This document shows, in pieces, positions 1-60,346 of a stretch of DNA of 60,346 nucleotides. Source of the stretch: Vermamoeba vermiformis (lineage: Eukaryota). Position numbers and translations under genes: made by a program. The stretch lies in contig JBEWZL010000100.1 of the NCBI GenBank assembly GCA_045837725.1, positions 1 to 60,346 on the forward strand, read 5' to 3'. Below the pieces are notes generated by a model that was not told the origin of the DNA, ran no database searches, and was given only the letters and a program-made list of their open reading frames with translations. Within the stretch, counting starts at the first letter, position 1. The number at the start of each line of letters is the position of its first letter.

Positions 1-420
1 TAATAATACATATAATGGTATTCAGTTAGTTGTAACAATTGTCTCTTTATTTATATTTTACAACTTAACAATAAACCGTATTTAACGGATCTGATCTCTT
101 CTTTACTTAAGACGTACAACAAAGGTACGCTTCAGTTTCATAGAATACGTTATTATAAGCATGATAACACGTGCCTTACCCAAGCCAAACCAAAGCAATC
201 TAAAATTTAGAGTCGAATCAAAGTAGCAAGCTTCGTCTCCAGTTTACTGTGCTATGAACTTCGTCAATATATTAAGATAAATCAAAAAGATGTTTATGTT
301 GCTCTGATCAGGCAACTCAACGATCGATTTAATCGGTTAAAGACTGTTAATTTTAAATCGCGATAGCACGACCACAATCCCAGCTCGCCCAACAGTCAAT
401 TGTAGTTGCTAATTATAGTA

Positions 421-1932
421 ATGGAGTTCAACAGTCTTCCTGCCGATTGTCAGCAAGAGGTTTTTCGCCGGTTGAGAACTGAAGACTTGATCACGTAAGT
501 AAAAATATCTACAAAAATTCTATTTTGAAATCTGAGACTTCCATATAATATTATATTGCACCTATTATAAATAATAATCGCTGCGTTAATTTTAATAATT
601 TTTTTTCGCAGTCTTTCATCGGTAAATCGAAAATGGAATGCTAGAGCTTACGGTCTGATCAAATACGCTGAACTGCGACATCTTACATCGCGTCAATTAA
701 TATCTAAGCTGACAAACCTTGAGGAATTAAGTTTGAATTTTTTTGAGTACGATGCGATCTGGTGGTTTTATGGCTTGACCGAAGAAATGCTCCTATTAAC
801 AAACTTAAAGCGCCTTCGTGTTGAAATTATTGTTCATACCGAGGATCCATCGGACATTACGAATCCAACTGTTGCACCTTACTTCAACATCTTGAAGCAG
901 ATGACGTACTTGGAGAAGATCTCACTTTTAACCACTAAAACGCCAAACTTGGACGTATTCTTTCCTGGCTTCTCGCGCTTGACTTCGTTATCAATTAATG
1001 CACCATTTGAAACAGGTAATAATCAAATTAAATTTGGTACATCCAGTACGCGGTACAAACAAGACGTTAAATATCATTATAATTAGTCCAAAATTATACT
1101 AATAATACTAAGGTAATATTATAGTGATATGCGCTAACAAATAATGTTCACAGATTGCTCAGAGATGTGGAAGATCTCGTCGCAATTGTACGAATTGAGT
1201 TTTACTTGGACCAATCACGCGACACTACTGCCGCTCAAATATGCATCTAATTTGACGTACTTGCACATTGGATTCAGTGGCCCTAAGAACAGACTAGCTC
1301 ACATGACCAATCTCAAAATGTTGTCTGTCAATTGTGAGGGCCGACCAGTCCCGATTGAGAGCGGAGATTTAACGAGATTGCGACAGCTTGAAAGTATCGC
1401 ATTCACATCATACGACGACATCGCACTAGACTTTGTGACAGTATTGCCTAATTTGGTATGGCTCCGTAGCCTCGAGTTGGACGTCGACCTCTTCACCGAC
1501 GAACATGCGGAAAAACTGAACGAAATTTCACGGTTAGTGAACCTCACGAGTTTGTCGGTAGATTCGGATGTATCTCCGACAGGCTACGTCTCGCATCTGA
1601 AGAACTTGAAACGATTTGGACGGGTTAATTGGGCCAGCGAATTGCCGTACTTGATGCGCTTGCCTAATTTGGAATATTTGAAGTACAGCGGTGACGTGCT
1701 AGGAGAGCCCATTGAAAGTCTTGCAAAGTTAACGTCATTGACTGAACTGGATCTGGAGAACCCTGCACTGCCCACCGATATTATTAACGGCAGTGTCGTG
1801 GATCTGGTGTTTGACAAGTTACCGCGCGTCAGGAGATTAAAGTGGAGTAAAACTGGTCGTGGAGGCATGCAACGAACTTATTTGCGAAGTGATTGGAAAC
1901 ACTCGCGCAAATACGATGAGGAGCTTTTTTAA
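421..1932 (+). CDS. F-box/leucine-rich-repeat protein (3 exons)
   Basis: ATG 421 gives MEFNSLPADCQQEVFRRLRTEDLIT/LSSVNRKW (F-box-like LP..VF..L...DL..LS.V.R.W) across a GT-AG intron (~495-611). LxxLxxLxL repeats follow (LTNLKRLRV, LVNLTSLSV, LTSLTELDL). Second intron ~1016-1153. Stop TAA 1932. Confidence 0.8.
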
Positions 1933-2162
1933 GAAAAACCTGCAATCAGTCTTCAAGTACAATAAAGTTTACTTCGGTAACAGCTATTATTTAGTGGAAA
2001 AGAAATTTTAGGCATTAGCAGTCTTGATCATAGGGTAAGGGTACTCTAGTGGCTTAGCCGAGGCAAACAGCTAGACCGGATTGTTGAACACAATTATAAA
2101 ACAATCGTAGTATTTACAGCATTTATCACAACAGGATTGATCAGCGAGATGAGATCCGCAAG

Positions 2163-4397
2163 TTACTGATGAAGATTGCTCGCGACATCATTAGTACCAG
2201 TATTATTGTTTGTTATGTTATTACTATTATGATCATCAGTCTCTTCACTAGGCTTCGTGCTCGGTTTGTTCGTGCTCGATTGAGTTGAGGGCACATCCGG
2301 TAAAGTTCGTTGTTTTGGTACTTTTTCACTGATTAACATGCACGTGATGACTTGCGACAAAATTTCAGCCTAAAATAGATTAATATAGATTCGATAACTA
2401 TTATTATATACTTACGTCTACTAGTGCCGAATGCTGCGTCAATCGCGTGTCCAAGTTGATGTTGAACTGCACGGCAAGATCGTTCAGTGAATAACTCCGA
2501 TTCGGATATTTTTTCCTAAACCAGCTCTGCGTGCAAAAAACAGATCTTTTGGCGAATTTATCACTCAAATCTAACCGTTGAATCTCGTTGATAAGAAACC
2601 TCATACTAAACAGAGTTGTTGGTACTAACACGTGAATTTCCATATTTGGTAATGACATACTCAAACGGGGCATTGTGAGCTATGAGGGGTGATTTTCCGA
2701 TGAATTGTAAAAAGCTGGCCATTACAAACTACAAAAGTGTTAAACTATTAGTGACACGTGTCAACTGAAACTTCGAATAGAATCCGTACCTGAATAGGAG
2801 GACTCGCTTGTAACAACTGAGGTGTAATTAAGTGCACGGCTTCGGCCCTGTAGTCGACCACTGCAAAGTTTTCATGAACGGTTAATTCACTGAACGAAGT
2901 TTTCACAGAATAACGTACTTTTCCGTGGCTGAGCGTACGATTGAAACAGCACTCCCGTTCTGTAGCCGTCAATAACTTCCACGGCACCGATCTCGATGAT
3001 GCTGTCGTCATTGGAGAAACCTAAATTTGGTAATTAGCAACAGTCCGAAGTGACACTTTGACACGAGAAAGTTGACACGTGCCTGAAGTCTCGAGATCAA
3101 AAATCACAGCTCTGCCTTTGACTATTGTGGTAATGTCGTCAGTGATCTCGCAGTACGGAGCTCGATTGAGGACTGCTTGAGAGGGACCTTTGTTGGCACT
3201 AGAACTCGTGCTGGAGCTCGTCGAAGTGAATGAAAAGCCTTCGTTCTTCCAGCCCTCGATGAGTCTATTGCGCAGTTCTGACTTGAGTTTCTGTCTGTCT
3301 TTTGTCGAGGTCACTGTTTGCTTGTCAATCGACGTCTTCGATGAGAACCAGATCGGCAAGGCACGTGATTGCGTGGACGGCGGAACATCGTCCATATTGT
3401 CCCCGTCGTTGTTATTCGTATTATTGCTATTATTCACATCAGAAATATTCACAGTATTATTTACAGGTTGATTTTGTGTGCTGGTCGCGTTGTTGGTGTT
3501 TTGGATCGCGCCAGAACTACTTTGCTTAGTGAACTTCTTTCTATTAGTATTCGTATTATTATCATTAGTATTCATATTATCGATCGTATTGTCCGTCAAA
3601 AAAACTTCATTTTGACTGTCTTGAGATCCAGGGCCGATCGCATTTGGCGGTCGTTTTGATTTTGCTTTAAATATCTTGCGCTGCTGAATTGACCCTGATT
3701 TTTGAGACTGACTAGGCACTATATTATTATCTTTCTTATTGTTCGCATCGCTGTTGTCCGTAACTTGGGTCGGATCTATTTTCGCGGACGGAGCACCAAT
3801 GTCCAAATCTTCTTCGATCTTATTATGCACATATTGACTAGTAATATTGTTTGTGTTATTTGCAGGTTCGATATGAAGGCTATTAATAGGCTTAGTGACT
3901 GGTGCAGGGGTGCTAATGATATCTTGACTCAGATCGTCAAGTGCGTCGAGTAGATGCGCCATTCGTTCTTCACCGCTAGTCATATTATTACTATTTTGAG
4001 TATTATCGTCGTTATTAGGACCTTTTTGTGAAGTTTCTTGAGCAGATCTGTTTGGGGAAGCGGATTCGATCTCCATTTTGTTCTCGTCTCTTTCTTCTTC
4101 AGCAATATGCTCCTTATTTTCTATATTATCGACATCTATATTCTCTTCATCGCTATCATTCAGTTGAATGCCTTCTTGCGTGCCTAAAAGATCTCCCTCG
4201 TGATCCATCTGCGTCACCAAGTCGTTAAAATCTTCTCCATAATTAGTCTTATTCAATAAATCATTTTCTTTGTCGTAGTCCTTGGCTTGATCTGCTTTTA
4301 GTTTTTCTTGGAAAGTCAAAGATGACGGTGATTTTTTGAAGCTTGATCCGCCAGTCTCTTTTTCCATAAAATCGAGTAAATCTTCTTCAGGCTCCAT
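2163..4397 (-). CDS. DEDDh 3'-5' exonuclease (DnaQ/Pol III epsilon-like domain) behind a long acidic/Asn-rich disordered N-terminus
   Basis: Spliced C-terminus reads AVIFDLETSG-FSNDDSIIEIGAVEV (ExoI), LIAHNAPFDMRFL (ExoII), HSALVD-AEIL (ExoIII). All catalytic residues are present. ATG 4397 (MEPEEDLL), stop 2163. Confidence 0.85.
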
Positions 4398-4796
4398 ATT
4401 TAATATTTGTGTATGATATCTAATGGTTATAAGAGTAAGATTCACGCTACTAACAATTAAGAATAGAAATCAATTTGTAAATTCGATTTTAAGCGCATTG
4501 GTTTTAGCTCCAAATGCACCTTAATATTAATTATAAATAATACTGCATGTTAATAATTATTGTAATTTTTTAGGCGCAACCGAAGCAGAGATCTGATGAC
4601 TAAATTTGTTTGGGGAGTAACAGAGCATAACTGGCCCATACTAGAACTAATAACTACCTACCTATTAATAAATGTACTATTTGAATTGACAAAACATAGC
4701 TCTGCTGTGGTGTTCAGATCTGATTTTCAAAAAAGAGCGGGATCTGAAGAAACTCGTATCTTTTTCGTTTTTTGACACTTAGAGGCCCTTCATTGT

Positions 4797-6778
4797 TTAT
4801 TTCTTAATAGCAGTGAAGAAATTACAATGATACAAGCTCTCTAACATTGAACGCGTGTTGGATGTGTAACGCGTATCCACAGTACTTTCTTGTTTGACCT
4901 CAAAACCAAGATCACGCACTACGCGCATAAATTGCTCGTTGGTGAGTTCAATTGATACCTCGCCTTGGATATCTGAATAATGATACAGCAAAGGACCTAA
5001 GAAAATTTAAAAAAAAGTTAGCGGATGTACCTTAATCATATCATAGCAAAACATGTTAGACGTACCTAAATTGATCCAAACACCTCCCGGCTTTAATATC
5101 TCACGAATGGTCTCGACGTACTCCACAATATTGTTTGCTGTGTCCATAAAAAAGCAAGTACAAACCGCATCCCAACTCTCTGTTAACAATTATCGATTAG
5201 ACGAGCACGATTATGTAATATTAATTTATATTATTATACTTACCCTTTTGGCTCTTATATATTTGCACGAATTCACCGGCGCTGTACGAGAAGTCGGCGC
5301 CTTTAGGCAGATCTGACGGCAACACGTCTGGAATTGTTACTGGGCGAGTTTGATCGGCAAATGTCTTGATATTGGAGAGCTATATTACAAATATTAGAAT
5401 GTATCTTGTTAATAGCCAAAATACGAAGTAGCAGCCTGCTCTGGATCTCGTTATTTCGAACAAAACATAATCATTTCATTTTTGTTAGCATTCAATAGAC
5501 GGTGCTTTATTTATTAAGAATATGTGCTTACTTGGTGAATAAAAGGATAGATCGTATATTCATCAATCTTAGTCGTTCTGTTGAGCATAAAGTTGGACGG
5601 GATCAACATGAAGTACGAGAACTCATTTCCTTGGCAAGCATAGCCTACGCGCAACATATGATGAGTAATTACGATAATTTATGGCACAATGATACAGTTT
5701 AAAATATGTTAAATTGATTTGTAACGAAATTTCCTAAAAAGGAAAAAGTGGAGTTTTTCAATTGAAAAATTGTAGGTTGTACTGTACCTCGTTTGCAAAT
5801 CTCATAAGGCAATCGACCCAATCCAGACCCAGGACATACTACGCGATATTTGTATCGAGTTTCATCGGTGATTGGCAAATATTTTTCGAGCTCTTGCATG
5901 ATCGGCAAAAAGCACTTGTTTCTTTCCTCTTCTCCCTAATAAACTCATATAAATTAATACACTGCATTATATGGCAGAAATAAGAGTATTATAGGCACAC
6001 CTCTTTGCTCCATTCACGCACGAATTGTTTGACAGTACTAACAACTTTGTCCATATTAAATTCGCTCGTAGCCACTGCGTTGAATTGTTGTTGTGCCTTG
6101 CCTGAATAATCCTAATATCGTATTATAATCATCTATTATAATATTAGTATCCTAAGAAGCGTCAGTACGTACATAATTTTCATTCTCGAATATTCTATCG
6201 TTCTCAATAACTTTATCCAAGAACTTTGCGTTCGCTTTAGCAAGTGCGCCTAGTTTTTTTAATCGTTCAGGTTGATCGGCCGTTAATCTAACAAAATAAC
6301 TACATTAATTGACTCGATCTTGCGAAGCTCATTTTCTTTTTGTTTCAAACGAAAAAATTGGCCAAAAAATGTATAAATATGCTTTATATACGTACTTCTT
6401 ATGAGAATCAGGGATTGTAGTCCAATCAGTGTGCATGCGCGTGTAAGTTTTTGAAGCGTAAATATAATAATAAGAAAATGATTGAAGGACATTAGAAAAA
6501 TGTTCTTGCTCCTCCAGTGCTTCTATTTCTTCTTGCGTCACTTATAAAAAATATTAAATTAATTAAATAAGCCCGTGGAACTGTAAACCGAAAAACTTGA
6601 CAAGATCCGGTCCAAAAAAAAAGCTAAAATAATAATTTCGATACAATAGTATAGTATAATATTATAGCTTACTCTGACTCATGTCAGTATCATTCGGATG
6701 CGGATGAGCGTGTCCGTGACTGTGATCATGACTGTGGCTGTGGCCGTGCGCGTGATCGTGACTATGTGAATGCTGCAT
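4797..6778 (-). CDS. CARNMT1: Carnosine N-methyltransferase-like (N2227 family) SAM-dependent methyltransferase
   Basis: Exons give [33 protein letters not shown] (motif I), [72 protein letters not shown]. First exon is [28 protein letters not shown]. Confidence 0.9.
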
Positions 6779-6922
6779 AATATTTATAATAATATTGTGC
6801 TTTTAGTCGCAAAATTAAAACTTAATTTGCCCGCTTTGATTCATTTTTTTGTTACCGTTGTGGATCGCACACCTAACGAACTGCACTTTGTAAATGTATA
6901 TTTAATTATTTAATTTATAACA

Positions 6923-9900
6923 ATGGGCGATATGTATGATAGTGCTACTGTTCAATTCATAGATCAAGAGATTGATAAGCTGTAAGTGCAAACATTTGCA
7001 ATAATGGCACGAGCAAAATTATCGCCATTATAATTTTTATTATTTTTAGAAATTATTGGAATTTAGTATAATAGTGAATAATGAAATACGCTGTCCGATA
7101 TCAGATATTATTTATTTTCTTTAACACATCCGCGCTTTCTTTGCGCACGGCAACCATTTTAATATTATTTATATTTAGCTTGCATAAAGCGCCTGCAAAG
7201 AAAACGAGATTTTCTTCGTTCGAAGATCTCTATCAAAATTTGGCGGAACCGCAGTCTGAGCCCATTCTACAGGCCAATAATATTAGAATAAAGCAAGAAA
7301 CTGCTGCTCAAATATACGTAGAAGAAGGAGCAGTACCTTTAGCGGCCGAATCTGACGATGAAGAAATTTACATAGCAAATCCGATCCCGCATCCGGTACT
7401 AGACCGAGAAATCAAGCAAGAAAATCGTCAATATGAAGAAAAAGAAGAAAAAATAATAATTGAAGGCGTATTTGATCAATTATACTACGCTCATATTAAA
7501 ACTGAAGAGGAACCGGATCCCCCTTCGAACCACTACTTTGACGAACACGTTGAACAGCCTCAAGAAGTCAACGGCAATGAACAATATGACGAACCTGATA
7601 TAGATGGCGCCCCTTATATCAGCATACCAGTAGAGTCCCAAGAAAACAATATCACTAAGGAATTAGCTTCGATCAACAGTCAGTCAAACAACGATTTTTT
7701 GAAAGAATTAGATTCGCTTCAGACAACAGCAGAAACACCTAAAATTAGACTTAGATCAACACCAAATAATAGTAATAATAATTCTATGCATATTGAAGAA
7801 AGACCAAGTCAGCAGCCGGATCCGATAATTGACGAACCATTAATTGATTTAAATGGCGATGACAATGCTGATAAGCGCGCAAACGAGTCACAGGAAGTAT
7901 ATATTACGGGTATGAATATTAAACAGCCCATTATCAAGGACATATTCAACGATGACGATGATTTTCAATCGCCTGTCAAAAAATCTAGTACTAACGCCAA
8001 AAAAGATACCAAAAAGTCATCAAAAAATGCTGCAGCCCAACTAAAAAGCAAGATTAATAATAATAATGGCAATGTTACGGAAGATAAGGACAAAAAAGCG
8101 AAGAATAACCCGAGTAAGCCTGAGACCAAGCTGAAACTACTGCCGCCAAACGAGAAAAAAGCAGCGGAAAAAAGTAATATTTCCAAGAATAAGAATGCAG
8201 TAGTTGAATCAAAGGCCGCAGAAGAATCGTCGAACACTAACGGCGCATCTGAGAACAATAATAATAATACTCAGATCAGTCGTAGCAAAAGACGAGTAGT
8301 CCTTGAGAATATGAATAAGAAGTATACCGATGAAACTAGGATTGTCGATGGATATTTCGCGAACAAACAAAGTACCACGACTGCAGCCACATCCACAAAA
8401 AGATCACCGAAGAAAAGATCGCAAGACAATACAAAGATCCTTCAGGTATATAATTTCTAAACTATATCATATAGTAATATATTAGTAACGATTTTATATG
8501 CTAGCGATGGACTTTGTATTGTTGGGGACGAAGAGGATTCATGCGCCATATTGAATTCAGCGTGCCGTTATTAAAGCATCGAAAGTAAGCTACAATTATA
8601 TTTAATAAGCTTACTAATGAATGTTATTTAGTTTGATTACGTATTACAAGACGTTATTAAATGAAAATCGACCGCGAATCAAAGTGGATAAAATCAGATC
8701 CAGTACACCAAACCATATTCATGTATTATCGCTAGACATGAGTGCCATAACATATGTTATTAACTTGGGCGATAAATTATCGCTGAATAAGCAATCTGGT
8801 ACGTACCTTATTATTATACATTCGATTTTCTGGATATTAATTATTAATTTATTATTCTCAGCATTTGTAAATAAGAAAGGAATTCAATATAAAGGAAGGC
8901 TATATAAGTCGATAGAAGAATGGAGTAGCGCATGTTTAAAAGAAACCTCGTCTCCGAAACTAGATCTCGCTACGTTATTAAGTAAGATCGAGGTTAACAA
9001 TAAGGGCTCATTCAAACAGGCTATGGCGAGGTCCAATCCTTCGATTCATATGTAAGCGTCGTATATTTGTGCCAAGATACCTTATTTAACGACTTTTCTT
9101 TAGAATGAAATCGCATCCGTTCCTCAAACGCAATGTAAATAGATTTATCGACGTAGCGAGGAAGAGATCAGGCAATAAGACTTTGTTCTCGAATTTAAAT
9201 AGCATTAAATGGCCACCTGAAGAGGAGCCTGCGAGGTACATTTACCCGAGTGATTACAAAAATCGGCTTGATCTGCCGATCGAAGACAAACCGAAGGTAC
9301 TGAGTGTTAATTAGCAATCTTATCGATACAACATATACTAATATGCTAATAGAAGAGGAAAGCCCCGACTTCTGAACCTTCAAACGAGCGTCCTAAGAAA
9401 AAGCAGAAAACCGCACCTGAACATAATGATAATGGTGTTGCCGATCATAGTAATCCATACTTGACGCGAAGAAATAAGGATTCAGAACCTGTTGTTGATG
9501 AACGGAAAGAAAAGAAAGCTGAAGAAAAGAAACCAAAGAAAAGACAAAAGCCGATCGAAGAAAAGCCAAAAGAATCAGCGATAATTAAACAAAAGACCGA
9601 TAAGCCTAAAGATAAGCCTAAGGAGAAGCCTAAAGATACTCATAAGAAGCAAAAAGAAGTCCGAGAAAAAGAACGAGAGTCCCCGATCTTAGAACGCGCG
9701 GAAAAATCAGCTAAAAATAGAACAGAAATCCGAGTGGAGAAGCCTAAACCAGTCATTTCTATTCATAAGGACTATATTGATGAAATTAATGGCTCGAGCA
9801 ACAAGAACACGAATTACGCAAAGTCGAAAGAAAAGGATCCTTCTAGATCTAGCTTGAGAGAGCTTGTCAATGCGCAACAGAAGAAGAAAAAGAGTAGTTG

Positions 9901-10051
9901 GTTGCAAAATATTAAACCAACCAATACCAACACTGATTCGAAGACCCCAGCTGAGATCCCAAGTACCGAACAGAGGATCAACTTGACTGCAAGTTCAGAG
10001 AAGCAAATTGTTATCGAAGACGATGATATATACAACGAATTCTTTTCTTAA
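6923..10051 (+). CDS. Large, mostly low-complexity (E/K/N-rich) probable nuclear protein with a small central folded domain
   Basis: ATG 6923 exon MGDMYDSATVQFIDQEIDK splices to a long exon (~7179-8446) and further GT-AG exons, ending at TAA 10051. Contains IKxE SUMO-like motifs and Lys-rich NLS-like tracts. Divergent from CARNMT1 across ~145 bp. Confidence 0.65.
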
Positions 10052-10188
10052 TACTTTACTAGCTGAATTATTATTGGTAAGTTTTCAACTTCTCGATCCA
10101 AATACTAATTAAATTCTAATTTATTTTACTTAGTACCAGATGACCGTATACTAATAGGGTACTATAAAAGTATGTTAATATTATACAG

Positions 10189-11883
10189 TTAGCTTTCGCT
10201 CAGAGGCTTCTTTTGCTCCGTTAACTTGACACCGTCAGTAGCCTCTTTGTCGCTATTTTTAGGCACACTGAACACTTGCGACAGCATCGCATTAGTTGCA
10301 ACATTGAATATACCCGCCAAGCTAAGTGTAATGACGGCCGATAGAGGTATGTAGATTAATTCACAAACAGTCCAGGCCACCTCGATGATGCGTGTTGAGA
10401 AGAATAACGCAGTTGTGATGAAAATCTTGTCCGATAACTACGAGTACGGAATCGTTAGTCTTTAAGTCAAGGTCTCAAATAAGCTAAATTTTTCTTGGAA
10501 TCTTACTTTCTTAATTATTTTTCGCTTATTGTCAGACACCGCTGCTTTGCTCTTCAACGACTTCAACAATTTCGACCCCAAAATCAGCCAACTGATAGTT
10601 ATCGCCTTAAATACAAGGCAAGTTAGCTTGTTAGTTAGTTTAGATGTTGTTCGTACAAGTGCCACGACGAAGTAGACAACAGGCACCAACACTTTAATAA
10701 TCCGAGCGCTCGGGACGAGAATATTGAACGGTAATAGCAGTAATAAGATTACAATGATAACCGCAGCTACGATTAATGGCACGGCAATTCGTTTTGAAAT
10801 CTTTTTCTTTGGCACTCCTCGCACATCCGTCATAATGTCGTACCTGTACGATTAGCTTTTGATAGCTATAATAACGTAATCAAGAACCTACCAGAACACG
10901 CAGATAGCGAGACATGCGAGTGTTTGACAGGCATCAGCAAATACTAAAAACAAAGCAAAAACTTCGAGGTAGCCGACCAGATTCAGAAGATTGCGCACTA
11001 TCACGTAAATGAAAACTGCTGCCAAATCCAACGAACCAATCGAGATTAATATCAGACTGACTTGTGCAATAGATCTCTGCAGCCCTGCAGCATACGAATT
11101 AAATCTAAGACTACTGCAATGTTTGATATTAATAACACCTACCGTTGACAGAAATTATTCTTCCCAATTTCAATAACGATAATATAGATGCTGCTAATGA
11201 GCACGCTATTGTAATTGCGTATAAAGTAAGAGCTAAAATCGACTGATTCATCTCTTTCCATTCGTTTGGATCTGCCACAAATAATATTAGGAAATATGGA
11301 GCTAGAATAACTGCGTACGTACCTCCGCTAGCAAATAATCCTTTCAAATTAGGGTCGTTACTGAGTAACTCCTGCAATAGGGCGATATCCTAAGGCATCA
11401 TAAGATTACAATTTAATGATTAAGGTAGACTTACTCCGAAGCTGATCTGGGCCCTCGGAAAATAAACGAAATAATTCTGTATATAAATGTAATTGTATCC
11501 GACTGGTCTATCTGGGCTAGGGAATATTACTCCCTAATTCCGAATTAGAACAATAAAGACATAAATCTTATTTTCAATTTTATAATAATCAACTTACCAC
11601 TGCACCATAACTACTCCAGTCGGTGTTGCGACATCCCCCTGCATCGTACCCCAAAAACACCCAGATGGCTCCACGCAAATCGGATGTGTTCCGTGTCACC
11701 TGACACTCGACTATATCCACCAATTTAATCGGGGCATAGATTGAGAATGAATTGTTTTGCGCGAAATTAGGCGTATCTAAAGTTACATTGCCTAATAATT
11801 CGGATATTACCAGTATCGGCAGAACGCCGCTAAGTCTGGACACAAACAAAATCTTGAAATAGCGAAAAGATTAGAGTTGCACG
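10189..11883 (-). CDS. Membrane protein with PA-like extracellular domain and about 7 TM helices (paralog 1); 5' end apparently damaged
   Basis: Signal-peptide-like segment, extracellular region (ECQVTRNTSDLRGAIWV...GGCR), then serial hydrophobic helices across GT-AG exons to TAA 10189. No clean ATG found, and the signal-peptide frame needs a 1-nt shift near 11855. Confidence 0.6.
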
Positions 11884-12044
11884 TCAGCTTAATATATTTA
11901 TATGCGCTCACCACTACTATTTCGAATTTACGTGTGTTCATCGGGACGAATAAACAAAATCTTTTAACTATTAAATCAGAACTGACACTTCCAAAATTGG
12001 TTAAAAAGTTTTTCTTTATTTACATACCACGCACTACGGACTCG

Positions 12045-12305
12045 TTAGTTCTCGTAGTGAATGACGTACTCGGGATAGGCCTGTGCATTGTCAAAGATGA
12101 CAGACATGTTTTGATTGCCCACGCTGTCATATCGCTTGCCATTTTGGCCCGGGATCTCAGGAGGACGACGCAAGCCTTGCGAGCCAGGACCGACCTTGCC
12201 CAACAAGACACGGCAGTACAGCATCTTGTGTGCCAATTTGTGCTCGTCAGCATAGAAGTTGTGGCCCCATTGGTTCACGTGTCTGCGGTAACGCTTGTAG
12301 TTCGC
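12045..12305 (-). pseudogene. 3' fragment of a PARP/ADP-ribosyltransferase catalytic domain (mono-ART type)
   Basis: KMLYCRVLLGKVGPGSQGLRRPP...RYDSV...MSVIFDNAQAYPEYVIHY* matches the PARP catalytic C-terminus (RVL.G, RPP, YDS, VIF...Q.YPEYVI.Y). The upstream HG and GxYFA motifs are absent. Confidence 0.75.
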
Positions 12306-12683
12306 GTGACCCTCGAAGAAGTCAGAAAACAAGTTGAAGCCACATTGAAAGAGACAGCCGAGAAGAAAAAGATTTATTACACAGTTGAATACAACGGATT
12401 TCACGCTGAAGGCTGCGTCATGGACAAAAACGACCAGATGATGAAACTGTTGGGCGAGTGTCACAAGAAAGTGACCAATCAGGAACCAGTCTACGCACCA
12501 GTCACGTGCACCACTGACGCGCGATTCTTCCAATTGTATCACAACACACCTGCTACTTGTTACGGCCCTGAAGCCTCGAGCATTCACGGCATTGACGAGT
12601 CAGTTAGTCTGGCCAGCATGAACAGCGTGGCACGAGTCTTGGCTGTGTTCATGGCCGAATGGTGTGGCCTGGAAAAGATTTAA
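12306..12683 (+). pseudogene. 3' fragment of an M20 (ArgE/DapE, acetylornithine deacetylase-like) peptidase
   Basis: VTLEEVRKQVE...YNGFHAEG...TCTTDARFF...PATCYGP...IHGIDESV.L.S...VARVLAVFMAEWCG is a typical ArgE-family C-terminus. The N-terminal metal-binding half is absent. Confidence 0.8.
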
Positions 12684-12824
12684 TAAAATTAATAAATTTT
12701 ATGAAATTCCGCTGTGAGTAGAAATCAGAACGGAAGTAGGTCAAAATAAAAGGCTGTTTGTTTTTCATGATGCTTTATCATAGGACATACTATTATGATA
12801 CAAGTGTTCTTCAATAATTTCATA

Positions 12825-15800
12825 CTAATCCACAATCGACGCCAAGTACTTCAAAAACCTCTTTCGGTAAGGCTCCGGAGATATGGCGGAAATTTCTTTC
12901 TATAAAAGGAAGGCACCGTTAGATCCATGATATCTATTAATGCTATGAATAGCCATACCTTATTGTACAAGACGGACTTCAACACACTTTCACCTTTCTT
13001 TTTCAGATCGTACACAGTGAGTGTGTCAATGATACCAATGCAATAGACCTCGTTGCGATCACGAGTACCTGCTAATAATCCGCCACGATTCTGTTTGAAT
13101 ACAGATTTGTCGAGAGGACCTGGATCTGGTTGTTCTGCACATCCAAAAAAAAAACGTTAAGCACAACTCATATTTAAGCTATAATAATTGTTTCGTACCA
13201 CTTAGTTTCTTCTTATCTTCGTCAATTAAGAAACTAAATCCAACGAGCAAACTGTAGTCGCAAATATTCATACTTTCCATCCACTGTTCGAGGCACACTT
13301 TAGCACGTGATTTCCATATATGGTAATAACATTCATCGGACTTACCTTGCTGTCTATTTCAGCCTGTTCGAGCAGCATAGATTTCAATACAGGACCCAAT
13401 ACGATTCGTCGATGAAAGTCCAAATCTTTCAACGCAACATTGCTGTTCCAATCTTCTGACCGCACAGATCTGTTCACCGTGGAACCCTAAGACATATCGT
13501 TAGGACCCTAGTAAATATATCTATGTGTTGTAGGTGGAGGCTACCTTCAAATCGTATTGTTCATGAATGTCATATGGCGTATCAAACAGATTGGCCATCA
13601 CGACAAAATAGATCTCGGTCGGTTTGCCGACTTCTTTCTTGTTGCTCATGATCTGTTGTTTCAACTTGTGCAGACCATAGAATCGGGGTACTAATGTGTT
13701 CGGGTACCTATTGATGTGCTAAACAAGCCAAACATAATCAGATCCAATTTTTTTTTTACGCATCCGATTAAGACTTACGGTCCAATACTGCGGCAAAATC
13801 TTCTTCAAGAACTGATGTTCATCGGGCGGCAAGGTCTTAATGAAGTACTTCCCGTCTTCAGTTTTCAAAAAGAAACTGCCGCTGCGACCACTGGATGCGA
13901 TCTCTTCGAGCGAAGCGAATCTGCCAGTCAACAAGCTGCCCAACAGCCGCTCAACACTCAAGGTGTGCATGTATTCTTTTTGGTCCACGCCAAAGAATTC
14001 GCGGATCTTCCAGAACACAGCTGGCGCGACGTCAATAAAACTCCAGTTCTGCGTCTGTTCGCTCGTGGCCGTCAATGTCAAACGAGGCAGGGAGCTCGTG
14101 GCGTTAAAACTAACGATTGCCTTATTTAGTAATGATAGACTAATATGGTAATCGTGAATATCGTACCTCAAACTGCTGACTGGCTCTTCAATTTCTTCGC
14201 TGAAATGAATAATGTCGTGCAAGTAGTTCAGCTTCAACGTTTTCAATCGCTTGTTGATCTTGCTCAGCTAAAAATAGCATCGAGTTAGCACGTGTCGAGC
14301 TATTACCAAATATGGAAAGTGCGGCACATACCGATTTCGTGAATCCCAAGAGCATGTTCTGCGTTAGCTCCCATTGCTCGTGTCCAAAAGCTATGGCCAG
14401 GCCACGTCGTTTGGCATTTCTGAGCAGTTTTTCAGGCAACACTGCCTTATTAGTAAATCGACCGAGGCTTTGAACCACTTTGAAGTTTTGCGTCACGATC
14501 TGCGAGAACTGATCGAAGTTCAATTTGAGGACGGTAGAATTGGGCGGGAAAAACACTTCAGTGACATCTTTTAAGTGTTTCGTGCCGAGGTTGTACTTGT
14601 TCAGCGTGGATTCGATGGACTTCAAGAACATCGCCAAGTCATCTTTTGACACGAAGCCTTTGCCTTCACTGTCGAGCATCTTGAACGCCACTGTAAGAAC
14701 GGATTAGTTAGTGACGAGCGGTCCACACAAATGCGACATTGGTCTTACTTTGCAATTGTTCTTCAGCATTGCCACGTGTCAGAATGCTCAAGCTCGTGAT
14801 GAAGTCGTTCGAGTCCACAGATCCGTCACGCTCGACGTCAAAGGCCTTGAACAGCCTGCACGCAATGTACTCGTCGGCCAATAAGAACCCCAAGGCCTTC
14901 GTGAAGTCCGTCAAGTTGAGCGTCGTGTTCTTCTTGTTGATTTCAGAAAACTGATTCAATATGGACGTGTATTGCGAGGACGAGACTAAAGCACAATGTT
15001 AGCGTGTCATTCGCTGCGTTGTAAGATAAAACGTGGACTTACAATACATCAAGAACTTGTCTTTGAAGAGCTCCACGTTGTCATTGACGAATTCGACAAA
15101 ACTCTTGGGCTCGTTGCCGGTGATCTCCTGGTACAACGGCGACACAATGCTGTGCGTGTCAAACGCGTTCAAGGCTTTGAAAAGCTCGACCAACCGATCA
15201 ATTTTCCAATCCGTGTAATCCTCCCACTGTTTCGTGGCGTCTTGCTCGGTGTTGTTGGTTGAGTTAGGATTATTGCCCCAAGGAAGCAGAGTTGACAAGA
15301 TCCTTCGTCGTTGTTTGGTCTCGTACTCGTCGATGGCTGGATGAATGCCGTCAGATGAACTGTTCGAGGATGAAACTACCAGACTGCCAATCGTCGTCAG
15401 CCCACTCTGTATCACTGACATTACTGGCGAGGCCTCTTTCTGCATGTCTAGCACCTCCCTAATATGGAATGTGAGCAATGACATTCACTCAAAACACAAT
15501 AAAAATGAGTGTGAGTCTTGACCAGATCCAAAAATCAATGACTTGAAAAGCGGTCAGAAGCTCTTAAGACCGCTATATTATCACGAATAAAGCTCGTTGG
15601 CGTGATTTTTGACTTACTTTTTGAGTGCCATGAGATACTCTTTGTATTGACTCATTTCGAGCTCTTCGAAAAACGTCTCGGAATTCAATTCGCCAGCGAA
15701 GATTTGACTCACTTCTTCACAGCTCAGAGCTTCAGGACCGCTCACGTAATACATCTTGCGGTAATGCTCCGCTTCCGTAGCCCGAGGACAGCCTAAATAT

Positions 15801-18800
15801 AGCACATTAATAAATTACATAAAGTGCAATCAATAACGTACTCGTCACTAATGCAACCATTCGCGCTACATCGTGCACATCGACCCACGCATACTTTTTG
15901 TCGCGCGGCAATGGCAGTCTGAAGCACGAATCTTTTTTGATGCGGATGAACGGCTCTTTGAATAGCTGCATGATAGCGCCGTTGCTGCGAATAAACGTGA
16001 ACGGCATTGCTGTCCAACAAAATATCTTTAGTACCGTGAAAAAAACTGCGTCCATAGGCCAAGTTTCCAATACTAGGAGATGCCTATATGACTACTTACG
16101 TGCTTCTTCGACGAATGTTTGTACAGTTTTGTTGCAGCAAGACAAGAAATCATTGCCCTCGCTCAAGGTCGTAGTCACGGCAGATCACCTGCCGTAGTTG
16201 CGGTGGCGAGCATTCGACGAGTGCTTGAACCTAATTAGTCAAATGTTAGCAAAACTGACTATAACGAGAAGATATCGCAGAGAAAAAGGTTTTTCGGAGT
16301 TTCTAACGAGCTAAATTTGGCAGCAATTTAAAACTTTTCTCTTGAATGTACGGGGAAATGTCTTCGCCCGAAACATGTTTAAGTTACGGGATAAATGGTA
16401 TTATACCTGATTAATGGTATTCGAGTCTACTTCGCACGCTAATATAACGAGCTTGTCCATTTGTTTGAGCAGATCTGTCAGCTCTTCTTTTGACTTCGGG
16501 TCCTTGATATTGTAGATGTCTATATTGAGCGCCCTGTGGAATAAATAGCATGAGTATATGTCCTAACGTACACGTGTCACAAAATGCATCAACCAGGGCT
16601 AGCACGTGATTCACAGAATAAATTTTGATTTTTTTAATTGGGCATTTTCAATCAAAACAGCATGAAACAAACATCTAAATCATGATGCCAGGCAAAGGAT
16701 CAAACGAGAAGTCATTAGAATTACATATACAGTCAAAAGATAAGATAAGAGACGTAAAGAAGAAAATTCAGAAACAGACTGGCGTCGATGTGAAGCAACA
16801 AAAATTACTCTTTAAAGGAGAAGAATTAAATAATGATAAAACTGTTGGAGAATATGATATAGATGTCGCATCCAATTTGTTTCTTGTAATTTCTCGTAAG
16901 AATGTACATTAGTCTAGTTTAGGTTTTTCAAGTAAAAGTCTTATTAAAAGATATCGGGTGCGGTCAAATCTGATAAGATAAGTACTTACTTCATTTTTTC
17001 AATCGATGGCAATGGTCCGTGAGCGTTTTGGAACATTACCCAACGAATGTTCGCATCCGCATTCGATCGAAGAAGGTTAACCGTGGATTCAAACAACTCG
17101 CGATTGATGTTACCAGTAGGAGTGAAGATAGCAACTCGAACTTTCTAAACATGATAGCAAATTAGAGATATTCAAACATTCTGACAAACAAATCCGAATC
17201 TCACCTTGTAAACATCATTCCATAATTTTTCTAATAGCTTAAATACAGCTGATCGATTGCCAAACGATGAGAATACGTACTACGTAAATAATAAGTTTAG
17301 TGATTGAAGCAGCAATAAATTCCCTGAACCACTGAAAATTCTGATCGAAACTTGAGAAACAGATCAAAACGAAATTACACGGACCACCAGCATAAACGCT
17401 GTTGTTAAATTATAATGTGTAATAAAAAATATGCAATTTGCACGAGAACAAGTTATTTTGGCTTACGGATTCGTTTGGCAGTTCAATGACGATCGCCTTC
17501 TTGCTGGACTCCTTTATGGACTTGATATTTTCGAAAGATATTAATTTCTGTGCGGATATATGACAGTTAGTAGTCTATTAATAGGATTGTTAGCATTTAA
17601 AACATACAACAAGGCCAGATCCGTTGTCGAACCCGATATGAAAGCGGGAGGTATAGAGCTTGCCTTTAGGACTCAAGGTCCTGTCACCAAACTTGCATGA
17701 AAAGACTATAAAGAACTGCGTTAATAAGTTCCCTAAAGCAATCGAGATCTATCGTCAAAGTGAAGTTCAATTTCGTTTGACCTGGCGGTTAATTTTTCCG
17801 TATTTTCTGACACTTGATAGTACTTACATGCAACGATAGCTTCGGTTTCAGGTAAATTAAAGGTCTTTCTGAATTTCTTATTTTCTTTCGGATATTTCAA
17901 GGCGCCTAGCATGTGCTGGATCGGCTCACCGAGGACCATTAACGGTACGTTAATACCTTTCGATGCATGAAGATGCTTTAAGACTGCTAGTGTTCCTTCT
18001 AGCTCTTCTTCGCGGGCAAAGACAAACTTTTGCTTGCCAGCCGTTATGATCAGCTTATTGAACTGAAGAAAGACTTTCTGATGCTTGAAGTTTGTGACAT
18101 CGAAGAGCGATATTTTCTATATTATTAACCATTGTTAGCAATGTACAGGTAAGTCTTCAAATAAAAGACAATATTTGCTACTCGCTTCAGAAAACTCGAT
18201 AATAAATTTGATATAAGCTATTTAGCTGTACAATATAATAATATATAAATATACGTACCAAGTGGACCTTGTCGTCTGCTGAAAGAAAGGTCAAGAAGTG
18301 TTGCCAAATACAAAGATCTCCTTCGGCATCCACTGTCAGTTTCTTAGTTTCTTCTCCTTCGAAAAGGATCTTGATAACTATAATAAGAAGCAATTAATAA
18401 TGAATCTTATTTTTTCTTCCAGATCTGTAGTGGATCTTACCTTCAACCAACTGATCGTTGCCGTTCAAGTGGAAGTACTGGATATGTCGCTGTTTAATCC
18501 TAGACTCAGCAGTAGGCGTCATCAACGTCATTTTAGGGTCGTTGTTATTTACATTCTCGTTGTTGAAGCTCGTACTGTCTTCAGTATCCTCGCCACTCTC
18601 GCTGTCATTGTACGTAGCCGCTACACATCGATTAATTCCAAACATCAATTACTATCTAGTTGTACTTACATCTTCTATAATCTAAGCTTGTAGAAGATGA
18701 ATTTGAGTCGGTTCGAGGTCGATGTCGGACCGCATCCAACTGGTCGTTTTTCAGTTCACTCGAGCCGTGAGATCCGTCTGTAATAACACGCCATTAATAT

Positions 18801-21086
18801 ATACGGTACTAGGCCTCACTGCAATGGTATTCATAAAGAAGGTGTGTCTAAATACTGCAATGGACTTACGAGGCATGCGATACATCTTGATGACACGCAC
18901 TACATCCGCATTGCTTGCGACGTCTAGTGCTGTGCCACGCTTGCCGCGTCTGTGCTTGTCAGCTTTGTTGGCCAACAACAGCTTAATAACTTCAATGTGG
19001 CCTCCACGTGCTGCATAATGGAGCGGTGTCTCACCATTTCTAAATAAGGAAAGTCAGATCCAACCATCAAAAATCACTAAAACAGCGAGAAATACGTACT
19101 TTGTAACAGCGTTGATTTCAGCACGGTGCTTGATCAAAATATCAACTGCTGCGAGATTTCCTCGTTGTGCGGCTTCGTGCAGTGCTGTTTGTCCGTAATT
19201 ATTTTTCAAATTAATATCGAGCCGTTTTTCCATTAACATCGAGACGATGTCACTCAACGTGTCTTTTTCTTTCTGTTGATTAATACTACAAATGCAAAAA
19301 TGAGTTGAGGCACGAGGACTTGTCTAACTGAGTGTAACTTACAAGTTTCTGAAACAATAGTGCAAAATTCCACTGCCATCGGGAGTGACGCAGTTGACTT
19401 CTATCGTTGGTCTGGAAATCAGAATTTTCAACAGATCGAAATATCCATAGGCCGCTGCCAATAGTGCTGGTGTCCACTTCGAATCGTTTCGTGCGTTCAA
19501 TAGTGATTCGTCGTCTTGAATAAAAAACACGACTCTATCCGACTGATTTTTTGTAACGGCATCGTGTATCGTGAATTTCGTTCCAAAACTTCATTTCGGG
19601 TCGTTAGTAATGTCAAGTCAAAAAAAAAAACAAATAATACGTACGTTGATTTATCCATGATGGCCGAAGAGATTAAGCTCAGTCTTGGCGGACTCATTGG
19701 TGGTGAATTGCTAGGCGAAGGAACGTACGTGGCCTTCTTAGCCTTCCTGTATAGCTTCAACATGTTGACAATGTGCGTGTCTCCAATCTGATTAGCGAGT
19801 TCTAGTGGTGTGCCTTCCTCGCCTTCCGCTGTTAAATCGACACCTTTTTCGACGAGAAATTCCGCGAGATCAAAATTTTTGGCTCGAATTGCAAAATGAA
19901 GGACATTGTCGCCCGACCTAAAAGCATTGTTAATAAGCTTAGCTACGAGATATGTCATCTATAATACGTACAGTGTTTTGATGTGCAAGTCAGCTCCAAG
20001 TGCCAAAAGTGCTTTGACAGTTTTGAGCGGTGCGTGCAGACATGCTTCGTGAATTGGAGCCTAGTTAAATATATTACGTTAATAAAACTCTCAAGGATGA
20101 AATATGACACGTGTCAAAGAGAGTCTCGTACCTCGCCCTTCATCGCTTGCGCGTTGATATCAGCACCACGGTCCATCAACAACTTGATCACGTCATTAAA
20201 CCTCCCTTCATCTTCATCTTTGTGTGGCCACCTAATATAATAACAACACATTAGTATAAATGAAAATAGCGAAAAGAACTCGTAATATTTTTTCTACGGA
20301 GTGAAAAATGTTTGGCATGCGAGATCCCTACCTGGCCAAGAAGTGCATCGCAGTGAAATTCTTGTCGGTCAAACAACACACGTGCGAATTGCCGTCGCGG
20401 ACGAGTATTTCAATGCACTTGAAGTGCTGGCCAAATGCGGCGCAATGTAACGGCGTCCAATTGTTGTTATCTCGCGTGTTCACTTCGGGATCCAACTGCA
20501 CGAATTTAAATTGGGATTAATATTTACATTTGCAAATATGACACTATATATAGCAGTGCCTTATATTACCTTCTTTTCGCCTTTTTTAGAATTATTTCGG
20601 TCTACTAATGTCAACACAAATTTTAACAGATCTGGTTGGCCTGCACCAGCTATAATATGAAGCGGAACTTGTCCCTGTAATACAACATATTATTAATGCT
20701 ATTTTTATACTAGATTGATTTGTTATGCAACAGCGGAAAAACTTTTTGGGCGTTAGATCTGGACCACCAAAAAATTTTGTTAGATTTATATTATAGCTTA
20801 CCTTATCATCTATAATCGAAAGTGAGTCGGGATTTTTCTCTATAAATTGCTCAGCTTCAGTCCATCGATTGTTTTGACGTAACATATCGTGGATCTCGAG
20901 GCTTTTTGCCGCCAAATATTGATTTTGAAAGAAACAATAGAGATAGCTGTCTCTATTAAATACGACCTTGTTACTATTCATCTTGTCTTTGGTTTCTTCG
21001 AGAGTTTTCAATTCTACATCTAATTTTGTCGTTATTTGATTGTAGTCATGTTGGATCGCGTTCAACGAAACTGCATGAGCAATCAT
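12825..21086 (-). CDS. Multidomain phosphatidylinositol-phosphate kinase: ankyrin repeats - 2x GRAM-like - NmrA-like Rossmann - EF-hands - PIP5K
   Basis: Phase-compatible GT-AG exon chain: ANK (GQTALHEAA, WTPALLAA, GDNVLHFA); GRAM (KFRKTFNLPETEAIV...GKLY...YVFSSF); NmrA (KVRVAIFTPTGNIN, PFTFIRSN, WVDVHDVARMVA, YYVSGPEALS); EF-hands (FDVERDGSVD, LDSEGKGFVSKDDL); PIP5K (SSGRSGSFF...KYFIKT, YDLKGS, DYSLLVG, IGIIDTL, ISAISPEPYRKRF). Needs one +1 frameshift near 16180. The start codon is uncertain. Confidence 0.75.
16682..16912 (+). CDS. Small ubiquitin-like (UBL) domain protein, intronless, nested antisense in an intron of the PIP5K gene
   Basis: LELHIQSKDKIRDVKKKIQKQTGVDVKQQKLLFKGEELNNDKTVGEYDI..SNLFLV aligns with the ubiquitin fold. 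No C-terminal GG. Confidence 0.75.
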   Translation: MMPGKGSNEKSLELHIQSKDKIRDVKKKIQKQTGVDVKQQKLLFKGEELNNDKTVGEYDIDVASNLFLVISRKNVH

Positions 21087-22087
21087 CCATTTGTTGTTAT
21101 ACACTATTCTGTATTCTTTATCATCTGAGGCTATATTAAAAAATAAAATGAGTCACCTGCCGTTGTTTCTCATTGCGCAGCCATTAAAAAAATATTAAAT
21201 TTATTTGAAAAAATCTGACGGTAGTATATAATGTAAATATCGATATAATAACAATGATTGATATGGATTAAAATATATTCCAGTGTATACAGCGGTTATA
21301 TTCAAATTTGAATGCAGATGTCAAATATTTTTTAGCAATTTACTTGTTGAATATTATTTAACGAGAATTATGATCAAATAATGATACATGAGCACTATGT
21401 ATTTTAAATATTACTTAATGCAAATATAATCTTGATTTTGAAAGTCAACACCAAATCTACTTTTTCGATAGACCAATTACTTACCGTTACGTTCAATAGC
21501 TAAATCATCCAAATCAATCTCGCGGATCCATTTAATTTTTTTATCATCTTCAACTGCTATTGGCTCGCACAAAGGCATTCTAACAACTTGATCGAAGAGT
21601 CAACAGTTAGTTCTTTGCCTGATCCGCCGTTCAAGGTCGTTTCATTAATTGTAAGTAATAAATAGCCTAGTGTGTTATATGAGTGAACTATGGGACAAAA
21701 AAGAGCGCATCCGTAACAACAAATTTTTGTCCTGTATTGTGAACTTTCCAACACTTCATACACAACCCGATGAGTATATAGGAGCATTAGCTGAATAGAG
21801 TGCATCCAAGATTGCTATATAGAAACAATTACTGTTGATTACGATATCCGGTCCGGTAAGCCAATCCGCCTGCGCAATCTCGTCAATAGCGTTTATCTTT
21901 GTGTTAGATCCAAAAGTAATAATTATTTTGACGTACATGAATTGAAAATATATAGCTACTATCCTCTAAATATATATTTAATTACAATTAAAAAACTCTG
22001 GATGCTCCCTCGTATCCTAAGGAAAGGGCATTCGTTACAAAGTATTTTTAGATTTATCTACATATTTTACATAATAGTTTTTTATCA

Positions 22088-24317
22088 TTAAACAACTTGT
22101 ACGGTGGATGGAGGCGCACTCATAGTTTGGCGCGTCGAATCGTCCTTAGAGCTAGTCGCGTGAACACTACCGACTGACCTACGCGAGGTCGATGATGAGT
22201 TCTTGGGCAATTGGAAGGCTAATATATTCATAAGAGACGCGCAATCAACAATGACGATGAAGATCCACCAGATGACGACAAAAGCTACGGTAATACTAAT
22301 TAGCCAAATTGCTCCATAAATTATAATGGTAACACTTACGAACAGGTCGATAAGGCAAACCAGTCACGAACAAGATGGCCACAATCACAAAACTAAAAAT
22401 GAAGGCACCACTCGTCAAAATTCTGATCGTGCTCTACAAAGTAATTTAATTAATATTTATATTAATATTATAATACTAGCTGTATTTATCTTTACCTTTT
22501 TTAGGCTCATTGCTCGTCCAGACTTTTTTCTGTCGTACAACCGTTTGAGCAATTTTACGCCGGTAATGGTGTAAAAAATGACCAAGCCAAGCGCGGCAAT
22601 TAAATATATAATAGCTGCAATATTAAGGTTAGATTAATACCGTAGAAAAGTAAGAAATAACATCACGTACATGTCATAATGCTCAAATTGACCTCGGTTG
22701 TAGTGGCATTTCGGACGATGGTTCTGATGACCTGAATGAGCACCATAGCCCCGGATATAGCAAAGAACGGTATTCTCATCCGCGTAATGAACGGGTGCAC
22801 CACGACAGAGGCATTGGTCATCATCTCGTGCCAGTACAATGTGAACAACATGAACGAGGCCAACGCGAAGGGGAAACTTTGCTCGATAAATGCAATGTTA
22901 GCCCATTCCGGATAGACTCCTGTCGCACCAAATGCATCAATGCTCGCCACCACTCGCACTACAGTACGGTCAGTAACGTAAAATATGACATGCGACGAGT
23001 AGAAGGGCACGAACTTACGCGCATTTGAAATCAGTTCAATGCTCAGGACGTAGATAGCGATGGTGACTTTGACTTCCTTATAGTAATGAGTGAACAGCAC
23101 GAGCTTCCAAATGCAGAGCGCGACGTTAGTGGCTGCGAACACGCACAATGTAACTGCGATGGTGAATCAATGGGTTAGCGTCATGTCTCGTCACTTGCTT
23201 TTGTACAAAGTACATACCAACCCATGCGTAGTTCAAGGGGTTGTCGAGCACTATCTCCCATTGATTAGGCACCTCTGACAAACATTACTGTAAGTAAAAA
23301 TCGTTGACACGTGTCATCGTTAAAGTGTCAACAGTTTTAGTTGAAATAACTTAAATTAATTGTTAATTCTTACCGTCAGGCATGATAGTAATATTAACTA
23401 CTTCGTTGTTCAAGAGTAAAGGCCACAGAATTTTTCCGTCATCAATTGCAACCTCGAACATTGGCACGGTAATCCTCGAACTCAGAGCTCGGTCGTTCAT
23501 GCGATAGGTCAAGTATCCAGGTACGTCTTTAATTTAAATGTCTAAATTAGTTCATTAAATTTAATTTGTTAAATTGCTTCTGGATCCGCATCCGCAACTA
23601 CCTTTTTTGACAACAGGCTATTTAACCGCTTTTAAGTTAACTAATTACTTACAGTATACTGGAGTAATATTTATGACCGCTTTAACTCCATTTTTCTCCG
23701 CTTCCGCGACTCTTTGTTCGATCGGCAGACTCGATCTGAGTACCCAAATGGCATCCAAAACATTTGATGCGTTATTTGTGGCGTATGAGGTTATGTTACT
23801 AGTAATTGGTAGTGAGGGATTGCCTATATTTGATTCATTAGTATTCGTTGACAAGTCCGGTAACGAAAGAAATTTACAATATTGAAAAAACGACAAAATG
23901 TGTTTAAAAAGTTCTAATTTAGACTAAAAATAATTTAAATATTAAGTTCGAGACAGTATATAACCTCAAGAAGGTTATAATTCAAAGTCCGGTTGTGTGA
24001 GTCCAAAATCTCGTACACAATAGGTTGGATTCACTAACAATTGAATTGAAGACTATAATAAACAAAATAGTATTCTCGCTTATAAATTAGCAACGTTTGT
24101 AATTGACGGATTAAAAATTCTAATTAAAGGTCATGAATGTCCTTAGCTATCGCCAAAACTAAATAACGCTCTTACCTTTGTAAATAACTTGAATAGACTG
24201 TAACGTATAAATAGAGCCATTATTCGTTTGAACGACGAGATTTGCGGTTGTTGAAGGCGTTTGGATGGACAACAAAAAAACAATTGTTATGAGCGAGGAC
24301 AAGGCTATCGTCCTCAT
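22088..24317 (-). CDS. Membrane protein with signal peptide, PA-like domain and about 7 TM helices (paralog 2)
   Basis: ATG 24317 MRTIALSSLITIVFLLSI (signal peptide). EQRVAEAEKNGVKAVINI...PGY...ITVPMFEV is a PA-domain pattern. Multiple TM helices including LYWHEMM, then a Ser-rich tail to TAA 22088. Confidence 0.75.
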
Positions 24318-24891
24318 ATTAGGCGTCTATATTAATATTTATTAGTACTTTTCCTTATTAAATAGCGTGGAATTGCGGAATTGATTACTTTCAATCACAT
24401 CCGGATGTAGGTGTGGATACTTTAACGATTTTATATTTGGCAGTACTTACGTTGTGTATGATTGAAGGTGGAGTTAATAACTGACGAAATTGACCGACAA
24501 GTACCAAATTGCGCTTGTCGCGAAAATTTTTACTCTGACAGCTGAGATTTTTCGAGATATAGTTTAGTCTATTTTTAACTCTTATTACTTAATGATTATG
24601 ACCATAAATGGTAGAGTTTACGAATAAAAGCGATTTGAATGCACTGATTCATTTGGAAGATCCAATACTATCGAGCCTCAGTGGATTGCTGCAGATCAGC
24701 TAGTGAATAGCACGTCTTCTACTGTAATAAAAAAGTTTAAGCTACCTTTTAGGGTAATCTGGTGCGGGAAAAGCCAGTCTGACAGCGACGCGTTAATAAA
24801 TTTAAGTTAATTTAATTTACTGTTTTTTTAAAGCGACAGAGTAACACAACAGAGCAATAATTTTTGTATCAAAGTCTTATAATTTATCACA

Positions 24892-25941
24892 ATGAGCATA
24901 TTAGTGGTGTTTGACTACGACTGGTAAGCTAGTTCATTGACTAACGCCTAGGAATCCATTATCAGCTTTTCTTACTGTCGTATTCCTTTAGGTCTCTGCT
25001 TATCGATAGAAATTCAGACATATATATTTTCGACAAATTAGCGCCTGATATTTCGAAAAATATTGGCGAATTAAGGAAAGAGATGCAGTGGACAAATTTA
25101 ATGGTAAACCAATTAGCCAAAATAAATGCAGTAATTAATGATAAAAATAATATGAATATTTATATTAATTTTGTGTTATTTATAATGCAGGATCATTTAG
25201 TTGGACGATTATTTGAACGAGGGATCACACGTGCACACATTGAACGAATTTTCAGAGAGGTCAAATTAGTATGTATAATTACCATTACTACTATATACTC
25301 AAAATATATCATTGATTAATTTAAGAGATTTTTTGTTGAAGATCTGGATCTAACGGTCAACTTTTATTTTTATTAGGACGAGAATATAGTCGCTATAATT
25401 AAGACTTTATCACTTAAATCACCTCCTATTGAGTTCAAAATACTATCAGATGCAAATACAGAGTATATTCAGCTCATTAACGATGCCAATGAAATTTCAT
25501 CCTGTTTCAGTGAAACAATTACAAATCATGCGCATTGGGACGAGCAAGGTCGATTGCATATTACGCCCTATCAAGATGCAAATGAGCCACATCATTGCAA
25601 GCATTGTCCAGTGAATTTATGCAAAGGCAAAGAATTGAAAAAAATGCTAGCGAATAAGAAATTCGACCACGTTATTTATATTGGCGATGGACACGGTGAT
25701 TATTGCCCGTGCTTACACTTACAAAGGTAATATAATATTATTATACAAATACTGTTTTATCTAACTTAATTTTTTCCGTTCAAGTTCGGATGCGATCTTG
25801 GCGCGAAAAGATTGGTCGTTACATAAGACTTTAATAAAGTCTACGGAGCCTATTAATGCCCCAATATTCACCTGGGAGAGCGGACCTGATCTGGCGCAGC
25901 ATATTGAACGATTAGTAGTGTCTTATAGTTTGCATCCATAA
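24892..25941 (+). CDS. PHOSPHO1/PHOSPHO2-like HAD phosphatase
   Basis: MSILVVFDYDW-SL (motif I DxD), ILSDANTEYI (motif II), CKHCPVNLCKG, VIYIGDGHGDYCP (motif IV). GT-AG exons. Confidence 0.9.
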
Positions 25942-26265
25942 ACGTCAACTTGCGCTACACGAAGAAAATTAACAAGTTGGTTAAGTCACGGTGAAGCGTA
26001 CTTAAGTCAAGCTATTCTTCATATTTTTCAGCTGGCGGTGGCAAATGCTCTTTGCAGCCAATTTCCCACAAGTTGTCAGTTGAAACATTTCACTGAAGTC
26101 AACGAGGCCCTCAAACAAGGCACGCACACTGTTGTCAAGAACGGCAAGACTGTCAAGGTATGTGCTATATTAATAGTAGCATCAAAAGATCAGCGGGCCA
26201 GTATAGATCCGGGACGCAGATCTTTTGCACGGCTAGACAAATTTTGTTCGATTTGAAATCAACAA

Positions 26266-26336
26266 CAGGCCTTAGTTTAGTGGTAGAACGGAGGGCTGTA
26301 GTCCCTTAGACGTCGGTTCAATTCCGGCAGGCCTGA
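26266..26336 (+). tRNA. trnY: tRNA-Tyr (GTA), intronless
   Basis: Acceptor stem CAGGCCT/AGGCCTG with discriminator A (C1:G72, A73 are eukaryotic Tyr identity elements). D-arm GTTT..GAAC with TGG. Anticodon stem GAGGG/CCCTT with loop CT-GTA-GT. T-arm GTCGG-TTCAATT-CCGGC. Confidence 0.92.
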
Positions 26337-26352
26337 ATACCCTGGTCATTTC

Positions 26353-26361
26353 TTTTTTTTT
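26353..26361 (+). terminator. RNA polymerase III T-run terminator for tRNA-Tyr
   Basis: Run of 9 T starting 17 nt downstream of the tRNA. Confidence 0.7.
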
Positions 26362-26599
26362 GGTTTCTGTTCATTTTCCCAGAAGGTTGATCTGGATCTG
26401 TTTTGATTTCGATCGAGATGTTTTATTGGCGATTATTCAAAGCGAATATAATGGCTCGTTTAAATGATAATAGTTCTGTTGTTCAAGTCAATCGTAATTG
26501 AACGGATGTAGATCCTTTAAGGCCGCAGTTTTCAGGTGAGTAGAACCGCTAATCGACTTTTATTTACAGGAATTGCGCTGAATTAATATGTACATTATA

Positions 26600-28413
26600 C
26601 TACAGTAAATGATAGGCCTCTAACATTGCTCGTAAATTTTTGCCATGATTTTCTAGCAGCCTAAAGTAACAGATCTGCTTCAGGGTAGGCGCCGAATAAT
26701 ATAATTTTAAATTATTTAAGGCCTGATTAATATGCTCGATAAATTGAGTGCCTCTATTCTTCATCCACGACAAACAAACTAATTTTTGAACGATGTCCTG
26801 ATCCACCATTTTTTGTCCCGACGTTCCTATAATAAACAACTCTTATTAATATACTGCTCTATAATATAGTAATATACAATTATAGCTAATTTAATTTAAT
26901 TTTAAAGATAAAAAATATTTTTCACGGTCAAGATATTTTTTCACGCCGTACCATCCCACGAGAGAAATTCCATGCAAAAAGCACCCATGTGATATACTTC
27001 AGGCACCAATGATTCGCACAAAGTGTAAAATGGCTGCAAATTCTGCCAGCTGTAGCCAAGTTGTTTTTCAAGCTCGTATACTTCTTTCGGTGAAAACGAC
27101 GCCATAAAATACCGCAAAGTTTCGTCGACTTGGACGCTTTTTGTTCGTTCAGTGAACCGCTCTAGAATGAAATCGAGGTCAGTACCGACTTGCCAAAAAA
27201 GGAAAAAATTGATCCAATTATTTTTTCGTACCATCGTTAAGTAGATGAGCTAACGCTATGGCAGCGTGATGAATGGCTTTATGAGCACCAGTATAATGAG
27301 CTGCTAGGTCCTTATTCTGTTTAATTACTGCTGTCAATTTCTCGATCACGTTCAGATCCACCATTTTTTTCCGACACGCCGCTACACAACAAGATTAACC
27401 ACCGCTCATATTAATTTATATTTGCAGGTCATATGTCCTTTTACTTACGACATATCGCGCAGCTTTGCAAACACCCCACGAGGAGCTGCAAATGAAATCT
27501 TGTGTCGCGGATGGAATTGACTAAAATCTCAAGCACGCCTTCTTGTTCCATTGTCGGCAGTAGTTCCGCTGTGAAATAAAATTAATAAAATCGTTCACTG
27601 AAACACGAAATTTCCCTAACAATCTGAAATAAAAATCGCGCTCGAACTTTTGGACAAGATCTGAATGCTAAGAATACTCTAAAAATTACATATGTTTCTT
27701 ATATATGATATACCTTGTTCTAAAAATGACCAGAGCCATCCTACGCCTGCATTTTTTTCGTCTGGATCGTCCGACTTGACAAACCGAATAATATGCGGTA
27801 ATGCTCCTAAATTGTACTCACATCGCAAAAATTCCACTAAATAATACTTAATATAAGTCCTAGTATAATAGTAATAATTATTATTAATGTTACTTACAGT
27901 TCTCAGCGAAGTTCCAGCACGCATAAACTGCTAACAACCGCATCCGCTGATCTTCGTCTGTTAAATACTTCATCATCGCTTCAACACCTCCTATTTGTTG
28001 CCAATATCGTTTTCTAGGCACTAATAATAAAATAGCTGTTATTAAGGTGATTCTTTAATAGTCCAGAACTGGATCTGTCAAATTAAGTTCGCTTAAAAAA
28101 TATGTTTATGCATAGAATAAATTACAGTAATTATAATAATACTAAATTAAGCGAAAGGTTCGCTAAAACGAATTTTCTGTATTATTCAATAAGATCGGAA
28201 TATTGGAAGCTTCCAAAATCAAAGATGATTCTTACTTGATTCACTGCTTAGCCATGACGCGGAAAAATCCTGCGCTAAATTATATAGCGTTGCTTCTCTT
28301 AAAGGATCACATTCATCCGCAAGAATGGCTAACCGTTCGTCCATCTGCGTTTTGACCTCAAAAGAAAGGCCAACAATGCCTGTTTGACCTTTGGGATCGA
28401 GTGTGCTGCACAT
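26600..28413 (-). CDS. Armadillo-repeat protein with C-terminal BC-box/SOCS-like motif (tandem copy A)
   Basis: Exons RKRYWQQIGGVEAMMKYL...AVYACWNFAE, LGALPHIIRFV...GWLWSFLE, AAIALAHLLN, C-terminal APTLKQICYFRLL. Same exon structure as the neighbouring gene. Start is tentative. Confidence 0.7.
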
Positions 28414-28690
28414 ATATATACTTAAATACTATTCTAGTAATATTGTCACGTCATGGATGGTGTTAGTGTGCCGCACAAACAAAAAATGCTGGATAATTGA
28501 AACTAATTTGCTATTGGCTTGTTTTTGGAAATTTCCGAACGACATAATAGGATTGAATAACTATATTATAGATATAAATACATTACTTGTCTAAAAGATC
28601 ATTCCGAATTTTTTTTTAAAGCTCGGGCATTTGATCTACTTGTTCCGGATTCGATTTTGTAAGTAAGCAAGTACGCGAAAAAGAAGGTAT

Positions 28691-30221
28691 TTACATGACT
28701 ATATTACATTCATTCAGCTTAAGGGCTAAATTCTTGGAGCCAAGCAAGTCTAACAGTTTGTAATAGCAGATTTGCTTCAGATTCGGTACGGGAGTCTTTT
28801 TGATCAGTGTATCGCTCGCCTTTGTAATTAAGGTCTTAAATCGTTCACTTTTGTTACGCATCCAAGACAAACAAAGCAACTTAGCCGGAATCTCTTGCGC
28901 GATCATACGATCCACATTGCATTCTTTTTGAATAATCGATTAATAAGCGAAAAATATTGTTATATTACACTTACGTCGTAGCGATAGATAAGCTAGGCAG
29001 AAAGCACCGACCTCATAGACATCAACGTGATCAGATTCGCAGAGGTTGTAAAACGGAGCCATAATTTGCCAAAGAAACGATTGTTCGTCTTCTATATTCG
29101 ATACTTCTTCTATTGTTTTAGTTTCTAAGAAATTATTAATTTTTTCTGGTGCCTTCGCGTCGATACAAAGTTGTCTGAACCGATCTGAAATAAGATCAAT
29201 GATTAGATCTGGCTTAGTATATGATTATAAGTCATAATATTACTAACCATCATTCAAAAGATGAGCTAGAGCAATTACACTATGATGTAATGCATTGAGC
29301 ATGTCTTGTGTCACATCCGCTTCACCTGTACCCACACCGACCAATTTTGCGATCCCATTTGCTTCGACAATAGACTTTCTGCATCCAGCTACAAGTATAT
29401 ATATTAGTATTATGTATTATTAAGTTTAAGAAAGCAAAATAATGTGTGAAAGTGCGAGCGAGATCCATCAATTTGTGTTAACATTTACCGTGCACAGCGC
29501 AACTCTGTATGCAACCAATTACGACTGTCATAGACATATCAGGGTCTCCTATTGACTCAATAAGCACTGGCACTACTCCTCGCTCATTCACCGGATCCAA
29601 AGTCTCATCTGGGTAAGTGTCAAAAAAAATGTTTGAAATAATGCAGTATTTTCCTACCATATTCTAAAAATCCCCATAACCAACCAAATGCTGCTTCGCA
29701 TAAGGCTTTTCTATGATAACTATTGACGGTTTTGGTTTGAATCAATTTGACAATCTCTTCTAACGCACCTAACTCGTATTGAGCTTTCTCGAATTCGACT
29801 AAAAATGATGATTAAATAATTATTAATTAAAATAATATTATCTTACGGCTTTCAGCAAAATTCCAGCACGCGTGAGCTGCCATTAATCGAGTCTGCAGAT
29901 TTGGTGCTTGCAAGTAATCCATCATGCATTTAACACCTCCAATACTCATCCAATATCTCTTTTTTGCCACTGACACAGTCAGAATAATTTTAGATAATTT
30001 TAGAAACGAATCTGAGTCAGAATTCCAGACTTACAAATAGCAGGCTTCTCCCACGGTGAAAAGCATTCCTGTAATAAATATGCCAAATATGATCGTGGAT
30101 TTTCCTCGGGGTCTTCTAATGCTGCACCTACATCAGTCCTCGCAAGTTCTGCTGGCAGTAACTCTCGTAGTCTCTTGGCAGTAATATCTAAGTTTTCTTT
30201 ATCTTCCAAGCTTAGCGCCAT
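28691..30221 (-). CDS. Armadillo-repeat protein with C-terminal BC-box/SOCS-like motif (tandem copy B)
   Basis: KKRYWMSIGGVKCMMDYL...AAHACWNFAE, LGALEEIVKLI...GWLWGFLE, RGVVPVLIE, SVIALAHLLN, C-terminal PVPNLKQICYYKLLDLL. Confidence 0.72.
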
Positions 30222-30433
30222 CGTCCAGTTTATATGAGTACTATATAGTACTTGTTGTTGGTGTTGAAACAAACTGAAAAAAATAGTTGAAAAAGTCACT
30301 TGAGCATAAAGCACCGTAGCTAGCGAACAATGGAAAAACAGCGCCTATACTCCTAATGTTTGGTAACTACAGTATTTATAACAAAAAGAGGTCGTACAAA
30401 ACAGATCTGGAGCCCCAGATGATGCGATCAAAT

Positions 30434-32485
30434 TTACAGCTTGCTTGCTTGTTGGATCATGCTGAGTTTTTGCGACAACATCAAATTGCCGCTAATCTTC
30501 AACTTGCCTTGCATAAATGCTTGTTGGGCGTTGAGTTTTCCAGTTGAAATTTCAAAGTAGTCCTCATCCGCAACAGTCAAAGTGCAGTCAGGCTTAACAC
30601 CTTCAATAGTACCTTGCTTGACTTGACCAGGCTTGTTCTTCAAGTCCGCTGTGTAAACAACAGTTTGACCGTCCTTAGTCTTCAAGTTGAATTGGAACAC
30701 GCCCTTCACTTTATCGACCAGATCTGCGTTCTTGCTGACAGCTTGGGCCATAGCTTCAAACACGGGCTGGGACTTCAAAGTAGCAGGACCAGCACTAGGA
30801 GCAGCGCTGCCAGTGTTCAACTCGACGCAAGCGTTGTTGATCACAACCTAACCGAAGTAATTGTTACTACGAGCACTGCACCGAGATTCACATTTAACGA
30901 CACGTACGACATTGCGCTCCTTGACTTTAGTGACAAAGATGACGCGGTTGCCTTCCTTCCACATCTCAGTGACGAGAGTCTCGCCAGGGAAGACAGGGCT
31001 GGCAAAGCGGGCCTTGATGAGCTTGAAGTTCTTGGTCTCGTTGTTGCAGAACTTGTTCAACACGGCTCTACGAAAGTTGATCGTTAGTTACTAGTCATTG
31101 TCAACACTTAATCATATATAACTCAAAGATGACACGTGTAAATCGCATAAATGCGCAATTAACGCCGAGTACACGTGTCACTTGTCGTGTACTACGGGTT
31201 TATCAAAATAAATTATCCGGTCCTGTCCCCTTTCCGTTCCCCTTGAAGGCAAATTGACATTTGTATCGCTCATGACTTACCTGCAAGAGTGGCCGTAAGA
31301 GCACAAACCGTGGAGAATAGGTTGCTTAAAGCCAACCATTTGAGCGAGCATTGGATCCGCGTGCAAAGGATTGTAATCACTGAACAGACCGTTAGTCTAT
31401 ATATAACGAGGCTATGGCAATCGAATCAAGTTACATAACATCAGATCTAAGACGGCAAAATTTGAATCAAAAATAGACGACTTACCCGGACAAACGATAC
31501 AGCAAGGCTTGGTTAGCGGTAGTCTTGTCTTCTTGAACGGCATCAGGAGCGCGCTTAGGAGGCTCAATGTTTTGAGGAGCTGGTCCACGGTCACCCTAAG
31601 TGATTGCGAATCACATATTAGTAAATTTTTAATTTCGATGATGTGAGTCTCTATGAACATCGAAGTTCAGTACGTAAGAGCATTAAAAAAAGAAAGACCA
31701 CGTGCGTTTGTATTTGTTTCGCGCATGGTTAAATTTAGACTTACACCAAATCCACCCAAACCACGAACAAAGATCGTAGTAACGTTTCTGAAGATCTTCT
31801 TGTTGGTAGCGGGGTCAACAGTCAATGTCTCACGAACAATGACGGCGCCCTTGCCTTGGCCCTTGTCGTAAACACCAATCACCTTGGACTTGTTGACGAA
31901 GTTGCCTTCGAGAGGGATGGGATGCGACAACACCTCGGTCTCTTGTTCACCGTGCAAGATCATGGCAGGGTTGAACTTGGCACCAGGGAAAGCTATAGGA
32001 TATTTTTAGATAAGGAGCGATGAATTGATGAAAGAAAATATTGAAAGGGCACCGAGGGAAATCTGGATGCACCTTTACAAATTGCAGGCTATAGAGCTTA
32101 TACTTACAGGCCATGGAACCACCACCAAAGGGAACAATATCGTAGCTATCTCCCTTGAAGGGGAAGCAAGTGGAGTAGGTAGGAATGGCTTGGAAGTCAG
32201 AATCTAAAAAATAATTTTAAAAATTCAGTATCAATTATTGCAACTATAAATACGGTCAAAAACGTCATAATATACAATTATTCTTATTATTCTTAATTTT
32301 TTAGGCTCAAATAAGTTGCTAAAAATGAGAATTATCGTACCTCCTTCATAAACATAGCACAAATCCGTAGCACCGACACCCAAAGCGTACAAAATCAAGT
32401 CACGCTTGTTATAAGCAACGGGAGCTGGAGGAGTCTCAGAGCCCAACAAAATTTCAGGCTTGATGTAGCTTTCTGGTTCAGACAT
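30434..32485 (-). CDS. Peroxisomal enoyl-CoA hydratase 2 (MaoC-like double hot-dog) fused to SCP2, with PTS1 SKL
   Basis: [52 protein letters not shown]...[26 protein letters not shown], then SCP2 domain ([12 protein letters not shown]...[18 protein letters not shown]) ending in SKL. Probable 5'-UTR intron upstream of ATG 32485. Confidence 0.93.
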
Positions 32486-32708
32486 TGTATTGAATCTAGC
32501 CACGACAATATTAGAATACGGTCGCTATTCGATATAACACTGTGCTTGTATTGTTACAATTATAGAAACGTACCTTTATTGCTTTCACTTGCAAAGGGAG
32601 AATGAAAAATGAAATCTGAAAAAATCTTCGGGTTACTGTTCAAGCCCCAACGGAACAGCACAATAGCACTTTATGTAAATATAATTATAATACCTTTAAT
32701 TGTACAAA

Positions 32709-35191
32709 ATGTCCCGCGTGAAGGTATTCAAACTGCCATTTGAAACTACTGCCACTCAACTTAAAAGTAAGATCGCGCTCTCTAAGCCTGCAAATTACAG
32801 CTTAAATTATTTTAATATTATTTAATAATAGCCATTGTTATAATATAGCGATGTGCTGTATATTAGCAACTTGATGAATAAGAATTTAATTTTCTTCAAC
32901 TTTTCAAGGTATTTATGCGCCATTTGGCATCACGAATGCAAAGGTCGCCTTTTACACATTTAATGGCGAGACAAAATCACGTGGCTGGGCTATTTTAGAT
33001 TTTCCCAATGACGCTAGCCGCCAAGAGGCAGAGTAAGTGCACGATCCAAATAATTTTCTAACCATCTTCGTATTATTTATCATTGAAAATATATTCTACG
33101 ATTACAATATAATATTTCTATATTTTAATAACGCTTAACATTTCTATTTGTGCTTCTGGATCGACATTAGATCTGTTGCTAACCTGGATGTCGTTCTCTA
33201 ATTTGTTTATCGTAGGCGACGAGTCACTAGGATTGACAATCGATATGTATCATATACAGATGTTACCGAGAACGATCTACAAATGCTGAAAGGCAAAGTC
33301 GGCAAAAAACAACATCAACCTAACGTTATCAAGTTGTCAGCGGTTGGAGTTCCACCGGTAAGATCGATAAAAAGAACAGATTATAGTACGCAATGTCGTA
33401 TTATTAAGTAATCGTTCGCTACTACTGGAAGTTTCTTTGGTACACAAGCACGTATTGGTAGTGGAACACAGATGTCAAAAGTGGTTTTTTTTATCTGGCT
33501 TGAGATTGCTTTGTAATTTATGGAAATTAGCGTACTATCTTTAGGCATATTTAACATTATTCTTGTTATAGGATGACGAAGATGACGACGACGGGTTTGT
33601 AGGATCCGCTCCGGTAAATAATAATTCATCGCGAGCCACTGCCAATTTGCCGACGGGATTAGGATCTGCCTCTATTCAGGGCTTAATACAACAAGCCAAC
33701 TTATTCACTGGTGCCAATAACGTGCCAGCAACAATCAATCAATTCAGTCAAAATACTCAACAATTGCCTCCTGCATCTCAATCACAATTATCCGCATCAA
33801 AACCGTCGTTGAAATTAGACTCAATTCCAGGTATGTTCACGAGCAGATAAATTACGTGTTGCGATTTTATAAATTAGCTAATTTTGAAGTTTTAAAGTAT
33901 TGTTATTGCATGTGTACGGATGATCGATAAGATATTCCGATAATTAACTTGCAATATTATTAATAGAGACGTACTTTGCGAGCCATAAGTTCTTTATCAT
34001 CGATTTTGAGACCTCTCTGCCCTCAGATCACATCCATTTGCCAGTCGAGATTGCAATTTATGCCTTTAGCTTCAAAGATGGCCGATTAAAGGCCTATCAT
34101 AAACTCATAGACGCGGGAACAGTACCTTCATAGTAAGTAATCAAACGTAATCAGTTTAATTTATTCGGACAGTATAATCCAACGCTAAAAATAGTCCTTC
34201 GGCCCGTCCAAGAAAACATTAGATGTTACCCTATCTTTAATGATTATATATAGTTATATCGGGTCTGCACTATGGAAAGAAGAAAATGTCCATGGCATAC
34301 CGCATTCAAACTTCAACCAAGGCGACAAAAATTATAGCGTTATATGGCAAGAGATCTGCGCGTTCGTTGATTTGCCCGAACAAAAGACGTTTCCAGTTAA
34401 CTTCTTTGCTAAGGTAACACATCGGTCTTAATATTATACGTAGTTAAATTCCGCAACAACCTTCGGAGCACGAAAAGCTATATTTGGAAATTAACCGCAA
34501 TTAAGTAACTCTGTCATTGTATTATAGAATCCAGCTTCCAAGACTGCGTGCTTAGAATGGATAGCGAATAAAGCAGGTACGTAGCTAGGCGAAGTACATC
34601 CGTAAGTCAAAGTCAATCTGACGATATGTAGGCGTGCAGAATCATTTTGGCGATGTCAGAACAGTGGAAGAATTGCTTGAGAGCGTTTGTAAACGAAAGT
34701 ACAAAGATAGGAGTATTAATACCGGAGTTAGATCTCGGATCCCAGAAATTTTCGTCAAATTAGAGAAAATAGTCGATGGTAAATGTGAGTACCATAGAAG
34801 TAAGGACTCTAAAAGTGGCAAAAGGTATGTCGGTGTTTCAATTGTCCCAAAAGAATACTACTAATCAAGTCTGATGACTTTGCTACAATTTTTTACGCGC
34901 AATAACTGAAGATTGTGTTATTTTCCTCATGTCAATAATCTAATCTCGTTATAATTAAGCTTAGTATTAATCTGAAATGATTCTTACCTGTTGAATTATT
35001 AATTTTACTAAATATGGAAATTGCTGCGGTCACTTATTGACAGATATTATTACTTTGCATGTTCCCTAATAGTCACATTATATTATAGCTTTAGCTGTGC
35101 CCTAGCAAAAGCGCAAGCCGTCGGATCTCTTTTGAAAGAAATCATCGATCAGGAAATGATTTTAAAAATAATGATAGAAAATGGAGCTTAA
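32709..35191 (+). CDS. RRM + Maelstrom (MAEL) domain protein
   Basis: N-terminal RRM (MSRVKVFKLPFETTATQLKSIYAPFG...KSRGWAILDF), a Q/N/S-rich linker, then FFIIDFETSL...LPVEIAIYAFSFKDGRLKAYHKLIDAGTVPSYYIGSA...HGIP ... CLEWI ... KCEYH ... FSCALAKA. This is the MAEL pattern including the E-C-H-C zinc site. Confidence 0.8.
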
Positions 35192-35582
35192 ATGGTCAAC
35201 ATGCTCAAACCCGATTAATAAATTCAGTTTCGAGCATGTTTTGTGATTTATAAGTCCTGTAATAAATTTCTTACGCCGAGTAGATGTGGATCTCGATCCC
35301 ATCCAACTTGGCGGGCGCCAGTTTGCCCTATTAACGTGAGACAACAATCTATGTATAGTTGAGCACACGCTGGCATCCATCGGAACTCGACGCCGACTCG
35401 TTTATTTTTCACTGAAGGGGGTTCTTTGGGAGTTTTCCCACTCGAAATTACAAAACCTGACAGAGGCCGAAAAAAGCTTTACGGGTGATCATTATTCCTA
35501 CACGAAGATTACAACACATTCCTGCCCGATAATTAAGATGGTCAAGAACGATACAATTTGACGAATTAATTAAACGGATCCA

Positions 35583-38500
35583 ATGGAGATAGAAAACCCG
35601 AAAGAGATGAAAGTATTAAAGCTCCGCGACGAGCTCAAATCCAGAAATTTGTCGCCATCTGGATTGAAGTCGGTCTTAGTCAAGCGATTACTGCAGGCTT
35701 ATAAAGCTGAAGGTTTTAATGTGGATGCGTTTATGGGAGACGATACTGACAGCGGAAATGATGAAACACCAAGCTATATAGGTTACTGGAGGAATATTAA
35801 AAGCAATAATACCCCCTCTGACCGTATATCATGCGAGGGCATTCACATCCCTGAACAGAATTGTTTCTGGAGCATCCCGTCTAATGTATGCATCCATTAC
35901 GCTGAAAAACAACAAGGTACGATTTAATAGAACTGCAATATTAATATGAATTGATAATAATTCAATTTGATAGAATTTATAAGTTTTCAAAAGCTTGGAA
36001 ACACGAGCAGCGACATCCAAGTCCAACGCATTAGGAATTTTTCAGTCAGTTTAATAGGTAAGCCATAATACACACGAATTTATATATATTTGCCGAATTG
36101 ACGACTTCGCGTGGTTTTTCGTATCGCAAAATTCGTCCACCGATGCTAAATAGAAATTGCAGGGGATGTCATAGTACTATTCGGTGGTCAAACGGATCAG
36201 TTCCATAATGATCTCTACGTAGCATCCAAAGGTAAGTGACTCACAAAACTCCGGGAGAACCCTGTGTTAATTTTAACGTGCTCCATATGGATTGCAGATA
36301 GTTTTTGACGGATTGAATTGACGGCTATTCTTTAATTTAGATACGAAACAATGGCGACGCGTCATTGCATCTGGCAATTTGCCTGGTGCTCGCTGTTGCC
36401 ACTCAGCAACAGTCATCTCGGATAATGAAATCTTAATTGTTGGTGGATTGGCCCGAACCGACCAAAACCGAATCATAGCATTAAATGATATTCATGTCCT
36501 TAATATAGGTAATATACTTGATGATCGTCAGTTACTTTTTATGCATCTACAGTCCGGAATAATGAACAACTGATTGAGCGATATTAATTGTCGAAATTTT
36601 CTGAATAATTAAATAATCTCCTTGGATCAATAGATACCTGGACATGGTCTGAAATAAAGTACGAAGGCAAACTTACGCGAAGAGCGGGTCACAGCGCTAC
36701 ACTTATAAAGTACGTAAGCGGGACATCCCCTAATAATAGATCTGCGCTTTAAGCTTATCGTTGCGCGGATTGGATTGGATTGATCCGCGAGCAGATATGC
36801 TTTTTGTAATATAATTACTATTTCGGAGCTTAATACTGACGCACATCTCAGGCACGAGGATCAAGCAAAAATTTTCCTCTTTGGTGGCTTTTCAACGAGC
36901 GAAAACGGAATAATAGATTGGAATGATGCGTTGTGGAGATCAGATGCCAGCTTGTATGATTTTGGTAAGTAATCATTGCAATTAGCATTTCAATTTATTA
37001 ACCATAGACCCACTTGCACGAGTTTAGTTTTCAAAAATTCCTTATTTGGAAAAACGTTCGACATTTTCAGTCCATCTCAATTATCTAATGCTCATGATAG
37101 AAAACAAACTTGCCTCTAATGCCAAGATGCGCGGATGCGCTCCTCAAGCCCGCGCGTTTCATTCCGTAGTTGTCAAAGGTGATCGGCTTTATGTGTTCGG
37201 CGGATCCAACAAAAATTACGGCACGTGGCAGTCCGTCAACTATGTAGATTACGTTGATACCGGTAAGCATATTTAAAGCTTTAAAACGACAATTTGACTT
37301 TTTTGACTTGCCCGAAATTCAACGCGCATCAAAAAATCCGAATATGCATGGTCAAACACGTGGCCGATCAATCATAATTAACGGAGATGATCTATGGATT
37401 ATGTTGATGAAATACTCACGCTTTTATATACTCCAGAAACGCTAAAATGGGCGAGACAACTTGCCGACGGAGATCTGCCTAGTTTCCGGCAGCAGCCAGG
37501 CGCGACTGCCTATTTCGAGCCTTTATGGATCTGCATCAACTTGCCTAACGCGGAGATGATGTTGTATAGTCCTTACAATCAATATGAATCAATGAAATGC
37601 GATTCGGAGGAAGAACCCGCTGACATCGAGGATGATCATCAGAACTTTTTAATTTTGAACGCTGGTAAGTCTAAGCACCTATAATAGTGTGTTCAATATA
37701 ATATCTGATTTAACCAACTGCTTGGCACTCGACAAAGGCCAAAGAAGTGTTTATTTCCTAAAAAGGAAACGTTCCATCAAGATTAATTAATATCCATGAC
37801 CCACGAGATAGTTATATTTTATATTGATTATCCTCGTTCAGATCATTTGAACAATCTTTCCTTCGTTAATAGTAATAATGCAAAGAAAATACATAAAATT
37901 AATTTCTTTTTGTGTTCAGAGTATAAACCAGATATAGCCGTCGAGGATTCTACCTTCGAGTATGACATGAAACAGTTTTTCATGAGCGAGATGCTGTCAG
38001 ATATCAATTTTCGCGTTCAAAACAAATACTTGCGCGGTAAGTCAAAAATACGGTGTTGCCGGATCTATTTTTCATCCGAAAGTTTGCTTTTGTTTTAAAA
38101 ACGGATGCTCCGGTAGAAAACTGCATACTTTTAAATTTGAATTTGGTTAAAAATGGGGTTTATAGTCTTTGTGGGTAATTTTCGGATCTCGTAAAAATTC
38201 GTTTTGATATTTCCTGCGCTTCAAATTTTAAATCCAATTCAATTTATTGGCATAATGCAACTGCCATTACACAAATTTGATTCGATACTAATGCTATATA
38301 CGGGACGGACTTGTCCTATATCACGTTTTGACACGCGTCATGTCCCACTGTACCTCCAAAACCAGATCTCGCCGCTCGAATGATCATTTTACATCAGTCT
38401 ATTATGATAACATTATATTAACGCTATCATGTTTATATAGCGCACAAATCACTTGTTTCGTCGCGATCGGATCCTCTACGCGACCTATGCAACAAAAAGA

Positions 38501-39678
38501 AGAAGAGAGGCCAAACAATAACCGTAGAAGGTGTCAAATATGTCGACTTTAGGAATTTGCTCAAATTGCTCTACACTGGCAAAGTTATCGTTCGATCCGA
38601 AGAACGGTACAAAAACTTGCGAGATCTGCTCAAGAAATACCCCTTAGAATTTAAGGACAAGAAATTATACAAAGAGGATGGTCATATAATCAGAATTCCT
38701 ACGAATGCCTTCAATAGCCTCTACAACGACAAGCATACATCCGACATCCGGCTTTTTGTCAACAACAAGCCCTTCTTTGGTCATAAATGGGTCCTCGCCG
38801 CGAGAAGTGGATTCTTCAATGACTTGTTTTCCGAAGACCCCGAAGCCAGCGCGGAGCAACACGAGTGGATCGCCCCGAACGAAACAGATTCGGAGTTGTT
38901 TTCAATAGTATTGCAGTTTATGTACTTGGGTCTGGATGCCGTCGATAACCTCAACAAAATTCTACTAAAAAGGAATAGACGCGTTGTTGAGGACTTGCTG
39001 ACCCTGGCGAGCACGTACCGAGTCCTCGATCTCAAGCTCCGGTGCGAGAAAGCAATGCTGGAATTTTTGGACGCATCCAGCTTACTTTCCATATTTGGAT
39101 TGGCTATCAAAGTCCGCGCGCATCGTTTGAAGGCCTATTGTCGATTCTACCTAGCATTGTCATGGAAGGAGTACGTCAATCTGCCGGAGTATCGCCAGCT
39201 ATTTTTAGAACATAAGGACGAGATGGAACTGGTCGTCAAACAGTCTAAGAACAAGAGGTATTATGCCGATGAAGAGTACCCTGCTTTAAATTTACCAATT
39301 GCCAAATATAGTAATGTTGGATTGCCGCAATGCAATACCGAGGGACCACATCCACAAAATCCCTCAATTTTGAACAGCTTTGGCGGCAGCTTGCCTTCTA
39401 TCAATCAAATCGACGCTAGTTTGCCTAATATGGTTAAACCACCTGGATCCGGTCCGTTTCACTCCACAGTAGCGGTCCCGCATTGGCCGACTACGGATCA
39501 GATGTACATGAACTACATGCCACCTCAGCCAGGCTATGGAGCACCTTACCCTTATATGGCACCGAGTCCTTACGCCGGTTACGTCCCTGGATCCAATCAA
39601 CCTCCGCAACCTATGCCGCAGCCTCCCAATTACCCACCTACTAACGACTTCTCAACGTGGACCAAGAAATGGAATTAA
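35583..39678 (+). CDS. SAP domain - Kelch repeats - 2x BTB/POZ protein with Pro/Tyr-rich tail (LZTR1-like Kelch-BTB-BTB layout)
   Basis: MKVLKLRDELKSRNLSPSGLKSVLVKRL (SAP). Kelch: ARCCHSAT...ILIVGG, RAGHSAT...IFLFGG, RAFHSVV...LYVFGG. BTB: LSDINFRV...AHKSLV and TSDIRLFV...GHKWVLAARSGFF...LQFMY...LKLRCE. Confidence 0.85.
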
Positions 39679-39959
39679 TAATACAACAAAAATGAAACAA
39701 TAATGTAAATACCACAGAACGAACTACCTTGTACAAATAACTTATTTATTGCGAACAATCAAACCCTTTCTTCCTCATGATATCTTAGCCCTTGTAAGAT
39801 TAACGTCATGTAGTAATACTTGAACCCAATGCCTAATTAATTCATGGTCGAACTACACCATTTGTCATTCTTTGAATAAAGTGCATCGTTGAAATTTGAG
39901 TTTTACTTCTAAGATTACAAAAAAGTTGTTTTTTCTATACAAATGAACTGCTGGCCCAT

Positions 39960-42900
39960 TTATTTGGGCAAGTTCATCTTCTCTAACGTCTCCTGAATCT
40001 CCGCAAAGGTCGGTCTCTTCTCTGGATCGTCGTCCCAGCAGTGCTTGACCAGCGCAGCCCATTCGTCGGGGACTTCAGGAGTAAGTTGTGGCCTCAAGCC
40101 CTTTGTAGCCACATGCAAAATTACTTGGAATGGCGGTACGTTTTGATACGGATCGGATCTGAAACGTGCGATGAGATGCGTTTCTTTGAATTGAATATGT
40201 TGACTTACCTTGTTGCCATCTCCCATAAACAAATGCCAAAACTATAGACGTCCGCTCGAATACTATACGTTTGATGTCGTAACACCTCAGGCGCTGCGAA
40301 TTTGAAATTACGTTAGCGCATCTGCTTCTAAAAATAGAAGGTCGAAATAAGAGCGGATCTTACCTGTCCAACAAGGAGTACCGCATGCAGTCATAGTCGA
40401 AGTGCACTTCTCTTCAATCATTTTGGATAAGCCAAAATCAGCGACTTTGACTTTCCAATTATTATCGACTAATAAATTATGCGACTTCAGATCGCGATGA
40501 ATAATGTTCGAACAGTGCAAGAAGTTCATGCCAATAGCTGCGTCAATAGCCATTCTTCTTAATAGCTCCCAGCTGAGCGGCACGTTCGGATCATGCAAGA
40601 CTTGCCAAAGAGATCCTTTAGGCATGTACTCCGTGATGATACAAATGTCTGGCCATTCAGTACTCGCGCCCATGAATGTTAAGACATTAGGATGACGAAG
40701 GCTCCTATAATTAGCTCAAAGTTAGTAGCCACATCCAGTACGCAGCGGAAAGAAATTTAATTTCAATTCAAAATTACTCGAAATATGGTATTAACTCATT
40801 ATGGCTAGCCCAGCGAAAGCCTTATTAGCATTTTTGAACTATAATTTCCGGAAATTTAAAATTTCGGATTGGATGTACCAAACTTACTTCATAATCTCAG
40901 CCTCGCGCAACATATCCTTCATAAAATTCTGCGTAATATTGACAGTGGGCATCTTCTTAATAGCGACCTCAGTGCCGCGCCAATATCCTCGATAAACATC
41001 GCCAACACTGCCTCGTCCAATGCGCTCCTTCAAAACGATCTCTGAAATATCGACCATTGCATTTTCTAATAGGCATTAGTATGTACTAGTGAATCAAATA
41101 TGTCGAAGGAGCGGATCTGCTCGTAAAATACAAAATTATGTTTCTAGATGTACTTACCTAATCGTTCTTTTGAAGGAATGCTCCAGTAACCTTTACGAAT
41201 ACTACGACGTCGTTGCACTATTAAGAATACAACACTGACTATCGTTAATAGGACTAAAATTCCTCCAGTCACGTAAAGCCAGATCAGATTCGATTCTTCG
41301 TCTTCAGCGCGTTCCACTAATAATAATGATTAGATATACTGTCCATAATAAACATATAATTTCAAACTTACTTTCGAAATTAAAGATAACAGAGCTGGAA
41401 GTAAACTGCTGACCGTTCTCGCTCACCGTTAGGTTGACCGCAGATCCGGTGAATAACGGTGCCGTGCATTGAATAGACCGCTGATCGATATATGTAGCAG
41501 GTACTACTATTGTTCCAAACTTGCAAGACAAATAAGGTGTTTGGAAGAAGCCGGTTCCGTACACGGTAATTCTATCGCGGAATGTTAGGTGAGACTGTGC
41601 TTACTTTGAATAATAGTATATTACTTACAGCGATCCATTAAAGCCAACAGCAGGATCAATAGACTTAACTATTGGTTGCTCTAAGAAAAAAATTAATAAT
41701 TTTTTCGGATGCGATTTTGTCGTATGACTTACGATAATAAGTGACCTGCTTTTGAATACTAGTCTGATTGAAATGCGACTCGTTAAGTACGATAGTCATA
41801 TTCATAGTCGTTGCTTGCGTCGTATTCGGCGCTACGCAAGTAACCAACGTGCTATTTAAAAGAGTCGCTGGAACATTTTTGTCGTCGAAAACGCCTAATT
41901 AATAAAGACGAATATTAATATTATACCGTACGATTTGTAACGTAAACGAGACTTACATGAATAATTGAAAATAGGAGTAAAACTATCAGCTGTTACTTGC
42001 AGCAGTGTTCCTCCTTCGAGCGGGATGTATTCAGGCGTAACACTTTCAAGAGCAGGCGTAGCTATAATATAAAACAGTATTATTAATACAACAGCATTAT
42101 TTGTCGCGTACGGGCTTCAACAAAAATTTCCTCAAAAAAATAGCTTCCTGGCCCGAACAAAAAAAAACCAGGAATTGCCTTTACCCGAGTTAGATTTCCT
42201 GAAATTTCACTCGCGTACTGGAAAGATTTTGACCGTCAAAGTTGCGCTAATTTTTGGTCGTCAAAAAAAAAAAGAAACGCCAGTACGAATTGAATATTGA
42301 ATTGTAATGTAGTTAATATAGCTTACCTTGTACTGCGAGCAACTTAATATCGACGTAGGACATGCATATCGAGTTCTCATTCAAAATTTTTATCGTGAGA
42401 TGGTTAGCCTGCTGATATCGGTAATTGAGCCAAATAGACTGAGTATTTTTGACCGTCGCTACCAAAGAAAAGTTAGAATAGTATTCAAAGCACGAAATGT
42501 GGCTCGCAAAATAAATAAAAATTGACTGAAGAGAATATTCGGTACGATTTTCCGCTTGGATCTAATTCGTAACTTTGTTCTTATCATAAGAAAGCTTAGT
42601 ACTTACTCGTAACTACGCAATTAGCGCATATACAGCCTAAATATCTCGTAGGCAAGCCTCCAGTCATCACGTTATCGCCATTCACGGTCTGAATAAAAAT
42701 AAAAATTAGATCTCCGCTACACGAGGCTTAATGTACTTACAATAGTGACAGTCGTGTTAGCATCGAATAACGAGCACGCAAATCGACCATATAGCGTCAA
42801 TTCGACACCGAGCAGCAAATAACCAACTGGTAATGGATCCGCGAAAGTCGACACGCCCTATGATAAAACATACACTTAATATTAACATCCAATACCGCTT

Positions 42901-43676
42901 TGTCGTATATGGTTATAAAGCTACGCAATGAGGCATCATTGGCTCATTTTACGATTACCAAGATCCGCTATTTCGCCAGCGATTAAAATTTAAGAGCATT
43001 TTAAAATATTAAGGCTAATTAAGATCTTATAGTCTAATAAATACCTCGTTCCAATTGCCAACGCCCCAACTGCAAGCAAAGTCAGAAGCTTTAATTTCAT
43101 TCGAGCTGCAATGGATGCATCCAGTTCCACCGCCCGTGTAATAAGTTCTAGTAGTGAATTCCTGTACATCCGCAGCATGGCGCTCTATTACATAATATTA
43201 ATAATATTATCGATATTAAATATTCTAGATGAATCGAACTGAATCGACCTTTCAAATGTCAAACAAAAAAATCAATGTAATTTTGTGAGTTTTTGAGGTC
43301 CAATTTTAGCATATAATAGGAGTATTATAGGACATTCAATATATATGCTAATTCTTTGTAAAACACGGATCAGATTAATAAGATTATTTTCTGATATTTG
43401 ATCTAGCCGTTATTTTGAAAATAATGCGGATATATTGATCTTAATAGTAAATATATATCATAAAAATCATATTCCTAACTATGATAGGTGTAATTTTGAC
43501 CACCACGAAATTTGGGGTGAAATTACAAGATTGAGCAGATTTGCTTCTAAAATAGCAATAATAAGCATTATATCATTCTATTACTTACTATATTGCACTA
43601 TATCCTCTGAATATCCTAAGCAGTCTGGGATCACGACCATAACTATACACAAGGCAACGATCAAACCAAATCCCAT
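39960..43676 (-). CDS. Single-pass receptor TKL-family protein kinase with IPT/TIG extracellular domains (Dictyostelium Drk-like)
   Basis: Signal peptide MGFGLIVALCIVMVV at ATG 43676. Cys-containing domain (CSWGVGNWNE-GVSTFADPLP), TIG repeats (PEYIPLEGGTLLQV; CKFG...CTAP...LTVSENGQQF), TM helix, kinase (IGRGSVGDVYRG, VAIK, IIHRDLKSHNLL, DFG, GTPCWTAPE, DVYSFG, CWDDDPEKRPTF). Confidence 0.9.
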
Positions 43677-44146
43677 ATTGTTTACAGAATACTAATTATA
43701 CAAAATCACGAATATATACAACAATAATAAATATGATTATAAAGTCATTCTGTTGTTGACTCTCAACAAAAATCTTCAATAAAATGGGCCTATGGAATTG
43801 TGCGAGAAAATTTCCATTCCGGTATGGTCCCAATGTGTGCTCACACGTCAAAGATACTTGTCGTCATACAATAGAATAGCAATGCACGGGTGATATTATC
43901 ACAAGAACCAATTGAGACCCTTTGACATCCAAATCCAGCAAGACGGCAAATCTAAAAGTCATTTGAGCGGATCTTCTCTCTCGTTTAAACTCAGCTAATA
44001 GACGGATAACCTTTATACGCTCCCGCCTTTGGGGTCTGTTTCTGTTAAATACACGAAATGCCACGTAGCAGCCAATTGAAAAAGGAATTCCAAAAAGCAG
44101 CAGTTTCAATAATTCGAATCTATGAGCACCATAGCACTCTGTAATA

Positions 44147-46263
44147 ATGCGCGGAGTTACTTGTAATATAGTTGCTTTGCTAGTGCTGCTGGTAAGTCCA
44201 GATTGGAATCTGAGAAAGTCTTAAATATCGCTAACGAACTTCAATTCATTAGATAATAGCACTAACATACGCCGAAAAAGATAGTACATTACGTATGGTA
44301 TTTGTAATCACTCGCCATGGTGATCGGTAATTCAAAACGATTTTATTGAATTAATTTTGAATTTTACTGATTATTTTTCAGCACTCCAATTCATTTATTT
44401 GCGAATAACCCGAACCATTGGCATGAAGGATTAGGTAATATCTCATACTGATATTTTTCTGTAATATTACTAAGATCTACTTTAGGTCAATTAACCGGCG
44501 AGGGAATGAGACAACATTATTTGTTAGGTCAAAAATTCAGGTAATTACGCCTTATTAATATTATACGACCTTATTATTGACATCAATATCAGACACAAGT
44601 ACGTGGATGAGTTGCAGTTCATTTCGGGCACTTTCAATATTAGCGAAGTTTATGCGCGTGCAACTGGAAAAGATAGAACTTTAATGAGCGCTCAGGTGTG
44701 TCATTTTTCCTATTATTTTATTTATCTAAGTTCAATATTTTAAAAAAAATTGTTGTTGGATGCCAGATCTCGAGTTTCCGACAAGTCTTTAATAACAATA
44801 TTTTTCATATAGAGCTTTATGTTAGGCATGTTCCCGCCGGGCACAGGTCCTAACGCATCAACGGTGAAAGAATCAGCACTGCCTTACTCGATCCAACCCG
44901 TGCCAATCCATGCTGCAACACCGAGCCACGATATTTTGCTGCACGCGTATAAGAACTGTCCGAGGTACTTATTATATTAAAACACTAATAATACTAAGAT
45001 ATATTATATGCAGCTATCTGTAATTTATTGCGAATGGAGATCTGATATTAATATTTTTTTTGTTGCTTAGATTGTCGGAGTTAAAAGACGAAGTTAAAAA
45101 TTCCGCGGAATGGAAGCAAAGAGAAGAAGAAAACAAAGAGTTTTTGAAACAATTGGCCACTGTCTTCGGCGAGAAGAAAATATCTTTGTCTAAAGTGTCA
45201 GGTACGCAGATCCATTGATGCTTTTACCAAATATAGTAATCATCTCATTGACGTTGATATTTGCAGCTGTGTATCACGTGGTCAATAGCGAAGAAATTCA
45301 TCATCAGAAACAGATCCCGGGTCTCACGCAAGAAATGAAAGCAAAGATTGCCGAGATCAAAGATTGGGTCGTACGTGCCTCTCATTATCAAATTTACTAT
45401 ATATGGTAATAACTAGGCTGTCTATTTTTAGTTAGCGCAAAAGTTTAAGACACGCGAGATGGGTCGAATGGGCGCAGGAAATTTATTAAATGATGTACGT
45501 ATAATAATGTATTTCCTGCGAGATTTGTTGGGCTTGTGTGGCTGATGCTATTTTTAGATTATTAACAAAATGCGTCACGTGGAGGAACAAGGCCATGCAC
45601 ACGGAGTACACCGCACGGAAAAAGAACAAAAATCAAAAATATTGCCCAAGTTCACGCTGTTCAGTGGTCACGATGGAACTATATTGGCTTTACTTAGCGC
45701 TATGGGTTTGAAAAACTACAGTAAGTGCTTGCAATCCCGGATCCACTATTACCATATTTGGAAAAAAATTAGGAATTGTATTTTATTTTTTTTTATGTCT
45801 ATGAACCGACATCGCGTGTCTGACGTTATCTATATTTAGAAATACCCGAGTTCGCATCATTCATTGAAATTCAATTGCACGAGAGTACATCTGGCGAGTT
45901 CCGTGTGTCGATCAGCTACGACGATGAGAATTTGATTCCTGAGTGCAAGAACTCGTGTTCATTGCGCGACTTTGAGCTGTAAGTATCATCGATGGCAATA
46001 GTACTGCAACAGCATTTGTTCTAAGAATTTTTTTGACCGACAGATTAATGGCCGATGGAATATCTCATAATTGGGACGAAGAATGCAAAGCTAAGAATAT
46101 TGAGAGCCTTTCAAGCAATACTAGCACCAAAACTGTTGTTCAGAGCAGCACTTCCGACAATCAGTCGCTCGTTATGGCCGTTGCCGGATTCGCTTTCGGG
46201 TTTGTTGCAGCATACGTCTTAATGTTATTTTCGGGAAAGAAAGAGCACAATAAGAAAGAATAA
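44147..46263 (+). CDS. Histidine acid phosphatase (lysosomal-type) with signal peptide and C-terminal TM helix
   Basis: MRGVTCNIVALLVLL leader, VFVITRHGDR-TP, GQLTGEGMRQHYLLG, DRTLMSAQ, FSGHDGT, TM LVMAVAGFAFGFVAAYVLMLF. Confidence 0.92.
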
Positions 46264-46540
46264 AGTACCAAAAGACCTTATGCTGTAAATCCTGTTTCTA
46301 CACAACACATCCGATCAAACAATCAAAAGTTAGATCTTGCTTCCGTACCTCGGATACAACTACTAATCGACATTATTTTAGTACTGGAGGTCTTCAGCGT
46401 CCCTCCTGTACCTAATAGTACACTTTTGTATTCTTGAGAATCAGATGCAGTAAAAATTTGCGAAGCTGAGAATTTTCTAAGTTAAACCCGAAGATAAATA
46501 CTGCTCAAATCGAAAAATTTAGTTTACCAGATAATTCACA

Positions 46541-46999
46541 ATGAATCAACCAAATCAAAACAACATTGATATCGATCTGTCTATCGCTCAGATCGCAGAC
46601 TTCGTGCAGATTATTTTTTCTAACCCTGGAGCACCTGTAGACCGCATCATGGAAATTTATGCTAATATATTTAATGTTGTTACCACTATAGGAGGAAAGG
46701 ATAAACTACGAACGCGCACAACAACTCAGCTGGAAATTTGTTTCGTCAAATTTCAAGAGCAGATTCGCAGTAGCATCACTTGCAATCCCTGCGAAATAGA
46801 AGCCAAGAGTACAGAACAGTTGTTAAAAGATATTGAAAGTAGTTTGAACATGTTTAAGTCAGTTTTTAGCTATGAAGCCAGAAGCACAGCAAGCGGAGAA
46901 AAAAGTTTGTTTGACATCGCTCAAGATTTGAAAAGAAAATATATCTTAGAAGACAATGTAGTTAGCTATCATATCGGGGACATAAAACACAATCAATAA
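46541..46999 (+). CDS. Intronless 152-aa ORF resembling only the first cullin repeat
   Basis: MEIYANIFNVV...KDKL...LEICF...MFKSVFSYEARS...SLFDIAQDLKRKYI parallels cullin repeat 1 (M.LY..VYN.C; M...IF.YLDR; SI..LGL..F). ATG in a caca-ATG context and a TAA stop. Confidence 0.55.
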   Translation: MNQPNQNNIDIDLSIAQIADFVQIIFSNPGAPVDRIMEIYANIFNVVTTIGGKDKLRTRTTTQLEICFVKFQEQIRSSITCNPCEIEAKSTEQLLKDIESSLNMFKSVFSYEARSTASGEKSLFDIAQDLKRKYILEDNVVSYHIGDIKHNQ

Positions 47000-47051
47000 A
47001 AATTAATAGCCAAATTTTGCTTTCGAACTTTACTACTTTAAAGCAGCTCCA

Positions 47052-50000
47052 TTACAAATGATCCAATTTTGTCGAAGCAAGCGTAGATAATTGCTTATAA
47101 CTAAATACACCCTATTAGAAGCCATATTAACCAGTTTAAGACTTACATAATGTTTCGGAGGTGAGCCTCAACGAACAACTTGAACTTGGAAAGAAATCGC
47201 TCCACGCAATCCAAAAATATTTTAGCTTTGATTTCCACCTAAGTAATATTCGATTAATATGCATTATATTTTATCTTTAATCATAATACGAACCTTTTCT
47301 TCATTCGGTACGTTTTCTATCATAGCGTTTTCTGCATCCATATCGATCTCAGTCAGCTCAATATCGATCAACTGGTTCAACCATACATGCTCGAACTTAT
47401 TTTGTGGCAAAATAAGCTCTTCTAAGCACCGTTGAATGGTTGAAATAATTTCTTCGAAAAATTCCGATTTTTTTTCGTGTACTGACTCTGCAGCTACATT
47501 GACGAGTGTTTTCAAATACTTAACTATTAATAGTCGAATATGAGGACACCAAGCCAATGCTGTCTTTTGATACTCATTCGTAATCGCGTCGTGTAGCTGT
47601 CTTTGCGTTAATTTTTTGGGGTTCCAAATTAGGCAATCGTACGTTTGACTTACGCTTTTAATTCCGCGATCCTCCATGTAGCGTAATCCGTTAATAATTT
47701 TTCCCTTGGAGCTGTTGTAGCTGTCTTTCAGGACCTCAAACACGTAGTCAATCAATCGTTGACAGTTGACGCCGCCACAGACTCTATTTGCTGAAAATCG
47801 AACTAATGCAATAACTACGGATCAATCTCGATTACTAAATAAGGAAATGAGCCGTTCAAACCTTTGGCTAATTCAGGATATGAAGGTTCTTCGTGGAAGT
47901 GTCGTTGAATATCTTCTTCTAGGGTAGTAAGTTGCGTGATCGATCGTGAATGAAATCCGCTCATCAATTCTTGTACACGCGTGACGGTCGCTACCAAACA
48001 CGTGGCTTTAGATTTCGGTGAAATTTCGTTGACTTCGGGGACGTCAATCTTTGTCATTTTAAAGCTCAATTTTGGAGAGTTGAAACTCCATCCTAATAAT
48101 ATTATATATTAATGGCTTGTTATATGTTATATTTTGTAATTACCGTTGCTACTGGATAGAGAATTGGGTCCGGATCCATTGGATCTTCGACTGCCTTTCA
48201 GATCGATTGGTTCAGTAGCACTGCGTGGACTTGATATTGCCTTTTTAGGTAATACTACATCGCCTACACTAACTTTCGTAAGTCGAGCGTTCTTAGTAAT
48301 GTAAAGTTTTGGGGTCCATGCTGTCGAACTGCTTTGCATGTAGTGCCTATGTGGCGCAATAGTCTTTTTTGCAATTTTTTTGCGTAGTTCTGATAAATGC
48401 GATTGTAGGTCATGTAAATTGACTATAGGACATTTCAAATCATCGGTTGATTGAGGTTGCTGGATCACGTTGCCGATCTTAAATTGAAATACTAACATGG
48501 CTACCTCTTGATCGGTGCCATTGACCTTCAAATAATGAGTGTGTTCGAGACATTCTATATGCACTAATTTATATAGTTCTTCCCATCGCCTATCAATTAG
48601 ATCTGCCAAATTATTCATGACGTTTGTTTGCGACAGTGCAGATCCGTTAGATCTAGTCAAAAAAATGTTAAATCAATATAATAGCGTATATATTACATAC
48701 TTTAGTGATACCGATGATGGCCGTTGTTTTTTATCGTGGATTATTGATGAAATATTTGCGCGGTGTCCTTCATTTGTCAAAGGTCCTTTTATAGGTGCAC
48801 CTCCTGAGTGGTTAATCCATTCGTGAGTATGCTCTAATGATTTCTTATATTCTTCTTCTATAATTTTGTATTCTGCTTCAAAACTGTCGCAAATCTGCGA
48901 GACGAATTGAACGAAATCTGAATCCATCTCCACCAGTTTACATTTTTTGTGCAGTTCTAGGTATAGTGAGCATAATATAGTCTTTTTCTCTTCATTATCG
49001 AAGGTCATTTGTCGCAACTCTTTGTACTTAGAGCACAAAAAGGTAATGAAATCTTGATCCCCTGTCAACTCTTCAAAAAATTAAATTGGCTTTATTTGAA
49101 TAATTATAATTACCTTTTTTAATATCAGAAAAATTGCTTTTAACCATATCAAAGAAGAAAGGAAACCGCAAATCGCATAAAACCAAAATTGTTTTTTTGC
49201 GATCTTGCCTGTCCATAGCAGGAAGGTGCTCCATACATTCTAACGCTATCTTATTGTCTTCAACAGATAAATTAACATTATTGTCCAATTTGGACTTTAA
49301 ATCAGCCCAGCTGTGGTCCATGATTTTATTGCAATAATTATTTTACACGCCAGAAAGAAGCCAAACTAAATTGCTGCGGCAAGAAGCCGATATACGCGGT
49401 ACAAACTGCGCATATAATACTGATATTACTTCGCGAATCCAATTAAGCCTCATTGGATTCAGATCCGGATTTGTTGGTTCCGTAGGCAAGCTTATTCCGC
49501 CACTAATTATTTGCGATGTAATAACTTCGATATCCTCTGTTATATTATTCTTATAATTTAATAATCTGCTTTCTAAACTGCTTGATCCAGTCAATTCTTT
49601 TTTTTCATCGGATTTTACAAACGGCAATCCTTTTTAATGCGAACTATTAACGTCATAAATATTAATAAAAATGCATATACTCACCACTATTCCGTAAGTT
49701 TGTTTTGTTGAGTACTTTAGAGCACATCTCTGACACGGACGAAGAAACGATGTCCGTGGCGACGTTAATAAATATCTTCTCGCACTTTAAAGGATTAATT
49801 ACGCCTTATAATTCATATATAATAAACTTACAATTTCAGTCCAGCCTGGAGCTCGATTATTTGGCTGCATTGCCCCGAGAAAAGTGACAACGAGATCTTC
49901 AGTCACATAGACCCACACGTCTTGCTGAATTTTTGCTATTAATCGAGACAACTCTTCCTCTTATAATACATAATCTATCAATTGATCGTTTAATAATTAA

Positions 50001-50125
50001 TTAAATTCGAATTTACCACAAATTATCTGAATGTCACTTTTGATCTGCGTTTCTTCGTCGCTATTTATCGAGCTAATAGAACTTCTATGACTCTCCAAAT
50101 TATTATATCTCGATAAGTGCTCCAT
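47052..50125 (-). CDS. Uncharacterised multi-exon alpha-helical protein
   Basis: ATG 50125 (MEHLSRYNNLES). A chain of ~10 minus-strand ORF segments bounded by GT-AG ends in ...LSTLASTKLDHL TAA at 47052. No recognisable motif. Confidence 0.6.
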
Positions 50126-50305
50126 TATGTATTTTCTGTTGTTGGGGCTGAATCTGACAAAACAAAGTTGAAATTTGCCTGTTACTTTGGATGAAACATC
50201 ACGTGACGTCTAATCTGTGTAATTCATTACATTCTAAAGTGAGTTAAAGAGCCAAATTAGAAGAAATGTTGTTGGTCGGGGGTCAATCCGTTCTGCCGGC
50301 CTTTT

Positions 50306-53300
50306 TTATTTGTCAGCCTTTGAAGCCGCGTCAAGAGTAGCAATATAATTAAAATAACTATATATTACTTTTCTGCCTATTTTGGGATACTTCAGCTTGA
50401 TTTGCGACAAAGCAGTTCGCGTGATCTGATTCGGATACGCAACACCAGTGCCAGGGAACCCGTTCTGGAAATAACTCTTCAAAGTGAACAATGGACACTC
50501 TTCTTCTGAACGAGAGCTGGTGACAATTTCAGTGAATTTCTCCGTGCTCACAAGATTCGCTCCAGATCCAAATCCGGATTTGGCGAGGTACTTAACGAGC
50601 TTTGTGAACGACAAGCATCTATTGTATATGTGATATGTGCTTCCTATATTACTATCATTGCATAGTCCAACAATAGCACTCGCTGCAAAGTCGACAGGTG
50701 TCATGTCAAGTGTCACTTCTGCTACATCCGGAACTATTTTCAGTTTCAAGCACGTGTGCAACATTTTGCTAATATATTGTGCCATATTTGTTGCTCCGGT
50801 AATAGAATGTCCTATAGTGCATCGGTATTAGTCCTCCAGCTAGATTTTGTAGGAGTCAGATCCGCATACCTGTAATTGTTCCTAATCTGACAATAACGGT
50901 GGGAAGTCCTGCTTCAGAAGCACTTTTCACAAGCAACTCCGCGACTCGTTTAGAAGCCCTAATATTAATATTAATTCATTGTAAGGCCTTAAGGCGGATC
51001 AGATCTGAAAACTTACGCGTAACCACCAACAAATGCCAAATTGTCCGTTGATATTGCAGAAGTCTCGCTAAAGTCATTGTGCGAATTTCCATTGAAAATA
51101 CTAAGAGTTGACACGAAACAGAATAATTTCAAGTGATGTTTCGAAGCAATCTTCAGTGCGGTCTTTGTGCCTATGACGTTCGAAGCCCTAAGAGTTTCAT
51201 AAGGCAATATACCATTAACCTAAAAGTAGGTGTCAGGCACTATTTAAAATAATATGTTTTGTTGCCCGTACTCTTGCTCCATTGTGATAAATGATCGAAA
51301 CTTCCTTGCACAACACATCAAAATCCGTTTCGTTCAACCCGAAATTTTCCAGTTCCAAATCACCAGCAACCTATCATATAATATAATTGAGTATATAGTC
51401 CATAAAATTAATGTTATGTAACTTACGGGTATGACTCGGTCAAGATGCTTATTAACATTGTTCCAGATCTGGTACTCGGTCAATGTATCTTCCAATCGTT
51501 TCATCGCTTCAGGGCTCATAAAAGCCTTTTCTTGCTTCTCTTTTGTCCTAATTAGGCAATATACTTTGTAATTCTCTTTCTGTGCCAGTAACTCGTTCAA
51601 CAAAAACGCGCCGACGAAGCCAGTGACACCTGTCAACAAAATTGACGCGCCATCTCGGCTCTTTTTCTCGTACTGATGTGTTTTTATCGCTTCAATGACT
51701 TCACTTGGCAAGGCAGATTCACTGAACCAATCGTACTTGGGCTTGTCAACTTTGACATCTTGACCTTGCTGCTGCTTCATGACGTACTCGCCAATAGCAT
51801 TAATACTAACCGCGTTATTATAGAGCACGGATATAGGCACGTCGACTTTAAATCGCTGTTTGATCTCGTTAAGCAACTTTGTGGCTTTCACTGAATCAAC
51901 ACCCATTTCGACCAATGGCGTTGCTTTTCCATCACCAACTTCAATGTTCAAATCATTGGCAACGAGGTCAGCTATTTGTTGTTGGATCTGTTGTTGCATA
52001 TTGTCGTTTGTGGCCTTATATAGCTCGCGCATTTCGTCGCGGTATCGTTTGACCAATGACGCGCGGCTCAGCTTGAAACTTGGCGTTTGAAGTCCATTTT
52101 GTACCGTGAATGGGCAGTGATCTATTTTGATCGCTTTTGGAATTTCATATGGCCTTAAACTACCTTTCTCTCCGACCTCTTTCAGCGCTCTTAATACTCG
52201 TGTAATTAACTCGGGATTATTTGACAGCTGTTCATTAGTGTCACTAATGCCCTTCTCTTTTCGAAAGTCTTCGTAGGTCTAAGATGCTATAATTAGCACG
52301 TGATATACAGAGTCTTAATGTAAGGCTTACGCTGTCTTTCAAAACGACCACGCCGACCACGTAACTTTGAATGCTCTCGGCATAAATCCACAATTGATTA
52401 ACTAACGAACATTGCAATAGAATATTTTCGACTCGTTCAGGTGCAACAAATTCGCTTTGTGCCAATTTAAAAAAGTTTTTCCTTCGGTCAATAATTTTGA
52501 TCTTTCTCGTTCTAGGATTCAACTCGACAATGTCACCTGTAGTCGCGTAACCATCAGCATCATAATTCTCTTTGGAATTGATTTCATCTTTGTAGTAATT
52601 CATGACGCCTTCTCTTTCTAACGTCGGTTTGACCCACAATTCACCGCGTGGAAGTGGCTGATCGGTTGAAAAGTATCCGAGCTCGGGCACATCGACGAGC
52701 TTATACACGACTATAAATATGTTATATTAGGCGGCTACAATAAAATGATTAAGTTGCTTACGGTCTGCGTTTAGTTGACTGTCGATGGCAACGCCACCAA
52801 TCTCAGTGGTTCCGTAGCTGTCAAACACACCAACCTTGAAACAATCTTTCATCCACTGAATCACTTCGGGACTCGTCGGGGCACCACCAGTAGTAATACT
52901 CTATGGCGTCGTTAATTTAATGAAAAAATAGAAGTCACATCCGTACCCAAAGTCTGTCACATCCGAGCTTCATTTTGATTTCGTTATATAAGCCCTCGGT
53001 GATTTTCTCGGGGTCTTTGTCGGGATTGGCTTTAAGAGCTAGATCTAATGTCTGAATAAAGTCCGTGTACATCTGATTCCACACTCTTTTGAACGGGATC
53101 AGATGCGGACCACTTAAAAATTAATAATTGTCGTTTACCTTGGAGGACAACTCAAAAATGTCGGCCTCAATACGGCGATATCTTCAAACAGCGTGTCCAT
53201 ACTCTACCAGATGAATAACATTAGAATATTCCTTCGTGTCAAACCGACAGATCTGACCACGTGCACAGCGTGTCAAAATGTCAAACTAATGATGACACTT

Positions 53301-54792
53301 ACGCCGTTGAAAATGCCTAGCCTGCCACCGCTGGCGAGAGTAACATAAGCTGATCTTCTGGCAGTAGCGTGAGCGAGTGGACCGAATGAAATGGTCACTA
53401 CTGGCAAACTGCCCGTACGCCACGGACGAATGTCTCGATTCAAATGTTTATCGAGCACGATAATACCCTAGCAGTCCTCTATAAATACGAAATTTCACTG
53501 AGTTTACGAACTTACTTTCGGCTTGCCAGTGCTGCCAGAAGAGTAGGTCAGTGTGATCATGTCATCCGGTTTGAGCGGAATAATTGGCCTTCTATCAGCT
53601 TTGCCCTACAAAAAAAGTATAGTTAACACTAATATATAAGACTAATAATAACGTACTATTGCTAAAATTTCGTCCCATTTAAACAGCTCAACTCCGACGT
53701 CCTTGAGTTCAGCATGAATAATCTCAAAGTCCTTAATGATATTATCCATGCAAATTATAGTATTAAAAGCTGGCGTGCTCTTCTGTTTAGCTATTTCCAC
53801 GAACTAAAAATCAAAGTTAATTTAATCGGGTAAAATAAGTCAAAACTTACCACTGGCAATTGTTTTTCGGTTGTAACAAGGCACTGGATCTCAGCGTGTT
53901 GAACAATATGAGAAGCAGCAACAGCATCTATATGGCGTATGTTAATACGAGATTGATATTTCTTAAGTTGCGTACCATAGTTCCAATGGATCGGCACCGA
54001 TAAAAATCCACCAAAGACACAACCTAAAAAGAAATGTTAATACAAATCAATAAATACCATTATATAATATACCTATGTCAGTAACAAACCATTCCACGCG
54101 ATTAATGCCACAAATACCAATGACACTTCGCTTTAGTCACGATCGGTTAGTTTGTAAATTGTATTTGGAATTCTATCGCTTACTGTTGGAAATTTAGATA
54201 ATAGGCCTGAGCTAAAGTCTCGCGTCATTTCGTATGCCTGTTGATACGAGATCCACTTGTATTTCATGTTGTCTGAAGGATCGCGAGTGCCATAAAGCTT
54301 TCGTTCGCGATATAACATCATCCAATTCCTTATTTGGTGGTTAAATACTGTCGCTATGATTAAAGATACTGGCTTACTCTATTTGGTCAGCAAAGGTTGG
54401 AGCGGCAGTTGGCTGAGTCACCATTGAGGCTAAATTTCAAATAATATTAAAAGTCAAATCAAGGGTCGTAATTTTTCGTATAATTTTATTAATTAATAAT
54501 AGATTATTATTTTGGAATAGTACTTACGAATTGCACCGACTACTGGATGCGGATGTTGTCCTTGACATTCAGCACAAAGATCATAGGACGAGACATCTTC
54601 ACCACACTCCCAACAGACCCATCTATTTTCATTTGGCTCTATTCTACGCTTACAACCGTCACAAGCGTAGTTAATCTGGCCCAAGATCCTAACGCCCTGA
54701 TTATTTGTTCCATCAAGCCCAATGATAGGTACATCGAGGTCCTTGATATCTTTAATATCCTTTTTCTTATGGTGTGGATGCTCGTTGCCCAT
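50306..54792 (-). CDS. Carboxylic-acid-reductase-like NRPS-type enzyme (A-T-R) with N-terminal ZZ zinc finger
   Basis: ZZ: YACDGC...RWVCWEC...YDLCAEC..QHPHP. A domain: TYSSGSTGKPKG, SYGTTE, PRGELWV, TTGDIV, IIDRRKNFFKLAQSEFVAPERVE. T domain: MGVDSVKA (Ppant Ser). R domain: ILLTGVTGFVG, HNGARVN..LPYETLRASNVIGT, GYAASK, PVDFAA. Confidence 0.9.
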
Positions 54793-55261
54793 CTCTGTTG
54801 ATTTAAATTTAGTCTATTTTTCTTCCCGCCTAAGCCACACAACAACATTAATTTTACTGAACATAAATGCCTAATCAATAATATCTTCGTCCGATATGTG
54901 AGCAACCTGCAGAATGGTAAATTATTGGTTACAAGGTAAGATCGAAAGTTTGTTTTCCTGTAGTCAACAGACAAAATTAGAATAACTAACTTAAATTTTA
55001 ACGTTGATTTTTTTCAATCGAATTATAGCCTTTATTTCATAATTAGGGTGGAACAAAATATTTGGAGCAGATCGTGAACACAAAGCTTATCCTTTCTATT
55101 AAGGACTAGGAGCACCTGCACTTGCGTAACTCTGCAATGGTGATACGCTTTCCCGAACGAAATCTATGGTGGGTCACAAGCGGGTGCAGAAAATGCCAGC
55201 CAGAAAATAGAAGCTCCGCCGTTGTTCGATTGTCATCAAATTGAGCAACAACGCTAATACC

Positions 55262-56960
55262 ATGCGTTATATATTATCATTTTTTGCCTTAGTGTGGCTA
55301 GTTTGTAATCAAGCAAACGCTGACGGCATCACTTGGTCACGTTCGATCATCTCAGCATCCAATTCACTTCCAAGCTCTACCAACACTTCTGTATATACAA
55401 CCACGCTATCTAAGTATTCACCTCTATCTCCTAACTTTTCATGGAGAATAAACGATACCTTTGGCGATTGTAAGTCTGGATCGAAGGTTAAAATTATAAT
55501 GCTACCTTTGGTTCACATCTATCTGTGAAATTAAACTTACTTTTTAACTATCTCCAGGCTCCGCTGTTACTCTATCACCTTCCTATGGCAACTTTATCTC
55601 ATCAGTAGACGTTACAGTGCAAGTCAATTGGACATTGTACAACGTTGTCACGACAAGCCAATGCACCATCGTTGCACAAACTACTGATGGCCAGACCGCG
55701 TTATTAACTGTAAATATAGCGGTAACTTCGAGTAAGATTTCTTATGGTTTTGTCAAACCCAACGCCGGTGACATTATTGCTGACATTTTTTGGCAGCTTT
55801 GTGCAACTATCAACCAGATCCGTTCAGATTTTGCAAAGCGAAACATCTTTCTGTCAATGTATATTGCAAGAACGATACTGGCGTTTGCACTTGCACGGAA
55901 AACCATTTTGGACTTATTTGTCAGTTCTGTGATCCATCAGTAACATGCTCCGGTCGAGGTACTTGTGATCAAAATGCAAAGTGCGTTTGCGAACCAGGAT
56001 ACTATGGAGGCGTATGTGATGAATAGTATTGATATATAAATACAATATTAATCCGAACTCGTTGCAGGACTGCTCCGTGACTTGCAACCGAACCACAAAC
56101 TGCTCCGGCAATGGTAATTGTCTTCCGAATGGCTCTTGCAAGTGCGACGATGGATTCGTGTCTAGTGTACGTATCTACACCTTTTTATTATCATTTAAAC
56201 TAATTCAGGTATTAATCCGCTTCAGGACTGCTCGATCCAATGCTCACGTGCAGTCAATTGCTCTAAAGCGGGCGACTGCAGAGCAGACGGCACTTGTACA
56301 TGCGATTGGTATGCTTTTGGTGACAAGTGTCAATACAAAAAGTGTCCTAAGTGCGTTCACGGCACGTGCAATCCACAAACGGGTATATGTGACTGCGAGG
56401 CCAACTGGTTTGCGGACACGTGTAATGTTTATTGCAGCAGAGAAGAGACGTGCAATGGACACGGTACTTGCAACAGATATGGAGAATGCATTTGCGACGA
56501 TAACTACTACGGACTCAACTGCACTCGTGAATGTTCAGCCACTACTTGCCTTAATGGTTACTGCACGAGTTCTGGCGGATGTAAATGTAACCTTGGATAC
56601 TACGGACCTAGGTGCGACAAGTACTGCAGTTCAAGTACCTGCGACATGGGCACTTGCGACCAAAACACAGGTACGTGCACCTGCTTTAGCAACTACTTTG
56701 GCAGCGAATGCAGAACACGTTGCGTTGCTTCGGAGTGCTTGAATGGAGGCAGATGTGACGAGAATGGTGCTTGTGTGAACGATGGCGCAATCACTGGCTC
56801 AGAAAATGACTCGCTTAGCACAGGTGCAATCGCAGGTATTATTGTTGCAGGAGTGGCAGGCATTGTAATTGCCGTCGTTGTAATTGTCGTAATTGCCCGC
56901 AAACGCAAGGCTCGTGTTGAATACGTTGATGGCTATCAATTGCTAAACACAAAGAAATAA
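55262..56960 (+). CDS. EGF-like repeat type I membrane protein
   Basis: Signal peptide MRYILSFFALVWLVCNQANA, many CxxxGxC...CxCxxGYxGxxC repeats, TM GAIAGIIVAGVAGIVIAVVVIVVI followed by RKRK and a YQLL sorting motif. Confidence 0.88.
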
Positions 56961-57839
56961 AATTTGCCTATTGTGACGAAAAACATTGAAGGTAAACAAT
57001 CCATGACGATTTATTGACCCGCACGGAAGATCCACGTTGAGGAGCCACAATCCGCCACGTTAGACTGAGTCAGCATATCAATAACGCGCCTATAAAACAT
57101 TGCCTTCTGTTAATTCGCGATTTAAATTGATTGCGCACGACGCACCAAGCCAAATTTCGAAAGATTTAGTTTCGTCTCCTCATCTCCCTCTAATGATAAA
57201 CCAACAATCGATGCTGAAATAAGAGTATGTATTTATTGCTATCGGGCTATATAAGCACGCGTGGAGCTTAATCGGCAGTACGGGCAAAGATCGAGGATGT
57301 AAACAGCTCGAAACATCAATAAGGATTGTAACTGGTAAATATCCATCAAAAATATTTTTAGAAAATGTCTTTGTTAGCTTTTATGCTATTTTAAGCGGCA
57401 AGAGTGATTTTAAGGCTCCTCCTTTCAATTAATTAATTTCGTAAATCTGCTGATAGATTATTGTTCTCGGTCCCATTGTACCAATAAGCCAAACAAACAA
57501 TAAATTATAATGTCCAATAGACAGGCTCGCACGTACGAATAAAGCGAAGCAAGAACAAGAGCAAGCAAATCCGATGTAAATCCGCAATTCCAAGCACATA
57601 TTGCTAAATAAGACCAAATCGTCAATGGATTACATCGGTGGAATACTTTCAATCTCGAAGACGCAGAAACACGGGTGTTACATAATCCACATTAATCCAT
57701 GCGTGTCGATTGCCTTTTATGGTCATCGGAAAAATTAAGAAATGCAACTTTTGCCTATGCTTGGCAACTGCATTATCCCACCAAAATCTCGGCAAAAAAT
57801 ATAAATAGGGGTGCGGCAACGCTCAATTATTCAACCAAA

Positions 57840-58105
57840 ACAATAGAGAGAACAACAACTCTCGAACCAAAAACACAGCGCAGGAATAAAATAACAAACA
57901 GCTCTCAACTACAACTCGATCCGAAGAGTTTAACAGCTCATCATAAGAACAAGTAACAACGAAAGAACAAAAGAACTCACGAAGAACAAGAAGTAACGAA
58001 ACCAGATTCGAACAACAACAGCGAAAGAAAGAACAAAAAGTAACTCAGATCAACGAACACTCGAACAACAACTCACAACAACAACAACTCGCAACACTCA
58101 ACACT
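57840..58105 (+). repeat. A/C-rich low-complexity tract (CAA/GAA imperfect repeats), probable 5' leader of the downstream gene
   Basis: Strongly T-poor strand, with repeated units such as GAAAGAACAAAA(A)G(T)AACTCA and (CAA)n immediately before ATG 58124. Confidence 0.5.
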
Positions 58106-58123
58106 CGCTTGAATTAGCCTTTC

Positions 58124-59859
58124 ATGAACAAAGCCTGGATCCGTTTTCTTCTCGCCACTCTTTGCGTGAGCGCAGTCTTCGCACAAACTTGTCTCTACAG
58201 TGACGGCACAACAGTCGCTGGCAAGAGCATCAATGGCCTGTGCAGCTGCTACTCGGGCTACTGGGGTGCTAATGGCTACGCTGACTGCACTCTCAAGGAC
58301 GACCAATGCGCCTTCAACCCTGCTCCTCAAAACCTCCAAACCGGCTACATTCCCATCCTCGACGAACAAGCCTCTGGTGCCAACAACGGTGAAATCACTC
58401 TCGTGATCCGCTCGCCTCTCGTCACCAACAGAATGGATGCCGCCATCGCCTTCCAAAACGGTGATGCCAGCTGCTCGTACCCTGGCAACTTGTGGGTGAA
58501 GAGCGTCACTCAGTGCAATGACACCTTCACTGTCGTCATGCCCATGTCTTCTGCCTCCCTGTGCGGCTGGACTCGTGACGAAGATGCCACTTACAGCTAC
58601 ATGCGCAGCATTTTGATCGTATCTCAATACGACAACCTCGCTCTCCGTGGTGACCCCATCCTCCGTACCACTCAATCCATCATTCGTGTTGAAGTCAGAT
58701 TCCCCAAGAGAATTACTGTAAGCAGCTACGAGTTCGACGGAATAATTTCGATCGGAACATTTCTAACGCACGTGCTTCTAAATACAGGTTACCTCTGAAA
58801 TCAATGTGTTCAGCAGTGTCAACCTCTTGGCTGCGATCACGTTCCAAGCCTACGATCCCGTCTCTGGAACTGGTGCCCTCGAATACACTACCTCGTTGCA
58901 ATATCCCTTCAAGATCTCCGACGTTATTGGCCTCATTGTAAGTGCATTCGATAGCAGGTACTCTATGACTAGTGCTCACTATATTGATCTCATAGGTCCC
59001 CGCTCCTTTAGTCTCCAACTACTCTTTGACTGACATTAACTGCCCCGATACTCAAGGCGCTCCTTGCACTCAACAGATCCGTCTTGTTTTGATCCCCAAC
59101 GCCGCTTGCAAGTTGAACGGTGACTACAACATCACTACCTCACTCATCTGCCGTGGTGATCAAGCCGCTTGTCCTTTGGATGCCAACACCAACACTGCCT
59201 TGATTGCCTCCAAGGTTGTCTCTGAAGACTTCTGCCAGATCGTTCGCTTCGACATTGACCTCAACGGTGCTTTGGAAGTCTACCAAGACGCTCAACACAC
59301 CACCAAGAAGACTGCCTTCTTGCCCTCGCAAACTGCCTTCTTCTTGGCCACCGTCTGGTCCACCAAGGCTACCATCGTCTCCTCTGCCATCACTGATGTT
59401 GCCTACGCTCTTCCCGATGGTACTTCTCGCTCTCTCCTCGCCGCTGGTGACAACACTGCCCTCGGCAATGCCAACCAATTCGCCTTGACTCCCAACAACG
59501 CCACCTCTGAGGGCTTCCAATTCGTCGTCTCTGTCGGTCAAACCACCAATGACATGTTCCCCGTCAACATTGACGCCAACGCTCAATTCCAATTCAGCGC
59601 CACCGTCGAAGTCGAGTGGCAAGGCCTCAACACCCTCAGCACTGGCAAGCGTTTTGCTTTCAACTTTGCTCAAGCCAACGGTTTGCCTTCTGGCACTCAA
59701 GACAAGAAGTTCGACACCACTGTCGGCATCACTCCTTTGAACAACGTTGGTCAAACTCCTTCTGCCTCTGAGCCTTTGTCCAACCCTGCCTTCAGCAGTG
59801 CCTCAACTGTTGTTGCTTCCGTGGCCTCTGCCACCGTTGCCTTGTTGGCTCTCTTTTAA
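58124..59859 (+). CDS. Secreted, probably GPI-anchored surface protein with EGF-like module and ZP-like beta region; codon usage of a highly expressed gene
   Basis: Signal peptide MNKAWIRFLLATLCVSAVFA, CSCYSGYWG EGF-like motif, beta-rich Cys-containing body, C-terminal SSAS + hydrophobic VVASVASATVALLALF. Strong C-ending codon bias. Two introns (~58718-58787, ~58938-58995). Confidence 0.8.
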
Positions 59860-60346
59860 GCCAATTTTTGATTGCGAATACCTCGAATTGTGAATAAAAC
59901 TCTATCTTTAAAATTATTTCTGTCCTTTATTGGTCATTTGATACGACTGCAAGAAGTGGAGCGGATGTCGGTAAGGGGACGAGAGAATACAGCTGCGTAG
60001 TAACTCGGCAAGCTTCACTACCGTTTTGGCGTGCACTCACAACTAGGAATTAATCGAAGGATGAAAAAACAATCTGCAGCACTGCTCGATCTCGTTGAAG
60101 AACAAACTGGGCCTGATCGCGACAACCCGAGGTACTCGAAGAGCCCAGTTTTATAAAATGTCCATGGCACTGCATGAGTATCGTACGATAGCGAGTGCGT
60201 ATGCTAATCGGACTTGAAAGAGTAGTCGTCGGTGCAGGGCCATGTGCACGAGAGATAACCGTTACGAACAAGAAGGCGATTGATTATTTTTAATTGGGTT
60301 TTATTGTTGTTACAATGAGCTCGAGGGCTCATAAAGAGAGAAAGGT

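What the first reader, a model, noticed from the sequence alone, without database searches (positions are those of the whole stretch)
12825..21086. One giant gene: ankyrin-GRAM-GRAM-NmrA-EF-hand-PIP5K lipid kinase
Seen in sequence: the ORF track splits this into ~15 pieces, but the splice phases join them. The second GRAM exon (...WNDVYK) splices to KVRVAIFTPTGNINRELF...IEKM-K (17144-16990). Its phase-2 donor at 16989 matches the acceptor at 16534, so the frame continues through an NmrA/atypical-SDR Rossmann domain, calcineurin-B/recoverin-like EF-hands and a PIP5K domain. The kinase keeps DLKGS, DYSLL and IID, and has Glu in the activation loop (KKGESVLK), which by established knowledge favours type-I PI4P 5-kinase specificity. 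Inference: one protein could link lipid binding (GRAM), dinucleotide/redox sensing (NmrA with a degenerate GxxGxxG) and Ca2+ sensing to PI(4,5)P2 synthesis. I do not recognise this architecture from characterised PIP kinases.
Basis: partly seen in the sequence, partly recalled or inferred. Interest (0 to 1): 0.78.

Follow-up and report, generated by a model that had tools for sequence, protein, structure and literature searches.

The report
Giant multi-domain PIP kinase gene
This is one real 31-exon gene for a lipid kinase of about 1,800 residues that carries ankyrin, GRAM, NmrA-like and calcium-sensor-like modules, a rare undescribed design shared with a few amoeba-like relatives, though this copy has one extra base that breaks its reading frame.

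Summary
On the minus strand, 21086-12825, 31 exons encode about 1,805 residues. The domain order is ankyrin repeats, a GRAM-like domain, a GRAM domain, an NmrA-like Rossmann domain, an NCS-like EF-hand module and a PIP kinase.

Spliced transcript contigs from two runs carry the predicted 16989/16534 junction and both neighbouring junctions. The spliced model aligns end to end with four proteins of 28-30% identity. One of them is a single 2,405-residue transcript ORF from the testate amoeba Pyxidicula.

- The window has CC at 16180/16179 where both transcript sets have one C. As written, the frame stops inside the NmrA-like domain. This is an assembly error or a very recent broken allele.
- The 456-base intron holds an antisense ubiquitin-like gene.

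The kinase looks type I-like. The GxxGxxG motif is degenerate in 9 of 9 family members, so redox sensing is unsupported. This protein's EF loops are poor, so Ca2+ sensing is uncertain.

Four literature searches found no paper describing this architecture. I rate it a new variant of a known kind, of moderate interest.

The parts
12825..21086 (-). Whole coding gene. It has 31 exons and 30 introns and encodes about 1,805 residues when read through the break at 16179/16180 with X.
   Evidence: Gene model. 15 of 30 introns are seen as joints in spliced contigs or reads, and 2 more by loose ends or joints with unmatched letters (27 further joints were not displayed). The model aligns collinearly with P0124 (model 72-1779 in one HSP, E 0) and P0156 (71-1779).
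20802..21086 (-). First coding exon, an N-terminal region of 95 residues.
   Evidence: Model residues 2-307 align with residues 6-360 of P0013 (E 7e-30). X1 contig 20949-21123 extends upstream of the ATG (table 8).
18740..20674 (-). Ankyrin-repeat region, roughly residues 96-548, over exons 2-10.
   Evidence: Pfam Ank, Ank_2 and Ank_4 hit 6 of 9 ORF pieces here. The region aligns collinearly with the ankyrin regions of P0124, P0156, P0002 and P0013.
17954..18474 (-). First GRAM-like (PH-like) domain, residues about 624-729.
   Evidence: No Pfam hit. A profile-profile comparison with the second GRAM gives Prob 81%, E 1.2e-5 over 91 columns. The Atlas neighbours of the equivalent part of P0124 are all PH/GRAM-type clusters, at scores 0.86-0.89, which is a lead only.
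17205..17906 (-). Second GRAM domain, residues about 746-856, ending in WNDVYK.
   Evidence: This part aligns to the stretches of P0002, P0013, P0024, P0023 and P0016 that pass Pfam GRAM PF02893 (27.2-35.2 bits, cut-off 23.6). The window's own exons give no hit.
15618..17144 (-). NmrA-like atypical-SDR Rossmann domain, residues about 857-1107, over exons 17-21.
   Evidence: It aligns with residues 1-250 of P0160 (E 7e-35), and P0160 passes Pfam NmrA (40.8 bits, cut-off 27). The P0160 model's N-terminal domain matches QOR2 (Z 13.8), HSCARG (12.5) and NmrA (12.4). The GxxGxxG motif is degenerate.
16534..16989 (-). The disputed 456-nt intron, inside the NmrA-like domain.
   Evidence: An X1 contig skips exactly this stretch (side 128, GT..AG on the minus strand). 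X2 shows the same joint with 5 unmatched letters (tables 5 and 5c).
16682..16912 (+). Nested antisense ubiquitin-like ORF (76 residues from the ATG) lying wholly inside that intron.
   Evidence: Pfam ubiquitin PF00240, E 6.6e-18. Unspliced contigs cover it: X1 16664-16870 and X2 16687-16953. Raw RNA reads of a relative give depth 38-74 here against about 0-7 over most bins of the host gene, and molecules end at 16912/16946 (tables 2, 6, 8).
16179..16180 (-). One extra C relative to transcripts. It shifts the frame, which then stops at TGA 16152-16150.
   Evidence: table 4. Homologues align straight across the site in the transcript frame.
14466..15458 (-). Linker plus an NCS / calcineurin-B-like EF-hand module, residues about 1108-1400.
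   Evidence: Pfam EF-hand_7 gives E 1.2e-5 (26.0 bits, below the cut-off of 30) and EF-hand_6 gives E 1.5e-4, on two exons. The module aligns to the EF-hand region of P0030 (E 1.7e-11). The P0160 model's residues 352-589 match calaxin (Z 14.4), NCS-1 (14.2), KChIP2 (13.7) and CBL2 (12.9).
12828..14406 (-). PIP kinase catalytic domain, residues about 1420-1805, containing GRSGSFF, YFIKTL, DLKGS, CDYSLL, IID and the activation loop KKKGESVLK.
   Evidence: Pfam PF01504 hits five exons in collinear order. The family profile against the PDB gives PIP4K2B E 3e-61 and PIP5K1A E 2.6e-57. Against metagenome locus L001, mismatches by codon position are 39, 32 and 237 of 690 each.

Best explanation
This is a single gene encoding one large cytosolic phosphatidylinositol-phosphate kinase. 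The catalytic domain sits at the C-terminus and four kinds of accessory module lie upstream.

Shown:
- The exons are joined in RNA.
- The whole domain order is conserved in distant relatives.
- The coding frame of the 3' half is under purifying selection.
- The kinase keeps its ATP-binding and catalytic motifs.

Inferred mechanism:
- The enzyme most likely makes PI(4,5)P2 from PI4P. It has a type I-like fold and a Glu at the activation-loop specificity position.
- The tandem PH-like GRAM domains probably bring it to a particular membrane.
- The ankyrin repeats probably bind a protein partner.
- The NCS-like EF-hand module directly precedes the kinase, as in apicomplexan NCS-PIP5K. It probably acts as a conformational regulator. 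In this protein it may have little or no Ca2+ affinity.
- The NmrA-like domain has lost the dinucleotide-binding glycine motif across the family. It most likely serves as a protein-interaction or scaffold module, not as a redox sensor.

The organism is probably an amoebozoan of the Tubulinea. The best named hits of two separate genes are arcellinid testate amoebae.

The single extra C at 16179/16180 is more likely an assembly or strain-level error than old decay.
For: RNA:
- One X1 contig and one X2 contig carry the chain of joints 16010-16099, 16231-16406, 16534-16989 and 17145-17204. This links the GRAM exon to the NmrA-like exons.
- Fourteen introns in all are seen in X1 and/or X2 contigs.

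Homologues:
- The model aligns with P0124 over residues 72-1779 in one HSP and with P0156 over 71-1779.
- It aligns with P0013 over 552-1804 plus the N-terminus, and with P0002 over 79-1371 and 1419-1805.
- P0002 is one Trinity transcript ORF from Pyxidicula operculata.
- Pfam on the homologues: P0002 has Ank, GRAM, NmrA and PIP5K. P0124 and P0156 have Ank, NmrA and PIP5K, and P0124 also has a weak GRAM hit. P0160 has NmrA, EF-hand and PIP5K.

Folds of the P0160 model (pLDDT 63.6 overall, domains 80-92):
- Kinase domain: 4tz7 type I PIP5K Z 30.1, rmsd 2.7, 286 aligned.
- EF module: NCS-1 Z 14.2.
- N-terminal domain: QOR2, HSCARG and NmrA at Z 12.4-13.8.

Selection: against L001, exons are 85.1% identical and introns 53.5%. 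Mismatches by codon position are 39, 32 and 237 of 690 each.

Motifs and the invariant activation-loop Glu.

Taxon: Pyxidicula, and Arcella intermedia for the gene at 51337-52278.

The break is recent or an error: 838 codons downstream of it remain open.
Against: - As written, the window DNA cannot encode the full protein.
- No single contig spans the whole mRNA. The Ank-GRAM half has lower depth than the 3' half in all four runs (table 2), so an extra shorter transcript from an internal start is not excluded.
- X1 and X2 are only guessed to be RNA by the tool. Their intron-less contigs are what indicates cDNA.
- X13 and X15 reads are mostly 90-95% alike, so they come from a relative.
- GRAM and NmrA are not detected on the window's own exons by Pfam.
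- Type I assignment is not decisive. The family profile scores PIP4K2B slightly above PIP5K1A (210 vs 197 bits). Apart from the Glu, the activation loop resembles the type II loop printed.
- The structure was predicted for a homologue of 32-40% identity, not for this protein.
- Substrate, localisation, and Ca2+ and nucleotide binding are all untested.
Confidence: 0.8

Rival explanations
1. The window copy is a non-functional, frame-shifted allele or a young pseudogene. An intact copy exists elsewhere (another haplotype or strain) and is the one seen in the transcript contigs.
For: The window has CC where X1 (17.1 of 17.1 depth) and X2 (3.97 of 3.97) have one C. The frame then stops after 10 codons. 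Several close variants of the same exon exist in public data (P0001, P0151, P0152 and P0153 at 90-97% identity), so more than one copy or strain is around.
Against: There is no other stop or indel in about 1,805 codons. 838 codons downstream of the break stay open. A one-base difference in a two-base run is also what an assembly error looks like.
Confidence: 0.3
2. Two separate genes, an Ank-GRAM-GRAM protein ending at IEKMK-TAA (16989-16987) and an independent NmrA-EF-PIP5K protein, lie on either side of a small ubiquitin-like gene.
For: A TAA lies in frame right at the donor. An expressed opposite-strand gene occupies the gap. Depth is higher over the 3' half (table 2). P0160 starts at the NmrA-like domain.
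Against: Spliced contigs in two runs bridge the gap. The junction falls inside the Rossmann domain, whose first strand and helix lie on the upstream exon. That exon has no usable in-frame start. Four homologues carry both halves in one protein, one of them as one transcript ORF. P0160 begins without upstream sequence at exactly the position of this exon's start, as expected for an exon-level ORF call.
Confidence: 0.04
3. The kinase is not a PI4P 5-kinase. It has type II-like (PI5P 4-kinase) specificity, or mixed or other specificity.
For: The family profile scores PIP4K2B a little above PIP5K1A (E 3e-61 vs 2.6e-57). The last-but-one exon finds only type II chains by sequence, and the loop length and KKK context match them.
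Against: The Glu is present where type II chains have Ala in the alignment, and it is invariant in 9 of 9 members. That this position switches specificity is recalled from Kunz et al. 2002, which I saw only as a reference in PMC5262455. The fold match favours type I by 6-8 Z units. The N-lobe exon scores 29.2 bits on PIP5K1A against 24.4 on PIP4K2B.
Confidence: 0.2
4. The fusion is an artefact of mis-assembly or chimeric contigs.
For: Nothing specific. No single RNA contig covers the whole gene.
Against: The same order of six module types appears in five independent sequences, counting the window, from at least four lineages of about 30% identity. Junctions are seen in two runs from two studies.
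Confidence: 0.02

Closest known systems
Apicomplexan NCS-EF-hand PI4P 5-kinase (PfPIP5K, PF3D7_0110600; TgPI4P5KA)
   Same: An NCS-like EF-hand module is fused N-terminally to a type I-like PIP kinase domain. PMC10543664 (passages read) describes it as preferring PI4P and as a possible link between Ca2+ and PI(4,5)P2.
   Different: The apicomplexan enzymes have no ankyrin, GRAM or NmrA-like parts. That review calls the NCS-EF plus PI4P5K pairing unique to Apicomplexa. The present family and its EF-PIP5K relatives do not fit that statement (P0160; P0020 from Mucochytrium quahogii; P0009, P0011 and P0030 from Amoebozoa). Whether the pairings share an origin was not tested.
Ank-C1-EF-hand-PIP5K proteins of dictyostelids and protostelids (P0030, XP_012754041.1, Acytostelium; P0108, Dictyostelium citrinum; P0009, Protostelium; and P0011, Planoprotostelium, which lacks a C1 hit)
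   Same: These are among the nearest kinase domains to the window's (34-36% identity over EF plus kinase). They have ankyrin repeats at the N-terminus and EF-hands directly before the kinase.
   Different: A C1 (diacylglycerol/phorbol-ester) domain takes the place of the GRAM-GRAM-NmrA block. They are 1,065-1,570 residues long. Their sources call them hypothetical or putative.
RpkA-type GPCR-PIP5K fusions
   Same: This is another protist design in which a signalling module is fused upstream of a PIP5K domain. It is mentioned as the 'cAMP-PIP5K domain architecture' in PMC3971589 (passage read).
   Different: The upstream module is a seven-helix receptor. There are no soluble GRAM, NmrA or EF modules.
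Zebrafish and human type I PIP5K alpha (PDB 4tz7, 5e3s, 6cmw)
   Same: This is the best fold match to the kinase domain of the homologue model (Z 30.1, rmsd 2.7, 286 aligned, 29% identity). It shares the catalytic motifs.
   Different: The animal enzymes are essentially a kinase domain with tails. None of the five upstream modules is present.
NmrA / HSCARG (NMRAL1) / QOR2 atypical SDRs
   Same: They share the Rossmann fold of the same subfamily (Z 12.4-13.8 on the homologue model; Pfam NmrA on P0160, P0002, P0124 and P0156).
   Different: Those proteins are stand-alone and, from general knowledge, bind NAD(P)(H). Here the glycine motif is degenerate in 9 of 9 members and the domain is embedded in a kinase.

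Membership tests
PIP kinase (Pfam PF01504, PIPKc) | Match to the family profile across the catalytic core. | tested here: met
   Five exon ORFs hit profile positions 6-49, 51-99, 100-152, 152-179 and 230-281 of 288 in order. E-values run from 1.4e-16 to 9.3e-4; three are above the 27-bit cut-off on their own.
PIP kinase (Pfam PF01504, PIPKc) | Catalytic motifs: glycine loop, the Lys in the IIK-type strand, DLKGS, DYSLL and IID. | tested here: met
   GRSGSFF, YFIKTL, DLKGS, CDYSLL and IID can be read in the model. They fall in invariant columns of the family alignments.
Type I PIP5K (PI4P 5-kinase) | Glu at the activation-loop specificity position. | tested here: met
   In KKKGES, the Glu aligns with the second Ala of KKKAAH in the PIP4K2 chains. 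It is invariant in 9 of 9 members. The meaning of this position is recalled, not tested.
Type I PIP5K (PI4P 5-kinase) | Closer to type I than to type II or III in sequence and fold. | tested here: inconclusive
   The fold of homologue P0160 favours type I (Z 30.1 vs 24.1 and 22.3), as does the N-lobe exon (29.2 vs 24.4 bits). The whole-family profile slightly favours PIP4K2B. No phylogeny was made.
Type I PIP5K (PI4P 5-kinase) | Phosphorylates PI4P at the 5-position. | not testable with these tools
   This needs an enzyme assay.
GRAM domain (PF02893) | Match to the family profile. | tested here: inconclusive
   The window's exons give no hit at E <= 0.01. The aligned stretches of five homologues pass (27.2-35.2 bits, cut-off 23.6). 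The first, upstream copy is supported only by profile-profile comparison (Prob 81%) and an Atlas lead.
NmrA-like family (PF05368) | Match to the family profile and fold. | tested here: inconclusive
   The window's exons give no hit. Homologue P0160 scores 40.8 bits and P0002 27.8 bits (cut-off 27); P0124 and P0156 fall below the cut-off. Model residues 862-1103 align to P0160 residues 1-250 at E 7e-35.
NmrA-like family (PF05368) | Dinucleotide-binding GxxGxxG motif after the first strand. | tested here: not met
   The window reads T-P-T-G-N-I-N. None of the 9 aligned members has all three glycines.
NCS / calcineurin-B-like EF-hand proteins | Compact four-EF-hand fold. | tested here: met
   This was tested on the homologue model: NCS-1 Z 14.2 (163 of 182 aligned), calaxin 14.4, KChIP2 13.7, CBL2 12.9, GCAP-3 11.9. 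The window's region aligns to it. The tool notes that helical matches below about Z 13 are weak.
NCS / calcineurin-B-like EF-hand proteins | Canonical Ca2+-binding loops. | tested here: inconclusive
   The window's Pfam EF-hand hits are below the cut-offs (26.0 vs 30 bits; 21.7 vs 25). One loop, DVERDGSVDSND, is near-canonical. The loop conserved as DxDxDG in most homologues has Lys at position 5 here.
Ankyrin repeat proteins | Several tandem matches to the Ank profiles. | tested here: met
   Six exon ORFs pass the Ank, Ank_2 or Ank_4 cut-offs.

The most novel reading that the evidence does not exclude
The protein is a coincidence detector that makes PI(4,5)P2 only when three conditions hold. 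A specific membrane lipid is bound by the tandem GRAM domains, the NCS-like module is in its Ca2+ (or Mg2+) state, and the NmrA-like domain has bound a metabolite or partner despite its degenerate glycine motif. That would tie phosphoinositide synthesis directly to the metabolic or redox and ionic state in amoebae. A second strand: EF-hand-PIP5K fusion may be an old and widespread protist design, not an apicomplexan invention.
Probability: 0.12. Interest if true: 0.7.

Novelty: new variant of a known kind. Interest (0 to 1): 0.45.

Why it matters
PIP kinases set the level of PI(4,5)P2, a master lipid for endocytosis, motility and phagocytosis, which are the core behaviours of amoebae. Known regulatory fusions are few: plant MORN repeats (recalled, not checked here), GPCR-PIPK, and apicomplexan NCS-PIP5K.

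A conserved kinase with built-in ankyrin, tandem GRAM, NmrA-like and NCS-like modules adds a new design. It offers a natural system for asking how membrane identity and second messengers gate PI(4,5)P2 synthesis.

It also shows, together with its relatives, that pairing EF-hands with a PIP5K domain is not confined to Apicomplexa, as a 2023 review states.

Practically, the locus is a caution for annotation. Gene callers have split it into fragments (P0001 and P0151-P0153 are 110-141 residues). It hides a gene inside an intron, and the assembly carries a frame-breaking base.

Tried and rejected
- no whole genome is held for this window.
- the linker exon (15002-15484) searched against longer proteins gave no hit among 292 candidates. 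This is weak evidence only.
- the GRAM-NmrA region of P0124 found just P0124 itself and P0156. Only 8,000 word-sharing candidates were scored.
- Pfam on single exons gave nothing for GRAM or NmrA.
- my first gene model read through introns, invented a 6-nt exon to dodge the frameshift and missed the 456-nt intron. I replaced it after fixing the RNA-supported introns and the last intron.
- in the family profile against the PDB, ankyrin and kinase chains filled the 60 rows shown, so it said nothing on NmrA or EF.
- the Foldseek list was filled by PIP kinase chains.
- the one metagenome scan returned two contigs (L001, L002) that cover only 15445-12371 and 15209-12473. They do not reach the frameshift site or the nested gene.
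- no earlier findings of this scan.
It was repeated.
- I considered rescue of the frame by alternative splicing. I rejected it because the transcript contigs run straight through the 130-base version of the exon.
- I did not run complex prediction, a kinase phylogeny or a fold of the window's own protein. Spliced sequence cannot be handed to the remote tools.
- bioRxiv supplements are closed, and I opened no supplements. Supplementary figure S4 of PMC3971589 may list PIP5K architectures that I did not see.

Full report
**What is there.** The window is eukaryotic DNA of about 38-46% G+C around the locus, and no genome is held for it. On the minus strand between 21086 and 12825 many short ORFs carry ankyrin, EF-hand and PIP-kinase signatures. 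Pfam on single ORF pieces gives the following:
- Ankyrin families hit 6 of 9 pieces between 18754 and 20689.
- EF-hand hits on two exons fall below the cut-offs.
- PIP5K (PF01504) hits five pieces in collinear profile order: 6-49, 51-99, 100-152, 152-179 and 230-281 of 288.
- GRAM and NmrA gave no hit at this level.

**The disputed junction.** The minus-strand sequence reads ...WNDVYK|GTGAGA...TTTAG|KVRVAIF..., and later ...IEKM-AA|GTAAGT...CCACAG|G-ALNIDIY.
- The exon 17144-16990 is preceded in frame by a TAG and has no upstream in-frame ATG.
- It encodes the first strand and helix of a Rossmann domain, which continues on the next exon. So the 456-nt gap lies inside a domain, not between genes.

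I laid four public runs on 12700-21300.
- X1 and X2 are contig sets that the tool only guesses to be RNA. Their contigs skip GT..AG introns, so they are cDNA-derived.
- One X1 contig (depth 17.1) carries the joints 16009/16100, 16228/16405, 16532/16989 (skips 456) and 17144/17205.
- X2 record 10 (1,183 nt) carries the same chain. In X2 the 456-nt joint is listed with five unmatched letters.
- Shifted to the GT..AG register, these are introns 16010-16099, 16231-16406, 16534-16989 and 17145-17204.

**Gene model.** I fixed the RNA-supported introns and found the others by dynamic programming with a codon score trained on supported exons. I then corrected the last intron by eye. The KSVLYNK|GTATGG...TTATAG|KEISAISPEPYRKRF join matches the loose ends of X13/X15 reads at 12901 and the C-termini of six homologues.
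- The result is 31 exons and about 1,805 residues.
- Of the 30 introns, 15 appear as joints. Fourteen of these are in X1 and/or X2 contigs, one by only 16 letters.
- Two more are supported by loose ends or by joints with unmatched letters in reads of a relative.
- The tool did not display 27 further joints.
- My first model was wrong in several places and I discarded it.

In exon 16230-16100 the window has CC at 16180/16179. Both X1 (17.1 of 17.1 depth) and X2 (3.97 of 3.97) lack one base there (table 4).
- As written, the frame runs into TGA at 16152-16150.
- In the transcript register the exon reads on into the next one. All eight aligned homologues continue straight across the site.
- Nothing else is wrong in about 1,805 codons, and 838 codons downstream of the break are open.
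- The break is therefore either an assembly error or a very recent allele.
- I could not lay DNA reads. The two metagenome contigs I fetched do not reach the site.

**Relatives.** A full HMMER scan with the ORF 13722-14267 found 1,265 proteins at E <= 0.001. Pfam on 24 of the longer or closer ones, plus two more later, shows three related designs:
- Ank-GRAM-NmrA-PIP5K in P0002 (2,405 aa) and P0124 (1,626 aa, GRAM weak). P0156 (1,641 aa) has Ank, NmrA and PIP5K with no GRAM hit. P0013 (2,243 aa) has Ank, GRAM and PIP5K with no NmrA hit.
- GRAM...PIP5K in P0016, P0023 and P0024, and NmrA-EF-PIP5K in P0160. All are about 1,050-1,150 aa and come from contigs called with prokaryote-style gene finders, so they are probably partial.
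- Ank-C1-EF-PIP5K in P0009, P0030, P0108, P0051 and P0059, Ank-EF-PIP5K in P0011, and simpler EF-PIP5K proteins.

The spliced model aligns as follows:
- with P0124 over residues 72-1779 in one HSP (29.6% identity, E 0);
- with P0156 over 71-1779;
- with P0013 over 552-1804 plus its N-terminus;
- with P0002 over 79-1371 and 1419-1805.

Exon junctions do not coincide with alignment gaps.

Names:
- P0002 is a single Trinity transcript ORF of the testate amoeba Pyxidicula operculata.
- P0009 is from Protostelium, P0011 from Planoprotostelium, P0030 from Acytostelium and P0108 from Dictyostelium citrinum.
- P0020 (EF-PIP5K) is from the labyrinthulomycete Mucochytrium quahogii.

A neighbouring gene of the window (51337-52278) has Arcella intermedia as its best named hit. 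The source is thus probably an amoebozoan near the Tubulinea, but this is an inference.

**Selection.** Metagenome locus L001 aligns to 15445-12371.
- Exons are 85.1% identical and introns 53.5%.
- Mismatches by codon position are 39, 32 and 237 of 690 each.
- L002 gives 34, 23 and 199 of about 590.

The frame of the EF-kinase half is under purifying selection. The 5' half was not covered.

**Domain identities.**
- *Second GRAM (model residues about 746-856).* It aligns to the stretches of five homologues that pass Pfam GRAM.
- *First GRAM-like region (about 624-729).* It has no Pfam hit. A profile of it from five sequences matches the profile of the second GRAM over 91 columns (Prob 81%, E 1.2e-5). 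Atlas neighbours of the equivalent part of P0124 are all PH/GRAM-type clusters at 0.86-0.89, which is a lead only. I accept 'GRAM-GRAM' with moderate confidence.
- *NmrA-like domain (about 857-1107).* It aligns to P0160 residues 1-250 at E 7e-35, and P0160 passes Pfam NmrA at 40.8 bits.
- *Structure of P0160.* I predicted it with a 28-sequence alignment. Mean pLDDT is 63.6 and pTM 0.58, but the three domains reach 80-92.

The fold search without Foldseek gave these matches:

| P0160 residues | Match | Z |
|---|---|---|
| 717-1148 | 4tz7 type I PIP5K alpha (rmsd 2.7, 286 aligned) | 30.1 |
| 717-1148 | PIKfyve | 24.1 |
| 717-1148 | PIP4K2C | 22.3 |
| 352-589 | calaxin | 14.4 |
| 352-589 | NCS-1 | 14.2 |
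| 352-589 | KChIP2 | 13.7 |
| 352-589 | CBL2 | 12.9 |
| 1-210/339 | QOR2 | 13.8 |
| 1-210/339 | HSCARG | 12.5 |
| 1-210/339 | NmrA | 12.4 |

The last group also includes many other SDR-type Rossmann proteins. These folds belong to a homologue of 32-40% identity, not to the window's protein.

**What the modules probably do.**
- *Kinase.* It keeps GRSGSFF, YFIKTL, DLKGS, CDYSLL and IID.
- *Activation loop.* KKKGESVLK aligns with KKKAAHAAK of the PIP4K2 chains, which places Glu opposite the second Ala. The Glu is invariant in 9 of 9 members. PMC5262455 (passages read) states that swapping activation loops swaps substrate specificity, and cites Kunz et al. 2002 for a single-residue swap. That the residue is this Glu/Ala is my recollection.
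- *Type.* With the fold preference, I favour PI4P 5-kinase activity at about 0.6. The profile scores are ambiguous.
- *NmrA-like domain.* The glycine motif is degenerate in all nine members. I read the domain as a scaffold, not a dinucleotide sensor.
- *EF module.* It has the NCS fold, but in this protein only one loop is near-canonical. The loop that most homologues keep as DxDxDG has Lys at position 5. Regulation by this module is plausible by analogy with apicomplexan NCS-PIP5K. Ca2+ dependence here is open.

**Literature.** Four full-text searches found no paper describing a PIP kinase with GRAM, NmrA or ankyrin modules.
- PMC10543664 (passages read) describes PfPIP5K with an NCS-EF domain. 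It says this pairing is unique to Apicomplexa, which the relatives found here do not fit.
- PMC3971589 (one passage read) mentions the RpkA cAMP-receptor-PIP5K architecture.
- I did not open supplements.

**Nested gene.** Inside the 456-nt intron, on the plus strand, ORF 16682-16912 matches Pfam ubiquitin at E 6.6e-18.
- It has no C-terminal Gly-Gly.
- Unspliced contigs cover it (X1 16664-16870, X2 16687-16953).
- Reads of a relative pile up to depth 38-74 there, against about 0-7 over most bins of the host gene.
- Molecule ends cluster at 16681, 16912 and 16946.
- The libraries are not strand-specific.

**Verdict.** The exceptions are the frame break, the exon count and the lack of direct Pfam support for GRAM and NmrA on the window. 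The single-gene reading is strongly supported. The sensor interpretation is mostly not supported. The architecture is rare: the window plus four full-length and four partial relatives, seven of them among the 150 best of 1,265 hits and P0156 from a second search. It is conserved and, as far as my searches reach, undescribed. I rate it a new variant of a known kind, with interest 0.45.

Noticed in passing
window 16682-16912 (+), inside intron 16534-16989 of the minus-strand gene: A 76-residue ubiquitin-family ORF (Pfam E 6.6e-18) with no C-terminal Gly-Gly is nested antisense in the intron. In RNA reads of a relative it has depth 38-74, far above most of the host gene, and transcript ends lie near 16946, about 43 nt from the host donor site.
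   Followed up: partly
proteins P0009, P0030, P0108, P0051, P0059, P0011: A sister design, Ank-C1-EF-hand-PIP5K (P0011 has no C1 hit), occurs in Protostelium, Planoprotostelium, Acytostelium and Dictyostelium citrinum. Their sources annotate these only as hypothetical or putative.
   Followed up: partly
protein P0020 (Mucochytrium quahogii) and P0004, P0012, P0029: EF-hand plus PIP5K proteins exist outside Apicomplexa, for example in a labyrinthulomycete. This is at odds with the statement in PMC10543664 that the pairing is unique to Apicomplexa.
   Followed up: partly
window 11799-12680 (+): A peptidase M20-like ORF (Pfam E 1.4e-7) converges on the kinase gene. Its ORF ends at 12683, 141 bases short of the kinase stop codon at 12825. 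The flank is 77% identical in metagenome locus L001, so the neighbourhood is conserved in a relative.
   Followed up: partly
window 51337-52278 (-): An ORF with PP-binding and thioester-reductase (NAD_binding_4) domains resembles a carboxylic-acid reductase (FadD9-like). Its best named relative is from Arcella intermedia (33% identity), and a 90% identical 939-residue protein exists in JGI data.
   Followed up: partly
window 38422-39675 (+), 1138-1929 (+), 26266-26336 (+): There is a BTB/POZ-domain ORF (E 1.4e-26), a leucine-rich-repeat ORF (E 1.3e-13) and one tRNA gene. The tRNA is the only Rfam match in the window.
   Followed up: no
window 58001-60000: G+C rises to 0.51 with a strong negative GC skew (-0.23), and long ORFs overlap on both strands (58073-59859). 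I did not examine this region.
   Followed up: no
window 3021-4469 (-) and 7078-8460 (+): Two long intron-less ORFs (482 and 460 residues) have no Pfam family at E <= 1e-4.
   Followed up: no
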